In this document: positions 1-64,000 of the stretch, piece by piece
Layout of the letters: each line of letters opens with the position of its first letter
Position numbering within the stretch: position 1 is the first letter of the stretch
Source: Minisyncoccia bacterium
GTDB taxonomy: Bacteria > Patescibacteriota > Minisyncoccia > Phycocordibacterales > Zambryskibacteraceae
Assembly: GCA_049304015.1 (NCBI GenBank)
Contig: JBAQNS010000009.1
Coordinates: 3,228-67,227, forward strand
DNA: 64,000 nucleotides
Direction: 5' to 3'
Translations under genes and position numbers: made by a program
Notes under the pieces: generated by a model
Databases searched by the model: none
What the model was told of the DNA's origin: nothing
Seen by the model: the letters and a program-made list of their open reading frames with translations, nothing else

Positions 1-675
1 TCAAGAATTTTACCAGTAGAAGAAATGCCTTATATGGCTGATGGTACTCCTATAGATATTATCCTTACACCACTCGGAGTGCCTTCACGTATGAACCTCG
101 GACAAATCCTTGAACTTCACCTTGGACTCGCAGCTCACACTCTAAATTATCAAGCTATCGTGCCTCCATTTGCTGGAGCAACAGAAGAAGAAATTAGAGA
201 TGAATTGGTTAAATCAGGATTTGAAAAAACAGGAAAGGTGAAACTATTCGATGGACGAACTGGAGAAGAATTCCAGCAAGACATCGCAGTTGGTTATATG
301 TATATCCTTAAACTTCACCACATGGTTGAAGACAAGATACACATGCGTTCTATTGGTCCCTATTCTCTTATCACCCAACAGCCACTTGGAGGAAAGGCTC
401 AAAACGGAGGTCAGAGATTCGGAGAAATGGAAGTGTGGGCTCTCCTCGGACACGGTGCAGGACATACTCTACGAGAAATGCTCACTATAAAATCAGACGA
501 CATTATTGGTCGTTCAGCAGCCTTTGATGCGATTGTGAAGGGTGAGAAGATTCCTCTTCCAAATACACCAGCATCATTTAACGTGCTCTTAAATAATCTT
601 CGTGGCTTAGGTTTGGACATGGAGTTAAAAAAGAAGAAGAGAACATTACCAGAAGCTTCATCATCTAACGAATAA
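1..675 (+). CDS. rpoB: DNA-directed RNA polymerase subunit beta, C-terminal fragment (5' end outside window)
   Basis: Frame-1 ORF runs from the window edge; the C-terminal RpoB motifs ...[20 protein letters not shown]... and [13 protein letters not shown] are present. Confidence 0.9.
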
Positions 676-679
676 AACC

Positions 680-3600
680 ATGAACATCCCACGAAACAAA
701 AACATAGATACAAATGATTTCGATTTGATTTCTATCAAATTGGCGTCTCCAGAGAGAATCAAAGAATGGTCATTCGGTGAAGTTACCAAACCAGAAACTA
801 TCAACTACAGAACTCAACGCAGTGAGAGAAACGGTCTCTTTGATGAGAAAATATTCGGTCCAGACAAGGATTTTGAATGTTACTGTGGAAAATACAGAGG
901 CATAAGATACAAGGGTATTGTTTGTGAGAAATGTGGAGTTGAGATAACTCGCTCAATAGTTCGTCGAGAGAGAATGGGTCACATTGAACTCGCTTCTCCT
1001 GTTGCACACATTTGGTTCCTCAAGAACGTGCCCTCAAGGATTTCTTTGGTTATGGGTATCCCAGTGGCTGACCTTGAAAAGGTTATCTACTTCGCTGGAT
1101 ACATTGTGACTGCGGTTTCTGAAGCAGAGAAATCACGTGTCCTTAAGGATCTCGATTCAGAATTCAAATCAAAAATAAAATCTCTTCAAGATGAGAAGTC
1201 AAAAGACGCTCTAAAGGAACTCGCACTTGCAGCTAAAAAAGACATCGAATCAATAGAATTGGGTAGAGTGCTTGATGAAGTTGAATACCACCGTTTCTCT
1301 ATGAAGTATTCAACAATCTTTGAAGCAGGTATTGGTGCAGAAGCTATCTTCAATATTTTGAAGGCAGTAGATATGGACAAATTGCTAAAGGAAATAGAAA
1401 CCCAAATAGAAACTGCTCCAGCCACTGAGATCTCAAGACTTCATAAACGTTCAAGCACTATAGAGTGGATGAAGCGTGCCAATATTCGTCCTGAATGGAT
1501 GTTCCTTACTCGTATCCCAGTTATCCCTCCAGCTATTCGTCCTATGGTTCCCCTAGATGGAGGACGCTATGCGACAAGTGATGTGAACGACCTCTATAGA
1601 CGTGTTATCAACCGAAACAATCGTTTGAAGAAGCTTATGGATATCAGTGCTCCTGATGTTATCCTTCGTAATGAAAAGAGAATTCTCCAAGAAGCTGTAG
1701 ACGCTCTAATAGATAACTCTATTAGACATGGACAAGCTTCTGGTAATCAATCTCAACGTCGACCACTTAAATCTCTATCAGATAATCTTAAAGGCAAGAG
1801 AGGTCTTTTCCGCGCAAACCTTCTAGGAAAGCGTGTTGACTACTCTGGTCGTTCGGTAATTGTGGTTGGTCCAGAACTTCATCTTCATCAATGTGGTTTG
1901 CCTAAACACATGGCTCTTGAATTGTTCAAACCATTTATTATTTCTGAACTTCTAAAGAAGGAACTTGCATACAACATCCCTGGAGCAAGAAGACTTATTG
2001 AAGATGCTATCCCTGAAGTATGGGCTATCCTTGAAGAAATAATTAAGGGTAAATATGTGCTCTTGAATCGTGCTCCTACTCTGCACAGACTTGGTATTCA
2101 GGCCTTTCAACCAGTTTTGATTGAAGGAAACGCTATCCAACTTCACCCTCTTGTATGTACTGCTTTCAACGCTGACTTCGACGGTGACCAGATGGCTGTT
2201 CATGTGCCTCTATCTGATGAAGCACAAGCAGAAGCAAGACTCATCATGGCCGCAGATAGAAATATTCTAAAGCCAGGTAATGGTAACCTCGTGCTCTCCA
2301 TAGATAAACTGGATTTGGTCCTTGGAAGCTATTGGGCCACTAGAATTGTTGCTGGAGAAAAGGGAGAAGGAAAATATTTCTCAAGTCCAAACAGCGCGAT
2401 TCTTCTAAAGGATTTTGATGCTATTAGCCTTCAAGCCAAGATTCATGTGATGCCTACAGATTCTCCAAAGTACAAAGTCTTCGAAGGCAAAATATTCGAA
2501 ACTTCTGTTGGACGACTTCTCTTCAATGCAGTTTTGCCCGTAGACTATCCATTCCAAAACTATGAGGTAAACAACAAAAAGATGGGTACTCTCATCGATG
2601 ATTTGATTGAACGTTATAACTTAGAAAATATTCCCCCAATTATTGACCGAATTAAATCTTTTGGTTTCAAATACGCTACTCAATCAGGTACCACATGGAG
2701 TTTGACTGATGTGAAGATTCCTGAAGAAAAGAAAGGTTTGATCCAATCAGGACGAGAGAACATTCAAAGTATTGTTGATCAGTTCAATGATGGTCTTATT
2801 TCTGAAAGAGAACGAGTACAAAAATCTGTGGAAGTTTGGCAAGGAGTAAAGGGTGAAGTCGAAGCATTGATTCCTGCTACATTAGGAGACAAAGGTTCAG
2901 TTCATGATTTGATTAAATCTGGCGCCAGAGGATCACTTGGTCAGATTAACCAGATGGCCGGAGTGATTGGTATTATTCAAAATGTTTCTGGAGAAGCTTT
3001 GGAATTCCCAATTCTTTCTTGCTATAAGGAAGGTTTGACTCCGCTTGAATACTTCATCACTACTCACGGTTCAAGAAAAGGTCTCACAGACACAGCCCTA
3101 AACACTTCAAAGGCGGGTTACCTAACTCGAAGACTCTTCGATGTGGCACAAGACGAAATAATTTCTGAAGAAGAGTGTGGTACAAAGGAATTCACTACAA
3201 TTAGTAAGATGACAGCATCTGGTATAGAGATGCCTTACACCAAGACACTCAAGGGTAGATTCCTCGCTGCTGATGTTCTTGATTCAGATAAGAATGTTCT
3301 ATTTAAAAAAGGACACTTTGTCACCAAGTATGATGCAGAAATTATAGACAAGGCTAATGTACCCGCAATAGCAGTTCGTTCTCCAATGTCTTGTAAGTCA
3401 CTCCATGGAGTATGTATTAAGTGCTACGGAGCAGACTTGGGTACAAACAAAGTAGTAGAACTCGGTGAAGCAGTAGGAACAATCGCCGCTCAAGCTATCG
3501 GTGAACCAGGAACCCAGCTTACTATGCGTACTTTCCACGCCGGAGGTATCGCCTCAGTGGGTGGAGACATCACTGCTGGTCTTCCTCGTGTTGAAGAAAT

Positions 3601-4342
3601 CTTTGAGAAGAGAAAGCCAAAGAATCCTGCTTCTATTGCTCATATGGACGGACTTATTTCTGAGATTAGAATTGATGGTGTTGATAGAGTAATAGTTATC
3701 ACTCCAGATATTGCGTTAGAAAAGAAGAAATCCAAGAAACTTGATAATGAATACAGTGTCAGTGCCATGAGAAGTATCTTGGTCAAGGTTGGCCAAGAGG
3801 TGAAGAAGGGGGACTTTCTCACAGATGGTTCAGCAGACCTAGATGAACTATTCAGATATGCAGGTAGAGAAAAGACAGAGAGCTATATCATTCATGAAGT
3901 TTCAAAACTTTATGAACTTCAAGGAGCAGCTGTGTCTCATAAACACATCGAACTTATAGTTCGTCAGATGTTCTCCAGACGAAAGATTAGAAGTGTTGGA
4001 GACACAACCTTTACCCGTGGAGATATTGTTGAAATGTCAGATTATATGGCAGTCAATGATGAGACAAAAGCCAAGGATAAAGAAGAAGCTAAGGGTGATT
4101 CAGTTATCATGGGTATCTCTGAAGTTTCTCTCTCAAGGGCAAGCTTCCTATCTGCTGCTTCGTTCCAACACACTCCTCGTGTGCTCATTCAGGCCGCTAT
4201 TAGGGGCGTAGAAGATGAGCTATTAGGTCTAAAGGAAAATGTTATTATTGGTCGTATGATTCCAGCGGGTACAGGGTTTAAGGGCGGATACAAAGAAAAA
4301 CTCATATGCGAGGAACAGTCGACACCATCAAAGATCGACTAG
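680..4342 (+). CDS. rpoC: DNA-directed RNA polymerase subunit beta'
   Basis: 1220 aa; N-terminal Zn finger CYCGKY..C..C, NADFDGDQMAVHVP catalytic motif, conserved beta' blocks throughout; sits immediately after rpoB. Confidence 0.95.
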   Translation: MNIPRNKNIDTNDFDLISIKLASPERIKEWSFGEVTKPETINYRTQRSERNGLFDEKIFGPDKDFECYCGKYRGIRYKGIVCEKCGVEITRSIVRRERMGHIELASPVAHIWFLKNVPSRISLVMGIPVADLEKVIYFAGYIVTAVSEAEKSRVLKDLDSEFKSKIKSLQDEKSKDALKELALAAKKDIESIELGRVLDEVEYHRFSMKYSTIFEAGIGAEAIFNILKAVDMDKLLKEIETQIETAPATEISRLHKRSSTIEWMKRANIRPEWMFLTRIPVIPPAIRPMVPLDGGRYATSDVNDLYRRVINRNNRLKKLMDISAPDVILRNEKRILQEAVDALIDNSIRHGQASGNQSQRRPLKSLSDNLKGKRGLFRANLLGKRVDYSGRSVIVVGPELHLHQCGLPKHMALELFKPFIISELLKKELAYNIPGARRLIEDAIPEVWAILEEIIKGKYVLLNRAPTLHRLGIQAFQPVLIEGNAIQLHPLVCTAFNADFDGDQMAVHVPLSDEAQAEARLIMAADRNILKPGNGNLVLSIDKLDLVLGSYWATRIVAGEKGEGKYFSSPNSAILLKDFDAISLQAKIHVMPTDSPKYKVFEGKIFETSVGRLLFNAVLPVDYPFQNYEVNNKKMGTLIDDLIERYNLENIPPIIDRIKSFGFKYATQSGTTWSLTDVKIPEEKKGLIQSGRENIQSIVDQFNDGLISERERVQKSVEVWQGVKGEVEALIPATLGDKGSVHDLIKSGARGSLGQINQMAGVIGIIQNVSGEALEFPILSCYKEGLTPLEYFITTHGSRKGLTDTALNTSKAGYLTRRLFDVAQDEIISEEECGTKEFTTISKMTASGIEMPYTKTLKGRFLAADVLDSDKNVLFKKGHFVTKYDAEIIDKANVPAIAVRSPMSCKSLHGVCIKCYGADLGTNKVVELGEAVGTIAAQAIGEPGTQLTMRTFHAGGIASVGGDITAGLPRVEEIFEKRKPKNPASIAHMDGLISEIRIDGVDRVIVITPDIALEKKKSKKLDNEYSVSAMRSILVKVGQEVKKGDFLTDGSADLDELFRYAGREKTESYIIHEVSKLYELQGAAVSHKHIELIVRQMFSRRKIRSVGDTTFTRGDIVEMSDYMAVNDETKAKDKEEAKGDSVIMGISEVSLSRASFLSAASFQHTPRVLIQAAIRGVEDELLGLKENVIIGRMIPAGTGFKGGYKEKLICEEQSTPSKID

Positions 4343-5901
4343 ATATAGTCGAGGTATTAGGCACCTACATTAAACTCGAAAAGGCGGGCAAAAACTACAA
4401 GGGTAAATGCCCATTCCATAACGAGAAAACAGCATCTTTTTCTGTGTCTCAGAATCGTCAGGGCTATTATTGCTTCGGTTGTGGAGCAAAAGGTGACATC
4501 TTCACTTTCGTTCAAGAGATGGAAGGAGTAGATTTTAAATCTGCCCTCAAATCTCTAGCTGAACGAGCGGGGGTAGAACTTGAAGAGTACAGAGGTAAAA
4601 GTGGGGAATCAAAAGAGGAGAAGGAAAAGCTCTATGAAGTACTGGACGCTGTCACTTCATTCTTTGAAAATAATTTAAAAAACAATGAATCATCTTTGGG
4701 GTATTTAAAATCCAGAGGTATTAATTCAGAATCAATCAAAGAATGGAGGTTAGGATTTGCCCTCGATGAGTGGCGAAGCGCGTTTGAGCATCTAAAGTCT
4801 CTTGGATATTCCAAAGAACTACTTTTGAAGGCCGGGCTCATAAAACAAGGAGAAGATTTGGGTAAAGAAGCATACGATGTTTTTAGAAATCGTATTATCT
4901 TCCCAATCTTTGATTCAACTGGTCGAGTCATCGCGTTTTCAGGTAGGTCTTTGGAGAAGGATGCTCTAGCCAAGTATCTTAATACTCCAGAGACAATGCT
5001 CTTTAACAAAAGTGAAGTTTTGTATGGCTTAGATAAAGCTAAAGATGATATCCGCAAGAAGAATTATTCTGTCCTGGTAGAAGGACAGATTGATTTGGTC
5101 CTCTCACATCAGGTTGGGGTGAATAATACTGTAGCTTCTTCTGGCACAGCTTTTACAAGAGAACACTTAGAAAGATTGAAGAAGCTTTCTAATAGGGTCT
5201 TGCTCGCTTTTGATGGTGATTTGGCTGGAGAAAAGGCGGCTGAGAAAAGTGCTGTCCTCGGTTTGTCTATTGGTATGGAAGTAAAAATAGCCAAGCTTCC
5301 AGAGGGTAGTGATCCAGCTGACATGGCAAACAAGTCTCCAGAAGCTTGGAAGGATTGTCTAAGGGAAGCAAAGCATTCTATAGAACACGCCTTAGACAAA
5401 ATCATTAGAGAGGAAAAAGATAAAAGAAAAGTGGGTAAATTAATCGAAAAGATTATTCTACCCATGGTCAGTCTAATTGAGAGTTCTATAGAAAAGTCAC
5501 ATTTTATTTCTCTTATATCTAAGAAATCAGGTATCAAAGAAGAAATAATTTGGGATGATTTAAGGAAAGTTAAGGCTACTCAAGTAGAAAATATTGTTGA
5601 AAATAAAAATATCATTCTAGAAGAGAAGGATAGTTCAATAATTTCTACAAGAGAAAAAATTGAAGCTCGACTACAGGAGGTGAAGGAATGGCAAAAAGAA
5701 TTTACCCCAGATTCAAAAGAGATAGAAGCTTTAAAGAAAGAAGAGGAGGAATTGAACATTAGACTCCTCCTCGCTGTTCTTGATGAAGAGCGGCAAGGGT
5801 TAGTCGATGAGCTTCATAGTGGGGGTAATGATGAAGAAATAAACAAAAAAATTCATGCCGTAGATAAGAAGAGAGATGTGGAGAAACGAAAACTCGTATA
5901 A
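4306..5901 (+). CDS. dnaG: DNA primase
   Basis: N-terminal CHC2 zinc finger (CPFHNEKTASFSV...CFGCGAKGD) followed by a Toprim region (LVEGQIDLV...AFDGDLAGEKAA); overlaps the rpoC end by 37 nt. Confidence 0.9.
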   Translation: MRGTVDTIKDRLDIVEVLGTYIKLEKAGKNYKGKCPFHNEKTASFSVSQNRQGYYCFGCGAKGDIFTFVQEMEGVDFKSALKSLAERAGVELEEYRGKSGESKEEKEKLYEVLDAVTSFFENNLKNNESSLGYLKSRGINSESIKEWRLGFALDEWRSAFEHLKSLGYSKELLLKAGLIKQGEDLGKEAYDVFRNRIIFPIFDSTGRVIAFSGRSLEKDALAKYLNTPETMLFNKSEVLYGLDKAKDDIRKKNYSVLVEGQIDLVLSHQVGVNNTVASSGTAFTREHLERLKKLSNRVLLAFDGDLAGEKAAEKSAVLGLSIGMEVKIAKLPEGSDPADMANKSPEAWKDCLREAKHSIEHALDKIIREEKDKRKVGKLIEKIILPMVSLIESSIEKSHFISLISKKSGIKEEIIWDDLRKVKATQVENIVENKNIILEEKDSSIISTREKIEARLQEVKEWQKEFTPDSKEIEALKKEEEELNIRLLLAVLDEERQGLVDELHSGGNDEEINKKIHAVDKKRDVEKRKLV

Positions 5902-5912
5902 TATATACATAA

Positions 5913-7154
5913 ATGCCCAAAAATAAAAAAACAAAAAAGTTGAATAAAAAAACCAAGCCCGCTAAAAAGTTGGCTAAAAAGGTTTTAAAAAAGGCAAAAA
6001 AAATAAAGAAAGTAGTAAAAAAGGTTAAAGTTAAAAAGGTTATAAAGAAAGCAGTTAAGACTCCAAAAGTTGCAGTTTCAAAAAAAGATTTAGATATTTT
6101 GCATAAACTCAACAAACTTACGTCTAGAGGGAAAGAAAAAGGATTTGTTACCTACGATGAGATTTTGAAAGAGTACCCAACCATAGAGAACGATATTATT
6201 TTCTTGGATGAACTTTATAGCAAACTTCATGTACTAGGTATTGATGTCCTTGAAAGTGGAGGCTTGCTCGAAATGCCTGTAGAAGAGACAGGTAAGAAAT
6301 ATTCTTATGGCAAATCTGATTCGGCATATGATTCTATCCAGATGTATCTAAAGGAAATTGGTCAGTACCCACTTATCTCTGGGAATATGGAAAAGGAACT
6401 AGCGAAGAGGATTGAAGCAGGGGATGAGGATGCGAAGAATCTTTTGGCCAAAGCCAACCTTCGTCTAGTGGTCTCTATAGCCAAGAAGTATGCCAACCGT
6501 TCACCAGACCTTACACTCCTAGACCTCATTCAAGAGGGTAATTTGGGGCTATTTAAGGCCGTAGACAAGTTTGATTGGACCAAGGGCTATAAGTTCTCTA
6601 CTTATGCCACCTGGTGGATTAGGCAGGCTATTACGCGTGCTCTAGCTGACCAATCTAGGACTATTCGAGTGCCTGTGCATATGGTGGAAACTATCGCCAA
6701 ATATAAACAGGTTGTTCGTCGTTTAACCCAAGATTTGGGTCGTGAACCTCTACAAGAAGAGATTGCTACAGAGATGAACCTTGATGTTGATAAAATTTAC
6801 CAAATTGAAAAGATTGACCAATCAACCGTTTCTTTGGAGAATCCAGTGGGGGATGATGGTGATGATAAGAGTAAGCTTGGTGACTTTATCGCTGATGATA
6901 AAATACTTTCTCCGGATATGGAGTCTTCTCGTAGAATTATTCAGGACCAAGTGAAAGAAATTCTAAATGACCTTCCTCCAAAGGAGAGAAAAATTCTTGA
7001 AATGCGTCACGGACTCCTCGATGGATACACGCATACTCTAGAAGAAGTAGGAAAAGTTTTCGGTGTCACTCGAGAGCGTATTAGACAAATCGAAGCCAAA
7101 GCTCATGAGAAGATTCGCCAACACGATAAAATAAATCGCCTAAGAGGATATTAA
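5913..7154 (+). CDS. rpoD: RNA polymerase sigma-70 factor RpoD with ~55-aa Lys/Ala/Val-rich N-terminal tail
   Basis: Regions 2-4 are conserved ([41 protein letters not shown]). The N-terminus is [42 protein letters not shown]. Confidence 0.9.
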
Positions 7155-7155
7155 A

Positions 7156-7461
7156 ATGGAGGGATATAACAAATTAGTTCGCGATAAAATTCCAGAAATA
7201 CTAGATGGAAAAGGTATTACATATGAAAAAAGAATTGCATCTTCAGAGGAATATAAAGCAGAATTAATAAAGAAACTCGGAGAAGAGGCTGTTGAATTTA
7301 CTGAAGCTGGCGATATATATGAATTAGCTGATGTCTTGGAGGTAATTGAAGCATTAAGAGGATTACCAGAATACTCTAATGTTGAGCAAGTCAGAATGCA
7401 GAAAGCCGAGGAGAGAGGAGCGTTTCAACAAAGAATAATTCTAAAAGGAGAAAAACAGTAA
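7156..7461 (+). CDS. MazG/HisE-like all-alpha nucleoside triphosphate pyrophosphohydrolase (small, ~100 aa)
   Basis: The KLVRDKIPEI start and the acidic EEAVEF...ELADVLEVIEAL metal-binding helix pattern match the PRA-PH/MazG family; 1-nt gap after the rpoD stop. Confidence 0.55.
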   Translation: MEGYNKLVRDKIPEILDGKGITYEKRIASSEEYKAELIKKLGEEAVEFTEAGDIYELADVLEVIEALRGLPEYSNVEQVRMQKAEERGAFQQRIILKGEKQ

Positions 7462-7488
7462 TTTGAGCAACATCGGATGTTCCTCACC

Positions 7489-7515
7489 AAAAAACCCTTT
7501 AAATAAGGGTTTTTT
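7489..7515. terminator. Bidirectional rho-independent terminator (AAAAAACCCTT-loop-AAGGGTTTTTT)
   Basis: Perfect 11-bp stem with an A-run 5' and a T-run 3' on both strands, between convergent genes. Confidence 0.6.
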
Positions 7516-7531
7516 GGTATAGCCCTATTAA

Positions 7532-7560
7532 AATTGAGCAACATTCGATGTTGCTCAATT
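7532..7560. repeat. Perfect 13-bp-arm palindrome AATTGAGCAACAT-tcg-ATGTTGCTCAATT; a partial copy lies at 7463-7486
   Basis: Seen directly. The copy at 7463-7481 (TTGAGCAACATCGGATGTT) is itself a shorter inverted repeat. Each copy abuts a stop codon on either side of the terminator. Confidence 0.5.
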
Positions 7561-9067
7561 AGTCGTTTATAAGTTTATATAATTCTCTCCAAATGGCATA
7601 CATTGCATAAGTATCTAGCTTGCAATAGTTTTTTAGGTTTTCAATGATTGTATCGCGTTCAAACGGTTCTAACTCAGATGTGACAATTTTGTTCCATGCT
7701 TGGGTGGCACTACCTCCTTCTTGGATTTCTAAATTCTTATAAGACAAATCTGGTGCAAGGACAGGTAGGACTTTTTTGATGGAGCTTGAACCTTTGTAGT
7801 CTTTGTGGACGTGGTATTGCTTCTTGAAAATATCTTCAAGGTCATAGGTGCGGTTATTAATATCATTCATAAAACCTTTAGCTTCAGGGATTCTTTCTGC
7901 TAATTCTTTGTTTCTATTACACTCAAAACTTTTGTGCCAAACAATAATACTTCCTACATTACCAATATGTCTCTGCATTGAATCCACGAAATCTTTGCTC
8001 GGGTCACCATTCTCTGTATAAAGAAATTCAAAATGTCTTGGTTCACTTTCTGGTTTGTTTACAACATGCAGTGAATATTGGAAGGGAATTTGTTGATATG
8101 GAGAGAAGCCGTTGAAACGAGGAATGGCAGCAGGAAAAGTTTCATAGTCTAAGAAGTAAAGAGGAAATATCAAATCTTCAAATTCTTCTCTAATTTTGTC
8201 ATGGTCAATAATCACTCTGTCGAATATATACGAGTCTATCTGATTTCTCTGTGTTTCTGACAATTCAAATTCCCTAGGTACATCTTTAATGTGAAAGATA
8301 TTTGAGTCTACAAGTTCAGTAAGTTTGACCTTGCTTAAACCAATTCTCGCTATGTCGTGGACACTATAATCAGGCACCTGAGGGTTAGAATAGTGGAAGG
8401 TAGTGCAGTGTTTTGAACGACCCTTGCGTAGACAAGAACAATGACCCACAGGTTCTATCTCTGTACTCAAATATTTCAAGGCAAAGTTCATTTCTCCCAG
8501 TACTTCTTCTACAATATTTTCTACTTGTTCTGTCACATCGGTAAATTCAAAAAGTCTAGTGATCTCAAGTTCTCCATCTCTCTTATATTCTGAATTAAGG
8601 TGGATAACCGTTGCTTTGTTTACTACGAGTCCTACACGACGTAAGACATTAACCTGAAAGGCGAGGTCATGAATATGGACCTTGTCATCCACGCTGTTTG
8701 AGGCCTTAATTTCATATATTGAATATGAATTAGTTTGTGAGTCGTATTTCAATATGTCTGATGCAGCAAGAAAATTATCAATATCAAAAACAGCCTGAAA
8801 GAGTGTGGGCTGTTTTTGATCTATATAATCTGCTGTTAGTTTTTGTGCATCTTCATCTCTGCCCTCTATAAGCACTCCAGTTGGGAAAAGTTGCCTAGCT
8901 ACTAATTCTACCTCATTACCTGTTTCTATGATTGATTTCTCGAATTCAGAAAGTTCCGACTTAAAGTATATGTCTGGTTTATGGATTTTGAGCCAGGTAT
9001 TCTTAGGACAGTCTCTGTAGAGAATGTAATTTGTTTTCGAAAGTGTGACTTGTCCTTTGGTAGTCAA
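7559..9067 (-). CDS. DUF2779-like protein (predicted nuclease; PD-(D/E)XK-like N-terminus plus DEDD-like C-terminal FLDYET motif)
   Basis: 502 aa; contains a ...CSCLRKGRSKHC... cysteine cluster and YFLDYETFPAAIP...PYQQIPFQYSLH, which I recall as the DUF2779 signature. The family assignment is from memory, not a search. Confidence 0.45.
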   Translation of the reverse strand: MTTKGQVTLSKTNYILYRDCPKNTWLKIHKPDIYFKSELSEFEKSIIETGNEVELVARQLFPTGVLIEGRDEDAQKLTADYIDQKQPTLFQAVFDIDNFLAASDILKYDSQTNSYSIYEIKASNSVDDKVHIHDLAFQVNVLRRVGLVVNKATVIHLNSEYKRDGELEITRLFEFTDVTEQVENIVEEVLGEMNFALKYLSTEIEPVGHCSCLRKGRSKHCTTFHYSNPQVPDYSVHDIARIGLSKVKLTELVDSNIFHIKDVPREFELSETQRNQIDSYIFDRVIIDHDKIREEFEDLIFPLYFLDYETFPAAIPRFNGFSPYQQIPFQYSLHVVNKPESEPRHFEFLYTENGDPSKDFVDSMQRHIGNVGSIIVWHKSFECNRNKELAERIPEAKGFMNDINNRTYDLEDIFKKQYHVHKDYKGSSSIKKVLPVLAPDLSYKNLEIQEGGSATQAWNKIVTSELEPFERDTIIENLKNYCKLDTYAMYAIWRELYKLIND

Positions 9068-9069
9068 TT

Positions 9070-9789
9070 TTATTTTAGAAGAGCATCAATTGTGGCCTTA
9101 ACCTGTTCGAATGGTTGAGCACCGTATATTGATGATTTATTTCCAGACTTAGTAATTATTACTGAGAATGGTGTCCCTTGAGCTCCTGCAGCTCCTGCAG
9201 CAGTCACATCGTCTTGAACAGCCTTAGTAAACTTACCGCTCGAAAGGCAGCTATTAAAGGCATTCACATTTACTCCAGCGAAACTTGCTAATTTTGGAAG
9301 CTCTGATTCGTCGAGAGTGTTGCCTGAATTTGTAGTGCTGAACAATTTATCAGTAAAGTCCCAGAAAGCTTTGTTGCCTCCAAGTTCATTCACACAGAGT
9401 GCAGCTTCTGATTCTTTTGGAGCTTTAGAGTGTAGTTGAGCAATAGGGAATTGTCTGTAAACCCAAGCAACTTCGTCTGGTTTGTAGGCATTCATAACCT
9501 GAAGCATGGTGTTGTGGAAAGATTTGCAGAAAGGGCATTCATAATCAGAGTATTCAACTATAACTATCTTGGCATTTGGATTACCTACAATATTATCCTT
9601 TGAAGTGACTGGTTCAACTTGGCCAACTTGACCCGATGGTTGTTGCTGTTGCTGCTGATTATTGTTAGAAGGAGCGGCCGCAATATTTTGTTGGCTGTTC
9701 TTGCCTCCTAAATATATGGCGAAGGCGATGAGTCCACCAGCTATTATTATTGATAAAGGAATAATTAATGGGTTATCTTTTTTAATCAT
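9070..9789 (-). CDS. DsbA-family thiol:disulfide oxidoreductase, membrane-anchored, with poly-Gln/Asn linker
   Basis: N-terminal TM helix, NNNQQQQQQPSGQVGQ linker, and a thioredoxin-fold CPFC active site (YECPFCKSFH). Confidence 0.75.
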   Translation of the reverse strand: MIKKDNPLIIPLSIIIAGGLIAFAIYLGGKNSQQNIAAAPSNNNQQQQQQPSGQVGQVEPVTSKDNIVGNPNAKIVIVEYSDYECPFCKSFHNTMLQVMNAYKPDEVAWVYRQFPIAQLHSKAPKESEAALCVNELGGNKAFWDFTDKLFSTTNSGNTLDESELPKLASFAGVNVNAFNSCLSSGKFTKAVQDDVTAAGAAGAQGTPFSVIITKSGNKSSIYGAQPFEQVKATIDALLK

Positions 9790-9845
9790 TTTTTAAAAAT
9801 TAATTTGTATGCAGTGAATTATATCACGTATGTTAGAATGTAAAC

Positions 9846-10643
9846 ATGTCAATTTTCCACGCCATTATTTTAGGTATTGTAGAAGGCGCCACAGAATTTA
9901 TTCCTGTTTCCTCATCTGGTCATTTAATACTGGCTCACAAAATGTTTAATATTCAAGGCATAAACGATCTTGGTGTCGATGCTATATTCCAATTTGCTAC
10001 AATCCTCGCAGTTTTGGTCTATTTTTGGTCAGATTTATGGCATTTAATGATGGTTTTTATAAGGATGTGTATGAAGAAAATTGTGGCTGATGAAGATAAG
10101 ATTATGATATACGCCATTATAGTAGGTACTATTCCTGCAGTTATTTTTGGGCTCTTTCTTGAGAAATATATGGAGACTATTTTTAGAAGTTCTCAATTAG
10201 TGGCCTGGACACTTATCATAGGGGCACTGGTTATGTATTTGGCAGAAAGATATGCAAAACAAAATAAGACTTTAACTACAAATAAGGGATTTATAATTGG
10301 TCTATTCCAGACATTAGCTCTTGTACCTGGGGTATCTCGTTCCGGAGCAACTATTTCTGGAGGGCTATTTTCTGGATTGACAAGAGAGTCAGCTACAAAA
10401 TTTAGCTTTCTTCTATCTTTCCCTATAATTGTCGGCGCTGGTTTGAAATCTTTCTTAGATGTATATAAAACAGGAGAAATTGCCACTATTGGTTCTCTAC
10501 CTTTAGGTATAGGTTTTTTGGTTTCGTTTTTTGTCGGGTTAGCTTCAATACATTTTCTTATTCAATACTTAAAAACCCACAAGTTAGATATCTTTATCTG
10601 GTATCGTGTTGTATTGGCTGTGTTAATTTTTGTTTTTCTCTAG
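9846..10643 (+). CDS. uppP: Undecaprenyl-diphosphate phosphatase
   Basis: The MSIFHAIILGIVEGATEFIPVSSSGHL N-terminus and the multi-TM profile are typical of the BacA/UppP family. Confidence 0.85.
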   Translation: MSIFHAIILGIVEGATEFIPVSSSGHLILAHKMFNIQGINDLGVDAIFQFATILAVLVYFWSDLWHLMMVFIRMCMKKIVADEDKIMIYAIIVGTIPAVIFGLFLEKYMETIFRSSQLVAWTLIIGALVMYLAERYAKQNKTLTTNKGFIIGLFQTLALVPGVSRSGATISGGLFSGLTRESATKFSFLLSFPIIVGAGLKSFLDVYKTGEIATIGSLPLGIGFLVSFFVGLASIHFLIQYLKTHKLDIFIWYRVVLAVLIFVFL

Positions 10644-11215
10644 AAGGGGAGAGTAAAGGTCAACTTGTTTTCATTCGGTTCTTCCCACTCTGAAGTATCT
10701 AATTTTATTTCATTGAGTACTCCTCCTTCTTTAAAAATAAGCTTGTTGTTTGCACGAGCATATTCATATACTTCCTTAGTTATCTTCACATCTTCAAGGC
10801 AATATTGACGAATTTTATCTATCTCACCCTTTTTCCACCAAATGATGGCATCAAATCCTGACCCTGATTTATTTTTGCCTAATGTGCCTTCTGCTATTTG
10901 ATCAAGCTTCATTCTACGTCCATAAGATTTCTGAATTTCCTTTAATATGTCCAATGATTTAATTTTGGTTAAGTCTCCTGGATAATATTTGTTCAATAAT
11001 GGGATGTCAAAATGATCAGAATTATATCCAATAAGCATGTCAGCTCTCTCAAGTATTGGCCAAAGTTTCGGCAACTCGTCTTCTAAATAAGATGAATACG
11101 TATCTGTTTCTGAGTCATGAATACAGACAATTGATATGTCCAAAAGCGATGGGTCGTTTTTCCCCACGTCAGCAAATACATTTTTTGTTTCTATATCAAA
11201 AACTATTTTACGCAT
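10640..11215 (-). CDS. DEDD-family 3'-5' exonuclease (PolB-exonuclease-like)
   Basis: FDIET motif at the N-terminus, YNSDHFDIPLL motif II, and a C-terminal Y-x3-D region. Confidence 0.6.
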   Translation of the reverse strand: MRKIVFDIETKNVFADVGKNDPSLLDISIVCIHDSETDTYSSYLEDELPKLWPILERADMLIGYNSDHFDIPLLNKYYPGDLTKIKSLDILKEIQKSYGRRMKLDQIAEGTLGKNKSGSGFDAIIWWKKGEIDKIRQYCLEDVKITKEVYEYARANNKLIFKEGGVLNEIKLDTSEWEEPNENKLTFTLPF

Positions 11216-12282
11216 GCAGAAATTTCACTTGGCTTTACTAGTTTTTCTTCTCCTGTACCTAGATTTTTTAGTTTATAGGTTCCAGATTTAACTTCCTCAT
11301 CACCAATTACTATTATGTACGGTACTCTGTGTTTATCTGCTGTTTTTATTTGGTCTCCAATCTTGCGGTCACTAAAATCTATAGACACATTTACACCATC
11401 AGCACGCAAGATATCAGCTAATTTCTCAGCTTCTAGGACAAAATCAAGTGAGAGAAGAGCAATATATAAATTTGTAGTTGATTTATAGTCAGGTAATAAA
11501 TTATGTGTCTCAAGGAAATCTTTTATTGTCACATCTCCAGCCCCGAAACCAACTGCAGGGACATCATCATGGGAGAAAAGGTCTATAAGGTTGTCGTACC
11601 TTCCACCACCAAGGATTGAACGAGGATTTGTAGAGTTGGTGTCAAACAATTCAAAAACCACACCAGTATAATAAGCTTGTCCACGAGCCAAAGTTTCGTC
11701 AATTCTCATATTATTTATACCTTCTTTGTTTAATTCAGAAATAACCTTATTCAATTCCTCAACTGTTGAATGACTGTTTAATCTAATCTCAAAGTCACTA
11801 TCTGTAGCACCAAAATTAAGCATAATTCTATAGGCAATTTTAATTATTTCTACATCCGCCATAAAATTCTTTGCTCCGAATATATCCACGTTCAGTTGCC
11901 AGTGTTCACGTAGGCGACCGCGCTGTGGCGCTTCGTATCTAAAAAGATTAGGAATTGAATACCAACGAAGAGGGAAACCAAGGTCCCTTTTGTGGGCAGC
12001 AACCATACGAGCCACAGTTGGGGTCATCTCAGGTCGAAGGGTAACCTCTCTTTCACCTCGATCAATAAAAGTGAAAGTTTGTTCCTTGACTATTTCCTCG
12101 CCGGATTTTTCTTTATATATTTCTGATGGTTCGAGGATTGATGCTCCGTATTCTACATAACCAAAGCTTTCTATGGTGCTTCTCCAAACACTAAAAATGT
12201 AGCTTTGGACAAATTGGTCTTCTGGATAAAAATCTCTAACTCCCTTATATGAATCTGTGCTTAGTTTATTAGACATAGACAA
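11203..12282 (-). CDS. hisS: Histidine--tRNA ligase (compact form, 359 aa)
   Basis: The RYEAPQRGRLREHWQLNVDIFG HisRS motif and a C-terminal anticodon-binding domain are present. Start is TTG at 12282 or ATG at 12276. Confidence 0.85.
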   Translation of the reverse strand: MSMSNKLSTDSYKGVRDFYPEDQFVQSYIFSVWRSTIESFGYVEYGASILEPSEIYKEKSGEEIVKEQTFTFIDRGEREVTLRPEMTPTVARMVAAHKRDLGFPLRWYSIPNLFRYEAPQRGRLREHWQLNVDIFGAKNFMADVEIIKIAYRIMLNFGATDSDFEIRLNSHSTVEELNKVISELNKEGINNMRIDETLARGQAYYTGVVFELFDTNSTNPRSILGGGRYDNLIDLFSHDDVPAVGFGAGDVTIKDFLETHNLLPDYKSTTNLYIALLSLDFVLEAEKLADILRADGVNVSIDFSDRKIGDQIKTADKHRVPYIIVIGDEEVKSGTYKLKNLGTGEEKLVKPSEISACVK

Positions 12283-12511
12283 AGTATAACAGATTATTTA
12301 TAGTGGGTTAAGAAGTTCAAAATTTGACCAGGAGGTTGTTTTGGGCACAAGGAATGGTGGCTTTGATGATGATGAGTTTGATACTGGACCCATCTTCTCA
12401 CCTGTGACTATCATCTTCATAGTGGTGGTGGTCATAATGCTCGTTTTCACAGCGCTCAAGCCAACCCAAGCGCCGGTGTGTGTGCCAACTGCCACGCATC
12501 ATTGCAAGTAG

Positions 12512-12540
12512 CCTATCTGCTGTTCGGATAGGTTTTTTTT
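12512..12540 (+). terminator. Hairpin CCTATC-N9-GATAGG followed by T8
   Basis: Seen directly; sits 16 nt upstream of the truB start, at the end of a GC-rich 270-bp divergent intergenic region. Confidence 0.5.
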
Positions 12541-12555
12541 ATATAGAATGCGTTT

Positions 12556-13305
12556 ATGGAAACAAAAGTTCTAACCCTTTATAAAAACCTTGGAGAGACA
12601 CCACTTGAATGCATTGAACGCTTTCGGTTGGATAATCCAGAATATAAGGATACAAAGATGACTTATCTTGGGCGACTAGACCCAATGGCTGAAGGATTGC
12701 TTCTAATACTTGCAGGGAATACTAAAGAGAGAGAAGTATATCTTTCTATGGATAAAGCATATGAATTTGAAGTACTTTGGGGCTTTGAGACAGATACTTA
12801 TGATGTATTAGGGCTTATTAGTGCAGGTTCTGGAATGGTGCCACATAAGATTGAACAAAGAATACCAAGCTTATTAGACACTATAAGAAACAAAAAACTT
12901 CAATCATATCCTCCATATTCATCCAAGACAGTAGAAGGTAAACCTTTGTTTCAATGGTCTAGAGAAAGGAAAATAGAAGAAATTGATGTGCCAGAGAGAG
13001 GAATTAAAATATTCTCTATTGAACACTTGGACACAAGATTAATCTCAAAAGATGTGTTATTAGAAGAAATCAAGAGAAAAGTAAATTTAGTTAAAGGTGA
13101 TTTTCGTCAGCAGGATATTTTAGACAGATGGGGTAATTTTCTAATGGAATCCAAAGAGAAAAATTTCTATATATCAAAATTTAAAGCCAGTGTCAGTAGT
13201 GGTACGTATATACGTGGGCTTGCTCATGAGATGGGTAAATACTTTGAAGTTGGGGCTATAGCCTTTTGGATAAAACGAACGAGAGTCGGGGAATACATTT
13301 TATGA
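12556..13305 (+). CDS. truB: tRNA pseudouridine(55) synthase TruB-like
   Basis: GRLDPMAEGLL catalytic Asp motif; 249 aa. Confidence 0.8.
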   Translation: METKVLTLYKNLGETPLECIERFRLDNPEYKDTKMTYLGRLDPMAEGLLLILAGNTKEREVYLSMDKAYEFEVLWGFETDTYDVLGLISAGSGMVPHKIEQRIPSLLDTIRNKKLQSYPPYSSKTVEGKPLFQWSRERKIEEIDVPERGIKIFSIEHLDTRLISKDVLLEEIKRKVNLVKGDFRQQDILDRWGNFLMESKEKNFYISKFKASVSSGTYIRGLAHEMGKYFEVGAIAFWIKRTRVGEYIL

Positions 13306-13314
13306 AAATACCCA

Positions 13315-13710
13315 TCATGATCTGATGGGCGGGATGTTGTTTTGGACGAGGATTGATTCAATTCGATTCCCAAGCTCACTAAGTTTGAACGGTTTACTGA
13401 GTAGGTGTCTATCAGTAATACCAAACTGAGAAAGATGTTCCATCTCATAAATCTGAAGAGAGCCAGAGATGATTAGCACTGGGATGTGTCTATTAGCTGA
13501 ATCCTGTCGAATTAGCCGTATTAACTCACCACCATTCTTACCAGGCATCTCCCAGTCAGTGATCACGAAGTGTATTTCGCGCTCTTGAATGATGTCTGCT
13601 GCCTCGTCTACAGAAGAAGCTTCGATTATCTGGGAATGGCCCATAATATTAAGAGCCTTGATGATAAGTCTTCGAAGAAATGACTCATCATCTACTAGCA
13701 AGATTCTCAT
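13315..13710 (-). CDS. Single-domain response regulator (CheY-like receiver)
   Basis: MRILLVDDE...VITDWEMPGKNGGELIRLIR...IPVLIISG; the receiver-domain acidic residues and Lys are present. Confidence 0.8.
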   Translation of the reverse strand: MRILLVDDESFLRRLIIKALNIMGHSQIIEASSVDEAADIIQEREIHFVITDWEMPGKNGGELIRLIRQDSANRHIPVLIISGSLQIYEMEHLSQFGITDRHLLSKPFKLSELGNRIESILVQNNIPPIRS

Positions 13711-13778
13711 AATGTCGTCCTAGTTTGGGTGTACGAAATTCTCTGTAGACTTTACAGAAAATATGGCTATATGTCAAG

Positions 13779-15596
13779 CTATTTTAAGTCTTTTCTCAAA
13801 GCTTTTGAACGTTCCTGTTGAGTGAGAAACTGTTTGCGTAAACGAGTTGAGGTAGGAGTAATTTCAATATATTCATCTTCGTTCATGATTTCCATGGCTC
13901 TTTCTATAGTTAATGTCCAAGCAGGCACAAGAAAGATTGAATCATCACTTCCTGAAGCGCGCATATTAGTGAGCTGCTTACCTTTGGTAGGGTTCACATA
14001 TAAATCTTCACCTTTTGAGGTGTTGCCTATAACTTGTCCCTCATATACTTCGGTACTCGGTCCAATATACAAAACTCCACGTTGTTGAAGGTTGTCGAGT
14101 GAAAAGGCGAGAACTTTTCCATTTTCCATTGAGACCATAGCTCCCACATGTTTATGTTTTATTTCTCCAGCATAATCTTTGAAGGCGGTGAAGCGTGAGG
14201 AGAAAATACCCAAGCCTCGAGTGTCCACTACGAATTGTCCGCGGTATCCAAGTAGTCCTCGGGTGGGTGCCTCTAGAATTAAACGAGTTTGTCCGTGTTC
14301 AGTTTTCATATCCATAAGAATAGCTCTTCTTTCTGTGAGTTTAGAAATCACTCCACCACTGGCTTCCTCAGGTACATCAATGACTACTTCTTCATAAGGT
14401 TCAAGTTTCTTACCATTTTCTTCTTTGATGATTACATGAGGTTGAGAAACCTGCACCTCAAAACCTTCTCGTCTCATATTTTCAAGTAAGATGGCAATGT
14501 GAAGTTCTCCACGACCAAAGACTGTTAATTCTTCGTTTGAAGAAAAATCCACTTTGAGCCCCACGTTCACCTCGAGTTCTCGTTCAAGTCTCTCTCTAAT
14601 CTGTCTACCAGTTACGTATTTACCCTCTCGTCCTGCGAATGGGGAATCGTTAACAAAGAAGTTTAGAGAAATAGTTGGTTCATCTACATTAATGGCGGGT
14701 AGGGCCTCTATAGAATCAGAACCTCCAATGGTGTCTCCGATGTATATCTCAGGCAATCCAGCAATCATGCAAATATCGCCAGCAATGGCGAATTCATTTT
14801 CTATTCTCTTTATACCCTCAAAAGTGAAGAGTTTAGTAATCTTGCCTTTATATGAAGTGCCATCAGTCTTTTTTACCCAAACTTCTTGTCCATTTTTTAT
14901 AGTACCTTCATAGACACGAGCAATAGCTAACCGACCAAGGAAATTATCATAAGCAAGATTAAATGGTTGCAGACGCACAACTGCTTCAGTATTTTGAGGG
15001 GCAGGGGGTACGTGTTCTAGAACAACATCGAGTAGAGGTGCGAGGCCGTTTGAACCAGTAGGGAATTCATCAGATAGATTTTTCTTGGCTACACCCTCAC
15101 GCCCGATGGCATACACAGTAGGGAAATCAATCTGTTCATTATTGGCTCCAAGTTCAAGGAAAAGTTCGAGAACCATCTCATGTACTGCCTCAGGTCGAGC
15201 CGCAGGTTTATCAATTTTATTTATAACTACAATAGGTTTAAGTCCGAGTTCAAGAGATTTTTTGAGTACGAAACGGGTTTGAGGCATTGGGCCTTCCTGA
15301 GCATCTACTACTAGGAGCACTGTGTCTATGGAGCGAAGCACTCGTTCTACTTCTGAACCGAAGTCTGAGTGTCCTGGAGTGTCTACGATGTTTATCTTTG
15401 TATCTCTATAAAAAATTGAGGTGTTCTTAGAATAAATGGTGATTCCTCGTTCCTTCTCCAAATCATTGGAGTCCATGGACACACCTTCCTCGACCATACC
15501 TGTCTGACGCATCAAAGCATCGGTCAAGGTTGTCTTGCCGTGGTCTACGTGAGCGATAATTGCAATATTGCGGATTTCCATAATAAAAACGGCCAA
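13779..15596 (-). CDS. typA: Translational GTPase TypA/BipA
   Basis: IRNIAIIAHVDHGKTTL G1 motif, DTPGHSDF and NKIDK motifs, about 600 aa; the real start is likely the MEIRN Met at 15581. Confidence 0.9.
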   Translation of the reverse strand: MAVFIMEIRNIAIIAHVDHGKTTLTDALMRQTGMVEEGVSMDSNDLEKERGITIYSKNTSIFYRDTKINIVDTPGHSDFGSEVERVLRSIDTVLLVVDAQEGPMPQTRFVLKKSLELGLKPIVVINKIDKPAARPEAVHEMVLELFLELGANNEQIDFPTVYAIGREGVAKKNLSDEFPTGSNGLAPLLDVVLEHVPPAPQNTEAVVRLQPFNLAYDNFLGRLAIARVYEGTIKNGQEVWVKKTDGTSYKGKITKLFTFEGIKRIENEFAIAGDICMIAGLPEIYIGDTIGGSDSIEALPAINVDEPTISLNFFVNDSPFAGREGKYVTGRQIRERLERELEVNVGLKVDFSSNEELTVFGRGELHIAILLENMRREGFEVQVSQPHVIIKEENGKKLEPYEEVVIDVPEEASGGVISKLTERRAILMDMKTEHGQTRLILEAPTRGLLGYRGQFVVDTRGLGIFSSRFTAFKDYAGEIKHKHVGAMVSMENGKVLAFSLDNLQQRGVLYIGPSTEVYEGQVIGNTSKGEDLYVNPTKGKQLTNMRASGSDDSIFLVPAWTLTIERAMEIMNEDEYIEITPTSTRLRKQFLTQQERSKALRKDLK

Positions 15597-15911
15597 TGCC
15601 GAGAGAAACTATTAAATCACAAAAAACATAAAAGAGCAATGAAGTTTTCCACCATTATTATAAGTTACCCACAATTAATACACAGGTTCTGCACCAAATG
15701 ACCATTTGCACTACATTGACTTTCGTAGTATAGGGTCGACAATTAATATACTCAGTCCTTATGAGGAGCACCAACAATAGATAAAAGTCTCGCTTTGTCG
15801 GGAGTTATGAACTCGATTAGAGACAATAATACTTTAAATTAGTGGTCGCTTCCTAAAAAAAGGAGTGAGCTGCAACACCAAGGCCCTTCGCTAAATGCGG
15901 GGGCTTTTGGT

Positions 15912-16460
15912 TTATTTCACTTCCACTAATAAACCTTTTGAATATATGTAGGTTTTAGTAATACTCAAAGTTGGTTCGGCAGACATTGGTTCATTGGTTC
16001 TTCTGTCTAAATAAGTGAGTGATATCAGTCCATTTTTTATAGTGATAGTTTTTGGTTCTACTCTGTCTCCAACAAAGATTGCATTGGTGCCAAAGTACTT
16101 TAGTGGTGCAGAAACAAACCCTGCAATATATACAAACAATCCTGAACCAGCACCATCTTGTACTAGAACCACAACAGCATCTTCCTTTTTATCATTATTT
16201 AGGTCTCCAAATCCCACAATGTCTGTAAGTGATGTTTCTACTACTGCGGAACTTTTGTCTACTTGCTTTTCATTGACTCCATCTTTAAGTGTTAATGCAC
16301 CATCTTCAAAATCAAATGTGGCATTTGATGGATCAGGGTGAGTAAGTAATGCTTGGTTTGTAACATCGGTCGCAGTTGGGGCTTTAGATGTCTTGTTGTA
16401 CAAAAACCAAATACCTAAAACAATTAGGACCACTACAACGATTTTTAAGAGTGTTTTCAT
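15912..16460 (-). CDS. Hypothetical membrane-anchored/secreted protein
   Basis: N-terminal hydrophobic helix (MKTLLKIVVVVLIVLGIWF) with no recognisable domain. Confidence 0.5.
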   Translation of the reverse strand: MKTLLKIVVVVLIVLGIWFLYNKTSKAPTATDVTNQALLTHPDPSNATFDFEDGALTLKDGVNEKQVDKSSAVVETSLTDIVGFGDLNNDKKEDAVVVLVQDGAGSGLFVYIAGFVSAPLKYFGTNAIFVGDRVEPKTITIKNGLISLTYLDRRTNEPMSAEPTLSITKTYIYSKGLLVEVK

Positions 16461-16495
16461 GCTTCAAGTATACCAAAAAAAGGTATAATTGTTTA

Positions 16496-16780
16496 ATGGA
16501 AAATATAACAATAATATTTGATATAGCCATTGCAATAATTTCTGTTTTAGTTTTAATTAAATTAACAGGATATGGTGGAATTATCGGCCAAACATTACAA
16601 AAAATTGGCTATGGGATTGTGATTATTGGAGTTTCCCAATTAGTGGAAACAATAGGTCTTTATATATTGGGAAATAAAATGAGCGAAGTTGATATTCTTC
16701 ATTTTTTTCACCGTTTAATTTTACTAATTGGGGTATTGCTTGTTTATTCTGGATTCAAAAAATTAATGACGAAAGGATAG
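16496..16780 (+). CDS. Hypothetical small membrane protein (3 predicted TM helices)
   Basis: Internal Met MENITIIFDIAIAIISVLVLIKL...; the longer ORF start at 16388 would overlap the upstream minus-strand gene. Confidence 0.4.
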   Translation: MENITIIFDIAIAIISVLVLIKLTGYGGIIGQTLQKIGYGIVIIGVSQLVETIGLYILGNKMSEVDILHFFHRLILLIGVLLVYSGFKKLMTKG

Positions 16781-16784
16781 TTTT

Positions 16785-16860
16785 TGGCTCCGCGACCAGG
16801 GCTCGAACCTGGGACATCCTCCTTAACAGGGAGGCGCTCTACCGACTGAGCTATCGCGGA
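16785..16860 (-). tRNA. tRNA-Asn (GTT), CCA encoded
   Basis: Reverse complement is TCCGCGATAGCTCAGTCGGTAGAGCGCCTCCCTGTTAAGGAGGATGTCCCAGGTTCGAGCCCTGGTCGCGGAGCCA: a cloverleaf with GTT anticodon and a GGTTCGAGCC T-arm. Confidence 0.9.
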
Positions 16861-16964
16861 ATGTTCTGATGATATCAAATATACTGATTCAAGCAAATAT
16901 TTTCTACATATATACTGCAGACAATTACTCTGATTGTGGGGTAAACTAAAGTACAATTAATGCT

Positions 16965-17726
16965 ATGAAAGAAAGATGGAAAAAGCTGTCTTATTTGATG
17001 CTAATATTCAGTGTCTATTTTATTGCTGTTCCTTCAACATCTTTTGCCCAAAGTACTCCATCTTCATCAACCAGAATTAATGCTCGAATTTTGCCCACTA
17101 TTTGGTATTCATCACTATCTATAAAAGAAGGGGATAAAATAAAAATCTATTCAGGTCTTCAGAATAATTCAGGAGTGGATATTAGTGGCACTGTTAGTTT
17201 TTATATTGATAACAACAAGGTGGCCTCGGACACCTTTGTATCAAAATCAGAAAGTTTAAAGGATGTCTCTATAAATTGGGTGGCTGAACCAGGGACTCAT
17301 GAGGTCCAAGTGAAAATAGTTCCTTCATTACCAGCAGACAAAATATTGATTTCTACTGAGACAGATGTATCAAAGATTAGTGTAGAAAGAATTATTACTC
17401 AGGAAGTCATTCAAGAATCAATCATGAATACTGCTACCTTGGTGGTAGACAAGGTTGACCAAGCAGCGAACGCTTTGGCAGATAAAGTGATTAGTCTAAA
17501 GAGCCCTACAATGAACACATCAGTAACCAATCCTTCCAAATTGACTGGAAGTGTTTTAGGGGCTTCTACTAGCACTAAAGCTAGTGTGAAAAACAGCGAA
17601 GTTCAGTCTAATTCACCATTTAATATTGTTTGGGATTTGTTGGCCACACTTCTTAGGCATTGGAAGTGGACCCTTTCTGGTTTGGTGGTTTTGTTTTTGG
17701 TTGTTAAACTGATTAATAATAAATAA
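16965..17726 (+). CDS. Hypothetical secreted protein with C-terminal TM anchor
   Basis: Signal peptide MKERWKKLSYLMLIFSVYFIAVPSTSFAQ and a C-terminal hydrophobic segment LSGLVVLFLVVKLI. Confidence 0.55.
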   Translation: MKERWKKLSYLMLIFSVYFIAVPSTSFAQSTPSSSTRINARILPTIWYSSLSIKEGDKIKIYSGLQNNSGVDISGTVSFYIDNNKVASDTFVSKSESLKDVSINWVAEPGTHEVQVKIVPSLPADKILISTETDVSKISVERIITQEVIQESIMNTATLVVDKVDQAANALADKVISLKSPTMNTSVTNPSKLTGSVLGASTSTKASVKNSEVQSNSPFNIVWDLLATLLRHWKWTLSGLVVLFLVVKLINNK

Positions 17727-17736
17727 TAATAAAAAT

Positions 17737-18135
17737 ATGAAAGGCTTTCATTCAAACATAGAAAAAGACACAGTAGAAAACAATAATTTTCGCAAAGTTC
17801 TGTATACAGGCAAACACAGTCAGCTAGTGCTTATGAACCTCAGACCATTAGAAGAAATAGGTTTGGAAGTTCACTCAGATAATGATCAATTTTTTAGAAT
17901 TGAGAAGGGAATGGGCAAATGCATTATTGATGGTAATGAATATGAATTAACTGACGGTGTGGCCATAGTGGTACCTTCAGGAGCCGAACATAATGTTGTG
18001 AATACCTCTGAGACTGAAGATTTGAAGTTATACACCATATATTCACCAGCTCATCATAAGGACGGCATAGTGAGAATGACTAAAGCAGAAGCAGAAGCAG
18101 ATGGACCAGAGTTCGATGGGGTGACAACTGAATAA
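17737..18135 (+). CDS. Cupin domain protein
   Basis: Cupin two-motif pattern HSDNDQFFRIEKG...VVPSGAEHNV. Confidence 0.7.
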   Translation: MKGFHSNIEKDTVENNNFRKVLYTGKHSQLVLMNLRPLEEIGLEVHSDNDQFFRIEKGMGKCIIDGNEYELTDGVAIVVPSGAEHNVVNTSETEDLKLYTIYSPAHHKDGIVRMTKAEAEADGPEFDGVTTE

Positions 18136-18136
18136 G

Positions 18137-19159
18137 TTAGACTATTTTATCCTTTGAATGTTTTTCTACGTAGTTTTGGTGATAGTCAATAACTGCTGGG
18201 ATACTGGCGGCAATAGGTAAGGCTAAAAAAGCACCCAAAATACCAAACAAGCTGGCGCCAATAATAACAGCCAAGAAGGCCAAGGCAGGATAAAGGTTCA
18301 GTGCCTTATTATAAATAACTGGAGAGATGAAAGCATTTTCTACTTGTTGATAGACAACAAAGATTATAAGAAGAATAAATCCTTTTAGTGGGGTGATACT
18401 AAAAGCGATTAATAATGATGGGATAGCTCCTATGGAATAGCCAACCATAGGTAACAAATCTAGTATGCCTGAGAAGATAGCTAAAGGTAATGCGAAAGGG
18501 ACACTAAGAGCGATTAAACTAATATAAACTACAACTGTGCTGATTATAGAAATCAAGACATTGCCTCGAATATATTGACCAGTCACCCTTGCGACTTCTC
18601 CAAGTATCTCTTTTAGTTTTGCCTTTTCCTTATAAGGAAAGATGCTAAGAAAAAGTTTCAGTAACCGCTCATAATCAAAAATAAAGTAGATTGTGAGGAT
18701 TATTATTGAGGTAATGGATATTATTGTATTGATAATGTCCCATGAATGACTCACGAAGAAACTATAATGAGATTGAAGATACTGGCTTAAGTCAAAGTCC
18801 GTTAATGAATTAGAAATTATTGGTATGTTCTTTAGAGCATTATTAAAGTGTGAGATTAATTCAGAATATTGGACACTAAAGCTTGGAATAATGGTGATGC
18901 CTATAATAAAGAATGGGATAAGCAGAAGTAAAATAACTACCAATATTGAAAGCAATATAGGAAGTTTTGTTTTTAGATGAATTTTTTGCACTATAGGGAA
19001 TAAGGAGGCAGATATAACCAAAGAGACTAGTATAATAACTACTGCAGAAATAGCTTTCCACATAAGGAAAATACCCAAACCCATTAAAACCACTCGGCTA
19101 AGCGCCTCCCAGCTGAGGAAATGTTCTTGACTTTTCATAAAATTCATTATATCACACAA
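18137..19159 (-). CDS. AI-2E family transporter (PerM/YhhT-like)
   Basis: Eight-TM profile and the conserved GILDLLPMVG...IPSLLIAF core. Confidence 0.8.
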   Translation of the reverse strand: MCDIMNFMKSQEHFLSWEALSRVVLMGLGIFLMWKAISAVVIILVSLVISASLFPIVQKIHLKTKLPILLSILVVILLLLIPFFIIGITIIPSFSVQYSELISHFNNALKNIPIISNSLTDFDLSQYLQSHYSFFVSHSWDIINTIISITSIIILTIYFIFDYERLLKLFLSIFPYKEKAKLKEILGEVARVTGQYIRGNVLISIISTVVVYISLIALSVPFALPLAIFSGILDLLPMVGYSIGAIPSLLIAFSITPLKGFILLIIFVVYQQVENAFISPVIYNKALNLYPALAFLAVIIGASLFGILGAFLALPIAASIPAVIDYHQNYVEKHSKDKIV

Positions 19160-19265
19160 AATGAACCAAAATATTTCTTTAGTCGTATATGTATTTAGTT
19201 AGTAGTGATATTTCTGAAATCACTTATAATTATGTTATTAGAAGCGGTTTGTAATTTGAAACACT

Positions 19266-19661
19266 ATGAAAATAAATCTCAAGGGAACAGGAATTGTGTT
19301 AACTGATGCGATTACCGACTATGCCACTAAAAAAATTGGAACCCTTGAGAAGTTTGTAGACAAGAAACTTGATGGAGTGATATTCAGAGTCGAGGTAGGG
19401 AAGACGACCAAGCACCACAAGGGTGGTGACGTCTTTAAAGCAGAAGTAAATGTTACTGGTGGTGGACTTGATATATATGCAGTGGCAGAAGCAGAAGATT
19501 TGTATGCAGCCATAGACCTCGTAGAAGAAGAAGTGCAGAGGGAATTAGTGCAAGGTAAGACCAGAAAACTAAAACTTCTTCGACGTGGCCAGCGAGCCAT
19601 AAAAGATTTAATGAAAGATTTTCCTTGGGCATTAAAGCGCTTTAAAAAAGGCAAGGAATAA
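19266..19661 (+). CDS. hpf: Ribosome hibernation promoting factor (RaiA/HPF short form)
   Basis: MKINLKGTGIVLTDAITDYATKKIGTLEKF...FRVEV...FKAEVNV is typical of the S30EA family. Confidence 0.85.
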   Translation: MKINLKGTGIVLTDAITDYATKKIGTLEKFVDKKLDGVIFRVEVGKTTKHHKGGDVFKAEVNVTGGGLDIYAVAEAEDLYAAIDLVEEEVQRELVQGKTRKLKLLRRGQRAIKDLMKDFPWALKRFKKGKE

Positions 19662-19689
19662 GGGTAATTCTATATTTTAATATAAGTGC

Positions 19690-19717
19690 TTGACAAAACC
19701 TGTGAAAGGTGTATACT
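19690..19717 (+). promoter_or_regulatory. Consensus sigma70 promoter TTGACA-16 nt-TATACT
   Basis: Seen directly: cTTGACAaaacctgtgaaaggtgTATACTtcttgtA. No protein-coding gene follows on this strand. Confidence 0.5.
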
Positions 19718-19723
19718 TCTTGT

Positions 19724-20017
19724 AGAAGCTTTCTTACCGCCTGTGTGGACTAAGCGGTGAGATTGGAACGGGGCTGAAGTGGTCCACAACCAGTTGTTGG
19801 GAGAAGTAGAAACCAGTGAGTAGTCAATGTTCGATTGTCCAGCAGACTCGTCCCTCGAGACAGGGAAAAGAGGCGCTGAACAAGCAAGACAGGATTGATT
19901 CACCGTAGTACCTACCCGGGAACAAACAACTGGTCGTGTCATCTGCACCGTTCCGTGGATGATAATAGGGGTGTCTCGCATACAAGGCCCCGAAAAAACA
20001 GTTGTCCGGGTTTTTTT
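19724..20017 (+). ncRNA. Candidate structured ncRNA of unknown class (~290 nt, GC-rich)
   Basis: Bounded by the promoter above and a GC stem plus T7 at 20007-20017. Local GC is about 50% in a ~35% genome, with many local complementarities (e.g. TGTGGAC...GTCCACA, ACCGC...GCGGT). Neither overlapping ORF looks protein-like. Confidence 0.4.
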
Positions 20018-20020
20018 AAA

Positions 20021-20075
20021 ACCAAAGTGGCCAAGGCCACAAACAATACAGCGCTCCCTTCGGGTGAGCGCTATT
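20021..20075. terminator. Two tandem hairpins (GTGGCCaaGGCCAC and AGCGCTC-ccUUCGgg-t-GAGCGCT) terminating convergent transcripts
   Basis: Perfect palindromes, one with a UUCG tetraloop. T-rich tracts follow on the minus strand (fmt end) and the plus strand. Confidence 0.45.
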
Positions 20076-20081
20076 TTCATA

Positions 20082-20825
20082 TTAAAAAATTACCTTTGGG
20101 TTACCACGGAGATAATCTTTGTATTCCATTTCTTTCTTACCAGGAGGTATAACTCTGTCTGGCACAAATTTATTATCTTCTATATGAGCCTTAGTGATAA
20201 CTAACTCTCCTTTTCTGGCTCTTGGCCAAATTTCATAAGCACGAACTTTGCGAAGAGCAATTTCTGGAGAATCATTTGTAATATCTGCGTTTTCTTTTCT
20301 TATCATCTTTGTATATGATGTGCTCTCGTTTGTTTGCTCAACTTCCTTCACTTCACCATTAATATATTTGGGTAAAATTTCTACGAGCATTTCTCCTCCG
20401 ACTTTGGCCAATATTCTTTCAGTTTCTGAGTATCCAAGGTTTAGAGGCAACTCAACTTCCTTTTGAGCAAGTATTGGTCCTTCGTCCATTCTTTCATTTA
20501 TTCTTTGGATAGTAACACCGGTTTTTTCACCACTAAGGATGGCTCCTTGAATTGGTGAAGGTCCACGAAGTTTGGGTAATAGAGATGGGTGAACATTTAA
20601 AGTTTTAAACTTCGGCATATAGATAAGCCAATCAGGGAGAATCTTTCCAAACGAAGCTACTATGAATACATCCGCATTAATAGACTCAAGTTTCTCTTTA
20701 TCTAATGGTTCATGAGCAGAAGTAATAGAGAGTGCTGGTGTGAAGCCATGGTCTACAAGCTCCTTTAGAATAAGTTTAGAAAATTCTGATGAACCAAAAT
20801 ATACAAAGCGAATGTTATTTTGCAT
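20082..20825 (-). CDS. fmt: Methionyl-tRNA formyltransferase
   Basis: N-terminal formyltransferase fold (IRFVYFGSSEFS...) and an HPSLLPKLRGPSPIQ motif. Start taken at MQNNIRF; overlaps the def stop by 11 nt. Confidence 0.85.
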   Translation of the reverse strand: MQNNIRFVYFGSSEFSKLILKELVDHGFTPALSITSAHEPLDKEKLESINADVFIVASFGKILPDWLIYMPKFKTLNVHPSLLPKLRGPSPIQGAILSGEKTGVTIQRINERMDEGPILAQKEVELPLNLGYSETERILAKVGGEMLVEILPKYINGEVKEVEQTNESTSYTKMIRKENADITNDSPEIALRKVRAYEIWPRARKGELVITKAHIEDNKFVPDRVIPPGKKEMEYKDYLRGNPKVIF

Positions 20826-21351
20826 TTTTTTGAGGTGGAATGTTTTCCACATTTTCTGCCTTATCAATAAAGAGGACACCATTTAAGTGGTCAACCTCGT
20901 GTTGAAATATCTGAGCCATTAATCCAGACGCACCTTTTTGAAATTTTTTGCCGTATTCATCATAGGCTTCAATGGTAGCTTTGCTACTCCTTTCTACTTG
21001 TCCATATAGCCATCTTACAGAAAGACATCCTTCCTCCATTTTCTTTTTTGTTTTTGAAAGTTTCTTTATGACAGGATTAATGAAAACCTGATCAGGGAAA
21101 ATAGATTTTTCTTTTATATCTTCATCATTGTTACTAATTATAGAGATTGTCCTGCCACTTATCACAAATATTCTTAAACTCTCACCAATCTGAGGTGCTG
21201 CTATGGCTACTCCATCGTCTTCTTTCTTTAGAGCACGTTTCATCTTTTCCAAAACAATTTGAATTCTTTTTGTCTTAATATCTTCAATTTTTACCGGTTT
21301 GGCATGTTGTCTTAGAACCGGTGAAGTCATTTGATGTATTAGTCCTTTCAT
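20815..21351 (-). CDS. def: Peptide deformylase
   Basis: Three Def motifs: GIAAPQIG, EGCLS and QHEVDHLNG. Confidence 0.9.
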   Translation of the reverse strand: MKGLIHQMTSPVLRQHAKPVKIEDIKTKRIQIVLEKMKRALKKEDDGVAIAAPQIGESLRIFVISGRTISIISNNDEDIKEKSIFPDQVFINPVIKKLSKTKKKMEEGCLSVRWLYGQVERSSKATIEAYDEYGKKFQKGASGLMAQIFQHEVDHLNGVLFIDKAENVENIPPQKNAK

Positions 21352-23258
21352 ATAATGCTTATAGGGTCTACTTTAATCAAAAAATCAGAACTAAGCAAAA
21401 GTAATTTATCTACAAGATTTCTATTTGGCCACATATCTCGTTTGAGTCTTAGAATCATCGAGAGGTTAATCTTTCCACTTTTCATACCTTTAGATTTCAT
21501 AAAATCTGGATTAAATTCTCTAAATGTTTGTTCTAGATATACAGATTTCTTCTCTAATTCACTAGGGGTACCTTCTGTGGATACTTTAATGAAAATTGAG
21601 ATGGGAGGGTATTGAAGTTCGTTTCTTTCTTGGATGTCCTTCCTATAGTACTCAAGTATGTCACCTTTAGAGGACATGGAAAGGATTTCTCTGCCTATAT
21701 TTCTAGTTTGAATGATGGCCAATGATTCACATTTCTCTAAAATCCTATTAACCAAATAAAATATCCTTTCATTAATATTAAAATCAGGAATTGAAAAGAG
21801 TGAATCCAAGGATACAACTCCTACATAAGGAATTTTTTCTAAATAAAGCAGTGCTAGTTCTGTCCCTATTAAAACTCCTTGCTCGTCATTCATGAATTTG
21901 CTCACTATTGATAGTGCCTTTGGAGCTGTACTGGCTTTGTCTTTATCCAATATATAAACATTTGCCTCAGGGAAGAGATTTTTGACTTCACTTGAGATTT
22001 TGTCTATACCGATGCCTAATGGGTTAAGGTTCCAGCTCGTGCATTTGTCGCACCTTGTTTCAGCTGTCCTCTTGGCTCCACAGGCGTGGCATAAATAAAA
22101 TCTTTCTTTTGCTTCGTGTAGTACTAGAGGCGCACCACAGTTAGAACACGCAAGCAGGTCTCCACAATCATTACAGATTGTAGAAGAAGCCAAACCTCTG
22201 CGTGTCCCAAATAAGAATATTTTCTTCTTTTCATTTAGTGCCCTTTCTATAAGTTCTTTGAGCTCTCTTGAGAATATTCTAAATTTCACTAACTCTTCTT
22301 CAGTGAGCTTGGCCGGGGCTTTCATATCAATCAGATTTACAGCTGCATCAAATCTAGTTTTCCACTTTAATGGCGATAATTCTGCAAACTTTCCTTGTTT
22401 TTCTAACCACAAAGATTTTATTGACAGCACTGAATCACCGAGGATAAGTGTTTTACCAGTCTCGCGAGCAAGTATTTCAAAAAAAGTTTTTGTATCAATG
22501 TAGGGTCTAGATAAAGTCTTATACGAACGAGAATTTTCTCTTTCTATAATTATCGTATTTAAATCCGTTCTATCAAATGCTCCATAAGATGAGGTGGTTA
22601 CCAATAAAATTGGATGTTTTTCTTTGTGGCATTTAATAAAGGTTTCTTTTAATTTCTTTTGGCTAAGGCCAATAGTAGTGAAGGCAAAGTCCTCAATGCC
22701 CTTGGATAATGTCTCAAATGATCTCTTAGCCTCTTCAACAGTTGGAGTAATAAACAAAATTGAACTACCTCGAGCGAAGGATTCTCTAATAATAGTTTTA
22801 TACTCTCCAAATCTTTCATCAAAAGGTAGTTGAATTAAGAACGGTTCATGAATGGTTTCTGGTTTATTTCTTTCTTTTTGAGTACTTTGAACTAATTCTG
22901 GGAAGTCCAAGAAGAATTTCGGCAGGACGGTACTTATAATGTTGCCGGTGGTAGTGGCAAAATAAGTTGCAGTTTGCTCGCAAGCTCTGATGAATCCTAT
23001 TGAAAGCTTTGTAGAACCACCCTTGGATAGTTTCTTTAAAGCAAACGAAGAACTTTTCAAATCACTCTTTACTGACCTTGCGTCCGAAATATTTGTGACT
23101 AAACCAAGTCCTAATTTATTTCTAATACTTATCCTCACAAAAGAACCAACTAAAACATCATCTTTTGTGAAGTAGGAAAGTGAAGAACGAAGCAATGATC
23201 TGCTTATAGGGATGACGGTTACTACCTTTAGGGTGTTCTTTTTTCCTTCTCTTTTCAT
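21348..23258 (-). CDS. priA: Primosomal protein N' (PriA) homolog with apparently degenerate helicase motifs
   Basis: N-terminal 3'-DNA-binding region (IPISRSLLRSSLSYF...VGSFVRISIRNKLGLGLV) and a 4x CxxC zinc-binding insert (CNDCGDLLACSNCG...CHACG...CDKCTS) are present. The helicase motifs look substituted: Walker A-like GEYKT, motif II EREN in place of DEEH, motif III DSVL in place of SATP, motif VI NRILEK in place of GRAGR. Lies in the conserved priA-def-fmt order. Confidence 0.8.
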   Translation of the reverse strand: MKREGKKNTLKVVTVIPISRSLLRSSLSYFTKDDVLVGSFVRISIRNKLGLGLVTNISDARSVKSDLKSSSFALKKLSKGGSTKLSIGFIRACEQTATYFATTTGNIISTVLPKFFLDFPELVQSTQKERNKPETIHEPFLIQLPFDERFGEYKTIIRESFARGSSILFITPTVEEAKRSFETLSKGIEDFAFTTIGLSQKKLKETFIKCHKEKHPILLVTTSSYGAFDRTDLNTIIIERENSRSYKTLSRPYIDTKTFFEILARETGKTLILGDSVLSIKSLWLEKQGKFAELSPLKWKTRFDAAVNLIDMKAPAKLTEEELVKFRIFSRELKELIERALNEKKKIFLFGTRRGLASSTICNDCGDLLACSNCGAPLVLHEAKERFYLCHACGAKRTAETRCDKCTSWNLNPLGIGIDKISSEVKNLFPEANVYILDKDKASTAPKALSIVSKFMNDEQGVLIGTELALLYLEKIPYVGVVSLDSLFSIPDFNINERIFYLVNRILEKCESLAIIQTRNIGREILSMSSKGDILEYYRKDIQERNELQYPPISIFIKVSTEGTPSELEKKSVYLEQTFREFNPDFMKSKGMKSGKINLSMILRLKRDMWPNRNLVDKLLLLSSDFLIKVDPISII

Positions 23259-23286
23259 ACGGCTATTATAGCGGTATCATAAGGCA

Positions 23287-24303
23287 ATGACAGCCTTTAG
23301 GACAAAAAAACTAGGTATTGACCTGGGGACTACAAATATACTCGTATTTGTACCTGGAGTGGGAATAGTACTCAATGAACCATCAGTAGTGGCAGTTTCT
23401 CAGGATGACAACAAGATTTTGGCTATTGGAGCTGAAGCAAAAACAATGATAGGTAGAACTCCAGATAATATTGTGGCCTATAGACCAATGAAAGATGGAG
23501 TTATCGCTGATTATAGAGTGACCGAAGCCATGCTCCGCTACTATATAAACAAAGCTTTGGGCAAATGGAATATTTTTAAACCTGATGTTTTGATTTCTGT
23601 TCCTGCTGGAGTGACTTCTACAGAGAGACGAGCGGTAGTTGAGGCAGCTATAAAGGCTGGAGCCAAGAATGCTTATGTAGTAAAAGAACCAATCCTTGCT
23701 GCTATTGGTGCGGGTATACCAATTCAAGAAGCCGCAGGACATATGATTGTAGATATTGGAGGAGGCACAACTGATGTGGCTGTTATTTCTCTTGGTGGTA
23801 TTGTGGGATCGACTTCTGTGAAGGTGGCAGGGAACAAAATTGATTTGGCCATAGCTGACTATATAAAGAAAACCTATAACCTTGCGATTGGAGACAAAAC
23901 TGCTGAAGATATAAAAATAAAAGTGGGTTCGGCCGTGCCTCTTGATGAAGAGTTGGTGATGACTGTGAAGGGTAGAGACTTTATATTAGGCTTACCTAGA
24001 ACTATAGAAATTAAATCAAACGAGATTACCAAAGCCATAGGCAAAGAACTTCGTGAGATGGTGAAAGCTATAAAAGATGTGCTCCAAGAAACTCCTCCAG
24101 AACTTTCTTCAGACATTATTGACCGAGGCATAATTATGACTGGAGGTTCTTCTATGCTTCGTCATTTACCAGAACTTGTTTTTAGACGAACAGGAGTGAA
24201 AGCAGTTTTAGCCAAAGATGCTCTCTATTGTGTAGCTAAGGGAACAGGAGTTGCTCTTGAACACTTGGAAGTTTATAAGAAATCAATAATAGCCAAGAGA
24301 TAA
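23287..24303 (+). CDS. mreB: Rod shape-determining protein MreB
   Basis: LGIDLGTTN phosphate-1 motif and actin-fold blocks; 338 aa. Confidence 0.9.
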   Translation: MTAFRTKKLGIDLGTTNILVFVPGVGIVLNEPSVVAVSQDDNKILAIGAEAKTMIGRTPDNIVAYRPMKDGVIADYRVTEAMLRYYINKALGKWNIFKPDVLISVPAGVTSTERRAVVEAAIKAGAKNAYVVKEPILAAIGAGIPIQEAAGHMIVDIGGGTTDVAVISLGGIVGSTSVKVAGNKIDLAIADYIKKTYNLAIGDKTAEDIKIKVGSAVPLDEELVMTVKGRDFILGLPRTIEIKSNEITKAIGKELREMVKAIKDVLQETPPELSSDIIDRGIIMTGGSSMLRHLPELVFRRTGVKAVLAKDALYCVAKGTGVALEHLEVYKKSIIAKR

Positions 24304-25509
24304 GTGAAGCCAATCAAGTTTACTATTCATAAAGAGCTCGATGGGCAATTAGGTCGAGCTGGCAGTATTTCTACTCCGCATGGAGATATTCTGACCCCTG
24401 CGTTTGTGACTGTGGGGACAAAGGCCACAGTGAAAGCCCTTACTCCAGAGGATGTACTCAGCGCTGGTGCGGATGTGGTGCTCGCGAATACATATCACCT
24501 CTATCTTCAACCAGGAGATGAACGAGTGAAAAAGTTTGGGGGACTACACAAATTTATGAATTGGCACGGGCCTATGATGACTGATTCTGGAGGTTTCCAA
24601 GTATTTTCTCTTGGTGCAGCTTATGGTAAGGCGTTGAACAAAGTGGTTTCTATAACTGACCCATCACTCCTTATACCTGAGCGTTCAAATGATAGTGATA
24701 TTCCTCGTTTAGCTACAATTGGTTCTGATGGTGTGTCATTTCGCTCACACATAGATGGTTCTCTTCACTACATCACTCCAGAAAAGTCCATAGAGATTCA
24801 ACATAACCTTGGAGCAGATATAATTTTTGCTTTTGATGAATGTACTTCTCCAACAGAAAAATTTGCTTATCAAGAAGAAGCTTTAGACAGAACTCATAGA
24901 TGGGCAAAGAAAAGTTTTGAATATCATAAATCAAAACCGAATTCCGAAACTCAGGCATTGTTCGGTGTTGTCCAAGGAGGAAGGGAAGAATCTTTAAGGA
25001 AAAAATCGGCAGAATATATTTCTAGTTTAGATTTTGATGGTTTTGGAATCGGTGGAAGCTTCGCCAAGGAGGACATGAGTACTGCGGTTAAATGGGTGAA
25101 CGAAATATTGCCCAAAGATAAACCAAGACACTTATTGGGAATAGGTGAGCCAGAAGATTTGTTTATGGGAGTAGAGAACGGAGTAGATTTGTTTGATTGT
25201 GTGGCTCCAACTCGTAGAGCAAGAGGGGGAACTTTGTATACAAATAATGGGACTATAAATATAGGCAATGCACAATTCGTCGATGCTCAAGGACCAATAG
25301 ATCCAGAATGTGGGTGCTCAACATGCAAAAATTATTCACTCGGATATCTCTCTCACCTGAATCGGTCTCATGAAATGTTGTTTGCCACGCTTGGTTCAAT
25401 TCATAATCTCTACTTCATCATCAATCTAGTAAAAAAAATGCGTCAGAGTATTTTGGATGGGAATTTCAAAGAATATAAAGAAAGTTTTTTAAAAAAATAC
25501 TTAAAATAA
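24304..25509 (+). CDS. tgt: Queuine tRNA-ribosyltransferase
   Basis: TIM-barrel motifs and the Zn site CGCSTC...H (ECGCSTCKNYSLGYLSHL); GTG start directly after the mreB stop. Confidence 0.9.
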   Translation: MKPIKFTIHKELDGQLGRAGSISTPHGDILTPAFVTVGTKATVKALTPEDVLSAGADVVLANTYHLYLQPGDERVKKFGGLHKFMNWHGPMMTDSGGFQVFSLGAAYGKALNKVVSITDPSLLIPERSNDSDIPRLATIGSDGVSFRSHIDGSLHYITPEKSIEIQHNLGADIIFAFDECTSPTEKFAYQEEALDRTHRWAKKSFEYHKSKPNSETQALFGVVQGGREESLRKKSAEYISSLDFDGFGIGGSFAKEDMSTAVKWVNEILPKDKPRHLLGIGEPEDLFMGVENGVDLFDCVAPTRRARGGTLYTNNGTINIGNAQFVDAQGPIDPECGCSTCKNYSLGYLSHLNRSHEMLFATLGSIHNLYFIINLVKKMRQSILDGNFKEYKESFLKKYLK

Positions 25510-25532
25510 GCAATTTGCTATAATACGCAAAT

Positions 25533-27560
25533 ATGACAATTTTTAAGATTAAAAATGACTTTAAACCAGCTGGAGACCAACCCAAGGCCATTAAAGAGTT
25601 GGTCGAAGGTATAAAGAAAGGTAAACGTTACCAAACTCTTTTGGGTGTGACTGGTTCAGGGAAAACTTTCACTGCGGCGAATGTGATAGAGCAAATAGGC
25701 AAGCCAACTCTCGTCATTGCCCACAACAAAACCCTTGCAGCTCAACTCGCTCAGGAGTACAGAGAATTCTTCCCAGACAACGCCGTGCACTACTTTGTGT
25801 CTTACTACGATTACTATCAACCAGAGGCCTATATGCCGGTCACAGATACCTATATAGAGAAGGAAGCGATGATTAATGAAGAGATTGACCGACTTAGACA
25901 CGCTTCAACTCAAGCCTTACTCACAAGAAAAGATGTGATTATTGTGGCTTCAGTGTCTTGTATTTATGGTCTTGGTTCACCAGCAGAATATGAGAAAGTA
26001 AATATGAAGATAGTAAAAGGGGACAAACTTAGTCGCGCAGATTTTATCCGTGACCTTATTGACATACATTTCTCTAGAACTAACGCAGATGTGAAGCCAG
26101 GGACATTTAGAGCCTTGGGGAATGCAGTAGAGATAATGCCCACAGGTGAAAGAATGATTTATAGAATTGAATTAGAAGAAGGACAAATTAAATCTATAAA
26201 ACGTATTGATGCAGTCAGTCGAACTATAATTAGTGAACCAGATTCATTTTTCCTCTTTCCAGCCAAACACTTTATTACTGATGAAGACACAAACAAAAAA
26301 GCTGTACAAAAAATAAAATTAGAATTAGAAGAACAGTTAGAGAAGTTTAAGAAGGAAGGCAAGTTGCTCGAAGCCGAACGGTTAAAACGCAGAACCACAT
26401 GTGACCTTGCGATGATAAGAGAGATTGGATACTGCAACGGGATAGAAAACTATTCTCGTCTTTTCTCAAATAGAAAAGCTGGAGAAGCACCCGATACTCT
26501 GCTCTCGTACTTTCCACACAAAGCAGATGGTTCACCAGACTTCCTCACAGTCATAGACGAATCACACGTGTCACTCCCACAAATAGGAGGAATGTACGCA
26601 GGTGATAAATCGAGAAAAGATACGCTTATAGAACACGGTTTTAGACTACCCTCAGCTCGAGATAATAGACCACTTAGAATAGAAGAATTTAAGGACAGAG
26701 TCGGTCAAATAATATTCACCAGTGCTACTCCAGGTAAATTTGAACTAGAACATAGTGGGGAATTAGTTGAGCAAGTTATTCGTCCAACTGGTCTTATTGA
26801 CCCAGAAGTAACTATTCGACCTATCCAATCCAAAGGTAAATACGAAGGACAAATAAAGGATTTTATAGATGAGACAGAAAAAGCTATCAAGAAGGGCGGG
26901 CGAGTGATAGCTACAACCTTGACCAAGAAAATGGCAGAAGATTTGGCTGAATATTTGAAGGAAAAAAAGATAAAAGCAAGGTACCTACATAGTGAGATAA
27001 AAACAATAGAGCGAATAGAAATTTTGACTGAATTTAGAAAAGGAACTTTTGACTGTTTAGTAGGTGTGAACTTGCTTCGAGAAGGCTTGGATTTACCCGA
27101 AGTTACATTTATAGGAATTTTGGATGCAGACAAAGAAGGTTTTCTCCGCAGTGAGACATCACTTATACAAATTATTGGTCGCGCTGCGAGAAACCTTGAA
27201 GGCAAAGTTATTCTTTATGCAGACAATGTCACTGGTTCTATAGAGAGAGCAATGAGTGAGACTCTAAGAAGAAGAAAAATCCAGATTGCATACAACAAAA
27301 AACACAACATCACTCCAATTAGTATTAAAAAGAAAATTAAAGATATTACTGATACATTAGAACGTGAACACCATAATGCTGTAGGTCTACTTATGGAAAC
27401 AGATGAGGTTTTGTTTATGAAGAATCCAAAGAAATTTATTAAAACAAAAAGAGAAGAAATGGAAGAAGCGGTGAAGGATTTAGACTTTGAAACAGCAGCG
27501 ATAATTAGAGATGAAATCAGAATGCTCGAAGCAAAATTAGAAAAGAAAAAAGCAGCCTGA
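25533..27560 (+). CDS. uvrB: Excinuclease ABC subunit B
   Basis: GVTGSGKTFT Walker A, YYDYYQPEAY beta-hairpin, helicase motifs and a C-terminal UVR domain; 675 aa. Confidence 0.95.
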   Translation: MTIFKIKNDFKPAGDQPKAIKELVEGIKKGKRYQTLLGVTGSGKTFTAANVIEQIGKPTLVIAHNKTLAAQLAQEYREFFPDNAVHYFVSYYDYYQPEAYMPVTDTYIEKEAMINEEIDRLRHASTQALLTRKDVIIVASVSCIYGLGSPAEYEKVNMKIVKGDKLSRADFIRDLIDIHFSRTNADVKPGTFRALGNAVEIMPTGERMIYRIELEEGQIKSIKRIDAVSRTIISEPDSFFLFPAKHFITDEDTNKKAVQKIKLELEEQLEKFKKEGKLLEAERLKRRTTCDLAMIREIGYCNGIENYSRLFSNRKAGEAPDTLLSYFPHKADGSPDFLTVIDESHVSLPQIGGMYAGDKSRKDTLIEHGFRLPSARDNRPLRIEEFKDRVGQIIFTSATPGKFELEHSGELVEQVIRPTGLIDPEVTIRPIQSKGKYEGQIKDFIDETEKAIKKGGRVIATTLTKKMAEDLAEYLKEKKIKARYLHSEIKTIERIEILTEFRKGTFDCLVGVNLLREGLDLPEVTFIGILDADKEGFLRSETSLIQIIGRAARNLEGKVILYADNVTGSIERAMSETLRRRKIQIAYNKKHNITPISIKKKIKDITDTLEREHHNAVGLLMETDEVLFMKNPKKFIKTKREEMEEAVKDLDFETAAIIRDEIRMLEAKLEKKKAA

Positions 27561-27854
27561 CTAGGCTGCGTGTGAGTGACACGAGGTGCGGAATGATTGA
27601 CGAACAGAGCGGGGGCGTTTGTTTTTCTTACGCATCGAATCAAAGAACCTGCGCGATGAGCGTTTACGGCACGGGTGTCCGTAGTGCCAGTGTTCCTTTA
27701 CCTCCGGCGGAAGGTCGGGTCGTTCGCAATGGCAGACATAGGGCTTCAACCCTTTGTCTCCAACTTTTTTCGCTGCGGCATATGCTTCACCGCGAGTGCG
27801 ATACCAATTCTTCTTGCGAGTGCAGCTTTTCCACCGAAATTCGCTGGGTGACAT
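27561..27854 (-). CDS. Hypothetical small basic Cys/His-rich protein (possible Zn-binding) in a GC-rich islet
   Basis: 97 aa: ...KNWYRTRGEAYAAAKKVGDKGLKPYVCHCERPDLPPEVKEHWHYGHPCRKRS.... It spans almost the entire ~400-bp GC-rich island between uvrB and uvrA. The Y..EA.AA..PC..C.P portion loosely resembles Ada-type Zn-binding motifs. No clear SD. Confidence 0.35.
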   Translation of the reverse strand: MSPSEFRWKSCTRKKNWYRTRGEAYAAAKKVGDKGLKPYVCHCERPDLPPEVKEHWHYGHPCRKRSSRRFFDSMRKKNKRPRSVRQSFRTSCHSHAA

Positions 27855-28004
27855 TTCGCCCCGGGTTAAGTGTGAAGAACGCCCTTATTAAAAATATCAC
27901 GTGCGATTTTTATTTAAATACAAAAAGGTGGATAAGAATTATTTAGGATGATATAATCCGTTCGTGTCAAACCCTATGGGCCAACCCGTGGGGGATTTGA
28001 GTAT

Positions 28005-30629
28005 ATGGAGAAAAATAAAAACAAAAATAAAGAGGATTTAATCATAGTGAAGGGTGCCCGAACACACAATCTAAAGAACCTAAGTGTGGAGATGCCTCGC
28101 AACAAAATGATTGTTTTCACAGGACTTTCTGGTTCAGGCAAGTCTTCTTTGGCTTTTGATACTATTTTCGCAGAAGGACAAAGGCGCTATGTAGAATCAC
28201 TATCTTCTTATGCTCGCCAGTTTTTAAAACAAATGCAGAAGCCTGATGTAGATGAAATTAGCGGTCTGTCTCCAGCCATATCCATTGATCAAAAATCCCG
28301 TTCAAATAACCCTCGTTCAACTGTGGCCACTATCACCGAGATATATGACTATCTACGTATTTTGTATGCTCGTATTGGCCGGCCACACTGTTTAGTGTGT
28401 GGTTCAGAAATCAAGAAACTTTCAAATGAAGAAATAAAAACATTTGTCTTAGAAAAAATTGCCACTTATTCAACTGAAAATAAATCTAAAAAGATTGCCT
28501 TACCTGTTTATGTAGAAATTTATTCTCCAATAGTTCGAGGTAGAAAAGGAGAATACTACCAACTTCTATATGACCTCTTAGGTAAGGGCTACACTGAAGT
28601 ATTGGTTGATGGAGAAAGAAAAAAACTTCGAGAGAGAATAGTGCTGACTAAAACCAAAGTACACAATATATCAGTACTGGTTGATTCAATTAGCCTGAAT
28701 GAATTTAAAACAGATGAGAAAACTGCGAGCGAAAGGTTGAGTGAAGCAATAGAGAAAGCTATTCATGAATCAGATGGACTTTTAGTAGTTAGATTTAGAG
28801 ATTTGGCAGATGAACAAAAACCAAAGAAAGAACAAAAAGAGGTAGAAGAATTTCTCATGTCTGCGAAGTGGGCTTGTCCAAAAGACGGATTCTCTTTCCC
28901 AGAAATTGAGCCTCGTTTGTTCTCTTTTAACTCTCCATATGGTGCATGCCCAGAATGCAATGGTCTAGGGACAAAATATCTGTTTGGTAATACTCCATGT
29001 GAAAAGTGTAAGGGTAAAAGACTTAGAGAAGAAGCCTTGCATGTTTTGATTGGTGGTAAGAATATTGTTGAATTAGTGGCTCTGTCTATTCATGATGCAA
29101 ATGAATTTTTTAAAAAATTAAAATTAACAATCAGAGAGAAAAATATTTCTAAGGTGGTGACCAAAGAAATCGAAGCCAGACTAGATTTTATGTTAAACGT
29201 GGGTATTGATTATTTAACCCTAGACAGACGAGCTCACACACTCTCGGGTGGAGAAGCTCAGCGTATTAGACTTGCGTCTCAGCTCGGTTCTGGTCTTGTG
29301 GGAGCCCTCTACGTGCTCGATGAGCCAACTATAGGTCTACACAGCAGAGATAATGATAGGCTAATAAAAACTCTTCATGAGCTACGCGATTTGGGGAACA
29401 CTATACTTATAGTTGAACACGATGAAGATACAATATATTCTTCTGATTATATTGTGGACATTGGTCCGGGCGCAGGCACACACGGTGGGCATGTGGTAGT
29501 GGCTGATTATTTGGACACTCTCCTCACAGCTAAAAAAAATGATTCAAAATCTTTAACTCTTTCTTATCTCAGAGAAGAATCAAGAATTGAAACTCCAGAA
29601 GTTCGAAGAACTAGTGAAAAGGGTGAAATAAAAATTCGCGCTGGGAAAATATTTAATATTAGACATTTGAATGTTGATATTCCCCTTGGTCGACTTATTG
29701 CAGTCACCGGAGTGTCTGGCTCAGGGAAATCTTCTTTTGTTTATGAAATTTTATACAAAAATTTACAAGCAAGATTAGAAAAAAGATATAGAAGTGCAGA
29801 GACATACAATGCTCAGTCTTTCACTGGTAGTGAGTATATTGGGAGAGCCATCATGATTGACCAGTCACCAATTGGTCGAACACCAAGAAGTAATCCAGCA
29901 ACTTATACTGGAGCATTTACATTTATTCGTGATCTCTTCGCAGAGTCTGCAGAAGCACGTGCTCGTGGATGGAAAGCTAATAGATTCTCATTCAATGTGA
30001 AAGGAGGTCGGTGTGAGACCTGTCAGGGCAATGGCATGATTGAAGTTGAGATGCATTTCCTTCCAACTGTCTATGTGCCTTGTGATGTCTGTAAGGGTAA
30101 AAGATTTATGAAAGAAACTCTGGAGGTTGAATACAAAAAGAAAAATATTTTTCAAATCCTAGAGATGACTGTTGAAGAAGCTTTAAAGTTTTATGAAGAT
30201 ATACCAGCAATCTATGACAGATTAAAATGTTTATGTGATGTTGGGCTTGGTTATCTTAAATTAGGTCAATCTGCTACCACTTTGTCTGGTGGGGAGGCCC
30301 AAAGAGTGAAGATTGCTTCCGAACTCTATCGTCCTCAACATCAAAAAACTATTTATATTTTGGACGAACCAACTATAGGACTCCATTATGAGGATGTGAA
30401 AAAACTTATAGAAATTCTCCAAATACTAGTAGACAAGGGCAATACAGTAATAGTCATTGAACACAATCTAGATTTTATTAAGAGTTGTGATTATGTATTA
30501 GATATTGGTCCAGAAGGTGGAAACAATGGTGGGGAATTAGTGGCTCAAGGGACACCTGAGGAGGTGGCTAATACAGATACTCATACAGGTGTTTATCTAA
30601 GAAAAATACTTAAAAAGCCTCGCCCGTAG
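28005..30629 (+). CDS. uvrA: Excinuclease ABC subunit A
   Basis: Two ABC ATPase modules ([12 protein letters not shown] and [11 protein letters not shown] Walker A, LSGGEAQR signatures) and zinc-finger CxxC pairs; 874 aa. Confidence 0.95.
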
Positions 30630-30643
30630 GCTATGGCCGAGGG
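30617..30643. repeat. GC-rich palindromic element copy A (GCCTCGCCC-gtaggctat-GGCCGAGGG) overlapping the uvrA stop codon
   Basis: Seen directly. The imperfect inverted repeat supplies the last codons (..PRP-stop) of uvrA. Confidence 0.55.
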
Positions 30644-31056
30644 AAAGAAAAAAGCAGAGTGCTAGCTCTGCTACCCATCGACGAGTGTCTGCCCGTTGCC
30701 TATTCGGCGAAGTGGGAGATCAAGCTCGAGAGGGTAATTCGGCATGCTCCCGTCTTCGTGCACAAGATCAGATATGTGCACAAGAATCATGTAGAGCTCG
30801 AACCAATCGGATCGTTTCATTAGTTGTTACTCGCTCGATGCTGGTCGGGTTTCAGTCACTCCATCGCATCTCATCCTTGTATCTACGAGCGCTGAGTGAT
30901 CAGGAGTTGAAGTTCGAAGCATCAACAATGTTTCTCTGTTGAGCTCGCGAACAGTCTTCTTGGCTTTAGGTTCACCTTGGCCATCTTTTGCACATGGCAT
31001 TCAAAGCTCCGGCTGAGGGTTTGTGCGAAGTCTTTTATGATAGTAAGATAGAAACA

Positions 31057-32307
31057 ATGAACAGTCAAGACTACAAGAAAATAGCCTTACCTGATGCACC
31101 GGGGGTGTATTTTTTCCTCGGACTTAAAAATGCCTCGCCCAAAAGCCTACGGCCGAGGGAAATCTTATATATAGGCAAGGCTACTAGTCTAAAGGATAGG
31201 GTGAAGAGTTATTTCTCAAACGATCTCATAGATACTCGTGGACCAAGATTAGTTCAGATGGTAGAAAAAGCTCAAAATATTAAATTTATTGAGACTCAAT
31301 CTGTGCTCGAAGCACTTATACTTGAAGCCAGTCAAATCAAAAAACACCAACCATATTTTAATTCTAAGGAAAAAGATGATAAGAGTTATAACTATGTGAC
31401 CATTACCGATGAAGATTTTCCTCAAATATTTATCACACGTGGACAAGGTACTTATGGCCCCTTCCCAAATGGTAGTGAACTAAGAGAAGCTCTAAAGATA
31501 ATCAGACGAATATTCCCATATAGAGACAATAAGTGCACCATGAAGAAACCCCTCGGCCATAGCTCGGCCACGGGCGAGGCTTGCTTTAATTCGCAAATAG
31601 GTCTTTGCCCTGGTGTTTGTGCTGGTCTCATGAGCAAGAGAGATTATAGAAAGCGAATTAAGTACATCAAACTTTTCTTTGAAGCCAAGAAAGATTTACT
31701 TATAAAAAATATTGAGAAAGAAATGAAACAGTTAGCTAAATTAGAAAAATTTGAAGAAGCAGAAAAGCTGAAGAGAACATTATATGCTCTCGAACATATT
31801 CAAGATATTGCACTAATAAAAAGAGATATAGAGAGAGGAACTTTAGAGAATGCTTATAGAATAGAAGCCTATGACATTGCGCATTTATCAGGCAAAGATA
31901 CAGTTGGAGTGATGACTGTGGTATTAAATGGCGAATTAGCCAAAGATCAATACAGAAAATTTAAAATAATTGGACAAAATAAGAAAGTAAACATTGATGA
32001 TACTGCTAATCTAAGGGAAATAATTAGACGCCGTCTTGGACACGCAGAGTGGGCACTGCCAAATCTTATAGTCATAGATGGGAGCACCGCCCAGATAAAT
32101 GCAGCAAGGAGTGTATTAAAGGAAAGAGGATTTCTAATAGAGATAGTTTCAGTAGTAAAGGATGAAAGGCACAAGGCTAAGGACATGATTGGTCTAAAAG
32201 GCACTGTAGAAAAGTGGGGTAGATCAATTCTTCTAGCTAACTCTGAAGCACACAGGTTCGCCATAAATTTTCATCGCAAATTGCGAAGCAAGGGATTTAG
32301 GATATAA
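31057..32307 (+). CDS. uvrC: Excinuclease ABC subunit C (short form lacking C-terminal HhH2)
   Basis: GIY-YIG motif (PGVYFF...ILYIGKATSLKDRVKSYF) and the C-terminal RNase-H-like endonuclease region (LIVIDGSTAQINAA). Start taken at MNSQDYKK; the upstream in-frame extension lies in GC-rich non-genic sequence. Confidence 0.85.
   Translation: MNSQDYKKIALPDAPGVYFFLGLKNASPKSLRPREILYIGKATSLKDRVKSYFSNDLIDTRGPRLVQMVEKAQNIKFIETQSVLEALILEASQIKKHQPYFNSKEKDDKSYNYVTITDEDFPQIFITRGQGTYGPFPNGSELREALKIIRRIFPYRDNKCTMKKPLGHSSATGEACFNSQIGLCPGVCAGLMSKRDYRKRIKYIKLFFEAKKDLLIKNIEKEMKQLAKLEKFEEAEKLKRTLYALEHIQDIALIKRDIERGTLENAYRIEAYDIAHLSGKDTVGVMTVVLNGELAKDQYRKFKIIGQNKKVNIDDTANLREIIRRRLGHAEWALPNLIVIDGSTAQINAARSVLKERGFLIEIVSVVKDERHKAKDMIGLKGTVEKWGRSILLANSEAHRFAINFHRKLRSKGFRI
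31132..31159. repeat. GC-rich palindromic element copy B inside the uvrC GIY-YIG coding region (in-frame)
   Basis: GCCTCGCCC-aaaagcctac-GGCCGAGGG encodes ASPKSLRPR, a ~9-aa insertion relative to the canonical GVY...(I/L)Y(V/I)GKA spacing. Confidence 0.55.
31550..31580. repeat. GC-rich palindromic element copy C (reverse orientation) inside uvrC coding region (in-frame)
   Basis: CCCTCGGCC-atagctcggccac-GGGCGAGGC is the reverse complement of the A/B arms; it encodes PLGHSSATGEA. Confidence 0.5.
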
Positions 32308-32314
32308 TTTCTGC

Positions 32315-33307
32315 ATGGGTATTTCTTCTAATTCAAAAATCAAGGTAGCCGTTCTTCGAGGAGGACCTTCTCAGGATTATGATGCTTCACTCAAGACAGG
32401 TGAATACGTTCTTTATTTACTTAGAGAAAAATTAGAAAACTATGAACCGATAGATATTTTTATATCTAAGGATGGAGAGTGGCATCTAAAAGGAGTAAGG
32501 GTAGAACCTCATAAGGCACTCGAATATGCTGATATGGTTTTCAATGCTCTTCATGGCAAGTATGCCGACGAAGGCGGTGTACAGAAGATGCTTACTGCTA
32601 TGAACAAACCTTATACAGGTTCATCAGCTTTAGGTTCGGTGATGGCACTTAATAAAGATTTGGCCAAGAGTGCGTATTTGAATCATGGACTTTTCACTCC
32701 TCGCCACGAGATGGTGACTTCAGAAGATGAATTGGATAGATTAGTAGAAATTTTTAGAAATTATATGCATCCCTTGGTGATTAAACCAAATACAGAAAAT
32801 TCTAGAAGAGGTATAAAACTGGCATATACCTTCGAAGAGTTGGCTAAGTATATTGATGAAGCACTAGAATATTCTCCAAAGGTTATGGTTGAAGAATTTA
32901 TTAGGGGTAGGGAAGCACGATGTGGGGTGATAGAAGGCTTTAGAGGTGAAAAGTATTATGCCCTAGTCCCCGTAGAAGTGGTTACTCCAAGACGCAACAA
33001 AAGTTTGCCTGATTATGATTTGAAATTTAATTCTGTTCATGATTATTTGGATAAGAGTACTTTTACCCCCAGAGAGAACAAAGTTCTTGAACATGTAGCC
33101 AAAATGGCGCATGAAGCACTTGGATTGAGGCATTATTCTTGTACAGATTTAATTATGACTCCCCAAGGCAAGGTTTATGTTTTGGAGACAGGGACCTCAC
33201 CTGATTTATCCAAAAATTCCCTCTTTCACAAGTCACTTGAGAGCTTAGGAGCCTCCCCAGAGAGATTTTTGGAGCATATTTTGATATTGGCGCGCGAATC
33301 CAAATAA
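32315..33307 (+). CDS. ddl: D-alanine--D-alanine ligase
   Basis: ATP-grasp architecture with the N-terminal KVAVLRGGPS motif; 330 aa. Confidence 0.85.
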   Translation: MGISSNSKIKVAVLRGGPSQDYDASLKTGEYVLYLLREKLENYEPIDIFISKDGEWHLKGVRVEPHKALEYADMVFNALHGKYADEGGVQKMLTAMNKPYTGSSALGSVMALNKDLAKSAYLNHGLFTPRHEMVTSEDELDRLVEIFRNYMHPLVIKPNTENSRRGIKLAYTFEELAKYIDEALEYSPKVMVEEFIRGREARCGVIEGFRGEKYYALVPVEVVTPRRNKSLPDYDLKFNSVHDYLDKSTFTPRENKVLEHVAKMAHEALGLRHYSCTDLIMTPQGKVYVLETGTSPDLSKNSLFHKSLESLGASPERFLEHILILARESK

Positions 33308-33345
33308 CTTGCTATAATTGTTTTATTAAGAGTAACCATCAAAAA

Positions 33346-33567
33346 ATGCTTAATTTTGATATTCCCCCACAGGAACCAGTAAAAAAAGAAGGACCAGATA
33401 TAGAGAATCCAGATATTCCGTTTGTAAGATTTCCTGTTGAAGCTATAAAAAGAATGAAGGAGAAAGAGGGATTAACTGATGCAGAAATTTTGCAGAGAGC
33501 TAGAGATGCTGCTAGAGATATTATGCTGGCCAACGAAGAAAAAGATAAAAAAAGGAGAAGGGCCTAA
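33346..33567 (+). CDS. Hypothetical small protein (73 aa)
   Basis: ORF only; charged and low-complexity; no recognisable domain. Confidence 0.35.
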   Translation: MLNFDIPPQEPVKKEGPDIENPDIPFVRFPVEAIKRMKEKEGLTDAEILQRARDAARDIMLANEEKDKKRRRA

Positions 33568-33929
33568 TTTCCTTTTTTCCACTTAAAACCTTCCATAGTC
33601 ATCCCAACTCTGGTGATAACTACAAATCCAACAGCCCAAGCGATTGGGAGCCATGCTGGTATACCCATAAGTGATGCATCCTCCCAAAACTGTTTACGAG
33701 AGATTAGTCCTAGAACAATTTCTATAAAAGAACCTATTACTAATCCTAGTAAGAAAACCTTGTACTCGTTCTTATGAGTTTTAACTTTGAATATTAGGGC
33801 GGTGAACAAGATGGCAATAATAGTCAGGCTAAGTTCTGACATATGTGCCAAAGCTTTAAAAATAAAAAACATTATAAACAAAGCCAGAGGCACTACTACA
33901 TTTCCATTTTCTTTACTGAACAAATCCAT
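33564..33929 (-). CDS. Hypothetical 4-TM membrane protein
   Basis: Hydrophobic-helix profile; no recognisable motif. Confidence 0.5.
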   Translation of the reverse strand: MDLFSKENGNVVVPLALFIMFFIFKALAHMSELSLTIIAILFTALIFKVKTHKNEYKVFLLGLVIGSFIEIVLGLISRKQFWEDASLMGIPAWLPIAWAVGFVVITRVGMTMEGFKWKKGN

Positions 33930-33930
33930 T

Positions 33931-34006
33931 TGGTGGACCCTACCGGATTCGAACCGGTGACCTCCTCATTGCAAATGAGGCGCTCTACCAACTAAGCTAA
34001 GGGCCC
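33931..34006 (-). tRNA. tRNA-Ala (TGC), CCA encoded, with G3:U70
   Basis: Reverse complement is GGGCCCTTAGCTTAGTTGGTAGAGCGCCTCATTTGCAATGAGGAGGTCACCGGTTCGAATCCGGTAGGGTCCACCA: anticodon TGC, G3:U70 Ala identity pair, GGTTCGAATCC T-arm. Confidence 0.9.
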
Positions 34007-34069
34007 AAACTACTACAAGCGATAATAATAGTGGACAAAGGCCGAAAAATCAAGAAAATATAGTGTATT

Positions 34070-34140
34070 GGGCCTATAGTATAGTAGTAACACACGTCCA
34101 TGGCATGGACGAATCGCGGGTGCGATTCCCGCTAGGTCCA
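34070..34140 (+). tRNA. Non-canonical tRNA-like element, anticodon GGC (Ala-like, G3:U70), 71 nt, no encoded CCA
   Basis: GGGCCUA/UAGGUCC acceptor stem with G3:U70 and an anticodon stem-loop CGUCC-AUGGCAU-GGACG. The T-loop is UGCGAUU (G at the usual Psi55 position) and the D-arm is short/imperfect. Divergent to tRNA-Ala(TGC). Confidence 0.4.
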
Positions 34141-34153
34141 CTAATAAATAATT

Positions 34154-35011
34154 ATGAATATAGAAAATAAGCAAAATCAGGAGGGTCAAAATGAAAAAAA
34201 ATCAATAGAATTTCATCTTAAGGCAAGACTGGAGAAACCGGATATATATCCTACAAGGTTTCAAGTTCCTGATGATAAAGTTGATTGGGCAGTAGATTTC
34301 CCGGAATATAGTCCTGTTAGGTTCACAGCGGAAAAAGTTTTAATTGAGGCGCAAAAGCAAAATGGTTGGGCTGAGTCAGAAGATATAAGTGCAGTAAAAC
34401 AAAAACGAGAATTTCATAGTTATGAGGACGTCTTAAATTTTGATAAGAACGGCCTACCATTAAACCCTAGGGGTAGAACTGGAATAGAAGGTCGTGGTTT
34501 ATTAGGCAAGTGGGGAGCCAACTTTGCTGCTGATCCAATAGTCACTAGGCTCAATCCACAAACAGGTTTGCTTGAGATGCTAGCTATACAGAGGAATGAT
34601 AATGGTGAGTGGGCCATACCAGGAGGTATGGTGGACGAAGGGGAGTCGGCCACAGAAACTCTAAAGAGAGAGTTTAAAGAGGAAGTGGGAATTGATTTGG
34701 ATATGAGTGATGCTGTGGAAGTATACAAAGGCTATGTAGATGATCCAAGAAATACTGATAATGCTTGGATGGAAACAACAGCGCGACACAAACATCTACT
34801 TAGTGAATTAGCAGAAAGATTAAATCCTGAGGCAGGTTCAGACGCAAAGGACTTTCAGTGGCTTGCCTTGAATAAGGAAAGTATGAGCACCTTATATGCG
34901 AGCCACAGTGATTTAATTCGAAAGGCAATTAAGTCATTTTATGATAGAGAAAAAGATAACCTTTCTACAATAATGAGACAGCAACTAGAAGAAATATTGC
35001 TCATAAACTAA
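34154..35011 (+). CDS. Nudix hydrolase, NUDT9-like ADP-ribose pyrophosphatase
   Basis: NPRGRTGIEGRGLLGKWGANFAADPIVTR (the NUDT9-type N-terminal motif) plus the Nudix box GGMVDEGESATETLKREFKEEVG. Confidence 0.75.
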   Translation: MNIENKQNQEGQNEKKSIEFHLKARLEKPDIYPTRFQVPDDKVDWAVDFPEYSPVRFTAEKVLIEAQKQNGWAESEDISAVKQKREFHSYEDVLNFDKNGLPLNPRGRTGIEGRGLLGKWGANFAADPIVTRLNPQTGLLEMLAIQRNDNGEWAIPGGMVDEGESATETLKREFKEEVGIDLDMSDAVEVYKGYVDDPRNTDNAWMETTARHKHLLSELAERLNPEAGSDAKDFQWLALNKESMSTLYASHSDLIRKAIKSFYDREKDNLSTIMRQQLEEILLIN

Positions 35012-35031
35012 GCTAAACATATTGCAATTTA

Positions 35032-35223
35032 TTGACTGAGTGGTATAGTAGTCCAATGGATACAAATGAAAAAATAATAGGTTATTGCGTAAAATGCAAA
35101 GAAAAGAGAGAAATGAAGGATGTTAAAAAGGTTGAGATAAAGCCTGGACGTCCAGCAGCAAAAGGTACTTGTACCGTTTGTGGCACAGGAATGTACAAAA
35201 TCCTTCCTTCAGCAAAAAAGTAA
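35032..35223 (+). CDS. Small four-Cys zinc-ribbon protein (DUF5679-like)
   Basis: CVKCKEK ... CTVCGTG; 63 aa. Confidence 0.6.
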   Translation: MTEWYSSPMDTNEKIIGYCVKCKEKREMKDVKKVEIKPGRPAAKGTCTVCGTGMYKILPSAKK

Positions 35224-35245
35224 TTTAATAAAATAACGTTATTCA

Positions 35246-35272
35246 AAAAGACGGCTTGAGCCGTTTTTTTGT
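35246..35272 (+). terminator. Rho-independent terminator (GACGGC-ttga-GCCGT followed by T7)
   Basis: Seen directly, just after the zinc-ribbon gene. Confidence 0.65.
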
Positions 35273-35309
35273 TTGGAAAAATGACTAAGACTGAGTATAA
35301 TGGCTGTAT

Positions 35310-35534
35310 ATGGGAATCAAAAGCTTTTTCACCAGACAAATATTAAAATCCAAAATGAAGGGTGTGCCTGAGGCTCAGCAAGAGAAATTAATAAACGCCA
35401 TGGAAAGAAATCCAGAATTTTTCAAAATGATAGGGGAGGAGATAGAAGCTAAGAAGAAAGCCGGCAAATCAGAAATGGAAGCCTCTATGGAAGTGATGCG
35501 CAAACATCAAGCAGAATTTCAAAAGTTACTATGA
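35310..35534 (+). CDS. Hypothetical small helical protein
   Basis: ORF only (MKGVPEAQQEKLINAMERNPEFFKMIGEEIEAKKKAGK...); overlaps the next gene start by 4 nt. Confidence 0.35.
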   Translation: MGIKSFFTRQILKSKMKGVPEAQQEKLINAMERNPEFFKMIGEEIEAKKKAGKSEMEASMEVMRKHQAEFQKLL

Positions 35535-36118
35535 GTAGAAAAAGCAAAAAAGTTTTTATTTTGCTCGGACATCCAGACACAGATAGTTTGAACGGTACTT
35601 TGGCTAATGAATATGAACGTGGTGCAATGGAGAATGGTCATGAAGTAAGGAGAATGAATGTAGGGGAAATGATATTTGATCCAATGCTTCATCATGGTTA
35701 TAGATTAAGACAAGAACTCGAGCCAGACCTACTCTCCTTTCAAGAGAATATTAGATGGGCAGATCATTTTGTTATTATTTATCCTTCTTGGTGGTCTACA
35801 ATGCCTGCGAAGCTTAAAGGTCTATTTGATAGAGCTTGGTTACCTGGGTTCGCTTTTAATTTTCCTGAAAAAGGATTTTTATGGAAGAAACTAATGAAAG
35901 GTAAGTCTGCATCAATGATTATTACTTCTGATACAGCTCCAATTATTCAAAGAATTATTTTTGGTGATACTACGAATGAATTAAAAAAGGGTATCCTTTG
36001 GTTCGCTGGATTTGGACCTATTTATGTACACAAATTTGGTTATCTAAAACACTTTGGGATGTGGCGTAGAGAAAGGATGAAAAGAGCTGTGTATGATTTG
36101 GGCAGAAAATCTAAGTAG
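35531..36118 (+). CDS. Flavodoxin-like fold NAD(P)H-dependent oxidoreductase (KefF/NQO-like)
   Basis: KVFILLGHPDTDSLNGTLANEY...HFVIIYPSWWSTMPAKLKGLFDRAW is typical of the Flavodoxin_2 family. Confidence 0.75.
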   Translation: MSRKSKKVFILLGHPDTDSLNGTLANEYERGAMENGHEVRRMNVGEMIFDPMLHHGYRLRQELEPDLLSFQENIRWADHFVIIYPSWWSTMPAKLKGLFDRAWLPGFAFNFPEKGFLWKKLMKGKSASMIITSDTAPIIQRIIFGDTTNELKKGILWFAGFGPIYVHKFGYLKHFGMWRRERMKRAVYDLGRKSK

Positions 36119-36215
36119 TCTAAATTTCCAAGAAATGTTTGTTTATATGAATATTGTAATGGATTGAATAGTCCGTCGGCTTTGTTGTTATAGAAACCCT
36201 AAAAATAACAACAAT

Positions 36216-37922
36216 ATGAAATCATTAATAAAATCTGCTTATAACCCAATTGCAGTGGGAGTAATACTCGCTTCTGCTCTTTTTCTGTTCGCAAATAATG
36301 CCCTTGCTTATGCAAATCCCGCTGTAGTTAATCTTGGTGGAGCTGCAAACTTCGCAGTTCTATCTTCAACAGCAATTACTAATACTCCAGCTTCAGTCAT
36401 AACTGGGGATATTGGGGTTAGCCCAGCTGCAGCTACATTCATAACTGGCTTCACTTGTCCTGCTGTCACAGGAACTGTGCATGTAGTCAGTGCTGGTGGT
36501 CCCACTCTAGCATGTCAGACAATTGACCCCGCTTACCTTACTCCAACTGTTTTAGAGTACGAGGCTGCTTATAGTGATGCACAAGGAAGAACTGCTGATG
36601 CCACTATCACTACAGCACTTGATGGTCTTACATACACACCAGGTGTATACAGTGCAGCGAATCTTGATTTGAACAACGGCAGTAGTGTCACATTAGATTG
36701 TAGTAGTAATGCGAATGGCGTTTTCATTTTTCAAACAGCCGGACACCTAAATGTTGGCACGAGTGCTCATGTGAACATTGGTAGCTGTAATTCAGGGAAC
36801 ATTTTCTGGGTTGTTGCGGGTACTACTAACATCCTCGGAGGGACAGGCACAGAGTCTACATTTCAGGGTACAGTTCTTGGTGGCCAGGGCACAACAGAAA
36901 TATCCTTAGGCGTTGGTTCAACTATACTTGGAAGATTGATGAGCGATAAAACTATTTCACTACAAGGAAATATAATTACTGTACCCACGACTCCTCCAGT
37001 ACCTGGTCCAATATTCATTGATTTGAATACCAATGGAACTCTGGATTCAGGAGAACAATCATTCACTACTATCCAAGCAGCAATAACTGCAGCAACAATA
37101 GGAGATAAAATCATTCTTACTTCAGATATAACCACCACAGCACAAATTCTAATCAATAAAGCTCTTACAATTGATGGTCTTGGACATACACTATTTGCGA
37201 CAATAACTAGCGGGGCAAACTCAGCTATAACAATTAGTGCAAATGATGTCACTATTAAAAATCTTGTAGAAAATGGTACTGGAAGTACAGGTATTCATGG
37301 GTTCAATATTTATCAAGCAAGCAATGTAACTCTTGATGCTGTAACCGCTTCAAACAATAATAAATCTGGAATTACAGTAAACGGTTCAGTTGTAACAGTT
37401 AATAACATTAAAACAGCCGGTAATGCGTGGGGTGGTATCAATGTTGATTTGGGCAGTGGTGTTGTTGGTCCAGCTACACTCACAGTAAATGGCACCAGTG
37501 CTCACACTGAGGTTAACGCAGATATCTGGAAAGATGACAACGCAAAGATGAATGTGACAGTAGTAGATACCAACCATCAATATTCTAATTCAACTTATAC
37601 TCATGATGTAAGTATTGTTGGAACAAAATACAAACTTCTTGTAGCTGAGCAAACACCTCCAGAAGAAGTTGACACCACTCCTGCTGTGCCAGTTCCTGGA
37701 GGACACAGAAGGAATAATAATGCTGCTACACCATCACTACCATCACAGGCTTCTCCTGTCGCTGTAGGACGTGTCCTTGGTGCCTTCACTGGACCAGATG
37801 GCTCAAGTGAAACATCACTTCAAATCATTGCTATTAAAACTCAACTTGTTGGTCTAATCAGAGAGTTAATCGCAATGCTCCAGATACAACTACAAGCAGC
37901 TAAGGATGCTGGTCAGTACTAA
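36216..37922 (+). CDS. Secreted surface protein: DUF3494 (ice-binding-like) N-domain plus parallel beta-helix repeats plus conserved C-terminal heptad module
   Basis: Signal/TM N-terminus; LGGAANFAVLSSTAITNTPASVITGDIGVSPAAATFITGF matches the DUF3494 signature; NxxxNG beta-helix repeats; C-terminal QASPVAVGRVLGA...LQIIAIKTQLVGLIRELIAMLQIQLQ. Confidence 0.7.
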   Translation: MKSLIKSAYNPIAVGVILASALFLFANNALAYANPAVVNLGGAANFAVLSSTAITNTPASVITGDIGVSPAAATFITGFTCPAVTGTVHVVSAGGPTLACQTIDPAYLTPTVLEYEAAYSDAQGRTADATITTALDGLTYTPGVYSAANLDLNNGSSVTLDCSSNANGVFIFQTAGHLNVGTSAHVNIGSCNSGNIFWVVAGTTNILGGTGTESTFQGTVLGGQGTTEISLGVGSTILGRLMSDKTISLQGNIITVPTTPPVPGPIFIDLNTNGTLDSGEQSFTTIQAAITAATIGDKIILTSDITTTAQILINKALTIDGLGHTLFATITSGANSAITISANDVTIKNLVENGTGSTGIHGFNIYQASNVTLDAVTASNNNKSGITVNGSVVTVNNIKTAGNAWGGINVDLGSGVVGPATLTVNGTSAHTEVNADIWKDDNAKMNVTVVDTNHQYSNSTYTHDVSIVGTKYKLLVAEQTPPEEVDTTPAVPVPGGHRRNNNAATPSLPSQASPVAVGRVLGAFTGPDGSSETSLQIIAIKTQLVGLIRELIAMLQIQLQAAKDAGQY

Positions 37923-37967
37923 AAAAGCTATCAACAGTTTCTACACATGTTAGACACTTTGTCTACA

Positions 37968-37996
37968 TTGACACCTCTATATATAAGGCGTATACC
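37968..37996 (+). promoter_or_regulatory. Sigma70-like promoter TTGACA-17 nt-TATACC upstream of second beta-helix gene
   Basis: Seen directly; same -35/-10 hexamers as at 40151 and nearly the same as at 19690. Confidence 0.5.
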
Positions 37997-38084
37997 GAAA
38001 GCAACAACTTATTAGAGGTGTTTTTGTGTGTTAAGTTGCCTTAATCAAGTATTATTTAAATTAACTAGTATTAATAACATTAAA

Positions 38085-40085
38085 ATGAAATCTTTAATCA
38101 AATCAGCTTACAGGCTAACAGCCGTGGGTGGAATCCTCGCAGTAGCCTTCTTCGCTTTCGCGGGGAATGCGAAAGCGTATACTCAAGCAGACTTTGCAGC
38201 ATTTGATGGTGTTAATATCGGAACAAACAGTTATACGGTAAGTTCTGATATTACAGCGACATATATTAGTGGTACTGGTACTGAAACTGATCCAGTTAAG
38301 TTAACGTTAACAGGACATGCACCAATAATAACCCCATGGTTTGGCCAAAATTGGACAACGTATAACTATGTAGCAATAGGAATTAAACTACCGACGACAG
38401 GTTTTATTGGAACCCAAATAACTGGTGGAACTGCTGTATATCAAGCAGATGTGATGAGATATGATGATCTGACTAACTTTCCGAATGGCTATTACACAGT
38501 AGGATATGGAAGTATCCCATTGGCAACAGGAGGTGCCGCGCTCGGTTATTTGGACTATGAATTCGCAGCTAATTCAAATAATACTAAGAAAGACGGATTA
38601 GTTAAACTGAAAGTAATTTGGAATACAGATAGTGCACCCGAATATTTCACGATTGATATTAACGGCCTGCAATTAGATACCGCTACACACAAGTTTGTTT
38701 CTACTATTGGACAACTTACGTCAGCACTTGCTGCCGCAAATTCTGGCGACACAATTACACTAACCTCCAACATAACCACAAGTTCTGAGCTTGATATAAA
38801 CAAAGCTCTAACACTAGATGGTGCAGGACATAAATTAAGTGCTTCTTTTTTGAGAACAGATAATAGTAATAATTCTGCTATAGGAATTAAAAGTGTTGAC
38901 GGTGTAACAATAAAAAATCTTATAGTTGACGGAACAGGTGGGAGTTCAGTTTGGTTGAGTCAACTTCACGGGATAAATATATATTTATCAACAAATGTAA
39001 ACTTGAATGATGTAACAGCAATGAATTTTGGTGGTGCCGGCATTAATGTTAACGGTTCTTTAGTAACTGTAAACAACATCACAACATCAGGCAATTCATG
39101 GGGCGGTATTAATGTTGATAGACCAACAGTTACAAATACAACCACACTAACAGTAAATGGAATAAGTTCTCACAACGAAGTTAATGCTGCAATATGGAGA
39201 GATGATAATGCAAAAACAAACGTAACTGTTATAGATATGGATCACCAGTATTCTCAATCCACATATACTCATGATACAAATGTTGTAGGAACCTTGTGGA
39301 AGTTACTTGCAACAGGTCAAATTGTTCCAGAAAATGGTGAGGCTACAGTTACTCCAACAAATAAAGAAGTTGTTGTTACTGCAACGACACCAATCACGGT
39401 TAATCTGGGAAGTGTTGAAGACGCAACTATAAACTTTGATTCACTTATTACAAATGGAGAAGGAGTTATTCCTCAGACAACCATTATTTCAAATGTTGCA
39501 GAAGTAAAAATTGATGATGGTACAAAAGTCACTGCAACTGATACTAATTGGAATGGAGTGATGCAGGCACCAACAGCCGGTGATACATCAGGAACAGCTC
39601 CTGCCAGTTTCTCTGTTGGTAATACGGTTATTGAAATGGGTTCATCTCAATATACTCTGAACTTTGACAAGGCGGTGAAGATTACACTTCCTGGTGTCAC
39701 AGGTAGAGTTGGTTATAGACCAGCTGGTTCTACAGAGTGGCAGCTAATTACAACTCAGTGCACAAGTTCAACAGTTCCAGGTATCACCTCTGGTGAATGC
39801 TATGTTGCTGAAGGTGGAAATACTGTCATTTGGACTTACCACTTCACATCTTTTGGAGGACTAGAACCCATTTCTGTAAATAAATCTGGTGGAAGAAGTG
39901 GTGGAGGCAGAGCCACAATCTTACCTCCTCAAGCCTCTCCTGTAGCAGTAGGACGAGTACTCGGCGCAGAGACAGAAAATGCTGCAGCTGTAGCTCTACA
40001 GATTGCCTCCATTAAAGCTCAGTTAGCAGATTTGATTAGACAACTAATTACTCTTCTTCAAGCTCAGATAGATTCACAGAGATAA
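38085..40085 (+). CDS. Secreted parallel beta-helix surface protein (paralog) with conserved C-terminal heptad module
   Basis: Signal peptide MKSLIKSAY... (the same N-terminal 9 aa as the upstream gene); the beta-helix block NLIVDGTGGSS...GINIYLSTNVNLNDVTAMNFGGAGINVNGSLVTVNNITTSGNSWGGINVD is shared with the upstream gene; C-terminal QASPVAVGRVLGAETENAAAVALQIASIKAQLADLIRQLITLLQAQI. Confidence 0.7.
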   Translation: MKSLIKSAYRLTAVGGILAVAFFAFAGNAKAYTQADFAAFDGVNIGTNSYTVSSDITATYISGTGTETDPVKLTLTGHAPIITPWFGQNWTTYNYVAIGIKLPTTGFIGTQITGGTAVYQADVMRYDDLTNFPNGYYTVGYGSIPLATGGAALGYLDYEFAANSNNTKKDGLVKLKVIWNTDSAPEYFTIDINGLQLDTATHKFVSTIGQLTSALAAANSGDTITLTSNITTSSELDINKALTLDGAGHKLSASFLRTDNSNNSAIGIKSVDGVTIKNLIVDGTGGSSVWLSQLHGINIYLSTNVNLNDVTAMNFGGAGINVNGSLVTVNNITTSGNSWGGINVDRPTVTNTTTLTVNGISSHNEVNAAIWRDDNAKTNVTVIDMDHQYSQSTYTHDTNVVGTLWKLLATGQIVPENGEATVTPTNKEVVVTATTPITVNLGSVEDATINFDSLITNGEGVIPQTTIISNVAEVKIDDGTKVTATDTNWNGVMQAPTAGDTSGTAPASFSVGNTVIEMGSSQYTLNFDKAVKITLPGVTGRVGYRPAGSTEWQLITTQCTSSTVPGITSGECYVAEGGNTVIWTYHFTSFGGLEPISVNKSGGRSGGGRATILPPQASPVAVGRVLGAETENAAAVALQIASIKAQLADLIRQLITLLQAQIDSQR

Positions 40086-40104
40086 TTAGGATTAGATAAA
40101 TATT

Positions 40105-40132
40105 AAAAACTACCCTATTTAGGGTAGTTTTT
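40105..40132. terminator. Bidirectional-type terminator (CTACCCT-attt-AGGGTAG flanked by A5/T5)
   Basis: Seen directly. Confidence 0.6.
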
Positions 40133-40150
40133 ATATGCACTTTTTATCTA

Positions 40151-40179
40151 TTGACACACGGTGTTATTGAGAGTATACC
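40151..40179 (+). promoter_or_regulatory. Sigma70-like promoter TTGACA-17 nt-TATACC upstream of MBG gene
   Basis: Seen directly; it lies inside the annotated 5' extension of ORF 40151, so the true start is the ATG at 40193. Confidence 0.5.
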
Positions 40180-40192
40180 GAGGGTATCAAAT

Positions 40193-40678
40193 ATGTTGAC
40201 AAAGACAAAAAATTATAGGCAAGCAAACTATGTAGTGTTTTTAGCACTTGTTTTTACTGTAAATTTTTTATTTGTTTCTACTACCTTTGCAGTCGGTTCT
40301 ACCCAACAAACAATTTTGTTTGCTTCCATACCAGATAAGATTTATGGGGATAGTGACTTTATCATTAATGCCACATCAACAGATTCTGTTACTGGAGAAC
40401 CTACAGGACTACCAATTAACTTTGTTCTAAATCAAGGACCTTGCTCGATTAATTTGGTATCAGGAAGTACAACAATTCACATCATCGCAGCTTCAAGTAC
40501 TCCATGTAGACTCAAGGCAAACCAGGAAGGAAATGATACTTATGCGCCTATTGATAATGTTAACGTATCATTTTTAGTGTCACCCAAACCAATTACTATA
40601 AGTGTTTCTAATACAGAAAATAAAATTTTTGGAGAGCCAGATCCGGAGTTTGCATATACTGGAGCAGATTCCTTATGA
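40193..40678 (+). CDS. MBG-domain surface protein, N-terminal part (gene interrupted by frameshift at the 3' end)
   Basis: Signal/TM N-terminus; ends inside an MBG domain (KPITISVSNTENKIFGEPDPEFAYTGADSL-stop). Confidence 0.5.
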   Translation: MLTKTKNYRQANYVVFLALVFTVNFLFVSTTFAVGSTQQTILFASIPDKIYGDSDFIINATSTDSVTGEPTGLPINFVLNQGPCSINLVSGSTTIHIIAASSTPCRLKANQEGNDTYAPIDNVNVSFLVSPKPITISVSNTENKIFGEPDPEFAYTGADSL

Positions 40679-41202
40679 CGTTTAATGCGGGTATGCTGAA
40701 TATTGATGCGAGACCTTTAACTATAACTGGTGTGACAAATTCAAAAATATATGATGGTTCAATTTCAGCTGCTGCCATTCCAATAATCACCTCAGGCACA
40801 TTGGCTCCTGGTGATGTGGCGACCTTGTCTGAAACTTATGACTCTGAAGGAGTCGGCTCTGGCATAGCACTTAATGTTGATATTTTGATAAATAATGCTC
40901 TTGGTGCAGATGTAAGTGACAACTATATTACTACAACAATAAGTGGTGTTGGAGATATATTAGCAGTCCCTCAAGAGGTTCAAACACCAGAGCCTGTAAG
41001 GAGCTCTGGTGGGGGAAGATCGACATCAAGATTACAGACATCTACAGCTTTAACCGCACCAACGGTTGGTCGTGTTCTTGGTGCAGAGACAGAGAACACT
41101 GCTGCTGTAGCTCTACAGATTGCCTCAATCAAAGCTCAACTGGCTGATTTAATTAGACAATTAATAGCACTTCTACAAGCACAGATTCTTTCTGCACAGT
41201 AG
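40675..41202 (+). CDS. MBG-domain surface protein, C-terminal part with conserved C-terminal heptad module (ATGA overlap with upstream part)
   Basis: Begins with the tail of an MBG repeat (TFNAGMLNIDARPLTITG), then a second MBG repeat, then TVGRVLGAETENTAAVALQIASIKAQLADLIRQLIALLQAQI. Confidence 0.5.
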   Translation: MTFNAGMLNIDARPLTITGVTNSKIYDGSISAAAIPIITSGTLAPGDVATLSETYDSEGVGSGIALNVDILINNALGADVSDNYITTTISGVGDILAVPQEVQTPEPVRSSGGGRSTSRLQTSTALTAPTVGRVLGAETENTAAVALQIASIKAQLADLIRQLIALLQAQILSAQ

Positions 41203-41274
41203 AAATAAAATCAGAATAATCAAACAAAAAACTTGCCCATAGACTTGGGTGAGTTTTTGATTTATAATCATATT

Positions 41275-42258
41275 ATGATTAAGTGGTTCAAAAAACACTT
41301 TATACCTCATGAAGGCAATGACCATCAGCCTCATTTTCTTCGTACCAAAAATATTCGAGCAGTCGTTCTAATTCTTTTTGTTTTGGAGTTAGGAGTTTTT
41401 GCCATTCCTTATATACCTGCAATAGGTCCAGCATACAACAATTACCTCGCAGCAGTTTTGCCCGGAGTGTTGGACAGTCTTTCTAATCAAACAAGACAAG
41501 AAAATCATTTAGCCACCCTTACTGTTAGCCCACTCTTAAATAAAGTGGCTGAACTGAAAGCGAAGGACATGGCAGAAAAAGGATACTTTGCCCACACCAG
41601 TCCCGAAGGCAGAGCGCCTTGGTATTGGTTCGATAAAGCTGGTTATAAATATTTGTTCGCTGGAGAGAACTTAGCAGTAGACTTCACTGATTCAAAAGAT
41701 GTTACTTTGGCCTGGATGAATTCTCCTACACATAGAGCCAATATAGTGAAAGGCGTCTATACAGAAATGGGTACTGGAGTAGTGAGTGGTAACTTTGAAG
41801 GTCACCCAACTATTTTTGTTGTCCAAGTCTATGCGAGACCACTAACTACGATTGCTACTGTTTCTGAACCAAGTGCAGTTTCAAATATTAAGCCAACAAC
41901 AACTCAAACTACTAAGACTGTTGAATCCAAGGTCCTCGGTGCAGAAGTGGCCTTAGATGCAAACGTCACTTCACCCACACAACCTAAATCAAATTTGCTC
42001 ATGCAGTATGTTACTTCTCCTGGACGTGTAGCCAATATGATTTTTGTTATTTTGGGCATAATGATTTTACTCGCCTTAGTACTGAAATTATTTATAAGAA
42101 CAGATAAACGACATCCAAAACTCATTACCAATGGACTTGTTGTTTTGGTACTAATCTTTGGAATTTATAGTGTGAATAGTTACATAACCAAGAATAAAAT
42201 TTCACATAATATTACTTTCTACAGCTTTAACAATGAGAACCTTACTGACACTTACTAG
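41275..42258 (+). CDS. CAP/SCP/PR-1 (YkwD-like) domain protein, membrane-anchored at both ends
   Basis: CAP motifs (HYTQVVWRATxxVGCA-like: GHPTIFVVQVY; HRANIVKGVYTEMGTGVV) and N- and C-terminal TM helices. Start taken at MIKWFKK, downstream of a TATAAT box. Confidence 0.7.
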   Translation: MIKWFKKHFIPHEGNDHQPHFLRTKNIRAVVLILFVLELGVFAIPYIPAIGPAYNNYLAAVLPGVLDSLSNQTRQENHLATLTVSPLLNKVAELKAKDMAEKGYFAHTSPEGRAPWYWFDKAGYKYLFAGENLAVDFTDSKDVTLAWMNSPTHRANIVKGVYTEMGTGVVSGNFEGHPTIFVVQVYARPLTTIATVSEPSAVSNIKPTTTQTTKTVESKVLGAEVALDANVTSPTQPKSNLLMQYVTSPGRVANMIFVILGIMILLALVLKLFIRTDKRHPKLITNGLVVLVLIFGIYSVNSYITKNKISHNITFYSFNNENLTDTY

Positions 42259-42998
42259 AGCACCTCTATTTCAGAAATTTTATTTGATTTAAATTCATAT
42301 AGACTGGCTGGTCGGGAACGATTACCAATTCTCTTGTGATGTAGTCTCTCTAGTATCTTTAATTTCAATATTTTCTTCCTAAAATTACGCTTATCCAAAT
42401 CAGCCTTGAGGATACTCTCGTATGCTTGTTCGAGTTCAGTGAGAGTAAATTCTTTGGGCATCAGTTTGCACATCAATGTTGTATAAGTGATTCTTGATTG
42501 GAGTCTCCTTAGAGCTACTTTGAGAACTTCATCGTGGTCATAGGCAAGATTTGATAATTGATCAACATGTTTCCATGACAATTCTCTAGTATTAATTTTT
42601 TCTGTTTCAGTTAATGATTCCCATGGCACTAATCCAATATAGGCGACTGCCACAACGCGTCCACGAGGATCTCTATTAATGCGGCTAAATGTATATAATT
42701 GCTCAATATGAATTTTTTTAGTTGAAATCATGCCCGCTCTATCTTTCACTAGACGTACTACCGCTTGCTCAGCTGTTTCAGTAGGGAGCATAAGGCCACC
42801 AGGAAGTCCTGGTCTATCTACAAAGTGGGGGATATGGTTGACTTTCATGATGCGGACAAGAAGTTCCTTATTGTGAATAGTGAATAAGGCTATATCTGCG
42901 GCCAAGACAGCGAAACGTAGGTGTTTAGGAGAACTATTTTTAGGCATAAATAATTTATAGCAACATACAGATATATTGTCAAATATACACTTATCCAC
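42255..42998 (-). CDS. NrtR-like regulator (degenerate Nudix domain plus C-terminal winged-helix)
   Basis: Nudix fold with an incomplete Nudix box (GLPGGLMLPTETAEQAVVRLVKDRAG lacks the REx2EE glutamates) and a C-terminal DNA-binding-like region. The likely start is the Met at 42947. Confidence 0.6.
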   Translation of the reverse strand: MDKCIFDNISVCCYKLFMPKNSSPKHLRFAVLAADIALFTIHNKELLVRIMKVNHIPHFVDRPGLPGGLMLPTETAEQAVVRLVKDRAGMISTKKIHIEQLYTFSRINRDPRGRVVAVAYIGLVPWESLTETEKINTRELSWKHVDQLSNLAYDHDEVLKVALRRLQSRITYTTLMCKLMPKEFTLTELEQAYESILKADLDKRNFRKKILKLKILERLHHKRIGNRSRPASLYEFKSNKISEIEVL

Positions 42999-43132
42999 AG
43001 TTTAGTAATTGTATAGTTGACACTAAGTAAATTAAGGAATAGTGTGAGGTTAGACATATAAACCAAGCACTATTCTGAACCATTGACTGTGTCTTATAAG
43101 TGTTATAGAGTAGTGCGGGTTTAGACCGTTCT

Positions 43133-44023
43133 TTGTCAGAGAGATTTAGTTTAGCTGACAATCTATTTAGTTCAATTTTGACCTCAAAAGGAGGGATATT
43201 GATTATCAAAGATCCTGGCTCTGGGAAGAGCTATGAAGTTGGTCAAAGAGTGGCTGAGACCGAAAGGTATCGGCTTTATCTCTGTAGACCAGAGGGTGAG
43301 TCTTCGGACCACCTGCTTCAAATCGCGGTGGAGGTGGAGCATAATGCTGCCCTCGATCGCGCGTCGTACGTTCTGGAAAGGCTCGAAGAAGAAGCTCGCA
43401 AGATCGAGGAAGAGTTCGCCAAGGTGAAAACCGAGCCGAATCACTTCCTGAATTACCAACTCTGTTTCCCCAAGGTCGTGGGTTCATTCATACCAGACGA
43501 TCAGGGTGGCAGACGAGTAAACATCCTTTGCTTCAGAGAGGTGGAGGATGTAGGCAAGGTTGTACCGCTACAGAACCTCGTAGAGACGGACAAGCTTCGT
43601 GCAGATTTGAGGTCGAGTGCTTGGATCATGGGGAAACTCCTCAAGATCCTCATCTTCCTCAATGATGCGAATGTGGTTGCTCATGATCTGTCGCTCGGCA
43701 ATGTTCTCATCGAACCCGAGCAACACTACGTCATCATTTTCAGTTGGGCTGACGCCGAATTGAAAGCTGGTGCAGTAGGTAGAGCAATCACGAGAAGTGA
43801 AATTCAAGCAGCTGCTCGCGTTGTCATCGAAGTGCTGGGAGGTACTCTCGAAGGAGGTATCCCCGGTGATGGTGGTCAAGAGCATGTTCAGTATCAGAAG
43901 TTTCTCTTCGACCTCGCACATGGCAGTGAAAGTAACGCGGCACTGGCTCACATGTCGTTCTACAAGTTGGTTGATAGTTTGTGGCCACGCGGTTTCTATC
44001 CATTCACCACCCACTCTCGGTAA
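43133..44023 (+). CDS. Protein-kinase-like/APH-family phosphotransferase (divergent) - first gene of high-GC island
   Basis: Gly-rich loop IKDPGSGKSYEV and catalytic loop VAHDLSLGNVLIE (compare HGDLHPGNIL of APH/CotS and HRDLKPENIL of kinases), followed by IIFSWADAE. High-GC codon usage. The start is ambiguous: TTG at 43133, or TTG at 43199 after an AAGGAGGG SD. Confidence 0.55.
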   Translation: MSERFSLADNLFSSILTSKGGILIIKDPGSGKSYEVGQRVAETERYRLYLCRPEGESSDHLLQIAVEVEHNAALDRASYVLERLEEEARKIEEEFAKVKTEPNHFLNYQLCFPKVVGSFIPDDQGGRRVNILCFREVEDVGKVVPLQNLVETDKLRADLRSSAWIMGKLLKILIFLNDANVVAHDLSLGNVLIEPEQHYVIIFSWADAELKAGAVGRAITRSEIQAAARVVIEVLGGTLEGGIPGDGGQEHVQYQKFLFDLAHGSESNAALAHMSFYKLVDSLWPRGFYPFTTHSR

Positions 44024-44040
44024 AACGGGAAGGAAGGACG

Positions 44041-45165
44041 ATGGGAAGCAGAACATTCTCGAGGGATGCCTACGTCAAGGCGAGCAGCTTGTACACCAAG
44101 CCGGGTGAGTCAACGACTGCCCGAGGTGAACAAGAAGTTCGTCGGACAGGCAAGCTGAATCCACTTGTGGATCCGGCTGAATTCGGAGTAGTGCGTGAAT
44201 CACGCATTCGCCTCGAAGATCGAGAAGGAGGTGGCTTCACTGTCACCGTGGGCACACCAGTGCCTGTCGAGTATCGTCTGGACACCACTGGTTCCATGGG
44301 TGACAACGTCGAACGGGCGTACAAGGCACTGCCGCATACGTGCGAGCATGTGGCCGCTGTACTGCCAGGCCGAGACCCCTTCTACTGCGCTTCGATTTTC
44401 GGTGATGTCGTCGACCAGTTCGTACTGTGTCGAGGACAATTCGAAGCCGAAGCAGAGAAGATGGTCAACCAACTCACGCTCATGGTTCCAGAAGGTAGCG
44501 GTGGAGACACCCCAGAAGATCCTCAGTACGGACTCTTCGGTGCCGCCTACCTTACCAACGCTTATCTGCAACGTATCGGTTTGCGCTCCTATGACTTCAC
44601 TGTCACGGACGCACCGATGCATGATCTGATTAGCGCCAAGCAGCTCAAGCGTATCTTCGGTGATGAAGTGTTCGAGAAGCTGAAGGAAAATGGCCAGTCG
44701 ATTTCAGCGAAGGATTTACCCTCCAATACAGAGATCGTCAAGGATCTCTTGAAGAGGGCTCATGCCTTTGCTTTCATGGTTGGCAATTCTGCCACCCACG
44801 CCTGGACCAGCCTCTACGGTTCCGAACACGTGATTCTTCTGCCCCGGATCGAGTACACTCCTCACATCATGGCCGTTATCATTGGCCTGACGGAAGGAAC
44901 TCTCGATTTGCGTTCATCCAAGGATTTCTTGACTGAACGCAACCTCAGCAAGGTCGAAGCACAGGGCATCATCGACGCAGTGGCGCACATCCCGCTCGGT
45001 GCACAGACCATGTGCCCCAATTTCGACAAGTTGCCCAAGGCAGGTGACATCTTCAAGGAGAAGACCGACCTCTGGCCGATCGATCCGGAAGACATTCCTA
45101 CTTCTGCTGCTCCGAAGAAGGGCAAGAAGGGCGGCAAGGAATCTGGCAAGGGTGGGTGGCTCTAG
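44041..45165 (+). CDS. von Willebrand factor A (vWA) domain protein with MIDAS motif
   Basis: RLDTTGSMGDN (DxTGS MIDAS), a later VTDAPMHD element, and a Lys/Gly-rich C-tail. GGAAGGAAGGA SD before the ATG at 44041. Confidence 0.7.
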   Translation: MGSRTFSRDAYVKASSLYTKPGESTTARGEQEVRRTGKLNPLVDPAEFGVVRESRIRLEDREGGGFTVTVGTPVPVEYRLDTTGSMGDNVERAYKALPHTCEHVAAVLPGRDPFYCASIFGDVVDQFVLCRGQFEAEAEKMVNQLTLMVPEGSGGDTPEDPQYGLFGAAYLTNAYLQRIGLRSYDFTVTDAPMHDLISAKQLKRIFGDEVFEKLKENGQSISAKDLPSNTEIVKDLLKRAHAFAFMVGNSATHAWTSLYGSEHVILLPRIEYTPHIMAVIIGLTEGTLDLRSSKDFLTERNLSKVEAQGIIDAVAHIPLGAQTMCPNFDKLPKAGDIFKEKTDLWPIDPEDIPTSAAPKKGKKGGKESGKGGWL

Positions 45166-45192
45166 GCTTTCACTTCGACCGAGGACGTGACG

Positions 45193-46566
45193 ATGAAAAA
45201 GATTTACGTCGTCACGGACCTTGGTCCTGGTGACGGTGGTAAGGGTGGTGTGGTCCACAAGATCAGCCACATGCAAGGTGCTCACACTATCCTCAAGGTA
45301 GGAGGAGCACAGGGAAGTCATGGAGTATCTACTTCGAGTGGAAAACGATTTGCCTTTAGTCAATTTGGTTGTGGCACCTTCGAAGGTGTTCGCACTCACT
45401 TGACCAAGAGGTTCGTTGCTTCACCTGAAGGGATACTCAACGAAGCGCAAGCTTTGGATCAAGGTTGTGGTTTGAGTGATGTCTACAGTCTGCTCACAGT
45501 GGATGAGGATGTCATTTGTGCCACTCCGTATCATGGCATCTCTTCACGCTTGAAAGAGCTTGCAAGAGGAGATAATCTTCGCGGTACGATTGGGACAGGG
45601 GTTGGTGAGGCGTTTCGCTACAACCAACGTTTTCCTGAACTGACTATCCGTGCGAAGGATCTCTTCAGCCAAAACCTAAGAGAGCTGCTGGCTGCAGTTA
45701 GAGACCAACTACACGTTGACCTCGAATCTGTAATTAGTGGTACTTTCTTAGAAAGTGATAGGGTCTTAGTTGAACAAGAAGTAGATCGTCTGCTTGATCC
45801 GAAATACCTTGAATTTATTTTGCATCGTTTTCGAACGGCTGCAAAGCATGTCCGAATAGTAGGCCAAGAGTATTTTCATGATCTTACCACCAGCTATGGT
45901 GTGATGGTTGTTGAAAGTTCTCATGGTGTACTGACGGATCATTTTCAAGGGTTTCATCCTCATACTTCAGCCATTCGAACACTTCCTCGCTTCACGCGTG
46001 GGATGCTCGAAGAAGTTGGATATGATGGCGAACTGGTGAACATTGGGGTAACCCGTGCATATCAAATTCGTCATGGTGCAGGGCCTATGCCAACAGCCGA
46101 TGAGGCTATGGCAGAAAACCTTTTACCAGGAAGTTCGAAGGATGAGAATCGCTATCAGGGAAAGGTGCGTGTTGGTCCACTTGATTTGGTACTGCTTCGT
46201 TATGCGATAGCAGCCTGTGGTGGACCAGATGCATTCGACGGCTTGGCTGTCACCTGGTTCGATCAAATCCAGGAGAATGGATCTTGGTTTTTGTGTCGGA
46301 GCTACAAGGGAGCAACAGATCAAAACTTTTTCACCCCACAAGGTGAGTTGAAGGTTCGATTTGGAGATGATGAAGAACAGTTGAAGTATCAGGAGGAACT
46401 TGGTCACCATCTAGAAAGGTGCGTACCAGTGCTCACAGAGCACACAGTTTCTCCTGGTCCCAACTTTAACTTCCTCACTTGCTCTGCAGTATTGAATGAA
46501 GCACTTCGAGTACCTGTACGGATGGTCTCGTTCGGATCTACCGAACAAGAAAAATTGTGTAGGTGA
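45193..46566 (+). CDS. Adenylosuccinate synthetase (PurA)-family protein, highly divergent
   Basis: PurA hallmarks present: GDGGKGG (cf. GDEGKGK), GGAQGSHG (cf. GGHNAGHT), GTIGTGVGEA (cf. GTTGRGIGP), TRAYQIRHGAGPMPT (cf. TRVGAGPFPTE), VRVGPLDLVLLRYA (cf. GWLDTVAVRRA). The Asp-binding GATTGRRRR loop is replaced by NRYQGKVRVG and Gln224 (EGAQG) is replaced by His (ESSHG). Confidence 0.75.
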   Translation: MKKIYVVTDLGPGDGGKGGVVHKISHMQGAHTILKVGGAQGSHGVSTSSGKRFAFSQFGCGTFEGVRTHLTKRFVASPEGILNEAQALDQGCGLSDVYSLLTVDEDVICATPYHGISSRLKELARGDNLRGTIGTGVGEAFRYNQRFPELTIRAKDLFSQNLRELLAAVRDQLHVDLESVISGTFLESDRVLVEQEVDRLLDPKYLEFILHRFRTAAKHVRIVGQEYFHDLTTSYGVMVVESSHGVLTDHFQGFHPHTSAIRTLPRFTRGMLEEVGYDGELVNIGVTRAYQIRHGAGPMPTADEAMAENLLPGSSKDENRYQGKVRVGPLDLVLLRYAIAACGGPDAFDGLAVTWFDQIQENGSWFLCRSYKGATDQNFFTPQGELKVRFGDDEEQLKYQEELGHHLERCVPVLTEHTVSPGPNFNFLTCSAVLNEALRVPVRMVSFGSTEQEKLCR

Positions 46567-46588
46567 ATTCAAACCACAAGGAGTAACC

Positions 46589-47737
46589 GTGGGAACTTCT
46601 GCAGAACCGACCGTTGGTGACGCTGTCACCACGAGGCTCACCGAATTGGGTGTCGAACCGACTGTGATCGAGAAGATCAGGACGGACCTCGGCGCCACTT
46701 CGGTGGACGATCTGGCTGGCCTCAACGAGAGTGATCTCGTCGGCGCCGGCATGAAGGCTCTTCCGGCGAGGAATCTCGTCGCAAAGCTCAGGAAGGCCGC
46801 AGCGGAAGCTGCTGCTCCTGCCGCAAGTGCAGTCAGCACGATGTCGTTCGAAGGCGTACTGCCGGCAGTGCCGGATGATACGTCATGGCTTGCGGCACTT
46901 CGTGCAGGTGGAGTTCTGAAGGTCGATCAGTCGACCGTCATCTCCGCCGTTCGTGCAGGACTCGCTCACCGGGTCGGACTCTTCGAAGTTCCGGATCTGC
47001 TCGTCGCAGAGATGGAGCGGTTCTCGGATGCGAACGAAGAGCAGGTCGACCCGGAGTTCTTCAAGCTCCGCAAGATGCTGACTCGCAAGTCGTACGGCGA
47101 TATCTTCGAGGCCATCGAAGGACTCGAAGGCTCGTACGTCACCGAGGGTCGCAAGAAGGAACTCTTCAGCCGTCTCGATGGCAAGTTGTGGCCGGCAATC
47201 ATCAGCTTCAACGGCGCCCTTAAGGCGTGGCAGGAAGCATGGATGCAGGGTGCAGCCAATCCTGCCATCATGATGAGCGCGATCTTTGCGGCTTCTGGTA
47301 CTGGTGGTGGAGCGATGCCTCCGGGCATGATGCAGCCACCCGATACCGGCGTCCTGCGTGACAACGCGGCAGCCGTGGCGGACGCAGTCAATCGCGTTTT
47401 CGCTGGGACTGGCGTGCAGATCGCCGCGGCCCTCGCATACGAGGCGTCGCGTATCAAGGAGACTCTCACGAACCCGCGGTTGCCCGCCCTTATCGGTGCG
47501 GCCAATCGCGACCAGATGCTTCGTCAGCTGGGTGTGGCCGTTTCGGCGACCTATCCTCGCCTCGAGATGAACCTGACCAAGTTCGTGCTGGCGGTTCTGC
47601 AGGCACAGGACCAGCCGGCCGGCAACGAAGAGCTTCAGTACTTCGGTGCCATGTACATGCTCGGGTCCCAGATCCCCTGGGAGCAGCTGGGTTCGACTGG
47701 CAAGCCGTCGGGTATCGGCGGCGGTCGTCGCCTCTAG
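46589..47737 (+). CDS. Hypothetical protein with tandem N-terminal HeH/SAP-like motifs and Gly/Met/Pro-rich central segment
   Basis: GTG start after a GGAG SD; LTELGVEPTVIEKIR and LAGLNESDLVGAGMKALPARNLVAKLRKAA helix-extension-helix patterns; GTGGGAMPPGMMQPP segment; high-GC codon usage. Confidence 0.55.
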   Translation: MGTSAEPTVGDAVTTRLTELGVEPTVIEKIRTDLGATSVDDLAGLNESDLVGAGMKALPARNLVAKLRKAAAEAAAPAASAVSTMSFEGVLPAVPDDTSWLAALRAGGVLKVDQSTVISAVRAGLAHRVGLFEVPDLLVAEMERFSDANEEQVDPEFFKLRKMLTRKSYGDIFEAIEGLEGSYVTEGRKKELFSRLDGKLWPAIISFNGALKAWQEAWMQGAANPAIMMSAIFAASGTGGGAMPPGMMQPPDTGVLRDNAAAVADAVNRVFAGTGVQIAAALAYEASRIKETLTNPRLPALIGAANRDQMLRQLGVAVSATYPRLEMNLTKFVLAVLQAQDQPAGNEELQYFGAMYMLGSQIPWEQLGSTGKPSGIGGGRRL

Positions 47738-47766
47738 AACCAAATCTCTCAATAAGTACATTAGTT

Positions 47767-47797
47767 GGGCGGATACGATTAGTGTCCGCCCTTTTTC
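47767..47797 (+). terminator. Rho-independent terminator (GGGCGGA-N11-TCCGCCC followed by T5) closing the high-GC island
   Basis: Seen directly; composition returns to low GC immediately after. Confidence 0.6.
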
Positions 47798-47807
47798 ATT
47801 GCCTAAT

Positions 47808-49583
47808 TTATGAAAGTTTAGGGAGAAAAACTCTTTGGGTAAAAAGTTTAAGTGCAGTTTGTCTAAATCCTGAATCCCAAAATACACTCTTTCCATCAAC
47901 AAGTTCGGAATGTTCAGTATGCAATCCGCCGGAGGGAGGTAAAAATTTCTTGTACCCCTTGTGCATCAGTCTGTATTGCAAGGTGTCTCTTTCAAGTTCC
48001 TCTAAGAAAACTCTTCGTGCAGGCAATCCATAAATTTCACCATTATTGTAAAAATATTGAGTCAAAAGTTTTTCGTGCAAATCTTTTATCACTTGTTTGT
48101 CTCCATCCCAAACTGCTCCAAACAAAACATGGGTCCAGTAACTTTCTCCTACGAATGGTTCTGGTTTATCAAAATCATGAACCTTTAATCCAATTGGTGC
48201 TTCCTCTAACCAAAACTCTATAGTGTCTCCATGAGCATATTTTTGAGGAAGCTTTGACTTGAGTAACTCCTTAACTCTCTCCTTATCCTCCAATTTAATT
48301 TCAGGTTTAACAAAAATAGCCAAATCTAAGTCAGAATTTGATGTCCCATAGCCCTTAAGTTTTGAGCCAAAATACAATGCCACAGGGTATAAATACTGTG
48401 CCAGCTCTGCATCATTTTCGATTATTGAGGTAATATTATTCATAATTTCTTGATCATTATTAGCCTCAGTCAAATTTTTTGAAAACGGTCCTGATAGGGA
48501 AGTGAGTTTTAGACCAAGACTCAAAAATACAGCTTCATCCAAAATATTTAATTTGTTTAATCTATAGAAAAGAGTTGAAAGTTCATCTACAGTCTCTGGA
48601 GTTTTTTTATCCCAAAGTGACATTATGATATCCTCATATTTTTTGTATATTTTTATAGCTTCATCTTGATTTACTGCTGTTGTTGACTCTATGGCATCTC
48701 GGATACCAATAACCAAGGCGAGTTTGTCATCACTAGTTACGACCTTTTCATCCTCTAGTACTAGTTTTGCTATATCACGGGCTTTTGATTCTGTATCCCT
48801 TCTCTTTCTTTCACTACTTAACCAAGCAGTGCGTCCTTCTGTGACTATTTCTGGTTCTTCAATTTCAATTCTAGCTTCAGAAACATTAATTTGCCCCAAG
48901 TATTTATCCTCCACAAGTCCCAGGTCGACCGCTACAGTGAGTGCTTCATATGCATTTTGTCTAAAGACGTCATCATCACTTTCACTGATTAAGTTTAAAA
49001 CTTTATCTACACTAATTAATTCCTTTTCTATTAATTTAGGGATTAAGTGCGCAGCCTTTACCACTCTGGGCAAATCACTTTCTCTTAATTCTACTTCTAA
49101 TACATCTCCATCAACAAAATTTGCTCGGACATCATGTATATCTAAGCATGCTTCCCATGCATTCATGTATGTTGCTCTAAATTTTTCTGCAGCTTGTGAC
49201 AGTTCACTATCAGGAGCACCTAAATTTACACTCGGTAAATATTCGAATGGCACATAAAGCAAAGCTCTTTTATAATCTGGGTTTTCAAGTAAATGACTCA
49301 ATGATTCAAACAAATCTATAACCTGCTTCTCACTCAGCTGGCCTTCATTTAGTGCCAGTTCTAACTCAATATTAGGTTTTCGCATATTAGAAATCACAGC
49401 TTCAACACTTTCAATTATTTTTTTGCGTTCTTCTATTTGTTTAATGAATACCTCATTGTCCAAAATCTTTTCTGGCCAAACATTCGACTGATTAGTTGAA
49501 TCAAGTAGTGATTCAACTGCAGGTACGGTAAATTGTCTTTTCTCTGCTGATTCTTCGTTTAGATTTGTGCCCTCTCTATACAT
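47808..49583 (-). CDS. Pol-beta-superfamily nucleotidyltransferase domain protein with large N-terminal helical region
   Basis: C-terminal GS...D.D motif (FGSKLKGYGTSNSDLDLAIFV); 591 aa. The true start is probably downstream of 49583 because of the divergent overlap with ychF. Confidence 0.5.
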   Translation of the reverse strand: MYREGTNLNEESAEKRQFTVPAVESLLDSTNQSNVWPEKILDNEVFIKQIEERKKIIESVEAVISNMRKPNIELELALNEGQLSEKQVIDLFESLSHLLENPDYKRALLYVPFEYLPSVNLGAPDSELSQAAEKFRATYMNAWEACLDIHDVRANFVDGDVLEVELRESDLPRVVKAAHLIPKLIEKELISVDKVLNLISESDDDVFRQNAYEALTVAVDLGLVEDKYLGQINVSEARIEIEEPEIVTEGRTAWLSSERKRRDTESKARDIAKLVLEDEKVVTSDDKLALVIGIRDAIESTTAVNQDEAIKIYKKYEDIIMSLWDKKTPETVDELSTLFYRLNKLNILDEAVFLSLGLKLTSLSGPFSKNLTEANNDQEIMNNITSIIENDAELAQYLYPVALYFGSKLKGYGTSNSDLDLAIFVKPEIKLEDKERVKELLKSKLPQKYAHGDTIEFWLEEAPIGLKVHDFDKPEPFVGESYWTHVLFGAVWDGDKQVIKDLHEKLLTQYFYNNGEIYGLPARRVFLEELERDTLQYRLMHKGYKKFLPPSGGLHTEHSELVDGKSVFWDSGFRQTALKLFTQRVFLPKLS

Positions 49584-49611
49584 AAGGCCATTATATGGCT
49601 ATTATTTGGGT

Positions 49612-50427
49612 ATGTCACTTTCTATAGGTATTGTCGGACTACCAAATGTGGGCAAATCAACGCTTTTTAATGCATTGACCAAGAAATCTGTGCCCGCGGA
49701 GAATTATCCCTTCTGCACCATTGACCCATCAGTGGGTATTGTGCCTGTACCAGATGAACGCCTTACAAAACTTGCAGAAATGAGTAAATCAAAAAAAGTT
49801 ATCCCTGCTGTCGTTGAATTCGTAGATATTGCCGGTTTAGTTAAAGGAGCGTCAGAGGGTGCAGGATTAGGGAATAAATTTCTCTCTCATATAAGAGAAG
49901 TAGATGCCATTATCCAAGTAGTTCGAATCTTTGAAGATAAAGATATTATTCATGTCCACGACAAGGTTGACCCACTTTTTGATATAGAAATAATAAATAT
50001 GGAGCTAGTAGCAGCAAACATAAATAAACCAATTCTTTATGTGATAAATACTTCAGAAGCCTCAGAGAATCATAGAGAAGTACTTTCGAAGATACCTGGA
50101 CCTTATATAGAGATAGATCCAATCTTTGGGACTGGTTTAGAGAATCTTATTAAAGCTGGATATGATTTATTGGATTTAATTACTTTCTTCACTACTGGAG
50201 AAAAGGAGTCTAGGGCTTGGACTACAAAGAGAAACTCAACAGCACCTGAAGCAGGCAGGGCCATTCATAATGATTTTAAAGAGAAGTTTATTAGAGCCGA
50301 GGTTATAGAGAATGAGAAGCTACTTGAAGCTGGTTCATATGCTGCAGCCAGAGCCAAAGGTTGGGTTAGGACAGAAGGTAAGGAATATATTGTGAAGGAT
50401 GGGGATGTGGTAGAATTCCTTATATGA
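49612..50427 (+). CDS. ychF: Ribosome-binding ATPase YchF (short form without helical insertion)
   Basis: GIVGLPNVGKSTLFNALT G1 motif and a C-terminal TGS domain (AWTTKRNSTAPEAGRAIHNDFKEKFIRAEV...DGDVVEF). Confidence 0.85.
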   Translation: MSLSIGIVGLPNVGKSTLFNALTKKSVPAENYPFCTIDPSVGIVPVPDERLTKLAEMSKSKKVIPAVVEFVDIAGLVKGASEGAGLGNKFLSHIREVDAIIQVVRIFEDKDIIHVHDKVDPLFDIEIINMELVAANINKPILYVINTSEASENHREVLSKIPGPYIEIDPIFGTGLENLIKAGYDLLDLITFFTTGEKESRAWTTKRNSTAPEAGRAIHNDFKEKFIRAEVIENEKLLEAGSYAAARAKGWVRTEGKEYIVKDGDVVEFLI

Positions 50428-50954
50428 ACAATCAATCAAAAATACTTAGGTGGACAGTTATTATTGGCATAGTGATAGTCCTTAATATGTTTTTTAACTA
50501 CGCTCTTTCACTTGTTTATAAAGAGCCTGATTTTAATGTTTTTTGTCCAAATACAACTCAGGTAGTTGAAGCTAATACAAAAGATTTGTGTGTCTCTAAA
50601 GGTGGTCAATGGAACCAAAATACTGCCTATGCTCCACAAAAAATGGAAGCTAGCGGTTATTGCGACCTTCAATTTACCTGCAGAAATGACTATGATGTAG
50701 CCAGAAAGAATTATGACAGGAATGTTTTTGTTACTTTAGTTATCCTTGGAGCACTTTGTGTATTATTAGGTAATTATTTAAAAGGCAATCTTGTATTAGG
50801 ACAATCACTATCAATCGCTGGAGTACTGTCTTTCATTATTGCTTCAGTCAGATATTGGTCATCTGCAGATAACCTTATTAAAGTAATCATTCTAGCCATT
50901 GCTCTGGGTATACTAATCTGGATAGCAATGAAGAAATTTAAAGATTCAATCTAA
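50424..50954 (+). CDS. Hypothetical membrane protein with Cys-containing extracytoplasmic segment
   Basis: Three hydrophobic helices and four Cys in the loop (FCPNTT...CVSKGG...GYCDLQFTCRNDYD). Confidence 0.5.
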   Translation: MNNQSKILRWTVIIGIVIVLNMFFNYALSLVYKEPDFNVFCPNTTQVVEANTKDLCVSKGGQWNQNTAYAPQKMEASGYCDLQFTCRNDYDVARKNYDRNVFVTLVILGALCVLLGNYLKGNLVLGQSLSIAGVLSFIIASVRYWSSADNLIKVIILAIALGILIWIAMKKFKDSI

Positions 50955-53194
50955 TGCAGGATTACGATCCAAAACAAATAGAACCTAAATGGCAAAAATT
51001 TTGGGAAGAAAACAATGCAGGTAAAGCCGAAGAAGACTCAAACAAGCCCAGATACTATTGTCTAGTAGAGTTTCCTTATCCCTCTGGAGACGGGCTCCAC
51101 GTTGGTCATGTTAGGAGCTACTCGGCCCTCGATGCCTTGGCCCGTAAACGCCGTATGGAAGGCTACAACGTCCTTTATCCAATAGGATGGGATGCTTTCG
51201 GACTACCCACAGAAAACTACGCTATCAAGACAGGCAAGGACCCAAAAATTGTTACCAAGGAGAATACAGATGTTTTTAGAAGGCAATTAAAGGCACTGGG
51301 ACTTTCATTCGATTGGTCAAGAGAAATAAATACCACCGATCCAAAATACTATAAGTGGACTCAGTGGTTATTCCTTCAATTCCTAAAACATGATCTTGCA
51401 TATAAAGCCAAGATTGCCATCAATTGGTGCCCAAAGGACAAAATTGGTTTAGCCAACGAAGAAGTAGTGAATGGTTGTTGTGAGAGATGTGGCACAAAAG
51501 TGGAGAAGAGAGACAAGGAACAATGGATGCTCGCCATAACCAAATACGCGGATAGGTTAGATAAAGATTTAGAGACAGTTGATTTTCCTGAGAGAGTTAA
51601 ATTGAGTCAAAAAAATTGGATAGGTAAGTCGGAAGGATCCGAAATTGTTTTCAATGGAGATAAAGAAATAAAAGTTTTTACCACTCGTCCAGACACTATT
51701 TTTGGTGCCACCTTCCTTGCTATTGCTCCAGAAATTTCAAAGAAATTAATAGGGGATGATTTTGGTGTAGTGTTAGATACAGATAGAGAAAACAAAGAAA
51801 AGATAGGTGTTAATACTGGACTCGTAGTCAAAAATCCCGCCAATGGTGAAGAAATACCAGTTTGGGTAGTGAATTATGTCTCAGCAGATTATGGGACGGG
51901 CGCCATTATGGGAGTGCCTGCAGATGATGAGAGAGATATGGAGTTTGCAGAAAAATATAAACTACCAATTATTAAAGATTATAAGAAGGCAGGTTTTGAG
52001 GATTTTGGGCAAAAAGTCACAAGATTTAAACTCAGAGATTGGGTCTTTAGTAGGCAAAGATATTGGGGGGAACCTATACCAGTGATTCATTGTGCCAAAT
52101 GTGGCACAGTGCCTGTACCAGAGGAGAACTTGCCAGTTTTATTACCGGATGTAGCCAAATATGAACCCACAGACAACGGCGAATCACCTCTAGCCTCTAT
52201 AGATTCTTGGGTAAATACAAAGTGTCCAAAATGCGGAGATGAAGCGAAACGAGAAACAGATACCATGCCAAACTGGGCTGGTTCAAGCTGGTACTTTATG
52301 CGCTATACAGATCCAAATAATGACAAAGTTTTTGCTTCAAAAGAAAGATTAGAACATTGGATGCCAGTAGATTGGTACAACGGAGGTATGGAGCACACCA
52401 CCCTTCATCTTCTCTATTCTCGTTTTTGGAATAAGTTTTTGTTTGATATTGGTTTGGTACCTACAAGTGAACCATACAAAAAGAGAACCTCTCATGGATT
52501 GGTTTTAGGTGAAGGCGGAGAAAAAATGAGTAAGTCTATTGGTAATGTTATTAACCCAGATGACATCATAAGTCGTTTTGGAGCGGATACATTGCGTTTG
52601 TACGAGATGTTCATGGGTCCATTTGAGCAGGCTATTGCCTGGAACGAAAGTTCGCTGGTTGGACCAAGAAGATTTATAGAGAAAGTATGGAAACTTAAAG
52701 ATAAAATTGATTCTAGTATTGTAGAAATATTTCCTGAAGATGAGATATTGATGAACCAAACTATAAAAAAAATATCAGATGACCTAGAAAATGTCGGTTT
52801 TAATACTGCCATCTCTAGTTTAATGATTTATACAAATGCTCTAGAAAAACGTGCTTCTATTTCTAAGATTGAGTACGAAACACTGCTTCTATTATTAGCG
52901 CCCTTTGCCCCACATGTATGTGAGGAGTTGAATTTTAAAATTAACAACTCAAATTCAATTTTTGAAAAAGAATGGCCAAAATACGATGAGAACAAGCTCA
53001 CAAATAGGGAAGTAACGCTTGGAATTCAAATAAATGGCAAGCTTAGATCTACTATAAAGGTTCATATTGACATTTTTGATGAGGAATTGAAGAAAAAAGT
53101 TTTAGAGCAAGAAGAAGTCAAAAAATGGCTTAACCACAACGAGATAAGAAAAATTATCATTGTTGCTGGCAAAATTGTCAATATCGTGATATAA
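50954..53194 (+). CDS. leuS: Leucine--tRNA ligase
   Basis: HVGH (HIGH) and KMSKS motifs, with LeuRS-specific blocks (PYPSGDGLHVGH, GWDAFGLPTEN). Confidence 0.95.
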   Translation: MQDYDPKQIEPKWQKFWEENNAGKAEEDSNKPRYYCLVEFPYPSGDGLHVGHVRSYSALDALARKRRMEGYNVLYPIGWDAFGLPTENYAIKTGKDPKIVTKENTDVFRRQLKALGLSFDWSREINTTDPKYYKWTQWLFLQFLKHDLAYKAKIAINWCPKDKIGLANEEVVNGCCERCGTKVEKRDKEQWMLAITKYADRLDKDLETVDFPERVKLSQKNWIGKSEGSEIVFNGDKEIKVFTTRPDTIFGATFLAIAPEISKKLIGDDFGVVLDTDRENKEKIGVNTGLVVKNPANGEEIPVWVVNYVSADYGTGAIMGVPADDERDMEFAEKYKLPIIKDYKKAGFEDFGQKVTRFKLRDWVFSRQRYWGEPIPVIHCAKCGTVPVPEENLPVLLPDVAKYEPTDNGESPLASIDSWVNTKCPKCGDEAKRETDTMPNWAGSSWYFMRYTDPNNDKVFASKERLEHWMPVDWYNGGMEHTTLHLLYSRFWNKFLFDIGLVPTSEPYKKRTSHGLVLGEGGEKMSKSIGNVINPDDIISRFGADTLRLYEMFMGPFEQAIAWNESSLVGPRRFIEKVWKLKDKIDSSIVEIFPEDEILMNQTIKKISDDLENVGFNTAISSLMIYTNALEKRASISKIEYETLLLLLAPFAPHVCEELNFKINNSNSIFEKEWPKYDENKLTNREVTLGIQINGKLRSTIKVHIDIFDEELKKKVLEQEEVKKWLNHNEIRKIIIVAGKIVNIVI

Positions 53195-53220
53195 TAGTTT
53201 CTATAAGTAATAACAATGGT

Positions 53221-54303
53221 TTGACAGATATCGGGCCAAGTGATACAAATAGACTTTATAAACATATGAGTGAAAAAATTATTTTAAGCTTTAAACCAAA
53301 ACAAGTGACCAAGTCGCTTCTTTCTGGGCTTACTAAGCGAGGTAAGGATGTCATTGAATCAAGATACGGACTTGGTGCAAAGGCTACAAAAATGACTCTT
53401 GATGCCATAGGCAAAAAATACGGTATTACTAGAGAGAGAGTCAGACAAATTGAGAATCACTCCTTGGCTGCTATTCGTAAATCTAAATCATATAAAGATT
53501 CTCAAGCATCATTTACTGAATTAAAGGAAGTCATATTGGGTTTGGGTGGTATTGTGTCAGAAAAAGATTTATTGACTCATCTATCCAAAGACTCAACAAC
53601 TCAGAATCATCTAAATTTTATTTTAGTAATTGGAGACGAATTTAAGAAAGAAAAGGAGGACGATGAATTCAAACATCGATGGCATGTAGATTCTGAGCTT
53701 TCAAAAAAGATTCAAAATGCGATTAGAAAACTTTACTCCAAACTTTCTGATGATGAATTAGTAGTAGAAGGTGATCTCATTAACAATTTTTTGGATGAAG
53801 TTAAGGATATTAATGAAAAGTATAAAAATGAGGAAGTTATTAAGAGATGGCTTTCTATTTCCCATAAAATAGGGAAAAACCCACTGGGTGAATGGGGTAA
53901 GACTACTTCTCCTAATGTAAATGCAAAGGGTATGAGAGATTATGCTTTTCTTGTTATTAGAAAGCATGGTTCACCTATTCACTTTAAGGAGGTGGCCAAG
54001 GCTATCTCTCAATATTTTGACAAGAAAGCGCATGTTGCTACCACCCACAATGAACTTATAAAGGACCCAAGATTTGTACTAGTTGGTCGTGGATTATACG
54101 CCCTTGCAGAATGGGGTTATATGTCAGGAGTGGTTAAGGATGTTATCAAGAAAATACTCGAAAAGGATGGGCCGCTCAGCAAAGACAAAATTATAGAGAA
54201 AGTGCTCAAAGAAAGATATGTAAAGGAAAACACTATTATGGTGAATCTTCAAAATTCGAAATTCTTCAGAAAAGACAAAGAAGGAAAATACTCTATTGCT
54301 TAG
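53221..54303 (+). CDS. DNA-binding protein: sigma-70 region-4-like HTH plus C-terminal HARE-HTH domain
   Basis: ESRYGL...TLDAIGKKYGITRERVRQIENHSLAAIRK (sigma region 4 type) and a C-terminal ...SPIHFKEVAKAI...FVLVGRGLYALAEWGY (HARE-HTH signature). Confidence 0.55.
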   Translation: MTDIGPSDTNRLYKHMSEKIILSFKPKQVTKSLLSGLTKRGKDVIESRYGLGAKATKMTLDAIGKKYGITRERVRQIENHSLAAIRKSKSYKDSQASFTELKEVILGLGGIVSEKDLLTHLSKDSTTQNHLNFILVIGDEFKKEKEDDEFKHRWHVDSELSKKIQNAIRKLYSKLSDDELVVEGDLINNFLDEVKDINEKYKNEEVIKRWLSISHKIGKNPLGEWGKTTSPNVNAKGMRDYAFLVIRKHGSPIHFKEVAKAISQYFDKKAHVATTHNELIKDPRFVLVGRGLYALAEWGYMSGVVKDVIKKILEKDGPLSKDKIIEKVLKERYVKENTIMVNLQNSKFFRKDKEGKYSIA

Positions 54304-54337
54304 TGCTTTTTGCTCTCAGGTTGTGTAAAATATAAAT

Positions 54338-55543
54338 ATGTTAATGACATCTGTTTCTCTGTTGAAACTATATGCTCCTATTTGGGTGCCGCTATTATTT
54401 CTTTTGGTTTGGTTTGATCTTTGGATGAATTATAAAAGAAGAGAATACATCAAGGCTCAAGGTGGCATTGTCCTTGAGATAAAGATACCGAGGGAAATTC
54501 TAAAATCTCCTGTCTCTATGGAAATATTTATGAATACCCTACACCAGACAAGTGTTGGTAGCCTTGTTGATGTTTATTATAAGGGGCGCCTTCGTCCTTG
54601 GTTCTCGCTTGAGATCGCATCAATAGGCGGCCACGTACATTTTTACATTTGGACTCCTCCAAAGTTCAAAACAATTATTGAATCTCAACTCTATGCACAG
54701 TTCCCAAATATAGAAGTTCATGAGACAAAGGATTATGCCTTGGACGTTCACCATAATCCAGAGAAGCTTTCATTTGGATGGATTGGACAATTCGCCCTTA
54801 CTAAAGCAGATGCATATCCTATTAGGTCCTATATTGAATATGGGCTAGACAAAGATCCAGAGGAAGAATACAAAAATGATCCAATAGTCCCAACACTAGA
54901 ATTTCTTGGTTCTTTAAAGAAAGGTGAACAAGCTTGGATACAAATATTGGTCCAAGGACACACCAAAGAGGGAATCAAATATGGACGACTTTCATTAAAG
55001 CCAGATTGGACTGCTGGTGTTAAAAAGGAAATAGAAGAAATAGTTAAGAAGGGAACAATGAAGGCTGCTGATGAAAAGAAAATTAGCTATTTAAATTTAT
55101 CTGAAGCTCAAAAAGATACTATAAAAGCAATAGAAAGAACTCTTTCTAAACCAGCTTTTGATACTATGATTAGAGCGGCTTACATTGCAGAAAAAGATGT
55201 TTTTAATGCCAACAATATTGGTGGATTACTTGGTAGCTTTAAACAATTTGGTTCCAATAGTTTAAATGGTTTTAAACCAGGATTTAATGCTGGCTATGAC
55301 TATCCATGGCAAGATTTTAAGGGTATTAGAAAAAAGAGAAACGAAATTAAGCTACTTGAGGCTTATAAAAGACGTTCTTTCTTTAATGCACCGTTCAAGC
55401 ATTTTCATGGCAAACCATTCATACTAACCTCAGAAGAGTTAGCAACTATTTGGCACTTCCCAAGCTCTATTGTAGCCGCCACTCCAACTCTTGTTCGCCT
55501 TCCTTCTAAGAAAGGCGAAGCTCCTTCAAACTTACCAATGTAG
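54338..55543 (+). CDS. Hypothetical protein with N-terminal TM helix
   Basis: 401-aa ORF with tight operon spacing; no domain recognised. Confidence 0.5.
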   Translation: MLMTSVSLLKLYAPIWVPLLFLLVWFDLWMNYKRREYIKAQGGIVLEIKIPREILKSPVSMEIFMNTLHQTSVGSLVDVYYKGRLRPWFSLEIASIGGHVHFYIWTPPKFKTIIESQLYAQFPNIEVHETKDYALDVHHNPEKLSFGWIGQFALTKADAYPIRSYIEYGLDKDPEEEYKNDPIVPTLEFLGSLKKGEQAWIQILVQGHTKEGIKYGRLSLKPDWTAGVKKEIEEIVKKGTMKAADEKKISYLNLSEAQKDTIKAIERTLSKPAFDTMIRAAYIAEKDVFNANNIGGLLGSFKQFGSNSLNGFKPGFNAGYDYPWQDFKGIRKKRNEIKLLEAYKRRSFFNAPFKHFHGKPFILTSEELATIWHFPSSIVAATPTLVRLPSKKGEAPSNLPM

Positions 55544-56490
55544 TGTCTATGGAGAATCCCTTTCAATCTTTGGCAGAGAAATTCTTGATTTGGCTTGATA
55601 ATAGTATCAAAGAATTTAATCTAAAGAAGAAGCAGAATTTTATTTTTGTAGGTCTTTTTTTAGTTAGCCTTGTTTATTATTTTTTTATAAGCCCTCCTAG
55701 CAACTTTCCAACAAAAAATATTATTAACATTAAAGAAGGTTCTGGTTTATACTCACTCTCAATTAGTTTAGAAAAAGAAGGCATTGTTCGTTCAGCTATA
55801 AGTTTTAGAACATTGGCAATCATTTTGGGTGGAGAAAAAGATATGAAGGCTGGAGACTACTATCTACGGACACCACAGAGTTCTTTGACCTTAGCTTGGA
55901 GAATATTGAACGGTGAAAGAGATATTGAGAAAGCAAGAATTACTATTCCAGAGGGATTTACTAAACAAGAAATATCAAAATTATTTTCGAATAAATTTTC
56001 TAAATTTGACCACGAGACTTTTATACAAAAGGCCAATGAAGGTTATTTATTTCCTGATACATATTTTATAGAAATCAGTGCTACAGCCACTTCTACAGTA
56101 GATTTACTAAATAATAATTTTAATAGAAGAATTGCCCCATTGCAGAGTGATATAAACAAATCTAAACACACCTTAAATGAAATAATCATTATGGCTTCAA
56201 TACTAGAAGCAGAAGCAAAATTACCAGAAGAAATGTCTATGGCCTCAGGTATTTTATGGAAGAGAATTTCTATAGGTATGCCCTTGCAAGTTGACTCTGA
56301 CATGAGTACTTATAAAGTACCCGGATTACCTAAGGAACCAATTAATAATCCAGGCTTAAACGCCATAAGCGCCGCTCTTTATCCGAAGAGTTCACAATAT
56401 CTGTATTTCTTGACTGACAAGCTTGGTGTAATGCATTATGCAAGGACATTTGATGAACACAAAGCAAATAAAGCCAAATATCTCAGGTAA
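55543..56490 (+). CDS. mltG: Endolytic murein transglycosylase MltG/YceG-like
   Basis: N-terminal TM helix and YceG blocks (IPEGFT, FPDTYF, EAE, VPGLP...GLNAISAALYP). Confidence 0.8.
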   Translation: MSMENPFQSLAEKFLIWLDNSIKEFNLKKKQNFIFVGLFLVSLVYYFFISPPSNFPTKNIINIKEGSGLYSLSISLEKEGIVRSAISFRTLAIILGGEKDMKAGDYYLRTPQSSLTLAWRILNGERDIEKARITIPEGFTKQEISKLFSNKFSKFDHETFIQKANEGYLFPDTYFIEISATATSTVDLLNNNFNRRIAPLQSDINKSKHTLNEIIIMASILEAEAKLPEEMSMASGILWKRISIGMPLQVDSDMSTYKVPGLPKEPINNPGLNAISAALYPKSSQYLYFLTDKLGVMHYARTFDEHKANKAKYLR

Positions 56491-57526
56491 AAAAGTTTTT
56501 GTAGGGCTTTCTGGAGGAGTAGACAGCGCTGTTTCTGCAGCCCTATTAAAAGAACAAGGTTTTGATGTTACTGGAGTCTTCATAAAGGTATGGTCACCTG
56601 ATTTTTTACCTTGCACCTGGAGAGATGAGAGAAGAGATGCAATGCGTGCGGCCGCACAACTGGATATTCCTTTTTTATTTTTTGACTTTGAGAAGGAATA
56701 TAAAAAGGAGGTAGCAGATTATATGGTGAACGAATATAAAGAAGGACGAATACCTAATCCTGATGTGATGTGCAACAAAGAAATTAAATTTGGAATATTT
56801 TGGAAAAAGGCTGAAGAATTGGGTGTGAATTTCATAGCCACAGGTCATTATGCTCAAAACATAGAAGGTAAATTATTTGAAAGTGTTGATAAGGAGAAAG
56901 ATCAAAGTTATTTCCTCTGGACTTTAACCAAAAACGATTTGAAACATATTATTTTTCCTGTGGGTAATTTAAACAAAAAAGAAGTAAGAAGATTAGCGGA
57001 GAAATACAAACTTTCTGTTTCAACAAAAAAAGATAGCCAAGGAATATGTTTTTTGGGTGAGATAAGTTTAGAGGAATTTCTCCCTCATTTTATTCAAGTT
57101 AGACCAGGAAATGTTTTAGACACTCAAGGCAATATAATAGGCACTCATAAAGGAGCAATATACTTTACTCTAGGAGAGAGACACGGTTTTGATGTGACCA
57201 CAAAAGGTCCTGACAATAAGGCCTATTATGTTGTATCAAAAAATATGAATGACAACACTATTACTGTCTCAAACGATGAGAAAGTGATTTCAGAACTTTC
57301 GGCAAAAAAGGTTTTATTGAAAGAGATAAATTTTAATGGAGAAACCAAAGCCCAAAACTTACTCGCAAGGGTAAGATACAGAGGCGAAAAGATTCAAGTT
57401 AAGTTTAATGATGATAAAGTTGAATTTATATCTCGAATAAATGGAGTGGCAGTTGGTCAATCACTCGTACTTTATGATGGAGATTTTTGTGTGGGAGGTG
57501 GAATTATTGATGAGATTATAGAATAA
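56453..57526 (+). CDS. mnmA: tRNA-specific 2-thiouridylase MnmA
   Basis: PP-loop motif VGLSGGVDSAV, the catalytic Cys region and a C-terminal beta-barrel. Confidence 0.9.
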   Translation: MNTKQIKPNISGKKVFVGLSGGVDSAVSAALLKEQGFDVTGVFIKVWSPDFLPCTWRDERRDAMRAAAQLDIPFLFFDFEKEYKKEVADYMVNEYKEGRIPNPDVMCNKEIKFGIFWKKAEELGVNFIATGHYAQNIEGKLFESVDKEKDQSYFLWTLTKNDLKHIIFPVGNLNKKEVRRLAEKYKLSVSTKKDSQGICFLGEISLEEFLPHFIQVRPGNVLDTQGNIIGTHKGAIYFTLGERHGFDVTTKGPDNKAYYVVSKNMNDNTITVSNDEKVISELSAKKVLLKEINFNGETKAQNLLARVRYRGEKIQVKFNDDKVEFISRINGVAVGQSLVLYDGDFCVGGGIIDEIIE

Positions 57527-57551
57527 ATAAGAACTGGGCTATAATTTTCTT

Positions 57552-58268
57552 ATGAATCAAAATAATACAGAAAGAGAAATTATTATTCAGAAAGCAAATG
57601 GTGACAAGGAGCCATTTGATATGAACAAACTTCGTTCATCATTATTTAGAGCAGGAGCTACAGAAGACACAATAGAGAAGGTAGTCAGTCATGTGAGAAC
57701 AGAGCTTAAGGATAATATGACTACTGGTGATATATATAAATATGCTTTTAATATTCTACACAGAATAGAAAGTCATGTGGCTAAAAGATACTCCATCAGG
57801 AGATTGGTTATGAGTCTTGGACCTTCTGGTTTTCCATTTGAGAAATTTGTTGCCAGATTACTTGAAGCTAAGGGTTATAGCACTCTCACTGATCAGACTA
57901 TTTTAGGTAGTTGTGTAGCTCATGAGGTGGATGTGGTGGCTTGGAACAAAGAAAAGTTAATTATGTGTGAAGCAAAGTACCACAATGAATTAGGTACTAA
58001 ATCAGATTTGAAAGTAGCTTTATATGTAAAGGCTCGTTTTGATGACATTAAAGAGGCGGGTACTGTTTTTGATTATGGAGGTAAAAAACGAGTCTTAGAT
58101 GAGGGCTGGCTTATTACTAATACAAAATTTTCTTCTACGGCCATTCATTATGGTGAATGCAAGAACCTAATTATGATAGGATGGAATTATCCAGAAGTTG
58201 GTAATTTGCAAGATATGATAGAAGAAACTGGCATTTTAGATACATTAGAAGTTCCTCATAATATATAA
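57552..58268 (+). CDS. ATP-cone domain fused to Mrr-like (PD-(D/E)xK) restriction endonuclease domain
   Basis: N-terminal ATP-cone pattern (IIIQKANGDKEPFDMNKLRSSLFRAGA...) and a C-terminal FVARLLEAKGY...HEVDVVAW...IMCEAKYH (D...E.K nuclease core). Confidence 0.6.
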   Translation: MNQNNTEREIIIQKANGDKEPFDMNKLRSSLFRAGATEDTIEKVVSHVRTELKDNMTTGDIYKYAFNILHRIESHVAKRYSIRRLVMSLGPSGFPFEKFVARLLEAKGYSTLTDQTILGSCVAHEVDVVAWNKEKLIMCEAKYHNELGTKSDLKVALYVKARFDDIKEAGTVFDYGGKKRVLDEGWLITNTKFSSTAIHYGECKNLIMIGWNYPEVGNLQDMIEETGILDTLEVPHNI

Positions 58269-58274
58269 TTATTT

Positions 58275-58742
58275 ATGTACAACCCAGATATAGTTTCAAT
58301 TTTTTTTGAGCTTGTGATAGCAATGCTACTCGGTGCCTGTCTTGGACTCGAGAGGACCTTCGCAGGTAAAACTGCCGGTATGAGAACTTATGGACTTGTA
58401 GCCATGGGTTCCTGTCTATTTATTATTCTTAGTAAGCTAGTGACTCCGGTCGCAGATCCTGGCTCACCAGGGCATATGTATGTTCTCCAAGGTTTAATTA
58501 TGGGTATTGGTTTTATTGGTGGAGGGGCAATTCTTCATAACCATAATCACAATCAGGACCACACATCAGGGATTACAACTGCAGCAGGACTATGGATTAC
58601 TGCTGGTATTGGTGCCACTGTCGGATATGGATACATGCCTATTGCCTTTTTTGTGACCGTGGCCACACTCTTTGCTTTCACTGTACTATGGTTTTTTGAA
58701 CATAAAATTACTGGCAATAGCTTGAGAAAAACTGATAATTAA
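58275..58742 (+). CDS. MgtC/SapB family membrane protein
   Basis: MLLGACLGLERTFAGKTAGMRTYGLVAMGSCLF is typical of the MgtC N-terminal domain. Confidence 0.75.
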   Translation: MYNPDIVSIFFELVIAMLLGACLGLERTFAGKTAGMRTYGLVAMGSCLFIILSKLVTPVADPGSPGHMYVLQGLIMGIGFIGGGAILHNHNHNQDHTSGITTAAGLWITAGIGATVGYGYMPIAFFVTVATLFAFTVLWFFEHKITGNSLRKTDN

Positions 58743-59338
58743 TGGACGAACGTACACAGAGGTTAAAAGAAATTAAAGACGAGGTTATAAACCTAAGGGC
58801 TTCACCTTTATATGAGGAAAGAATAAAAAATAATGTCCTCCCAGTCATAGGTGAAGGCGACCACTATGCCAAAATTGTGTTTGTAGGCGAGGCGCCAGGA
58901 GAGAATGAAGCCAAAACTGGCAAACCTTTTTGTGGTCGTTCAGGGAAACTGCTGGATGAGTTATTAATTTCTATAGGGATACCAAGAGAGACAGTTTATG
59001 TGACAAATATAGTGAAAGATCGTCCACCCAAAAATCGAGATCCACTACCAAGTGAAATAGATATCTATGCTCCGTTTTTGGATAGACAAATTGAAATTAT
59101 TAAACCTAAAGTAATAGCTACTCTTGGTCGGTTTTCTATGCAGTACATAATGAATCGCTATGGTTTAGACTTTGAGCTTGGACCTATTAGTTCACTACAC
59201 GGCAACGTCTTTGAATCAGAGATAGGAGGAGAAAAGGTAAAAGTTGTACCTCTATATCATCCTGCTGTGGCTATATATAATCAACATTCTAAAGCCACAC
59301 TATTTGATGATTTCAAAATTCTAAAAACTCTCATTTAG
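58742..59338 (+). CDS. Uracil-DNA glycosylase, family 4
   Basis: GEAPGENEAKTGKPFCGRSGKLLD motif A and the HPA motif (HPAVAIYN). Confidence 0.8.
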   Translation: MDERTQRLKEIKDEVINLRASPLYEERIKNNVLPVIGEGDHYAKIVFVGEAPGENEAKTGKPFCGRSGKLLDELLISIGIPRETVYVTNIVKDRPPKNRDPLPSEIDIYAPFLDRQIEIIKPKVIATLGRFSMQYIMNRYGLDFELGPISSLHGNVFESEIGGEKVKVVPLYHPAVAIYNQHSKATLFDDFKILKTLI

Positions 59339-59353
59339 TGTTATATTGCTTCT

Positions 59354-61099
59354 ATGAATTCGAACGACATTCGCAGTAAATATCTGAGGTTTTTTGAAGA
59401 AAAAGATCACAAAATTATACCTTCTGCTTCTTTAATACCAGAAAACGACCCTTCGGTTCTTTTTACCACAGCAGGCATGCATCCATTGGTACCATTTCTA
59501 CTTGGAGAAAAGCACCCTGCTGGGAATCGCCTCACAGACGTCCAAAAATGCATTCGTACAGGAGATATAGACGAAGTGGGGGATTATTCACACCATACTT
59601 TTTTTGAAATGTTGGGAAATTGGTCACTTGGTGATTATTTTAAAGAAAATGCCATAAGGTGGAGTTTTGAATTCCTTACTTCGGACAAATGGCTTGGGTT
59701 AGACAAAAATAAAATTGCAGTTTCAGTTTTTAGAGGAGATGAAGATGCGCCTTTTGATGAGGAAGCCTATAACATTTGGAAAGATTTAGGTATTAGTGAG
59801 AGCAGAATTGCAAAGCTTCCAAAGAAAAACAATTGGTGGGGACCAGCCGGAGAAACAGGTCCATGTGGACCAGATACAGAAATGTTTTATTGGGTAGGAG
59901 ATTTAAATAATGTGCCAGATAGTTTCAATGATGATAATCCACTTTGGCTTGAAATTTGGAATGATGTTTTCATGCAATACAATAAAACTAAAGATGGTAA
60001 ATTTGAGCCCTTAATCCAAAAAAATGTAGACACAGGAATGGGGTTAGAAAGAACTCTTGCTGTAGTTAATGGTCTAGATGATAACTACAAAACAGAGTTA
60101 TTCTGGCCAATCATTAAAAAAATTGAAGAATTATCGGGTAAGAAATATGAGGAAAACCAAAAAGCAATGCGTATTATTGCTGACCATATTAAAGCAGCCA
60201 CATTTATTCTTGGTGACGAGAAGGGAATTGCTCCATCAAACACAGGCCAAGGATACGTACTAAGAAGATTAATTAGACGAGCTGTAAGATATGGAAGACA
60301 ACTTGGTATTATGTCGTTCACTAGTGATACCGCTGAAGTAATAATAAATATTTACAGCAGTATTTATCCAGAGCTGCTAAAAAACAAAAGTTTTACTCTC
60401 AACAACTTTAAAATAGAAGAAGATAAGTTTGAAAAAACCCTTGAGAACGGTATTAAGGAATTTGAGAAAGGTACAGATGCTTTCACTCTCTTTACTTCTT
60501 ATGGCTTCCCATTAGAACTAAGTGTTGAGATGGCCAGGGAAATTGGAAAGGTTATCGATGTAGAAGAATTTAATAGAAAATTCAAAGAACATCAAAAACT
60601 TTCTCAAACATCATCTGCAGGTATGTTTAAAGGTGGTTTATCTGACGCCAGTGAGGAAAATACTAAGTTACACACTGCCACCCACATGCTCCATCAAGCC
60701 TTGCATGATGTTCTTGGAGACGAAGTCGGCCAAAAGGGAAGCAATATCACTTCAGAAAGACTACGCTTTGACTTTTCATTTCCACGCAAACTTACAGATG
60801 AAGAAAAGAAAAGAGTAGAGGAAATAGTTAATCAAAAAATAGAAGATGCTCTACCAATGCAAAATGTAATTCTCCCTAAAGTTGAAGCAGAAAAGATTGG
60901 TGCCAGACATTTTTTTGACCAAAAGTATCCAGATCAAATTTCTATTTATTTTATAGGCAATTCTCTTGAATCTGCCTGGTCCAAGGAATTTTGTGGAGGT
61001 CCCCATGTGAAGAATACGAAGGAACTCGGAAAATTTAGAATCACCAAAGAAGAGGCAGTATCTGCTGGTGTCAGAAGAATCAAAGCGGTGCTAGAATAA
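59354..61099 (+). CDS. alaS: Alanine--tRNA ligase (truncated form: catalytic plus editing core, no C-Ala domain)
   Basis: Class II aaRS motifs (FTTAGMHP, FFEMLGNWSLGDYFK) and the editing-site HxxxH...CGGPH (HTATHMLHQALH...CGGPHV); 581 aa. Confidence 0.85.
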   Translation: MNSNDIRSKYLRFFEEKDHKIIPSASLIPENDPSVLFTTAGMHPLVPFLLGEKHPAGNRLTDVQKCIRTGDIDEVGDYSHHTFFEMLGNWSLGDYFKENAIRWSFEFLTSDKWLGLDKNKIAVSVFRGDEDAPFDEEAYNIWKDLGISESRIAKLPKKNNWWGPAGETGPCGPDTEMFYWVGDLNNVPDSFNDDNPLWLEIWNDVFMQYNKTKDGKFEPLIQKNVDTGMGLERTLAVVNGLDDNYKTELFWPIIKKIEELSGKKYEENQKAMRIIADHIKAATFILGDEKGIAPSNTGQGYVLRRLIRRAVRYGRQLGIMSFTSDTAEVIINIYSSIYPELLKNKSFTLNNFKIEEDKFEKTLENGIKEFEKGTDAFTLFTSYGFPLELSVEMAREIGKVIDVEEFNRKFKEHQKLSQTSSAGMFKGGLSDASEENTKLHTATHMLHQALHDVLGDEVGQKGSNITSERLRFDFSFPRKLTDEEKKRVEEIVNQKIEDALPMQNVILPKVEAEKIGARHFFDQKYPDQISIYFIGNSLESAWSKEFCGGPHVKNTKELGKFRITKEEAVSAGVRRIKAVLE

Positions 61100-61100
61100 A

Positions 61101-62240
61101 GTGATGAAACTGTGGTCCAAATCAAGTGATGACAAAACAATATTGGTTTTGGATATTTCTTCTGGATCAGTTGGAGCTGGACTCATTAGACTCAAGTCAG
61201 ATAGCATCCCTCTTATTCTAAATACTTCTAGAGTCCCTTTATATCTTTCGAATAAACCAAATCTTGAGTCAATAGAAAAGGCTCTAATAAAAAGTGTCAG
61301 AGAGGCTATAAGTAATGTTGGGAATATGAGTGTTGATAAGGTATTAGTATCATTTTCATCTCCATGGATAGCTTCAAGACTCAGGACATATATGGAAAAG
61401 TCTGAAAAGCCCTTTACTGTGAATCAGAAGTTAATAAGAAATGTTTTGGAGAAAGAAGAAGAAATTTTTATAAATGATCTATCTAAGAGGTACATAGACG
61501 AGAGTGTGATGTTTGATTCAAAAATAACAAGCATCGCATTAAATGGTTATGAATCAGATTTATCTTCTTCCCAAAAAACTACTGATTTGAAAATTCAATT
61601 TATGCTTTATGCCGGTCAAAAATCATTAATCAATAAAATTGAAGAAGAGATAACTAGTTTGATTGGTGTGAGGGATGGATTGGTACTTGAAAACTTCATG
61701 TTCATATTCATGAAGGTATTCACAAAAACATTTCATAATATGCATTCTGTATTATTAGTGAACATGTCCAATGAAGCTTTGGATTTATTACTCATAAAGG
61801 AATCGTGCCCGCTGGTTACTATTTCATTACCATTTGGTCCAGCTTATATGGCCAGAGCTATTCAAAAAGAATTCAATGTTCCACTTGAAGTAGCTTATTC
61901 ATATATTTCGCTTTTTTCAGATAATGTTTTAGATACTAAAACTAAAGAGAGAATTGATAATTTATTTGAAAGAATTGAAGCCAAATGGGGGGAATCTTGG
62001 AACAAAGTCACAAGTGAAATACCAAAAGATCAAGTTATTCCTTATAAAATATTCTTAATTGGGGCCGCCCAAAATGAATCTATTATTAAGACTTTACTGT
62101 CTGGCACTTTTGATAATCACAAGGTAGAACAAATAAATAAAAATAGTGAGTTCATAAAACTCATAACAAAATTCTCTGATGAATCTAGAGTTGATGAAAG
62201 GCTTTCAATCCTGTCAGCATACTCAAACTTGAGTTTTTAG
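61101..62240 (+). CDS. Hypothetical actin-fold (PilM/FtsA-like) protein
   Basis: The N-terminal ILVLDISSGSVGAGLIRL resembles the phosphate-1 motif of PilM/FtsA/Ppx-type ATPases; the rest is unassigned. Confidence 0.4.
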   Translation: MMKLWSKSSDDKTILVLDISSGSVGAGLIRLKSDSIPLILNTSRVPLYLSNKPNLESIEKALIKSVREAISNVGNMSVDKVLVSFSSPWIASRLRTYMEKSEKPFTVNQKLIRNVLEKEEEIFINDLSKRYIDESVMFDSKITSIALNGYESDLSSSQKTTDLKIQFMLYAGQKSLINKIEEEITSLIGVRDGLVLENFMFIFMKVFTKTFHNMHSVLLVNMSNEALDLLLIKESCPLVTISLPFGPAYMARAIQKEFNVPLEVAYSYISLFSDNVLDTKTKERIDNLFERIEAKWGESWNKVTSEIPKDQVIPYKIFLIGAAQNESIIKTLLSGTFDNHKVEQINKNSEFIKLITKFSDESRVDERLSILSAYSNLSF

Positions 62241-62292
62241 TCATCCACATATTGCAGTGTTCGGGATTTGATATACAATTGTAATTAAATAT

Positions 62293-63621
62293 ATGCCAAG
62301 AAACATTGAAGATATCATCGTGCCAGAAAAAAATGATAGGAAGTCTATTCGCAATATCCCGATCCCTGAAGGCAGGGTGAGAAATGAGAGGAAAATTCCA
62401 ATTAATATTCATCCTTCTAAGTCAGAAATGAATGATAGGAAAATTGAGAAAAACGCAGATGAAGATTCTAGCTTTATATTTAAACCAAAAAAGAGATCCC
62501 CTAAAAAAGTTATAATTATTTCTTCTGTTGTTGGGTTATTGTTAGTAATATTTGCTTTACTATCTATTTTCAAAAGTGCCACTCTTACTTATGATCCAAA
62601 GATTTTTAATCTAACATTTAATAAGGATTCTTATACTGCCTATAAAACTGGTGGAGAGAAAGATTTAATGTTTAGTGTCATAAAGCTTTCAGGTACAAAG
62701 GGGGTTGAAGCCAAAGCCAGCGGTGAGGAGAAGGTGTCTATAAAGGCTAATGGCAAGGCGGTGGTGTATAACAACACTGATACAGTGGTGAAGCTTATAA
62801 GAAATACTAGATTCCAAGCAGTCGATGGGAAAATCTTTAGAATTTTGGCAGACATAAGTGTTCCAGCTAAAAAAGGCACTACCCCTGGATCACTTGAGGT
62901 TAATCTATATGCTGATGTAGCAGGAGTTGAATACAACATAGGTTTGACTGATTTTACTGTCCCCGGACTCAAGGGTGACCCAAAATATTCAAAAGTTTAT
63001 GCAAGGTCTAAAACAGCTATGACTGGAGGTTTTGTCGGTGTTAGAAAACAAGTAAGTGATACTGATTTGGCTAAGGCTAAAGCAACATTGGAAGTAACTT
63101 TGAAATCTGAACTTATGCTTCAAGCCAAAGCACAAGTACCAGCAGACTTTATACTCTATCCAAATTTGATTGTTATTAATTATTCTGATTTGCCACAAAC
63201 TTCACCGAAAGCAGATTCAGTGACTCTAAACGAGCAGGCTGATTTCTATGGGGTGATGTTTAAAAGAAGCGATTTAAACAATTATCTGGCTCAAAAGAAA
63301 GCTAGCCAAGGCATCATAGGGAGTGTTGAGATTGTTGATTTGGCATCATTGGATGCCACCTTACAGAAACAATCTACACAGGATTTTATTAAAGCTGAAC
63401 AAATTAGTTTTGAATTGTCTGGTAATGCAAGAGCAGTAGCCATAGTGCCAGAGGAGAATTTAAAGAAAGATTTAGTCGGTTCAAATAAATCAGATTTGGC
63501 TAGTATTCTAATAAAATATCCAAGTATCGATAATGCGCATGTGAAAATTCATCCATTTTGGAAAAATTCATTCCCAACAAACGTAAACGACATCAAAATA
63601 ATAAAAAACCCTTTAAAATAA
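62293..63621 (+). CDS. Hypothetical bitopic membrane protein with large extracytoplasmic domain
   Basis: Charged N-terminus, a single TM helix (VIIISSVVGLLLVIFALLSIF) and a ~350-aa C-terminal domain. Confidence 0.45.
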   Translation: MPRNIEDIIVPEKNDRKSIRNIPIPEGRVRNERKIPINIHPSKSEMNDRKIEKNADEDSSFIFKPKKRSPKKVIIISSVVGLLLVIFALLSIFKSATLTYDPKIFNLTFNKDSYTAYKTGGEKDLMFSVIKLSGTKGVEAKASGEEKVSIKANGKAVVYNNTDTVVKLIRNTRFQAVDGKIFRILADISVPAKKGTTPGSLEVNLYADVAGVEYNIGLTDFTVPGLKGDPKYSKVYARSKTAMTGGFVGVRKQVSDTDLAKAKATLEVTLKSELMLQAKAQVPADFILYPNLIVINYSDLPQTSPKADSVTLNEQADFYGVMFKRSDLNNYLAQKKASQGIIGSVEIVDLASLDATLQKQSTQDFIKAEQISFELSGNARAVAIVPEENLKKDLVGSNKSDLASILIKYPSIDNAHVKIHPFWKNSFPTNVNDIKIIKNPLK

Positions 63622-63645
63622 GGAAATTTAGTATACAATACATAA

Positions 63646-63861
63646 ATGGCAGAAAATAAAGATCTAGAGAGAACAGCTATAGTAATGGAGGCACTCCCAA
63701 ACATTATGTTCAAGGTCAGAATTGAAGGTGAAGAGACAGAATCATTGGCTTATCTTTCAGGTAAAATGAGGCTACACAGAATCCGTGTTTTAGTTGGAGA
63801 TAAGGTAATTTTGCAGTTAGAACCATATGGAGGTAAGGCAAAAATCATAAAAAGACTCTAA
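63646..63861 (+). CDS. infA: Translation initiation factor IF-1
   Basis: S1-like fold sequence AIVMEALPNIMFKVRIEGEETESLAYLSGKMRLHRIRVLVGDKV. Confidence 0.9.
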   Translation: MAENKDLERTAIVMEALPNIMFKVRIEGEETESLAYLSGKMRLHRIRVLVGDKVILQLEPYGGKAKIIKRL

Positions 63862-63926
63862 ATGATGGTTTTTTCTAACTTAAAGGTTTGACAAATTTAT
63901 AAAGTTAGCTAAAATAGCTATTCACT

Positions 63927-64000
63927 ATGAAAGTTAAAGCTTCAGTCAAAAAGATATGCTCAAAATGCCAAATTGTAAGGCGTAAGGGCTATGTCTATGT
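63927..64000 (+). CDS. rpmJ: 50S ribosomal protein L36 (3' end outside window)
   Basis: MKVKASVKKICSKCQIVRRKGYVYV matches the L36 zinc-ribbon N-terminus. Confidence 0.8.
   Translation, partial: MKVKASVKKICSKCQIVRRKGYVY

Follow-up and report, generated by a model that had tools for sequence, protein, structure and literature searches.

The spacer between the genes hpf and fmt of an uncultured Patescibacteria (CPR) genome appears, with a probability that we put at about 0.55, to hold a free-standing, trans-acting small RNA (sRNA) gene on the + strand, the body of which seems to have been exchanged in this lineage. The spacer comprises 420 bp of a 64,000-nt stretch of DNA, which we refer to as the window. 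The genomes of CPR bacteria are tiny and contain hardly any non-coding DNA; a spacer of this length given over to a predicted, strongly promoted non-coding transcript therefore stands out. To our knowledge, almost nothing is known of the regulatory and structural RNAs of CPR/Patescibacteria, and our search of the literature for CPR non-coding RNAs (ncRNAs) and for a 6S RNA of Patescibacteria brought up no relevant work. Here, we describe the promoter, the predicted RNA and its terminators, compare the site with its counterparts in related genomes and weigh the sRNA gene against other readings of the same DNA.

The spacer is bounded by hpf (19266-19661, + strand; Pfam Ribosomal_S30AE) and the convergent fmt (20082-20882, - strand; Pfam Formyl_trans_N), one of the fmt-def-priA genes, in agreement with the convergent intergenic region described in an initial annotation of this DNA. 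The same annotation called the region much more GC-rich than its surroundings. This is correct with respect to the window as a whole, in which GC content is 0.388 compared with 0.49-0.505 at 19700-19999, and neighbouring 200-nt segments mostly fall between 0.29 and 0.39, rising to 0.46 within hpf. However, many coding stretches of the window reach 0.47-0.58, so the level found in the spacer is not unique. The assembly GCA_049295975.1, labelled "Minisyncoccia bacterium", encodes the exact hpf protein of the window, and the nearest relatives are labelled as Saccharibacteria, Parcubacteria, Zambryskibacteria and Paceibacterota MAGs.

A conserved promoter block, GTGCTTGACAAAACCTGTGAAAGGTGTATACTT (19686-19718, + strand), opens the predicted unit. 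Its -35 (19690-19695) and -10 (19712-19717) boxes form TTGACA-16 nt-TATACT, which matches the consensus at 11 of 12 positions, and we infer a transcription start near A19724. A match of this quality proves little by itself, because the window contains five 11/12 sites, compared with 2.4 +/- 1.0 in shuffled sequences; the promoter at 19690-19717 is credible because it is conserved in relatives. Loci L003, L044, L045/46 and L052 agree with the window at all 24 specified positions of CTTGACAAAA-N5-GAAAGGTGTATACT, and the third codon positions of hpf at loci sharing the block are just 0.51-0.67 identical to those of the window. Homology with the sister species ends directly after the -10 box. The near-consensus sigma70 promoter proposed initially is thus borne out, both by its 11/12 match and by conservation of the block in the sister species, whereas the accompanying claim, that the same promoter type drives the surface-protein genes, holds for one further site only (37968, TTGACA-N17-TATACC), upstream of a gene at 38028. 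A search of metagenome contigs with the promoter pattern returned only L053, which is the same locus as L045, and L052. The latter has a different RNA in a different context and may just share the strong-promoter consensus of the lineage; because this consensus is also present at 37968, we did not count L052 as a homologue.

To place the spacer among related genomes, we scanned one genome per species with hpf, yielding 41 loci, and obtained more through hpf and fmt protein searches and contig look-ups. In most relatives, hpf and fmt abut or overlap with no spacer between them. The spacer is absent from relatives with an hpf at most 86% identical, and also from L060, which has a 53-aa membrane ORF but lacks the RNA. 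Carriers of the insert are confined to the closest relatives, with an hpf at least 88% identical, and one lineage with an fmt 84% identical; they comprise L044 (hpf 93% identical in BLASTP and 92% when counted directly; L055 supplies the remaining half of this locus), L003 (91%), L045/46 (88%) and L056-58 (the fmt-84% lineage). We found five distinct RNA-bearing loci at the hpf-fmt slot. At L045 the spacer contains an additional 100-nt element. At L056, hpf is followed by the 53-aa membrane ORF that L060 also has, and the end of this ORF overlaps the -35 box. As hpf and fmt abut or overlap in nearly all relatives, comparison shows the spacer to be a lineage-restricted and evidently young insertion between otherwise abutting genes.

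In the sister species the slot is occupied by RNAs that we denote types A and C (L003, 4476-4650; L044+L055; L045, 2956-3150; L056, 1656-1757 on the minus strand). The type A RNA, of roughly 150 nt, combines a 5' hairpin with a three-way junction and a 13-bp terminator hairpin. Between L003 and L044/L055 it is 90% identical over 170 nt, compared with just 59% identity at the third codon positions of hpf. Across three sequences, pairing in helices 2-4 is 100%; two double changes are compensatory, two others yield G.U pairs, which are acceptable on the + strand only, and the L003 RNA folds with z=-4.8. A covariance model, R1, built from L003, L044+L055 and L045, also picks up the RNA of L056, which is shorter (type C), with a score of 29.5 bits (E=1e-6). 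Searches of the sister RNAs against Rfam gave noise only. On this comparative evidence, the type A RNA is real and under purifying selection, and types A and C are a small new, undescribed RNA family, which could be modelled and searched for more widely. Because the sister RNA is constrained in both sequence and structure, the hpf-fmt site would normally encode a functional RNA.

The window carries a different body, which we denote type B, at the same site. With its filters off, R1 found only the small hairpin at 20027-20040 (4.4 bits) on the + strand of the spacer, neither nhmmer nor blastn detected any similarity between the window body and type A, and k-mers shared with the sister RNA occur at chance level; we accordingly rejected CUGAAGU, CCGUAGUA and UAGUCRAUG, which the window and L003 have in common, as shared motifs. 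Homology with the sister species resumes at the small hairpin and the bidirectional terminator behind it. Judged by the third positions of hpf, the window is closer to L044 (identity 0.67) than L003 is to L044 (0.59), and yet the more distant pair has an RNA that is 90% conserved and the closer pair has zero similarity. This argues that the segment from +1 to the small hairpin was replaced and did not drift. The comparison thus indicates that the body in the window must have been replaced by unrelated sequence, with the promoter and downstream hairpins retained.

No source of the type B body was found in phages, plasmids, viral contigs, the rest of the window or the fetched loci: blastn and nhmmer searches of all fetched loci and the window returned only the body itself, blastn against phages and plasmids gave no match, and viral contigs matched neither of two 20-21-nt body patterns nor the promoter pattern. 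The body occurs in just three runs of a single project, with the same sequence each time, and thus in one strain. A MITE or other repeat element was also considered and rejected, given that the 64 kb contain no further copy and the inverted arms are short. The initial annotation had looked to the hpf-fmt spacers of related genomes for covariation; no relative has a homologous body, and in this respect the expectation of a conserved body failed.

The predicted type B transcript to U7 (19724-20017, + strand) is an orphan sequence of 294 nt. Thermodynamic folding predicts that it begins with a 9-bp 5' hairpin, UCUUACCGC / GCGGUGAGA (19732-19762; mean pair probability 0.98), followed by an imperfect rod of 190 nt (19765-19954) closed by GGAACGG/CCGUUCC. 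The rod has a minimum free energy (MFE) of -65.2 kcal/mol (z=-2.93), and none of 200 shuffles was as stable. Helix probabilities within it are mostly 0.9-1.0, and it includes the inverted repeats I2 and I5, a 10-bp helix (19789-19798/19925-19934) and an apex formed by the loop CGAGAC on a UCCCU/AGGGA stem. Its centre (about 19802-19815/19904-19924) is poorly paired in this single-sequence prediction (probability 0.25-0.65). The body also contains the short internal duplications D1 and D3; CAGUUGU/ACAACUG is common to three segments, and a long-range helix, 19915-19932/19999-20010, which abuts U7 and draws on direct repeat D3, competes with the rod helix 19789-19798/19925-19934. A predicted transcript of 297 nt has an MFE of -96.3 kcal/mol with a marginal z=-1.8. 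The structure of the window's RNA is a thermodynamic prediction, with z values of -1.8 (whole transcript) and -2.9 (rod). The - strand gives a fold that is at least as good (z=-4.1), so it is the promoter and the sister RNA that assign the unit to the + strand. The initial proposal of a novel structured ncRNA therefore stands in part: the spacer holds a non-coding + strand unit with a conserved promoter and no described family, and the fold of the body has a thermodynamic basis only.

The 3' end of the predicted RNA is followed by two further hairpins. An irregular, G.U-rich 3' hairpin (19956-20017, + strand; stem 19956-19963/20001-20008) leads into U7 (20011-20017). The initial annotation described a GC stem with T7 here. 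The T7 is present at 20011-20017, but the stem before it is weak, being either the G.U-rich 8-bp helix or the long-range 19915-19932/19999-20010 pairing, and a consensus terminator scan of the + strand called no site, leaving U7 non-canonical. The two palindromes described after T7 are both found. The nearer one, a small hairpin GUGGC-CAAG-GCCAC (20027-20040), provides a terminator-like site for fmt on the - strand; its sister-species counterpart, GUGAC-UUCG/UAAG-GUCAC, differs by a compensatory A-U to G-C change. The farther one, common to L055 and L056, is a bidirectional terminator hairpin, AGCGCUCCC-UUCG-GGUGAGCGCU then AUUUUCAUAUU (20050-20083), which reads as AGCGCTCCC-TTCG-GGTGAGCGCT in the DNA (20050-20072) and includes one bulge. 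The solid + strand stop is probably this 20050-20072 hairpin, followed by AUUUUCAU. As two more hairpins follow U7 within 60 nt, we see no regulatory consequence of the competing helices.

These features suggest how the locus might work. The conserved sigma-70-type promoter would fire near 19724 and yield a transcript of about 295 nt ending at U7, or of about 360 nt ending at the 20050-20072 terminator. The RNA would fold co-transcriptionally into the 5' hairpin, the 190-nt rod and the 3' hairpin, and transcription would stop before fmt. Inspection found no terminator from the hpf stop (19661) up to the promoter; because hpf thus lacks one of its own, read-through transcripts from hpf probably also carry the RNA as a 3' tail. 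The only gene downstream of the RNA is the convergent fmt, behind two hairpin terminators, and as no gene in the same orientation follows, the predicted RNA would act in trans. Its own conserved promoter, its non-coding body and the terminator hairpin (20050-20072) with a U-rich tract are the features of a free-standing sRNA gene. As for its role, we would guess that the RNA is stable and either binds protein or serves as a decoy, and that it is not a seed-pairing sRNA, because the RNA is almost fully paired and its pairing with initiation regions is no better than that of shuffled RNA: among the translation-initiation regions of the window, the best duplex (-31.8 kcal/mol) is weaker than the shuffled-RNA mean (-34.5 kcal/mol). 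This null result for pairing fits a non-pairing role, and equally no role at all.

Comparison with described RNAs gave no match. At the gathering score, Rfam identified no family in 19600-20150 when run on the whole window; Rfam 15 found none in the spacer even at E<=10, in line with the initial annotation, which had left an Rfam/Infernal scan as a check. Run at the same E threshold on L045, L052 and the loci of 17 relatives, Rfam returned only tRNAs and one group I intron (L024). The earlier failure to match tmRNA, RNase P and SRP motifs by eye was likewise upheld by Rfam at E<=10, by ARAGORN, which reports neither a tRNA nor a tmRNA in the spacer, and by our own inspection. A tmRNA combines a tRNA-like domain (an acceptor stem with G.U, a T-arm and a CCA-proximal end) with a tag reading frame; in the window, no 3' strand complements GGGGCUGA at 19769, a T-arm is absent and both ARAGORN and Rfam are negative. 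RNase P RNA has a multi-domain fold with the P4 pseudoknot, but the GGAAAGUCC and ACAGAA-type motifs are absent, Rfam finds no match and the predicted fold is a rod. SRP RNA is defined by helix 8 with its GNAR tetraloop and by conserved symmetric and asymmetric loops; again Rfam finds no match, and the apical loop CGAGAC comes with no helix-8 signature.

Of the other readings of the spacer, the one with most to recommend it regards the body as functionless transcribed DNA, a recent GC-rich fragment that replaced the ancestral sRNA, with the promoter conserved for another reason, for example because it opposes read-through from fmt-def-priA or extends and stabilises hpf transcripts. We consider this unlikely on balance, though it deserves serious weight. 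It would account for an orphan body, confined to one strain and with no relative anywhere we searched, for the whole-transcript z of only -1.8, for the ease with which modules are gained and lost (the extra 100 nt of L045, the absence of the RNA from L060, the D1 and D3 duplications) and for the use of the same promoter style by an ordinary gene at 37968. It sits poorly, however, with the clear constraint on the sister RNA at the same site and with a rod more stable than its composition predicts, and the GC enrichment and retained terminators suit a stable RNA. Much less credence is due to a protein-coding spacer, in which a - strand ORF of 136 aa (19670-20080), with its start a single base past the fmt stop, would be a real, recently acquired gene. 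One gene caller reports this ORF, its ATG directly follows fmt, and just 0.35% of composition shuffles reach 136 codons without a stop, which exceeds the composition expectation and so speaks against the initial description of the called ORFs as composition artefacts; all other tests agree with that description in finding them non-coding. The ORF has no Pfam match and a codon log-likelihood ratio of -0.09 per codon, compared with 0.16-0.40 for genes. Against 5.8e9 proteins it found only itself, and an exhaustive phmmer search of 1.84e9 representatives added to this a single artefact, the sum over about 27 tandem repeats that are each insignificant alone. It runs over both terminator hairpins, which make up its first 25 codons, and over the conserved promoter, which makes up its last; L003, L045 and L056 have no comparable ORF, and NCBI leaves the spacer empty. 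We judge the ORF spurious and its reality scarcely conceivable.

A cis-acting element seems improbable as well. The spacer would then serve hpf as a structured 3' UTR, or else it would be a conditional terminator, where the choice between 19789-19798/19925-19934 and 19915-19932/19999-20010 with U7 sets how far + strand transcription reaches towards, and antisense to, fmt. Such a reading draws on the lack of a terminator from the hpf stop at 19661 to the promoter and on the three CAGUUGU/ACAACUG segments, which pair in mutually exclusive ways, the second pairing lying directly before U7. But with two hairpin terminators within 60 nt, either outcome stops before fmt; the dedicated near-consensus promoter favours an independent RNA, and relatives that lack the spacer do without it, their hpf and fmt overlapping. 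Fainter still are the prospects of a highly divergent housekeeping RNA that Rfam does not see in CPR, for which a 6S-like RNA would be the best fit, failing that a tmRNA, RNase P, SRP or raiA-motif RNA. The length of the rod and the placement of its weak centre at about 38-51 nt from the closing end are reminiscent of 6S RNA geometry, the promoter is strong, the unit is GC-rich, and it adjoins raiA/hpf, as raiA-motif RNAs often do (PMC10861870). On the other side, no Rfam model matches even at E=10, ARAGORN is empty and P4, T-arm and helix-8 signatures are absent on inspection; moreover, housekeeping RNAs are not known to be exchanged for unrelated sequence between species whose hpf is 90% identical, and in the sister species the RNA is a three-way junction instead of a rod. 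The trans-acting sRNA gene with an exchanged body remains our preferred reading.

On that preferred reading, the locus would be a concrete example of rapid turnover of an sRNA gene in an uncultured lineage; the window's own RNA, as a single-strain orphan that offers no functional clue, is of limited individual significance. A bolder interpretation, which we think doubtful given the few sequences behind it, sees the hpf-fmt slot as a dedicated high-expression site for the exchange of whole structured-RNA bodies, with a fixed promoter and terminators around unrelated GC-rich RNAs of 125-300 nt (A, B, C and the L045 module). If this were true, the RNAs would be under diversifying, not only purifying, selection, as in conflict; in an episymbiotic bacterium they might, for example, counter phage or host factors as decoys or antidotes, and the slot would constitute a new kind of hypervariable RNA locus.

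Several known systems invite comparison. The raiA motif RNA is an abundant, independently transcribed, structured and trans-acting RNA of about 200 nt, with unknown function, that occurs in Bacillota and Actinomycetota, comprises P1-P6, two pseudoknots and about 51 conserved positions and usually adjoins raiA/hpf, lying upstream of raiA in 66% of cases and downstream of comFC (PMC10861870). The window's predicted RNA is also a structured ncRNA beside a hibernation-factor gene, but it lies downstream of hpf, has fmt as its neighbour, lacks comFC and is found in Patescibacteria, and Rfam, in which we assume the raiA motif to be modelled, does not match it at E<=10. 6S RNA is a rod of about 180-200 nt with a large central bubble between stable helices, which binds the RNA polymerase holoenzyme and templates a product RNA. 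The window's RNA resembles it loosely in its predicted rod of roughly 190 nt, less-paired middle and strong promoter. In contrast to 6S RNA, however, it has extra 5' and 3' hairpins and is unconserved within its genus, its "bubble" is a low-probability region of an MFE prediction, and the Rfam 6S model does not match at E<=10.

Closer parallels are found among bacterial sRNA genes. Orphan sRNA genes combine a conserved promoter and terminator with a fast-turnover body, and other sRNAs are embedded in 3' UTRs with a promoter of their own. Like these, the window's RNA has its own promoter right after a stop codon, overlaps the upstream 3' UTR, ends at an intrinsic terminator and has a narrow phylogenetic range. 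It is much longer and more fully paired than typical seed-pairing sRNAs, no candidate target was found among the translation-initiation regions of the window, and its body, unlike those of orphan sRNAs, appears to have been exchanged wholesale and not to have evolved gradually. The type A/C RNAs differ from it in their central domain, a three-way junction of about 75 nt in place of the 190-nt rod, and the window's body is twice as long and shows no sequence or covariance-model similarity to them. They nevertheless share with it the slot, the promoter block, the downstream small hairpin and the bidirectional terminator, and both are GC-rich, non-coding and built from a 5' hairpin, a closed central domain and a 3' hairpin with a pyrimidine/U tract.

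The GC-rich RNA that sister species carry downstream of hpf (type A/C) constitutes a structured RNA family that has so far not been described. It occurs in locus L003 (4476-4650), across two halves of a single sister locus (L044 1016-1140 and L055 1292-1235, - strand), in L045 (2956-3150) and in L056 (1757-1656, - strand). The RNA is laid out as a 5′ hairpin followed by a three-way junction and a terminator hairpin of 10-13 bp. On the 3′ side of this hairpin is a conserved CUCUUUCU tract, which is similar to the 3′ end of 16S rRNA, and then a further hairpin, GUGAC-N4-GUCAC. Comparison of the sister loci revealed compensatory changes in the RNA, which is under purifying selection.

L045 carries an additional module of roughly 100 nt (3165-3250), bounded by a 12-bp helix (GAGAGAGGGUGG...CCGCCUUCUCUC) and inserted within the sister RNA locus, after the small hairpin and ahead of the terminator; an Rfam search with this module gave no match, and no second copy was found elsewhere. 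Different non-coding inserts occupy the hpf-fmt gap in other relatives. Those of L009 (4406-4525) and L012 (4367-4485) are counterparts conserved as a pair (nhmmer E=5e-20), with a weak copy in L032, and another relative, L016, has an insert at 4361-4570; the inserts of L009, L012 and L016 had no Rfam matches at the gathering score.

Several relatives have a small ORF for a single-pass membrane protein of about 53 amino acids at the hpf-fmt locus (L056 1813-1974 (-), L060 about 2790-2950 (-) and L006 about 2309-2500). The start of this ORF overlaps the hpf stop (ATGAATAA), and in L056 the -35 box of the sRNA lies within its last codons. The ORF has been lost from the window and its closest relatives, with its promoter-bearing end retained. 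In L024, a group I intron (3115-3391, - strand; Rfam, 92 bits) is located about 600 bp upstream of hpf.

The window contains a second GC-rich gap (30630-30987; 358 nt, GC 0.48) without a convincing ORF. The genes on either side resemble uvrA (28005-30629) and uvrC (30988-32307), identifications that come solely from reading their translations. The predicted fold of the gap has z=-3.6, a terminator-like hairpin with a T-run is present on the - strand (30672-30653) and a weak - strand promoter lies nearby (31068-31040). Searching the gap against Rfam at E<=10 returned only noise, and it could be a further unrecognised RNA or else a decayed gene. Two tRNA-Ala genes (33931-34141; anticodons TGC and GGC) are divergently oriented, their 5′ ends only 63 nt apart, so that the space for two promoters is very tight. 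A 4.6-kb region (43178-47836) might represent coding DNA that is foreign or has an unusual composition, given its raised GC content (0.50-0.58 versus 0.39 in the rest of the window) and the long overlapping ORFs on both strands.

A promoter in the style of that of the window's candidate sRNA gene, TTGACA-N17-TATACC (37968-37996), is found 32 nt upstream of a 685-aa gene starting at 38028. Its -10 box is preceded by AAGGCG, as that of the RNA promoter is by AAAGGTG, and this match in style suggests a lineage-specific strong-promoter consensus, RGG-N-GTATAC. The same promoter block as at the candidate sRNA gene also drives a different structured RNA of about 190 nt on a groundwater contig (L052 175-410, - strand). 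Downstream of this RNA, the contig ends in a 24-codon ORF fragment that, by eye only, looks like the start of nusA. This promoter adjoins a 51-codon remnant corresponding to the 3′ end of a tyrosine recombinase, next to which (414-2028) are an HTH gene, a 144-aa gene that we would guess to be Doc/Fic-like and a full integrase gene; the region looks like an integrative element with a duplicated integrase end.

Follow-up and report, generated by a model that had tools for sequence, protein, structure and literature searches.

Helicase-dead PriA is already known as an idea, PriA pseudohelicases having been described in 2015. The PriA protein of Deinococcus radiodurans (Lopper et al. 2015) has non-consensus Walker A and Walker B motifs, with an arginine in place of the Walker A lysine, and binds forks, ssDNA and DnaB without possessing ATPase or unwinding activity (PMC4504706). 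In E. coli PriA, the K230R substitution alone abolishes ATPase activity (PMC4504706, PMC5778457). Proteins carrying K230R (priA300) or K230A/D lack ATPase, helicase and translocase activities but still form primosomes and support PriA-PriB restart (PMC5778457, PMC10175261). These E. coli variants are single-residue changes made in the laboratory, in a helicase that is otherwise intact and cooperates with PriB, DnaT and DnaC. The ATP-independent fork contacts of E. coli PriA are made by the 3'-DNA-binding domain (3'BD), helicase lobe 1, the cysteine-rich region (CRR), helicase lobe 2 and the C-terminal domain (CTD) (PMC10175261), and the CRR, lobe 2 and CTD form a pore for the lagging-strand ssDNA. 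No relevant publication turned up when the literature was searched for PriA in combination with Patescibacteria, Parcubacteria or CPR.

The gene described here occupies positions 21348..23258 on the minus strand (as do all features listed below) of the analyzed window, a 64-kb stretch of DNA, and encodes a protein of 636 aa from an ATG start. The initial annotation had assigned exactly this open reading frame to PriA, and this identity is borne out: by profile, profile-profile and fold comparison the protein is a true PriA homologue. TIGR00595 matches aa 154-573 with an E value of 4.4e-58 and 197.1 bits, short of the curated cutoff of 230.35, and the PRK05580 sub-models all score far under their own cutoffs; the PRK14873 models of actinobacterial PriA match only weakly, at 60 bits or less. 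PDB chains of PriA are matched by phmmer at an E value of 5e-25, and when the family profile was aligned to E. coli PriA with hhalign, the probability was 99.9% and the E value 3.4e-31. Alignments to E. coli PriA by phmmer, MAFFT and hhalign share one common register. The AF2 model of the protein is confident (pLDDT 87.7, pTM 0.87) and contains the PriA architecture of a 3'BD, two RecA-like lobes, a CRR inserted in lobe 2 and a CTD. When this model was compared with the PDB using Foldseek, the best nine matches were all PriA (E values of 1e-35 to 1e-24, TM of ~0.7, ~690 columns), followed by Mfd and DEAD-box proteins at an E value of 1e-9. The NCBI name of the protein is “hypothetical protein”, because the homologue sits outside the curated PriA equivalog TIGR00595.

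The placement of the gene in a priA-def-fmt operon, also proposed in the initial annotation, is well supported. The priA stop and the start of def (peptide deformylase; 20815..21351; PF01327, E value 3.4e-43, and NF001159 above its cutoff) overlap in the sequence ATGA, and def in turn overlaps by 11 nt with fmt, a short-form methionyl-tRNA formyltransferase of 247 aa (20082..20825; PF00551, E value 1.3e-27; TIGR00460, E value 7e-46 but under its cutoff) whose start is that of the gene caller. The three genes form a translationally coupled operon, and among the 80 related loci with room downstream, most have def and fmt immediately after priA. Bacillus subtilis has the same neighborhood. Each related locus carries exactly one PriA-like gene, and a tblastn search of the window and the 80 loci (0.99 Mb), which is a weak test, found no second PriA. 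No dnaB, dciA or ssb is present in the 64-kb window.

The RecA-like helicase lobe 1 (aa 139-300; 22359..22844) contains degenerate versions of motifs I, Ia, II and III. GEYKT had been proposed as the Walker A counterpart, but this placement is four residues out of register: in the hhalign and MAFFT alignments, E. coli G227-S-G-K-T231 corresponds to F146-D-E-R-F150, within a Walker A remnant QLPFDERFGEY (aa 143-153; 22800..22832), and R149 falls under K230. Walker A is therefore more degenerate than had been suggested, as no glycine is left. The AF2 model shows a strand at residues 140-143 followed by a helix starting at F146, with no glycine-rich P-loop, and the acidic residues D147 and E148 sit where backbone amides bind phosphate. 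R149 is conserved at 99% among relatives. The only GKT in the protein, at residue 268, was considered as an alternative Walker A and rejected, as it is not conserved among relatives. Motif Ia carries a four-residue deletion in the alignment to E. coli PriA. The remaining motif assignments of the initial annotation held in the new alignments. The motif II remnant ERENS (aa 239-243; 22530..22544), found by phmmer, MAFFT and hhalign alike, aligns E. coli DEEHD(320-324) with E239-R-E-N-S243; the family pattern at this site is [ED][RK]E[NS]S, which puts Arg or Lys at the position of the catalytic Glu321. At motif III, G274-D-S-V-L278 (22425..22439) lies under GSATP in all alignments. Between motifs II and III, the counterpart of the aromatic-rich loop, which has a described role in E. 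coli PriA (PMC5778457, PMC10175261), spans aa 244-257 (RSYKTLSRPYIDTK; 22488..22529); here W333 is replaced by P252 (99%) and H336 by D255 (95%), and R338 is kept as Lys or Arg.

Helicase lobe 2 is split by the CRR. Its first part (aa 301-355; 22194..22358) keeps motif IV in the form FLFGxR[KR]G, with R353 conserved at 97% and G355 at 99%. Its second part (aa 413-545; 21624..22022) holds remnants of motif V, in which GTE is kept and the KGHHFP part is lost, and of motif VI. The latter, NRILEKC (aa 504-510; 21729..21749), aligns E. coli QVAGRAGRAG with R505-I, a gap of five residues and L-E-K, such that AGRAG is deleted and the arginine pair is gone. The initial annotation had allowed that intact motifs might be found elsewhere in the protein. 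Neither profile alignment nor regex scans revealed any, the scans of all 636 aa returning no GxxxxGK[ST], DExH, SAT or QxxGRxxR. As an internal control, UvrB, encoded 2 kb away in the same window, has intact SF2 motifs (GVTGSGKT, DESH, SAT and QIIGRAAR). To judge from the alignments and the AF2 model, every residue needed for ATP binding or hydrolysis has evidently been lost from the protein.

It could be argued that the protein still hydrolyzes ATP or unwinds DNA by means of non-canonical residues, with R149 and R/K240 for example serving as phosphate ligands, or that it uses a second nucleotide site. [quoted passage not shown] We consider retained activity very unlikely, however, given a P-loop without glycine in which D147 and E148 take the phosphate-binding positions and a helix replaces the loop in the model, the exchange of the catalytic Glu for Arg or Lys, the loss of motif III, the deletion of the motif VI arginine pair, and the precedent that K230R by itself is enough to eliminate the E. 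coli ATPase (PMC4504706, PMC5778457).

The survey of relatives proposed in the initial annotation found the degenerate state throughout the 387 full-length sequences examined, with an exception at motif II in one sequence only. The same motif state was seen in 119 close relatives, in 147 representatives at 32-58% identity, in 78 GTDB genomes and in 118 further relatives. None of the 387 has a P-loop pattern at the Walker A position, and none has GRxGR or QxxGRxxR. The single exception, P0160, retains DEEH at motif II and has DDDRD at Walker A; a dedicated search around this sequence returned degenerate relatives only. When transitional relatives with intact motifs were sought among the 147 representatives, there were three stray pattern matches, none of them at Walker A. 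At E values of 1e-30 or lower, 2,128 clusters at 50% identity match the protein. Matches are also present in at least 550 GTDB species genomes. All hosts of this family that bear informative names belong to Patescibacteria/Parcubacteria lineages; the many GTDB titles reading “uncultured Candidatus Saccharibacteria”, including that of a 76%-identical relative, were taken as generic and were not used for taxonomy.

The reduced genomes of CPR bacteria, scores under the curated PriA cutoffs and the “hypothetical protein” label might together suggest that the gene is decaying into a pseudogene and has no function left, but the pattern of substitution is not that of decay. Synonymous sites are saturated against the closest relative (76% amino acid identity), so that divergence is expressed as pN and pS, per-domain values having a very large dS, and no whole-gene dN/dS is given. 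Against the saturated pS of 0.75, pN is 0.14, and lobe 1, the lobe that carries most of the ruined motifs, is the most constrained segment in this comparison with a pN of 0.091. Across the representatives at 32-58% identity, 59 positions of the whole protein are at least 90% conserved, 16 of them in lobe 1, and the replacement residues in the dead motifs are 95-99% conserved. Decay is also difficult to reconcile with the intact full-length reading frames in at least 550 species genomes, the translational coupling to the essential genes def and fmt, and the confidently predicted fold, and we regard it as most improbable. On the evidence of these sequence comparisons, a PriA with an apparently dead motor has become fixed in a very large clade, where purifying selection maintains it, with no decay.

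The former ATP cleft likewise does not appear to be drifting: in the alignments it is filled by conserved charged residues, D/E-E-R149 from the Walker A region and [E/D]-[R/K]-E241 from motif II. Most likely, although this is speculative, these residues hold the two lobes in a fixed geometry through a network of salt bridges. Their conservation could also reflect binding of a new ligand or partner, and not a purely structural filling.

A comparison of the DNA-binding and zinc modules with those of E. coli PriA shows both retention and change. The 3'BD (aa 10-118; 22905..23231) is recognized from hhalign columns and a weak Pfam match, PF17764 aligning to aa 19-113 at an E value of 0.017 and under the Pfam gathering score; precomputed PF17764 matches are present on many relatives. 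The initial annotation had described the N-terminal 3'-end-binding region as conserved. This is true of the fold but only in part of the pocket, which in E. coli PriA consists of D17, Y18, G37 and K61 (PMC5778457). L27-S28-Y29 replaces F16-D17-Y18, so that Y18 is clearly kept as Y29 (99% conserved among relatives) and D17 is replaced by S28; hhalign places R46 at G37, and the counterpart of K61 varies with the alignment between K64, K68 and K76. G38, although 97% conserved, was rejected together with K76 as a conserved counterpart of G37 and K61, respectively, as hhalign pairs G38 with E. coli G29 and the position of K76 is unstable. The winged-helix (WH) domain, which lies between the 3'BD and the helicase core in the E. 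coli and Klebsiella structures, is absent. All relatives show a gap opposite E. coli residues ~106-178, and a variable linker of about 20 residues (aa 119-138; 22845..22904), with the highest entropy of all segments, takes their place. With serine in place of D17 and arginine in place of G37 in the 3'-end pocket, and with no WH domain, the protein may recognize forks differently from E. coli PriA.

The CRR (aa 356-412; 22023..22193; PF18319, E value 0.0025 and under the gathering score) contains four CxxC pairs for two zinc ions, whose conservation had been correctly noted. C362/365, C371/374, C390/393 and C403/406 align one-to-one with E. coli C436/439, C445/448, C463/466 and C476/479, and these eight cysteines are 97-100% conserved in relatives. 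A CRR patch comprising D364 (98%) and S408-W409 (W409 98%) coincides in position with the PriB docking site described on the CRR of E. coli PriA (PMC10175261). The CTD (aa 546-636; 21351..21623) is predicted to have a beta-alpha-beta-beta-alpha-beta fold, DSSP of the AF2 model giving strands at 554-563, 585-590, 597-606 and 627-630 and helices at 565-582 and 613-620; P551-P552 within it is ~100% conserved.

[quoted passage not shown] The strongly conserved dead cleft and CRR patch (D364, W409) could in that case be new interaction sites. We think such a change of role rather unlikely. The gene stands in the place of priA in a priA-def-fmt operon, a single PriA-like gene is present per locus with no other in the 0.99 Mb searched (a weak test), every module through which E. 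coli PriA contacts forks independently of ATP is kept apart from the WH domain (PMC10175261), and PriA proteins with a dead helicase remain restart proteins (PMC4504706).

Compared with canonical PriA as represented by TIGR00595 and PRK05580, the Parcubacteria protein shares the eight-cysteine CRR, the RecA-like folds, motif IV, part of motif V, the CTD and the priA-def-fmt context, and differs in the absence of motifs I, Ia, II, III and VI and of the WH domain. The same set of domains (3'BD, two lobes, CRR and CTD, with no WH) is seen in an E. coli PriA WH-deletion protein (PDB 6dcr; TM 0.73/0.72), which ranks with the best structural matches. In 6dcr the WH deletion is engineered and the helicase motifs are intact, whereas in the Parcubacteria protein the absence of the WH is natural and is combined with what appears to be a dead motor. 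R149 occupies the same position as the arginine of E. coli priA300, and an arginine at the Walker A lysine is also the state of D. radiodurans PriA. Unlike the E. coli K230 variants, the Parcubacteria protein has its entire catalytic apparatus remodeled in a form that is evolutionarily fixed, and CPR bacteria are not known to have PriB or DnaT. Its degeneration also goes beyond that of D. radiodurans PriA, as it has no P-loop glycines, has lost motif III, carries deletions in motifs Ia and VI and has no WH domain. The Parcubacteria/CPR lineage is a different host group from Deinococcus-Thermus and a much larger one. Since the informatively named hosts are all Patescibacteria/Parcubacteria, an origin independent of the Deinococcus-Thermus PriA pseudohelicases is likely, an inference from host distribution. 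As predicted from their motifs, the Parcubacteria proteins form, next to those of Deinococcus, a second group of natural PriA pseudohelicases and a much larger one.

Taken together, we consider it probable that the gene encodes the Parcubacteria/Minisyncoccia orthologue of PriA turned pseudohelicase, a scaffold that recognizes forks without ATP and recruits the replicative helicase. The proposal in the initial annotation of a PriA for primosome assembly without helicase activity is supported to this extent, agreeing with the in-silico tests and with the K230R and D. radiodurans precedents; by analogy, the outcome demonstrated for D. radiodurans PriA is the one to be expected of the Parcubacteria protein. 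Such a scaffold would recognize abandoned forks and D-loops through the ATP-independent contacts and would serve as a landing pad, DnaB being brought directly or via a loader onto the lagging-strand template. As it presumably cannot unwind a duplex lagging arm, it would act only on forks and D-loops that already expose lagging-strand ssDNA, or would need another helicase; the constraint to ssDNA lagging arms is derived from PMC13594977. A broader and more tentative reading, which we think possible but doubtful, is that replication restart throughout the Parcubacteria, and perhaps in other CPR bacteria, relies on a single minimal ATP-independent PriA of an origin separate from the Deinococcus-Thermus pseudohelicases, with a convergent lysine-to-arginine exchange, a salt-bridge lock built from the former ATP cleft and a CRR patch that docks DnaB or a DciA-type loader. 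If this is true, the ancestral core of PriA would be fork recognition and recruitment, and the motor would be an accessory.

These findings have implications for how PriA is detected and understood. Genome surveys may wrongly report PriA, and hence replication restart, as absent in CPR bacteria, because the proteins score under the NCBIfam and Pfam thresholds and are mostly named “hypothetical protein”. With 636 aa and no WH, the protein is also a naturally minimized PriA suited to structural and biochemical studies. The predicted loss of the PriA motor in Parcubacteria extends over at least 550 species-level genomes and up to ~2,100 clusters at 50% identity. This radical loss of motifs and of the WH domain under strong constraint speaks for a PriA whose indispensable functions are to recognize forks and recruit the helicase, rather than to unwind DNA. 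For the small-genome hosts themselves, the prediction is that restart would be confined to forks whose lagging-strand ssDNA is exposed, or would depend on another helicase.

The ORF at 21348..23258 (minus strand; 636 aa, ATG start), whose coordinates in the initial annotation were exact, encodes a PriA homologue. The NCBIfam model for the replication restart helicase PriA, TIGR00595, matches residues 154-573 with an E of 4.4e-58, although its score of 197.1 bits falls below the curated cutoff of 230.35, and Pfam returned sub-threshold matches alone, to the PriA zinc ribbon (E 0.0025) and the 3'-DNA-binding domain (3'BD; E 0.017). Searches with phmmer against the solved PriA structures 4nl4, 6dgd, 8fak, and 6dcr gave E values of 5e-25 to 6e-21, and an hhalign comparison of a 71-sequence family profile with E. 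coli PriA spanned 523 columns at a probability of 99.9% (E 3.4e-31). AlphaFold2, run on the family alignment, gave a confident model (mean pLDDT 87.7, pTM 0.87), and a Foldseek search of the PDB with it placed PriA structures in the first nine ranks (E 1e-35 to 1e-24, TM about 0.7), followed by Mfd and DEAD-box proteins at E 1e-9. An identical database protein is annotated "hypothetical protein [Minisyncoccia bacterium]", which puts the host among the Parcubacteria-type CPR/Patescibacteria.

The helicase motifs of this protein are degenerate, in a register that was the same in three independent alignment methods. At Walker A, E. coli G227-S-G-K-T231 is replaced by F146-D-E-R-F150, with R149 opposite K230. 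The initial annotation had taken GEYKT as the Walker A counterpart, which the anchors Y153 (E. coli Y234) and FARG (E. coli LAQG) show to be four residues too far C-terminal; the corrected motif is the more degenerate of the two, as no glycine is left in it. There is likewise no glycine-rich loop in the AlphaFold2 model, since a helix begins at F146, two residues after the strand at 140-143. Motif Ia carries a four-residue deletion (PEIGLT to P----T), W333 and H336 of the aromatic-rich loop are P252 and D255, motif IV is kept (FLNRRG to FLFGTRRG), and motif V keeps GTE in place of E. coli GTQ with the loss of KGHHFP. All three methods agree with the initial reading that motifs II, III, and VI are degenerate: DEEHD becomes ERENS, GSATP becomes GDSVL, and QVAGRAGRAG becomes RI-----LEK, where a five-residue deletion takes out the arginine pair. 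The possibility, raised initially, of intact motifs elsewhere in the protein found no support, as pattern scans of its whole length detected no P-loop, DExH, SAT, or QxxGRxxR. As internal controls, UvrB, encoded 2 kb away, has textbook GVTGSGKT, DESH, SAT, and QIIGRAAR motifs, and UvrA has both P-loops. That the protein is an unconventional yet active ATPase is very unlikely, because every P-loop glycine is gone, acidic residues occupy the phosphate-binding positions, the catalytic Glu is lost, and the arginine pair is deleted.

The remaining architecture is largely that of PriA. Both RecA-like folds and the C-terminal domain (CTD; beta-alpha-beta-beta-alpha-beta) are kept in the AlphaFold2 model, and the four CxxC pairs reported initially are borne out, with all eight zinc cysteines aligning one-to-one with E. 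coli C436...C479. The winged-helix (WH) domain (E. coli ~106-178) has no counterpart in this protein, and a variable 20-residue linker stands in its place; 6dcr, an engineered E. coli PriA lacking the WH domain, is among the best Foldseek matches. Conservation of the 3'-end-binding region, also proposed initially, holds in part: the 3'BD fold is present and E. coli Y18 corresponds to Y29 (99% conserved), but D17 is replaced by Ser and G37 by Arg46, and the equivalent of K61 varies with the alignment (roles of these residues in E. coli PriA are described in PMC5778457).

The proposed priA-def-fmt operon was confirmed. The priA stop codon and def start overlap as ATGA, def and a short fmt share 11 nt, and across 80 related loci def and fmt lie directly 3' of priA in most, with mreB on the 5' side. 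Here mreB is divergent and 28 bp upstream, with tgt and uvrB beyond it. A neofunctionalised paralogue acting beside a canonical PriA is an improbable explanation: within the operon the gene stands where priA is expected, and a search of 0.99 Mb of related DNA turned up no second gene of PriA type. Otherwise the window is typical core chromosome (rpoB/C, dnaG, rpoD, hisS, truB, bipA, uvrB, uvrA, uvrC, ddl, leuS, and alaS, among others), and no dnaB, dciA, or ssb occurs in these 64 kb. Only 28 bp (23259-23286) separate the annotated priA and mreB starts, and the first nine PriA residues are unconserved, of low pLDDT, and missing from many relatives, so priA translation may in fact begin, or the promoters may be located, within sequence annotated as coding. 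The fmt gene (20082-20825, minus strand; 247 aa) matches only positions 72-235 of the 315 in TIGR00460 (156.7 bits, below the cutoff of 201.5), and on this match its C-terminal tRNA-binding domain appears to be reduced.

Several other features of the window were recorded. Between fmt and hpf, 421 nt at 19662-20082 have a GC content of 0.47 against a background of about 0.36, and contain a mechanical 136-aa ORF of odd Cys/Ser/Thr/Arg-rich composition that NCBI does not call as a gene and that has no Pfam match. RNA folding of the region gives an MFE of -137.6 kcal/mol on the priA strand, with z-scores of -4.9 there and -3.0 on the plus strand. In the related locus L004, a patch of 40 nt at the matching position shows 92% conservation. 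No Rfam match (even at E<=1), tRNA, or tmRNA was detected, and the region may be an unannotated structured RNA. A 4.5-kb GC-rich island at ~43200-47700 (GC 0.44-0.64 versus 0.36) holds four co-oriented ORFs; an NrtR-like NUDIX regulator (42255..42998) lies on one side of it and a 591-aa Pol-beta-type nucleotidyltransferase (47808..49583) on the other. Its ORF at 45187..46566 (459 aa) is a better match to the phage family phrog_1211, "2-aminooxy adenylosuccinate synthetase" (E 5.5e-40), than to cellular PurA, and shares about 34% identity with the "PurA-like" genes that some 200 large mycobacteriophages carry; the neighboring ORFs belong to no family, save for a weak phage "kinase" match. The island appears to be a phage-type cassette for nucleotide metabolism that a CPR chromosome gained by horizontal transfer. 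A 502-aa DUF2779/UU173-family protein (7559-9067, minus strand) and a 685-aa ORF (38028-40085, plus strand) are probably cell-surface proteins with no assigned function; the latter is unmatched in Pfam, NCBIfam, and PHROGs, and has as neighbors an ice-binding-like protein (36216..37922) and small YDG-domain ORFs.

The degenerate state of PriA is widespread. It was found in 119 of the 119 closest database relatives, in 147 cluster representatives of just 32-58% identity, in 78 full-length proteins encoded by GTDB species genomes, and in another 118 relatives gathered around the sole DEEH-bearing sequence. In this survey, of the kind proposed initially for CPR genomes, the degenerate state extends throughout 387 distinct full-length proteins, and neither a P-loop in the Walker A register nor the motif VI arginine pair occurs in any of them. 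The one exception at motif II, P0160 (NCBI MCI0680446.1), has DEEH together with a Walker A of DDDRD and a deleted motif VI; its nearest relatives are fully degenerate (118/118), and its DEEH is either a relic of a canonical ancestor or a reversion. An exhaustive HMMER scan gave 2,128 clusters (50% identity, E<=1e-30), an upper bound for the family, as canonical PriAs of closer phyla may also reach this threshold. Family-specific peptide patterns match 550 GTDB species genomes, of which the informatively named are Parcubacteria lineages (Zambryski-, Taylor-, and Campbell-bacteria, Paceibacterota, Minisyncoccia). Many MAG records with this PriA (L004, L012, L014, L021, and other related loci) are titled "uncultured Candidatus Saccharibacteria bacterium", one of them with a PriA 76% identical to the Minisyncoccia protein, while Victivallales or Nitrospira stands in a few of the titles; such labels appear generic or mis-binned and unfit for taxonomy.

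Against the closest relative (76% amino acid identity), pS is 0.75, with synonymous sites saturated, and pN is 0.14; constraint is strongest in lobe 1, where the dead motifs lie (pN 0.091). Among divergent representatives, conservation of lobe 1 matches that of lobe 2 and the zinc module, and the replacement residues are near-invariant (R149 99%, Y153 95%, R158 99%, S166 99%, E241 95%, P252 99%, D255 95%). The degenerate motifs are neither chance nor decay, and these conservation data exclude a decaying gene.

E. coli PriA needs no ATP to recognise forks, for which it uses the 3'BD, helicase lobes 1 and 2, the cysteine-rich region (CRR), and the CTD; the last two, together with lobe 2, form a closed pore that encircles lagging-strand ssDNA (PMC10175261). 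The E. coli variants K230R, K230A, and K230D lack ATPase and helicase activity but can still build primosomes and sustain the PriA-PriB pathway (PMC5778457). When the lagging arm is duplex, unwinding by PriA is needed before the CRR switch and partner recruitment (PMC13594977). The PriA of Parcubacteria is therefore probably an ATP-independent sensor of forks or D-loops and a platform recruiting the replicative helicase, in which case its substrates would be restricted to those already exposing lagging-strand ssDNA, or another helicase would be required. Primosome assembly without helicase activity, as initially suggested, is supported in silico. Conserved charged residues, some acidic and some basic, fill the dead cleft (D/E-E-R149 and [E/D]-[R/K]-E241, with Arg/Lys at the catalytic Glu position), and they could, speculatively, form a salt-bridge lock between the lobes. 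The PriB-docking CRR positions of E. coli, D438, S481, T482, and H483, correspond to D364 (98%), S/G408, W409 (98%), and R/K/N410, a patch that is a speculative candidate for docking a partner. Together, the charged cleft and conserved CRR patch suggest more than passive loss.

PriA pseudohelicases were established in 2015 for Deinococcus-Thermus (PMC4504706), and a later review gives a single exception to helicase conservation, Deinococcus (PMC5778457); our full-text literature searches found nothing on a PriA pseudohelicase in Patescibacteria, Parcubacteria, or CPR. The D. radiodurans protein, with Arg for the Walker A Lys, has no ATPase or unwinding activity and binds ssDNA, forks, and DnaB (PMC4504706). 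By its published description, it shares the K-to-R substitution and a non-consensus Walker B with the Parcubacteria family. Unlike Deinococcus-Thermus PriA, however, the Parcubacteria family is also degenerate in motifs Ia, III, and VI, lacks the WH domain, and belongs to a different host lineage and a far larger clade. The PriA pseudohelicase is thus already known as a kind, of which this family is a further variant. As most of its members are labelled "hypothetical protein", the finding has a consequence for annotation, and while unsurprising in principle, the Parcubacteria PriA offers a large, clean natural experiment on what PriA function needs.

Follow-up and report, generated by a model that had tools for sequence, protein, structure and literature searches.

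A short GC-rich hairpin dispersed in Patescibacteria is inserted three times in the uvrA-uvrC stretch of one genome and may be spread by a small GIY-YIG nuclease

We found three copies of a short GC-rich imperfect hairpin in the uvrA-uvrC stretch of a Patescibacteria genome, each of them an exact insertion relative to close relatives. The copies very probably represent independent insertions of a non-autonomous element that is dispersed in Patescibacteria. By the window we mean the whole stretch of DNA that was analyzed, which is 64 kb long, and the features needed below are the following:

28005..30629, plus strand: uvrA, 874 aa, carrying copy A
30617-30643, plus strand: copy A, GCCTCGCCCGTAGGCTATGGCCGAGGG, the 26-nt form (GCCTCGCCCGTAGGCTATGGCCGAGG) with a flanking G, at the last uvrA codons
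30653..30672, minus strand: native intrinsic terminator serving the small minus-strand ORF(s) between uvrA and uvrC, abutting copy A
31057..32307, plus strand: uvrC, 416 aa, carrying copies B and C
31132-31159, plus strand: copy B, GCCTCGCCCAAAAGCCTACGGCCGAGGG, a 27-nt insertion with a flanking G, in frame in uvrC
31550-31580, minus strand: copy C, GCCTCGCCCGTGGCCGAGCTATGGCCGAGGG, the 30-nt form with a flanking G, in frame in uvrC in reverse orientation

The gapped pattern GCCTCGCCC-N9-13-GGCCGAGGG is present at 30617 (+), 31132 (+) and 31550 (-), bearing out the positions and sequences given in the first-pass annotation, and its three matches in the window compare with 0.00 expected from 100 dinucleotide-preserving shuffles. 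Searched with an nhmmer profile of 37 distinct family variants, the 64 kb yielded the three copies (E = 1e-7, 6e-7 and 8e-6) and no fourth, the next match having E > 6. Copy A matches exactly the most frequent 26-mer of the family, present in 9 copies among the matches listed in the genome scan, and the inner stem of copy B is degraded, with AAAAG where ATAGG is expected. As the window copies are three distinct sub-variants (the 26-, 27- and 30-nt forms), they are not local duplicates of one another. Their clustering within 964 bp is real, with p ~7e-4 by our own arithmetic under uniform placement, and random insertion plus selection does not account for three different variants within 1 kb.

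The gene order uvrB-uvrA-uvrC-ddl is common to the window and to loci L001, L003 and L005, which allowed the sites to be compared. In DNA alignments, L001 and L003 have a clean 27-nt gap at site B and a clean 30-nt gap at site C, and relatives have a 24-26-nt gap at site A; this last site is empty in L001 and L003, whose UvrA tails read ...KKSKKKAER-stop or ...KKK-stop. Protein alignment and an identity matrix showed that both uvrC segments are exactly missing from the five closest UvrC orthologs (84-89% identity), so the orthologs without insertions that the first-pass annotation had expected do exist for both genes.

It is scarcely credible that the segments are instead ancestral or selected parts of UvrA and UvrC that were lost in relatives, given that the five closest orthologs lack both of them exactly. 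A similar peptide does occur at site B of two other UvrC proteins, P0013 and P0031 (ASPVTGLRPM and VSPVAGLWPR, respectively), and the first-pass annotation had held that the same residues in unrelated UvrC lineages would mark the sequence as ancestral. The residues were found, but the conclusion does not follow from them, as the two proteins form one separate clade (90.5% mutual identity), their nearest relatives (79%) have no insert, and their site-B segment is the same DNA element. This clade therefore received an insertion of its own, independently, at what is a hot spot, and the segment is not ancestral sequence; L005 also has a 30-nt copy at uvrC site B. Moreover, the same nucleotides are found in either orientation and in more than one frame, within unrelated genes as well as between genes, which indicates that protein-level selection is not the cause of their conservation.

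All three insertions fall where the proteins can be expected to tolerate them. The UvrC of the window is of the short CPR type, with GIY-YIG, UVR, UvrC_M and RNase H-like domains; it lacks an HhH domain at the C terminus. Its frame is preserved by copy B (27 nt), which falls in a surface turn, and by copy C (30 nt), which falls in a variable linker. Copy B is read through as ASPKSLRPR in the beta1-beta2 turn of the GIY-YIG domain, an addition already noticed in the first pass and matched by the 27-nt gap in L001 and L003. The solved UvrC N-terminal domains 1YD6 and 1YCZ align with a 9-residue gap at this position, and an AF2 model of UvrC predicts a loop at residues 22-35, with pLDDT < 50 at residues 26-31. 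Copy C, read through as LGHSSATGEA, falls within the four-cysteine motif, in the stretch that links Cys1 to Cys2; the length of this linker varies naturally among UvrC orthologs in the protein alignment, and the AF2 model is of low confidence there. Copy A meets uvrA at its final, dispensable codons and carries a TAG of its own: its third frame reads Pro-Arg-Pro-TAG, so that uvrA ends ...KKPRP-stop, in agreement with the first reading of this gene end. The effect of the insertions on UvrA and UvrC is probably neutral.

The consensus of the element is G-CCTCG-C-CC(G/A)TAG-GGG-CTA(T/C)GG-C-CGAGG-G, with main forms of 26, 27 and 30 nt. At 26-31 nt, with an 11-pair stem containing one C:C mismatch and one G.T/A.C position, it is within the size of REP palindromes (20-40 nt), and it can be translated without a stop in four of the six frames. 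Conservation of the flanks is limited to one side: with the element oriented as CCCTCGGCC..., it stands directly 3' of C (96%), usually TC and often TTTC or CGTC, the CGTC tag being present in only 8 of 103 copies, mostly tRNA-embedded ones. Comparison with empty sites revealed no target-site duplication beyond one ambiguous G, and there are no terminal inverted repeats around a body, the whole element being one hairpin. The first description of a REP/MITE-like mobile palindrome thus holds in its REP-like part only, the element being REP/RPE-like. We rejected identity as a MITE, which would have flanking inverted repeats with a body and a fixed-length duplication.

Hairpins of this kind could also be cis-acting RNA or transcription signals at the locus (terminators, attenuators or RNase III sites regulating uvrA and uvrC), and a T-rich run does follow each window copy on one strand, a simple terminator scan catches parts of copies A and C, and the window hairpins fold at -10 to -20 kcal/mol. 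The fold z-scores are nevertheless unremarkable (-0.6 to -1.9), the flank that would supply the T-run is compositionally unbiased over 103 copies, 23 in-gene copies run with the host gene and 28 against it, and the variable stem position shows no preference for G.U in the mRNA sense. Copy A is also already adjoined by the native terminator at 30653..30672, which is kept in L001 and is not part of the hairpin element. A signaling role is therefore very unlikely.

A wider motif search, proposed when the repeat was first noticed, was made by scanning species-representative genome contigs and returned at least 120 matches, and among the matches listed nearly all are in Patescibacteria, from many classes; the element was absent from viral contigs. 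Dozens of unrelated genes, as well as intergenic stretches, carry copies in many CPR lineages, in both orientations, and this, together with the empty sites in relatives, upholds the original idea of a mobile palindrome tolerated in frame. Among the matches listed, 51 of 104 copies are inside ORFs of at least 150 aa, in hosts including RNase R, RNase III, Mur ligases, SecA, SecF, PolA, HolB, RecG, DnaG, UvrA, GatA/B and SHMT. The 27- or 30-nt forms make up 44 of the 51 in-gene copies versus 36 of the 53 elsewhere (Fisher p = 0.036), although assignment to a gene needed a spanning ORF and so itself favors lengths of 3n. Insertion would take place more or less anywhere, and the survivors in these gene-dense genomes would be those that are in frame, stop-free and at tolerant positions; such a survival filter would account for the 3n lengths and the loop positions. 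Some sites recur, namely UvrC site B, RNase R in L058/L119 and SecF in L032/L053. Copy number seems low, at a handful to about ten exact matches per genome, the richest genome having at least 9 loci among the matches listed. Replication-strand bias was not found (57:40, p = 0.10), although single-strand insertion of the IS200/IS605 kind would predict one. We conclude that this is a real RPE/REP-like intragenic palindromic element, whose mode of movement we infer.

The clue to that movement is a close link between the hairpin and a stand-alone GIY-YIG gene of ~79 aa that lies amid duplicated tRNA-Gln fragments. This gene is almost always preceded by the hairpin, which sits within a duplicated 5' fragment of tRNA-Gln, and such cassettes came to light in the genome scan itself. 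The linked protein (79-83 aa) is a single domain with GIY-YIG motifs, and its nearest solved relatives are the UPF0213 proteins 1ZG2 and 1YWL (E = 2e-11). In an independent sample of 80 metagenome loci picked by the GIY-YIG protein alone, the hairpin was within 200 nt upstream in 32 of 73 evaluable loci, and these take in nearly all of the closest, tRNA-Gln-linked relatives of the protein. It was also downstream in 9 of 76 loci, and a tRNA gene was within 150 nt downstream in 53 of 76; more distant relatives of the protein have other GC-rich hairpins upstream. Strains with 99.7% identity can have unequal numbers of [tRNA fragment + hairpin] units, and tandem arrays are present in L059 and L138, both signs that the cassettes are still changing. 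No GIY-YIG gene of the linked type is present in the 64-kb window.

The hairpin is found in loops of tRNA-like sequences as well, and introns and rRNA insertions abound in CPR genomes (PMC11270868, PMC13011429), so the elements might be cut out of RNA, in the manner of mini-introns or of rRNA intervening sequences, and never reach protein. We consider this highly improbable: every hairpin-bearing tRNA copy adjoins an intact tRNA and hence looks like a pseudo-tRNA, the in-gene copies are stop-free and 27 or 30 nt long when excision would need neither property, and the out-of-frame 26-nt form lies at a gene end, where it supplies the stop.

If insertion is accepted, a small stand-alone GIY-YIG nuclease of the Ssn/UPF0213 type could catalyze the spread of the hairpin in trans on single-stranded DNA, which we regard as quite possible, if short of an even chance. 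The one-sided flank and the lack of a duplication fit a single-strand cut-and-insert process, as in IS200/IS605 and REP/RAYT, and not a MITE moved by a DDE transposase, and the apparently low copy number per genome means that mobilization in trans need not be frequent. More tentatively, the hairpin and the ~79-aa protein might form a new autonomous/non-autonomous mobile pair, a "GIY-YIG REPtron", a proposal that we put forward as possible but doubtful. The nuclease would recognize the hairpin in single-stranded DNA, cut beside the (T)C and copy the hairpin to new sites, these being tRNA gene loops and coding sequences across the CPR radiation; in tRNA loops, the cassette would rebuild an intact tRNA and could re-insert in tandem.

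A truly mobile element could also have been moved by other means, either by a RAYT/IS200-type HUH tyrosine transposase or with no dedicated enzyme, through templated repair, gene conversion or recombination after natural transformation. Its size, imperfect palindrome, one-sided flank and lack of duplication fit the REP/RAYT pattern (PMC3733652), and recurrence at the same site in orthologs could reflect recombination with imported alleles. We find such a mover unlikely, since the protein-picked sample bore out a very strong physical linkage to the GIY-YIG gene, the protein sub-families carry different hairpins, and no RAYT was noticed beside any copy in an incidental rather than systematic look. 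The uvrA-uvrC region also shows the same divergence from L001 as its neighbors (76-85%), which argues against a recently imported segment.

The hairpins might otherwise be useful to the host as tags that mark single-stranded DNA for cleavage and tune transformation or recombination near, for example, repair genes, as with NTS and SsnA in Neisseria, where Ssn cuts single-stranded DNA beside the hairpin and limits the integration of NTS-flanked DNA (PMC11893778). Three copies cluster at uvrA-uvrC, intragenic REPs are reported to favor replication and repair genes including uvrA and uvrB (PMC3733652), and replication/repair genes make up ~7 of 38 annotated hosts here. This last enrichment is weak, with p ~0.03 against a background that was assumed to be 8%, and most hosts are unrelated housekeeping genes. 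As the copies are missing from the closest relatives, no conserved function is tied to these sites, and we hold a tagging role to be improbable.

In-frame palindromic insertions are textbook curiosities of Rickettsia. A 27-nt element that hardly varies and lies within essential genes in many classes of CPR shows the same process at work on the proteins of the most reduced free-standing bacterial genomes. Annotators should beware that what looks like a "lineage-specific loop" of 9-10 residues in a CPR protein can be selfish DNA, with consequences for alignments, phylogenies and structure prediction. The hairpin, the tiny GIY-YIG nuclease and the duplicated tRNA fragments together offer a concrete candidate enzyme-substrate pair with relevance to the spread of Ssn- and CGTC-type repeats; the Ssn enzymes themselves attract interest as tools for sequence-specific work on single-stranded DNA. 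The REPtron, if true, would be the first evidence of Ssn-type nucleases mobilizing their repeats and would explain how one 27-nt sequence is kept across a phylum-level radiation.

Several known systems resemble this one in part. Yeast mitochondrial GC clusters and other organelle hairpin elements are short GC-rich palindromes, scattered in AT-rich, gene-dense genomes, that are occasionally in frame in coding sequence. They belong to another domain of life, are apparently unrelated in sequence, and are not known to have a nuclease partner of the GIY-YIG kind. Closer are the Rickettsia palindromic elements (RPE), reportedly described by Ogata and colleagues in 2000, of which RPE-1 measures 100-150 bp, far longer than the present element, which is probably not related to RPE in sequence. 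Like RPE and intragenic REPs, our palindromes lie in frame in housekeeping genes of reduced-genome symbionts and are tolerated in loops and termini, an insertion at protein-tolerated positions that is seen in the window and in family copies alike; unlike both, they are kept almost base for base over a phylum-level radiation and not one genus.

Intragenic REPs have been reported in uvrA, uvrB, PolA and RecBCD (Di Nocera et al. 2013, PMC3733652). Their reported preference for replication and repair genes finds a parallel, in a new phylum, in the uvrA/uvrC location. However, REP superfamilies are defined by a GTAG or CGTC terminal tag, as in RPE-4 and RPE-6, which are CGTC REPs (PMC3733652), whereas GTAG in our element is confined to the stem and never forms an end tag. 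REPs are also high-copy (tens to thousands) and mainly extragenic, and here about half of the copies are in long ORFs and the window has 3 copies in 64 kb. With REP/REPIN-RAYT and IS200/IS605 the element shares a short imperfect hairpin as the recognized unit, a one-sided target motif with no duplication, and a single-copy nuclease gene paired with many non-autonomous copies. It differs in that the associated protein is GIY-YIG and not an HUH tyrosine transposase, that copies are mostly single and not the inverted doublets of REPINs, with a copy number that seems low, and that no strand bias was detected.

Ssn nucleases with NTS/SRM hairpin repeats were described by Chenal et al. 2025 (PMC11893778), in a paper whose coverage does not extend to CPR. 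The published SRM motif HGTCWY...RNCYNB is overlapped by 0 of 122 copies and has no match in the window, ~half of the solo copies are intragenic here versus 2% for NTS, and only here are the gene and hairpin embedded in duplicated tRNA fragments. Even so, both systems join a single-domain GIY-YIG protein of ~80-95 aa to GC-rich hairpins of 20-50 nt that flank its gene and are also dispersed (32 of 73 protein-picked loci here, with solo copies elsewhere), both have protein sub-families with different hairpins, and both are enriched in symbionts. By this analogy, the present gene/hairpin pair recalls the Ssn nuclease/hairpin-repeat pairs.

The three GC-rich hairpins of the window, copies A, B and C, lie in uvrA and uvrC, and re-reading of the region returned exactly the coordinates and sequences that the first-pass annotation had given for them:

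28005-30629, uvrA, host of copy A
30617-30643, plus strand, copy A, GCCTCGCCC GTAGGCTAT GGCCGAGGG
31057-32307, uvrC, host of copies B and C
31132-31159, plus strand, copy B, GCCTCGCCC AAAAGCCTAC GGCCGAGGG
31550-31580, minus strand, copy C, GCCTCGCCC GTGGCCGAGCTAT GGCCGAGGG

The gapped hairpin pattern matched three times in the window against 0.00 expected (100 shuffles), the hairpin 9-mers had no further exact (mismatch-free) occurrence in the window outside these copies, and a profile of 37 distinct family variants recovered only A, B and C there (E = 1e-7 to 8e-6), with the next match only at E > 6. If placement were uniform, all three copies would fall within 964 bp, leaving the other 63 kb empty, with a probability of ~7e-4. 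No other families of GC-rich palindromic inserts were found in the window, and the known RNAs that Rfam and ARAGORN returned for it were just three tRNAs, all away from the uvrA-uvrC region.

All homologs listed for UvrC are CPR/Parcubacteria-type proteins, and the five closest of these (84-89% identity over aligned columns; 396-403 aa, compared with 416 aa in the window) precisely lack both segments B and C. At site B the relatives read GPKK directly followed by EILYIGKA and the window reads GLKN-ASPKSLRPR-EILYIGKA, while at site C CTMKKP directly followed by CFNSQ corresponds to CTMKKP-LGHSSATGEA-CFNSQ. DNA alignments with two of these five relatives (L001 and L003) and the more distant L005 gave clean gaps of 27 nt at site B and 30 nt at site C, and a gap of 24-26 nt at site A, where UvrA of the relatives continues to ...KKSKKKAER* or ...KKK*. 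The third frame of copy A reads Pro-Arg-Pro-TAG, and the copy therefore replaces the short variable UvrA tail and supplies the stop codon. Judged by these alignments, A, B and C arose by insertion of a dispersed hairpin element, and the possibility that the segments are ancestral sequence was tested and found wanting.

Between 20.9 and 34.1 kb the window is collinear with L001, and nucleotide identity stays at 76-85% without falling at uvrA-uvrC; this uniform divergence across the neighborhood rules out a recent import of the uvr segment. Local duplication of a single copy is likewise ruled out. Copy A matches the commonest 26-mer of the family exactly, copy C is one substitution away from a common 30-mer, and copy B, whose inner stem is weakened, is two substitutions away from a 27-mer; because each is a different sub-variant, the three represent separate insertions, of which copy B is probably the oldest.

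The gene order uvrB-uvrA-uvrC-ddl is common to the window and its relatives, with ddl directly after uvrC. UvrC of this clade is just 384-434 aa long in the window and all 120 homologs among the matches listed, and it ends past the RNase H-like domain without the C-terminal helix-hairpin-helix. In the GC-richer uvrA-uvrC spacer lie a conserved minus-strand ORF of 57 aa (30827-31000) and the terminator of this ORF (30653-30672). Between these two, ~140 nt (30685-30824) are missing from L001, and this segment of the spacer has a 49-aa minus-strand ORF (30671-30820) without Pfam match. Also missing from L001 is a 7.4-kb segment (42244-49610), probably a horizontally acquired island. Its core (43-48 kb) lacks rRNA and has 47-56% GC, compared with about 38% elsewhere. 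The segment codes for several proteins without Pfam match as well as for an NrtR-like Nudix regulator, a divergent adenylosuccinate-synthetase-like protein and a Pol-beta-type nucleotidyltransferase.

One UvrC insert falls in a turn and the other in a linker of variable length. In an alignment with 1YD6 and 1YCZ, solved N-terminal domains of UvrC, the nine residues of insert B face a gap between the GVY and YIGKA strands, at the beta-hairpin turn of the GIY-YIG fold; an AlphaFold2 model of UvrC places strands at 16-21 and 36-42 and leaves 22-35 unstructured, with pLDDT below 50 at 26-31. Insert C, in a region also poorly modelled by AlphaFold2, lies between cysteines 1 and 2 of the four-cysteine motif, a linker with a natural range of 5 to about 15 residues in orthologs. 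Frame and position explain why copies A, B and C are tolerated.

The first-pass annotation had called for a search for the motif beyond the window. Scanning species-representative genomes with GCCTCGCCC-N3-12-CTAYGGCCGAG gave at least 120 matches, and among those listed the low-GC ones belong nearly all to Patescibacteria of many classes (Nomura-, Paceibacterota, Uhr-, Adler-, Kaiser-, Giovannoni-, Zambryski-, Staskawicz- and Saccharibacteria). The few listed matches from GC-rich genomes are without the trailing GG and appear fortuitous. Together with the empty sites in orthologs, this spread upholds the earlier reading of a mobile palindromic element whose in-frame insertion is tolerated; the finding is real. 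The family consensus is GCCTCGCCC(G/A)TAGGGCTA(T/C)GGCCGAGG, then G, and the main forms among the matches listed measure 27, 30 and 26 nt, with 57, 21 and 19 copies, respectively. The hairpin has ~11 pairs, one C:C mismatch and one variable stem position, which among the matches listed is mostly G..T (41) or A..C (19), not Watson-Crick. The uniformity of the sequence over a whole radiation remains unexplained.

Among the matches listed, ORFs of 150 aa or more contain 51 of 104 copies (23 sense, 28 antisense). The 27- or 30-nt forms make up 44/51 copies in ORFs compared with 36/53 elsewhere (p = 0.036), a difference to be read with caution, as the spanning-ORF criterion itself favors 3n lengths. 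Of the six frames in which the 27-mer can be read, four are open (ASPxGLxPR, GLAxRxxAEG, LGHSPTGEA and PSAxALRAR) and two hold TAG; copy A uses one of these two. The hosts among the matches listed are ordinary housekeeping genes:

nucleic-acid hosts: RNase R (three genomes), RNase III, PolA, Pol III delta' (two), RecG, DnaG, another UvrA
cell-wall hosts: Mur ligases (five), MurB
secretion hosts: SecA, SecF (two)
other hosts: GatA/B, ArgRS, SHMT, CPSase, TIM

Replication and repair genes account for ~7/38 hosts (p ~0.03 against an assumed 8% background), a weak excess that is not decisive and echoes a remark in PMC3733652 on intragenic REPs. Carriage by phage was found wanting, as none of 2.9 million viral contigs holds an exact match to the element. 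Family-type copies with the trailing GG were also present in a Candidatus Edwardsbacteria MAG (L011, L034) and in MAGs labelled Gammaproteobacteria (L067, L085; GC 0.42-0.45); copies in such bins not labelled Patescibacteria could reflect mis-binning or a wider host range.

Empty-site comparison defines the inserted unit as GCCTCG...CGAGG, placed directly 5′ of G, with one ambiguous base at the ends and no longer duplication. Among the matches listed, the unit is followed by G in 99/103 and then by A in 51/103, and the opposite flank is unbiased; on the other strand, the hairpin stands directly 3′ of C, mostly TC, with TTTC (12 copies) and CGTC (8) the commonest preceding 4-mers. Landing in the loops of pre-existing hairpins is ruled out by flank complementarity (5.31 versus 5.39 +/- 0.27 pairs in re-paired controls).

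Exact same-site recurrence was found in three cases: UvrC site B, RNase R and SecF. The first-pass annotation held that finding the insert residues in UvrC proteins of unrelated lineages would make them ancestral. Such residues do occur at site B in the clade of the homologs P0013 and P0031, which is 90.5% identical internally, 79% identical to its nearest relatives and 67% to the window, but those nearest relatives are insert-less and the ancestral reading does not stand; two independent gains are far more parsimonious than many precise losses. RNase R holds the hairpin in three genomes (L058:3604-5790, L119:7489-7998 and L008:3363-5123), at the same site in the first two, and one gene has two copies in opposite orientation. 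In SecF, the shared site lies in L032:6141-7061 and L053:626-1690. Recurrence at the same site implies insertion hot spots or a strong filter for permissive sites, or the two together.

Landing would be more or less random, adjoining (T)C, and purifying selection would follow. This scheme leaves the clustering of three different variants within 1 kb at uvrA-uvrC without explanation. A selected mRNA hairpin was unsupported when tested, and regulatory RNA hairpins and RNA-level excision were also found wanting. Tentatively, as a possibility rather than the probable course of events, a small GIY-YIG nuclease might act on single-stranded DNA to mobilize the hairpin. Such mobilization would agree with a flank conserved on one side only and with the absence of a longer duplication, but the low copy numbers and the absence of a significant replication-strand bias (57:40) do not help it.

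The most promising lead is a GIY-YIG/tRNA cassette. Several scan matches had tRNA-like flanks in which the hairpin splits a duplicated 5′ tRNA fragment, mostly just past position 13 in the D-loop. A spliced tRNA intron was rejected there, as removal of the element never gave a new tRNA and ARAGORN found just the adjoining intact one. The split fragment (mostly of tRNA-Gln) is followed by a stand-alone GIY-YIG ORF of ~79 aa (MxYVYVLKSxKDxxLYIGCT...HNxGKVxSTK) and then by the intact tRNA. Cassettes were seen in L016, L043, L078, L112, L123, L125, L109, L062, L059 and L067, the last being one of the Gammaproteobacteria-labelled MAG loci (tRNA-Gln), and in L127-L166 (e.g., L127:1940-2330, L138:1820-2300 and L162:1474-1800); the window contains no cassette-type GIY-YIG gene.

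To remove ascertainment bias, 80 metagenome loci were picked by the GIY-YIG protein alone (5-sequence query). A hairpin lies within 200 nt upstream of the gene in 32 of the 73 evaluable loci, and these 32 comprise nearly all the closest protein relatives, beside tRNA-Gln; some loci have 2-4 tandem hairpins, and downstream copies also occur in 9/76. A tRNA gene starts within 150 nt downstream in 53/76 (Gln in 38). More distant protein relatives, beside tRNA-Ser, -Leu, -Phe and others, have different GC-rich hairpins at the same position, such as CCTGCCCGCAA...TTGCAGGCGGGG and CCCCGCAAGGCGGGG (L093:3793-3900 on the minus strand, L019, L172, L174, L182, L183, L189 and L197), which suggests that nuclease and hairpin co-vary as pairs. 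Full-length pseudo-tRNA-Gln copies whose D-, anticodon and T-loops carry hairpins occur in L067, L146 and L162, and tandem hairpin arrays in L059 and L138. Two metagenome contigs that are 99.7% identical (L155:2225-2420 and L157:850-1130) differ by one extra 81-nt unit, [tRNA-Gln 1-13 + hairpin + 14-26 + spacer], ahead of the intact tRNA-Gln, a case of strain-level copy-number variation. The near-identical contigs L155 (490-600) and L158 (595-600) differ by a ~110-nt indel with a different GC-rich palindrome, GCAGGCAGGCCCGCCTGTCGGCGAGGCAGGCC.

A literature search by sequence, peptide and keywords found no description of the element. In their catalog of REPs with a GTAG or CGTC tag, Di Nocera et al. 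(2013, PMC3733652) noted that the CGTC REPs (dRS3, RPE-4/6) have no known transposase; the CPR hairpin lacks the CGTC tag outside tRNA contexts. Single-domain GIY-YIG proteins of cd10448 (Ssn) are ssDNA-specific nucleases that bind a cognate hairpin repeat (NTS/SRM) flanking their own gene and scattered through the genome, and cleave immediately upstream of this repeat, an architecture described as IS-like (Chenal et al. 2025, PMC11893778). The CPR hairpin and GIY-YIG pair follows the same logic. However, the SRM motif matches 0/122 CPR copies, the CPR cassette is built into duplicated tRNA fragments, and about half of the solo CPR copies among the matches listed are intragenic, compared with 2% for NTS. 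The nearest solved relatives of the ~79-aa protein are UPF0213 proteins. The element fails the defining sequence tags of both the RPE/REP and the Ssn-repeat families, but its behavior is that of an RPE or intragenic REP and probably also that of an Ssn-associated repeat.

Follow-up and report, generated by a model that had tools for sequence, protein, structure and literature searches.

In this study we describe a C-terminal tail of about 48 residues that is common to three consecutive genes of a Minisyncoccia genome and which, judging from its sequence, is a CPR/Parcubacteria-specific C-terminal domain that had no annotation before. The tail is under purifying selection, is carried by many different passengers and trades places with known anchors between orthologues. 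Its linker is predicted to be disordered and the segment behind it to form one helix. With about even confidence we infer that the tail is an envelope-retention module, and that bundling of the helix is how it would act.

The locus and its genes

An earlier note on this DNA had reported three consecutive genes with a common C-terminal module in a CPR lineage. Both statements hold: the ultrasmall bacterium carrying the window (the whole stretch of 64,000 nucleotides that was analysed) belongs to the Minisyncoccia, a CPR group, and the module lies at the 3' end of g1, g2 and g3b, all on the plus strand (Table 1). Their C-termini read ...PVAVGRVLGAFTGPDGSSETSLQIIAIKTQLVGLIRELIAMLQIQLQAAKDAGQY in g1, ...PVAVGRVLGAETENAAAVALQIASIKAQLADLIRQLITLLQAQIDSQR in g2 and ...APTVGRVLGAETENTAAVALQIASIKAQLADLIRQLIALLQAQILSAQ in g3b.

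Table 1. Features of the locus, with positions in the window
Feature	Position	Strand	Description
g1	36216..37922	+	ORF; signal peptide (MKSLIKSAY...), Ice_binding/DUF3494, beta-helix, linker, C-terminal module
g1 C-terminal module	37764..37922	+	VGRVLGAFT, spacer, amphipathic helix, stop
Promoter-like, upstream of g2	37968..37996	+	TTGACA-N17-TATACC, exact match
g2	38085..40085	+	ORF; signal peptide, N-terminal region, beta-helix and beta-sandwich, linker, C-terminal helix
g2 C-terminal module	39948..40085	+	VLGA at 39957-39968; predicted helix at ~39981-40079
Terminator-like hairpin, 3' of g2	40104..40133	.	13-pair stem, then T-run
Promoter-like, upstream of g3a	40151..40179	+	TTGACA-N17-TATACC, exact match
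g3a	40193..40678	+	161-aa ORF; signal peptide; stops within MBG-like fragment
g3b	40675..41202	+	175-aa ORF; YDG domain and module; no signal peptide
g3b C-terminal module	41065..41202	+	Shared tail
CAP-domain membrane protein	41275..42258	+	N-terminal TM, CAP domain, linker with SKVLGAE at 41932, C-terminal TM helices
Fifth VLGA-bearing secreted protein	16965..17726	+	...GSVLGAST..., spacer, C-terminal TM helix, basic tail

The reading of the first gene as DUF3494 plus beta-helix agrees with our searches. Ice_binding/DUF3494 (PF11999) covers residues 48-255 of g1 (E 2.2e-38, 132.5 bits against a cut-off of 28.7), the beta-helix region (residues ~265-489) is 52% identical to that of g2 across 241 residues, and the module HMM scores 75 bits at residues 514-564. 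The g2 protein has an exact NCBI entry, MFZ2049169.1. Its AlphaFold2 model shows a right-handed beta-helix and a beta-sandwich at residues ~200-600 behind a poorly modelled N-terminal region, and the Foldseek matches include tailspike and PL6-lyase beta-helices (E 5e-5). Of the third gene, which had been called an MBG-domain gene, the module stands, but neither an intact gene nor the MBG assignment does. It consists of two ORFs, the start of g3b overlapping the stop of g3a (ATGA), and the same split is found in three other assemblies, where g3a is annotated as 161 aa. On the conceptually fused protein, MBG_2 (PF18676) across the break reaches 10.6 bits against a cut-off of 25; YDG (PF18657) is above its Pfam cut-off instead, with 30.8-31.5 bits. 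The two ORFs probably represent one gene that has decayed or been split, and since g3b has no signal peptide, one of the three module copies may be non-functional.

The downstream CAP protein (PF00188, E 2.4e-16, 61 bits against a cut-off of 21.1; P0006 in its 327-aa NCBI form) does carry the related segment ascribed to it, SKVLGAEV, ahead of its C-terminal TM helices. VLGA occurs five times in the proteins of the window where 0.61 is expected, an 8-fold enrichment (Poisson P = 4e-4), and each of the five copies is in a secreted or membrane protein, at a distance of 42-108 residues from its C-terminus. For the fifth of these proteins, a homologue with the same ending lies at 9067-9825 of locus L010. 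A promoter of the form TTGACA-N17-TATACC had been attributed to each gene. It precedes g2 and g3, these being the only two exact copies in the window (0.35 expected at <=1 mismatch), and an exact search finds none upstream of g1 or the CAP gene.

The modules of g2 and g3 are indeed about 80% identical in DNA, as had been estimated (79%, 102/129 nt). The recent duplication or gene conversion proposed from this identity finds no support in the kind of difference: 21 of the 43 codons differ only synonymously and 3 non-synonymously. The synonymous change is as great as that against an orthologue in another species. This pattern points to old copies under purifying selection.

Anatomy and distribution of the module

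In g1, g2 and g3b the tail is composed of VGRVLGA, a short spacer and a helix of ~33 residues. Across the family the linear motif has the consensus G-[QER]-V-L-G-A-x-T (V 98%, L 90%, G 100%, A 85%, T 83%), with a Gly/Ser/Pro-rich linker ahead of it that is predicted to be disordered, and the helix follows after 6-12 residues. The helix consensus, QIxxIKxQLxxLIxQLIxLLQAQL, is built from Ile, Leu, Gln, Ala and Lys, with a wide Ile/Leu face, a conserved Gln ladder, no aromatic residues and a single conserved basic residue (K26). Degeneracy is greater in variant helices such as EQMKALLAQLQAQVAALLLKLNSL. In the AlphaFold2 monomer of g2 the linker at residues 605-632, which contains VLGA, is disordered (pLDDT <50) and is followed by a lone helix at 633-665 (pLDDT 68-92); the model of P0010 shows the same arrangement around PG_binding_1.

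The 3-4-3-4 hydrophobic spacing from which a coiled coil had been suggested is regular for the first 2.5 heptads and then shifts by one residue. The helix is significantly amphipathic compared with shuffled sequences (muH 0.33-0.47, mean hydrophobicity 0.4-0.7, net charge about +1). A strict heptad describes the family less well than a hendecad; the hydrophobicity profile peaks at 3.71 residues with 58-74% of the peak power at 3.5; heptad a/d positions cover 6 of the 10 conserved hydrophobic columns and hendecad a/d/e/h positions 8. The sequence periodicity of ~3.7 thus appears closer to 11/3 than to a heptad, over a span of ~30 residues in which 3.5 and 3.67 are not resolvable with certainty.

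The earlier suggestion that this is an unrecognised domain is borne out, and a profile finds it beyond this genome. An hmmsearch of 1.84 billion (1.84e9) representatives returned 116 clusters at E<=1e-3, 21 of them at E<=1e-10, and every named module-bearing protein is from CPR/Parcubacteria. The tails of g1-g3 match nothing in Pfam-A or NCBIfam, no tail family is among the 25 most frequent of the 31 Pfam families matching 95 members, and the best E value against PDB sequences is 0.42. The weak, non-significant PDB similarities are to coiled coils only, including a designed triple-helix Alphabody. In about 100 of 106 new matches the module ends <=13 residues from the C-terminus, and of the 97 matches whose sequence begins with Met, 65 score positive in a crude signal-peptide test.

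Passengers are diverse, with Bact_surface_Ig-like (25), PG_binding_1 (22), Beta_helix (14) and Ice_binding (10) joined by HYR, InlK_D3, SpaA and Cohesin. About 25 of the 106 new matches have the order ...PG_binding_1-[QV(L/A)GAST]-helix, and VLGA can stand on both sides of PG_binding_1. Some proteins are minimal, composed of a signal peptide, GYGGG, PG_binding_1 and the helix (P0048, P0074, P0105, P0130, P0150) or of a signal peptide and the helix only (P0045, P0061, P0064). VLGAxT is repeated 2-3 times in P0029, P0013 and P0076. In P0059, P0091 and P0135 a sortase-like motif, VPGFPxTGF, follows the helix, so the helix is not always an anchor substitute. We detected no PF01471 in g1, g2, g3a or g3b at E<=0.01, and the C-termini of g1, g2 and g3b show an amphipathic helix instead of an LPXTG-like motif with a TM segment and basic tail. 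A YadA-type beta-barrel anchor, as in trimeric autotransporter adhesins, has no Pfam match here, the C-terminus being a single predicted helix.

Orthologous loci show how the helix alternates with known anchors. The two Ice_binding genes of L006 have LPxTG-like signals at their ends and a sortase gene beside them; in the syntenic L008 the Ice_binding genes end in the helix and the sortase gene is absent, as it is from the window locus. The CAP gene is the conserved downstream partner of the g2 family and lies 3' of it in L001, L006, L008, L010 and L015-L019. The ending of the g2-family gene directly 5' of it varies: the window, L001, L008, L010 and L015-L017 have the helix there, L006 has PG_binding_1 plus the helix, L018 has only PG_binding_1, and L019 has a TM anchor. 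In L003, where the CAP gene is two genes downstream, the ending is again PG_binding_1 plus helix, and in L015 a neighbouring gene encodes PG_binding_1 with a Q-rich helix immediately on its N-terminal side. VLGAxT stands ahead of each of the three non-sortase types of anchor, and the CAP orthologues conserve it as well. The anchoring or oligomerisation role raised in the earlier note is supported to the extent that it would fit these swaps with sortase signals, TM anchors and PG_binding_1. The copy-number comparison proposed there shows an expansion of the locus: the sister species (L001, L010) have one module gene, the window three.

Proposed function and alternatives

We suggest that the module proteins would be exported by the Sec route through their N-terminal signal peptides, and that the helix would then hold the passenger, which varies between Ice-binding-like, beta-helix, Ig-like and YDG domains, on the cell envelope. 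Its bundling partners would be its own copies and/or paralogues in which this helix is fused to the wall-binding domain PG_binding_1, although no such PG_binding_1-helix anchor could be traced to the window's own genome. The helix would do non-covalently what the sortase signal, TM anchor or PG_binding_1 does in the orthologues, and VLGAxT may be a processing or recognition site. A more specific version, which we regard as doubtful, is that G-x-VLGA-x-T and the Gln-ladder helix form a CPR-specific system of non-covalent surface display, in which cargo docks by hendecad-type bundling onto wall-bound PG_binding_1-helix (or helix-only) scaffolds and VLGAxT is the site for an envelope factor. If this were true, episymbionts would have a third general route to their host-attachment coat, besides sortase and TM anchoring.

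The 3.71 periodicity and the wide hydrophobic face fit an amphipathic helix lying on a membrane or other surface equally well. The exported helix could rest in the plane of the cytoplasmic membrane, on its outer leaflet, and tether the passenger there, as in Escherichia coli PBP5 and PBP6 (DacA/DacC), where C-terminal amphipathic helices hold exported proteins at the membrane surface; in that case the PG_binding_1-helix proteins would link the wall to the membrane. The strong amphipathicity, the net charge of about +1, the straight hydrophobic stripe that a 3.7 periodicity makes, the predicted flexible linker and the replacement of the helix by TM anchors at orthologous positions all speak for such an anchor. 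We nevertheless find it rather unlikely, because the consensus has no aromatics and only K26 as a conserved basic residue, its polar face is a Gln ladder instead of Lys/Arg, and both the helix-only secreted proteins and those with a sortase-like motif behind the helix are hard to account for. By analogy with LPXTG/sortase and PEP-CTERM/exosortase systems, G-x-VLGA-x-T might instead be a protease or transpeptidase site at which the downstream helix, TM segment or PG_binding_1 is removed or exchanged during sorting or maturation. The conservation of VLGAxT, its place in predicted disordered linkers and ahead of all the non-sortase anchors, its retention in CAP orthologues, its repeats and its enrichment in the window would suit a cleavage signal. 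We consider this quite improbable: we saw no conserved candidate enzyme in the loci, sortase is found only at some of them and its substrates there use LPxTG-like motifs, cleavage would excise the wall-binding domain where VLGA flanks PG_binding_1, and a discarded helix would leave its strong conservation and the helix-only proteins unexplained.

It is very improbable that the tail lacks a specific function, being a low-complexity Gln/Leu helix and linker of a generic type that drift with a lineage-specific gene family. Coiled-coil-like sequences easily arise and some variant helices are degenerate, but this is difficult to reconcile with position-specific conservation over 100 sequences on unrelated passengers, with strict C-terminal placement and with the excess of synonymous codon differences between g2 and g3. 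A phage origin, with prophage tail-fibre or tailspike-like genes and the helix as their trimerising foot, seems extremely improbable. Ile/Leu core positions are compatible with trimers, and the structural matches of the g2 beta-helix include a tailspike, Geobacillus virus E2 ORF18 (E 5e-5). However, the link to phage tail fibres drawn in the earlier note fails in two scans of 2.9 million viral contigs with different pattern sets, neither of which found the module. Around the loci there are housekeeping genes (ddl, ychF, infA, rpsM) and no phage genes, the passengers are mostly Ig-like or PG-binding and not tail-fibre domains, and N-terminal Sec signal peptides are present. We regard this origin as largely refuted, only the generic beta-helix fold resembling tailspikes.

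Comparison with known systems

If bundling between different proteins is right, the proposed retention module would resemble cohesin-dockerin pairs, in that a small module on many cargos docks onto anchored partners; there is no fold or sequence relation, and the likeness is entirely inferential. The PBP5/PBP6 helices differ from the module helix, which is about twice as long, Gln-rich, without aromatics and conserved as a sequence family on unrelated passengers. Like the sortase (LPXTG) signals of monoderm bacteria, the module is a C-terminal element of Sec-exported surface proteins with variable passengers, and such signals occupy its position in orthologues, as L006 with its sortase gene shows against L008. 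Unlike them, g1-g3 have no LPXTG motif, TM segment or basic tail, and attachment by the module would be non-covalent.

PG_binding_1 (PF01471), SLH and LysM are likewise modular, non-covalent C-terminal retention devices. In g2-family orthologues PG_binding_1 replaces the helix or directly precedes it, with the VLGA junction ahead of both. Unlike the three-helix PG_binding_1 fold, the module is a single predicted helix with no Pfam match, and peptidoglycan binding is not implied. Coiled-coil stalks beside wall-binding domains are known from Braun's lipoprotein Lpp and, combined with SLH, from Deinococcus SlpA and from OmpM. The setting differs, CPR having to our knowledge no outer membrane, and unlike Lpp the module has no lipobox, no C-terminal Lys, no sequence similarity and a periodicity of 3.7 instead of 3.5. 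In these systems, as in the proposed one, a short helical oligomerisation element is joined to a peptidoglycan-binding element, and the minimal proteins that consist of a signal peptide, PG_binding_1 and the helix are reminiscent of small envelope tethers.

A C-terminal domain of CPR surface proteins

The tail that ends g1, g2 and g3b, three surface-protein genes of the window, is a C-terminal domain specific to CPR that lacks annotation; its junction motif is conserved, and the domain reaches well past the window. In these three proteins the tails align over VGRVLGA, a spacer of 6-9 residues and an amphipathic helix. An exhaustive hmmsearch of 1.84e9 representative proteins, using a profile of 11 diverse tails (A4), gave 116 matches at E<=1e-3, of which 21 reached E<=1e-10. 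The earlier note suspected an unrecognised domain and suggested an HMM scan of CPR genomes. Both ideas have held up: the profile finds 116 clusters, the tail has no match in Pfam-A, NCBIfam or PDB sequences, and the module recurs beyond this genome. All members named at phylum level or below are CPR (Minisyncoccia, Paceibacterota, Parcubacteria, Patescibacteria group, Colwellbacteria and Kaiserbacteria), and one is labelled merely '[bacterium]'. Our literature text searches returned no description of the tail, of the VLGA motif or of VLGA together with Patescibacteria. Less sensitive searches found much less. A three-sequence module alignment used as homologue-search query matched nothing, not even the query proteins, which reflects insensitivity to a short low-complexity query, given the 116 clusters that the exhaustive hmmsearch brought up afterwards. 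A genome-contig scan with too-strict patterns returned only the sister-species locus L001, and a metagenome scan with another module alignment (A6) only 4 loci.

The module ends at most 13 residues from the protein end in about 100 of the 106 new matches, most of which start with a signal peptide and which range from 54 to 2476 aa. The passengers, the variable domains N-terminal to the tail, are typical surface domains: Bact_surface_Ig-like (25), PG_binding_1 (22), Beta_helix (14) and Ice_binding (10), and further NosD, HYR, InlK_D3, MBG_2, SpaA and Cohesin. Across 100 tails the junction columns are strongly conserved (G5 86%, V7 98%, L8 90%, G9 100%, A10 85%, T12 83%), followed by hydrophobic helix columns at 22, 25, 29, 32, 33, 36, 37, 39, 40 and 44 and conserved polar columns K26, Q21, Q28, Q35, Q41 and Q43.

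Features of the window and of homologous loci (L) and proteins (P)
Feature	Source	Position	Strand	Content
g1	window	36216-37922	+	568 aa; signal peptide, Ice_binding/DUF3494 (PF11999, E 2e-38), beta-helix
g2	window	38085-40085	+	666 aa; no Pfam match
g3a	window	40193-40678	+	161 aa; signal peptide
g3b	window	40675-41202	+	175 aa; YDG (PF18657), module
CAP gene	window	41275-42258	+	CAP-domain membrane protein; partner of g2 family
CAP gene	L001	10236-11207		partner of g2 family
CAP gene	L006	12576-13592		partner of g2 family
CAP gene	L008	12178-12735		partner of g2 family
CAP gene	L010	12135-13115		partner of g2 family
CAP gene	L015-L019			partner of g2 family
CAP and sortase-like pair	L003 (metagenome)	4330-5932		sortase-like gene directly 3' of CAP gene
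Fifth VLGA-bearing protein	window	16965-17726		outside the 36216-42258 cluster
Same family	L010	9067-9825
Near-identical signal peptides	window	36216-36308, 38085-38177
Near-identical signal peptides	L006	7967, 10001
Near-identical signal peptides	L010	10001
Near-identical signal peptides	P0054, P0099
Small PG_binding_1-helix proteins	P0048, P0074, P0105, P0130, P0150, P0159, P0161
GC-rich segment	window	42255-49583		NrtR-like NUDIX/WHD regulator; three ORFs without Pfam match
Adenylosuccinate-synthetase-like	window	45187-46566		divergent
Pol-beta-type nucleotidyltransferase-like	window	47808-49583

The gene cluster and its surroundings

The window is part of a MAG of Minisyncoccia (CPR/Patescibacteria), and its proteins have identical entries at NCBI (MFZ2049168-172). 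g1 and g2 have three blocks in common, namely the signal peptide MKSLIKSAY..., a beta-helix block (241 aa, 52% identity) and the tail. In the AlphaFold2 model of g2, residues 200-600 form a confident beta-helix and beta-sandwich, residues 605-632 a linker with pLDDT <50 and residues 633-665 a single helix with pLDDT 68-92. Foldseek groups the passenger with tailspike and PL6-lyase beta-helices (E 5e-5). Different surface proteins, from more than one species, start with almost the same signal peptide, MKSL[IV]KSAYKLTAVGGILAVALFAFAGNA; they are conserved at either end and variable in the middle. The peptide may serve as a specialised signal for export or targeting.

The cluster had been described as three consecutive module genes, the last an MBG-domain protein, each with its own TTGACA-17-TATACC promoter. 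All three tails are present, in g1, g2 and g3b, but the third gene is not intact. It is split into two ORFs that overlap in ATGA, with the signal peptide on g3a and YDG plus module on g3b, and the same split is present in three further assemblies of this organism. The MBG assignment is not supported, as the MBG-like stretch across the break scores only 10.6 bits; this fragment appears internally deleted. We also considered a programmed frameshift joining the two ORFs and rejected it, as the junction holds no slippery sequence. g3 is probably a decayed gene. Nor does every gene have such a promoter: the window has 2 exact sites, before g2 and g3a only, and none lies upstream of g1 or of the CAP gene.

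Between the CAP gene and ychF lies a segment of about 7.3 kb that is missing from the syntenic L001 and L010, where ychF is directly 3' of CAP. Between 44 and 48 kb the GC content is 0.52-0.55, compared with about 0.38 elsewhere, and a PADLOC scan of the segment gave no match. It looks like a horizontally acquired island.

Endings exchanged at the VLGA junction

The VLGA tetrapeptide occurs 5 times in the window proteins, where 0.61 copies are expected (P = 4e-4), and each copy lies in the C-terminal, extracytoplasmic portion of a secreted or membrane protein. The fifth bearer belongs to a secreted family with a weak Big_7 match; at its C-terminus [ST]VLGAST is followed, after a spacer of some 25 aa, by a TM helix and then a basic tail, so the junction exists outside the cluster as well. 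In g2 homologues G-x-VLGA-x-[ST] is a general junction motif, after which comes the helix, a PG_binding_1 domain beginning two residues on (VLGAETFNF...), or a spacer leading into a WYWW-type TM helix with a basic tail behind it.

Whole loci differ in the same manner. In L006 both Ice_binding genes end in LPxTG-like signals, a TM segment and a basic tail, and a sortase gene adjoins; in L008, which is syntenic (infA ... rpsM), the corresponding pair carries the helix at its ends (...ISSIKAQLTVLIKQLIAILQAQIVDQRGY) and the sortase gene is absent. For the g2-family gene the ending is the helix in the window, L001, L008, L010, L015, L016 and L017, PG_binding_1 followed by the helix in L006 and L003, PG_binding_1 alone in L018 and a TM anchor in L019. 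These comparisons of sequence are evidence that the helix can stand in for sortase, TM or PG_binding_1 anchors and they for it.

In nine loci, from at least five genomic contexts, the g2-family gene lies directly 5' of a CAP-domain gene, and this pairing is conserved whatever ending the first gene has. We considered the CAP neighbour as a partner or processing enzyme of the helix and rejected this, as in L018 and L019 it also follows g2-family genes that have PG_binding_1 and a TM anchor, respectively, at their ends; its linkage is therefore to the passenger family. The CAP proteins share the N-terminal motif W[FL]KK[HY]FIPHEGNxHxPHFL, and most orthologues have a VLGA motif ahead of their C-terminal TM helices. 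In L003 the CAP gene, with a sortase-like gene after it, is two genes downstream of the beta-helix/PG_binding_1/helix protein.

Proteins of 150-190 aa with a signal peptide, (V)GYGGGG, VLGA, PG_binding_1, VLGA and a Q-rich helix, and nothing else, are abundant in CPR and could be envelope tethers or scaffolds. Some minimal forms consist of a signal peptide, GYGGG, PG_binding_1 and the helix, others of signal peptide and helix alone, and a neighbour protein in L015 has a Q-rich helix immediately N-terminal to PG_binding_1. A search with P0105, one of many such proteins in CPR, traced no anchor of the PG_binding_1-helix type to the MAG of the window. Genes for secreted PG-binding proteins rank with the most strongly expressed ones in Minisyncoccaceae parasitic on methanogens (PMC10936435). 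P0059, P0091 and P0135 carry a sortase-like motif, VPGFPxTGF, after the helix and then end. These sequences may be cut off at contig ends; if the endings are real, helix and sortase signal can coexist.

Retention on the envelope and its alternatives

Because all alternative endings are known envelope-retention devices, retention is most likely the function of the helix too. There is about an even chance, in our judgement, that the tail is a linker-tethered helix which retains exported passengers on the envelope through bundling with its own copies, with PG_binding_1-helix or helix-only paralogues, or with both; the biochemistry behind this is an inference. Bundling would cover all observed architectures (cargo-helix, anchor-helix, cargo-anchor-helix, helix alone and helix-LPXTG), and the Ile/Leu/Gln composition without aromatics fits it. 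Individual helices are significantly amphipathic against shuffles, and the family hydrophobic profile peaks at 3.71 residues, where a helix of about 30 residues cannot rigorously separate 3.5 from 3.67. In a putative heptad coiled coil the a/d positions explain 6 of the 10 conserved hydrophobic columns, and in a hendecad a/d/e/h explain 8. The first 2.5 heptads keep a regular 3-4-3-4 spacing; a shift of one residue comes next, giving a wider hydrophobic face. The straight, wide hydrophobic stripe would favour an in-plane membrane anchor, which we regard as unlikely. It is more doubtful still that the tail is a cleaved sorting signal with VLGAxT as its processing site. About 25 members have the order PG_binding_1-[QV(L/A)GAST]-helix, therefore VLGA lies on both sides of the wall-binding domain, in low-confidence linkers in AlphaFold2 models. 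The role of VLGAxT is accounted for by none of these readings. The likeness to phage tail fibres drawn in the earlier note gained no support from two scans, which found the module in no viral contig, and a phage-derived trimerisation unit is the least probable reading of all.

The copies themselves bear traces of selection. Module genes number 1 in the sister species L001 and L010 and 3 in the window, which supplies the copy-number comparison the earlier note called for; L008, independently, has three. The g2 and g3 modules were thought to be about 80% identical in DNA and measure 79%, but their differences speak against recent gene conversion: 21 of 43 codons are synonymous-only and 3 non-synonymous, next to 20 and 7 between g2 and its L001 orthologue. 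By contrast, the two Ice_binding tails of L008 differ at only 4 of 99 nt. From the codon counts we infer that the g2/g3 copies are old and the peptide under purifying selection. Constraint within the genome is suggested by 3 non-synonymous codons between paralogues against 7-8 to the orthologue, counts too small for a firmer statement. That the tail has no specific function is very improbable.

CPR/Patescibacteria, which account for a large part of the diversity of bacteria, spend their lives attached to other cells, and to our knowledge almost nothing is known about how they display surface proteins. The tail profile, of about 50 positions, is a searchable C-terminal signature flagging surface-displayed proteins in CPR genomes, and VLGAxT is a conserved linear motif where helix, PG_binding_1 and TM ends begin. 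Together with the interchange of anchors they offer a handle for annotating the CPR surfaceome and a Pfam-type family to deposit. As a sequence family the tail is new; its functional kind is familiar.
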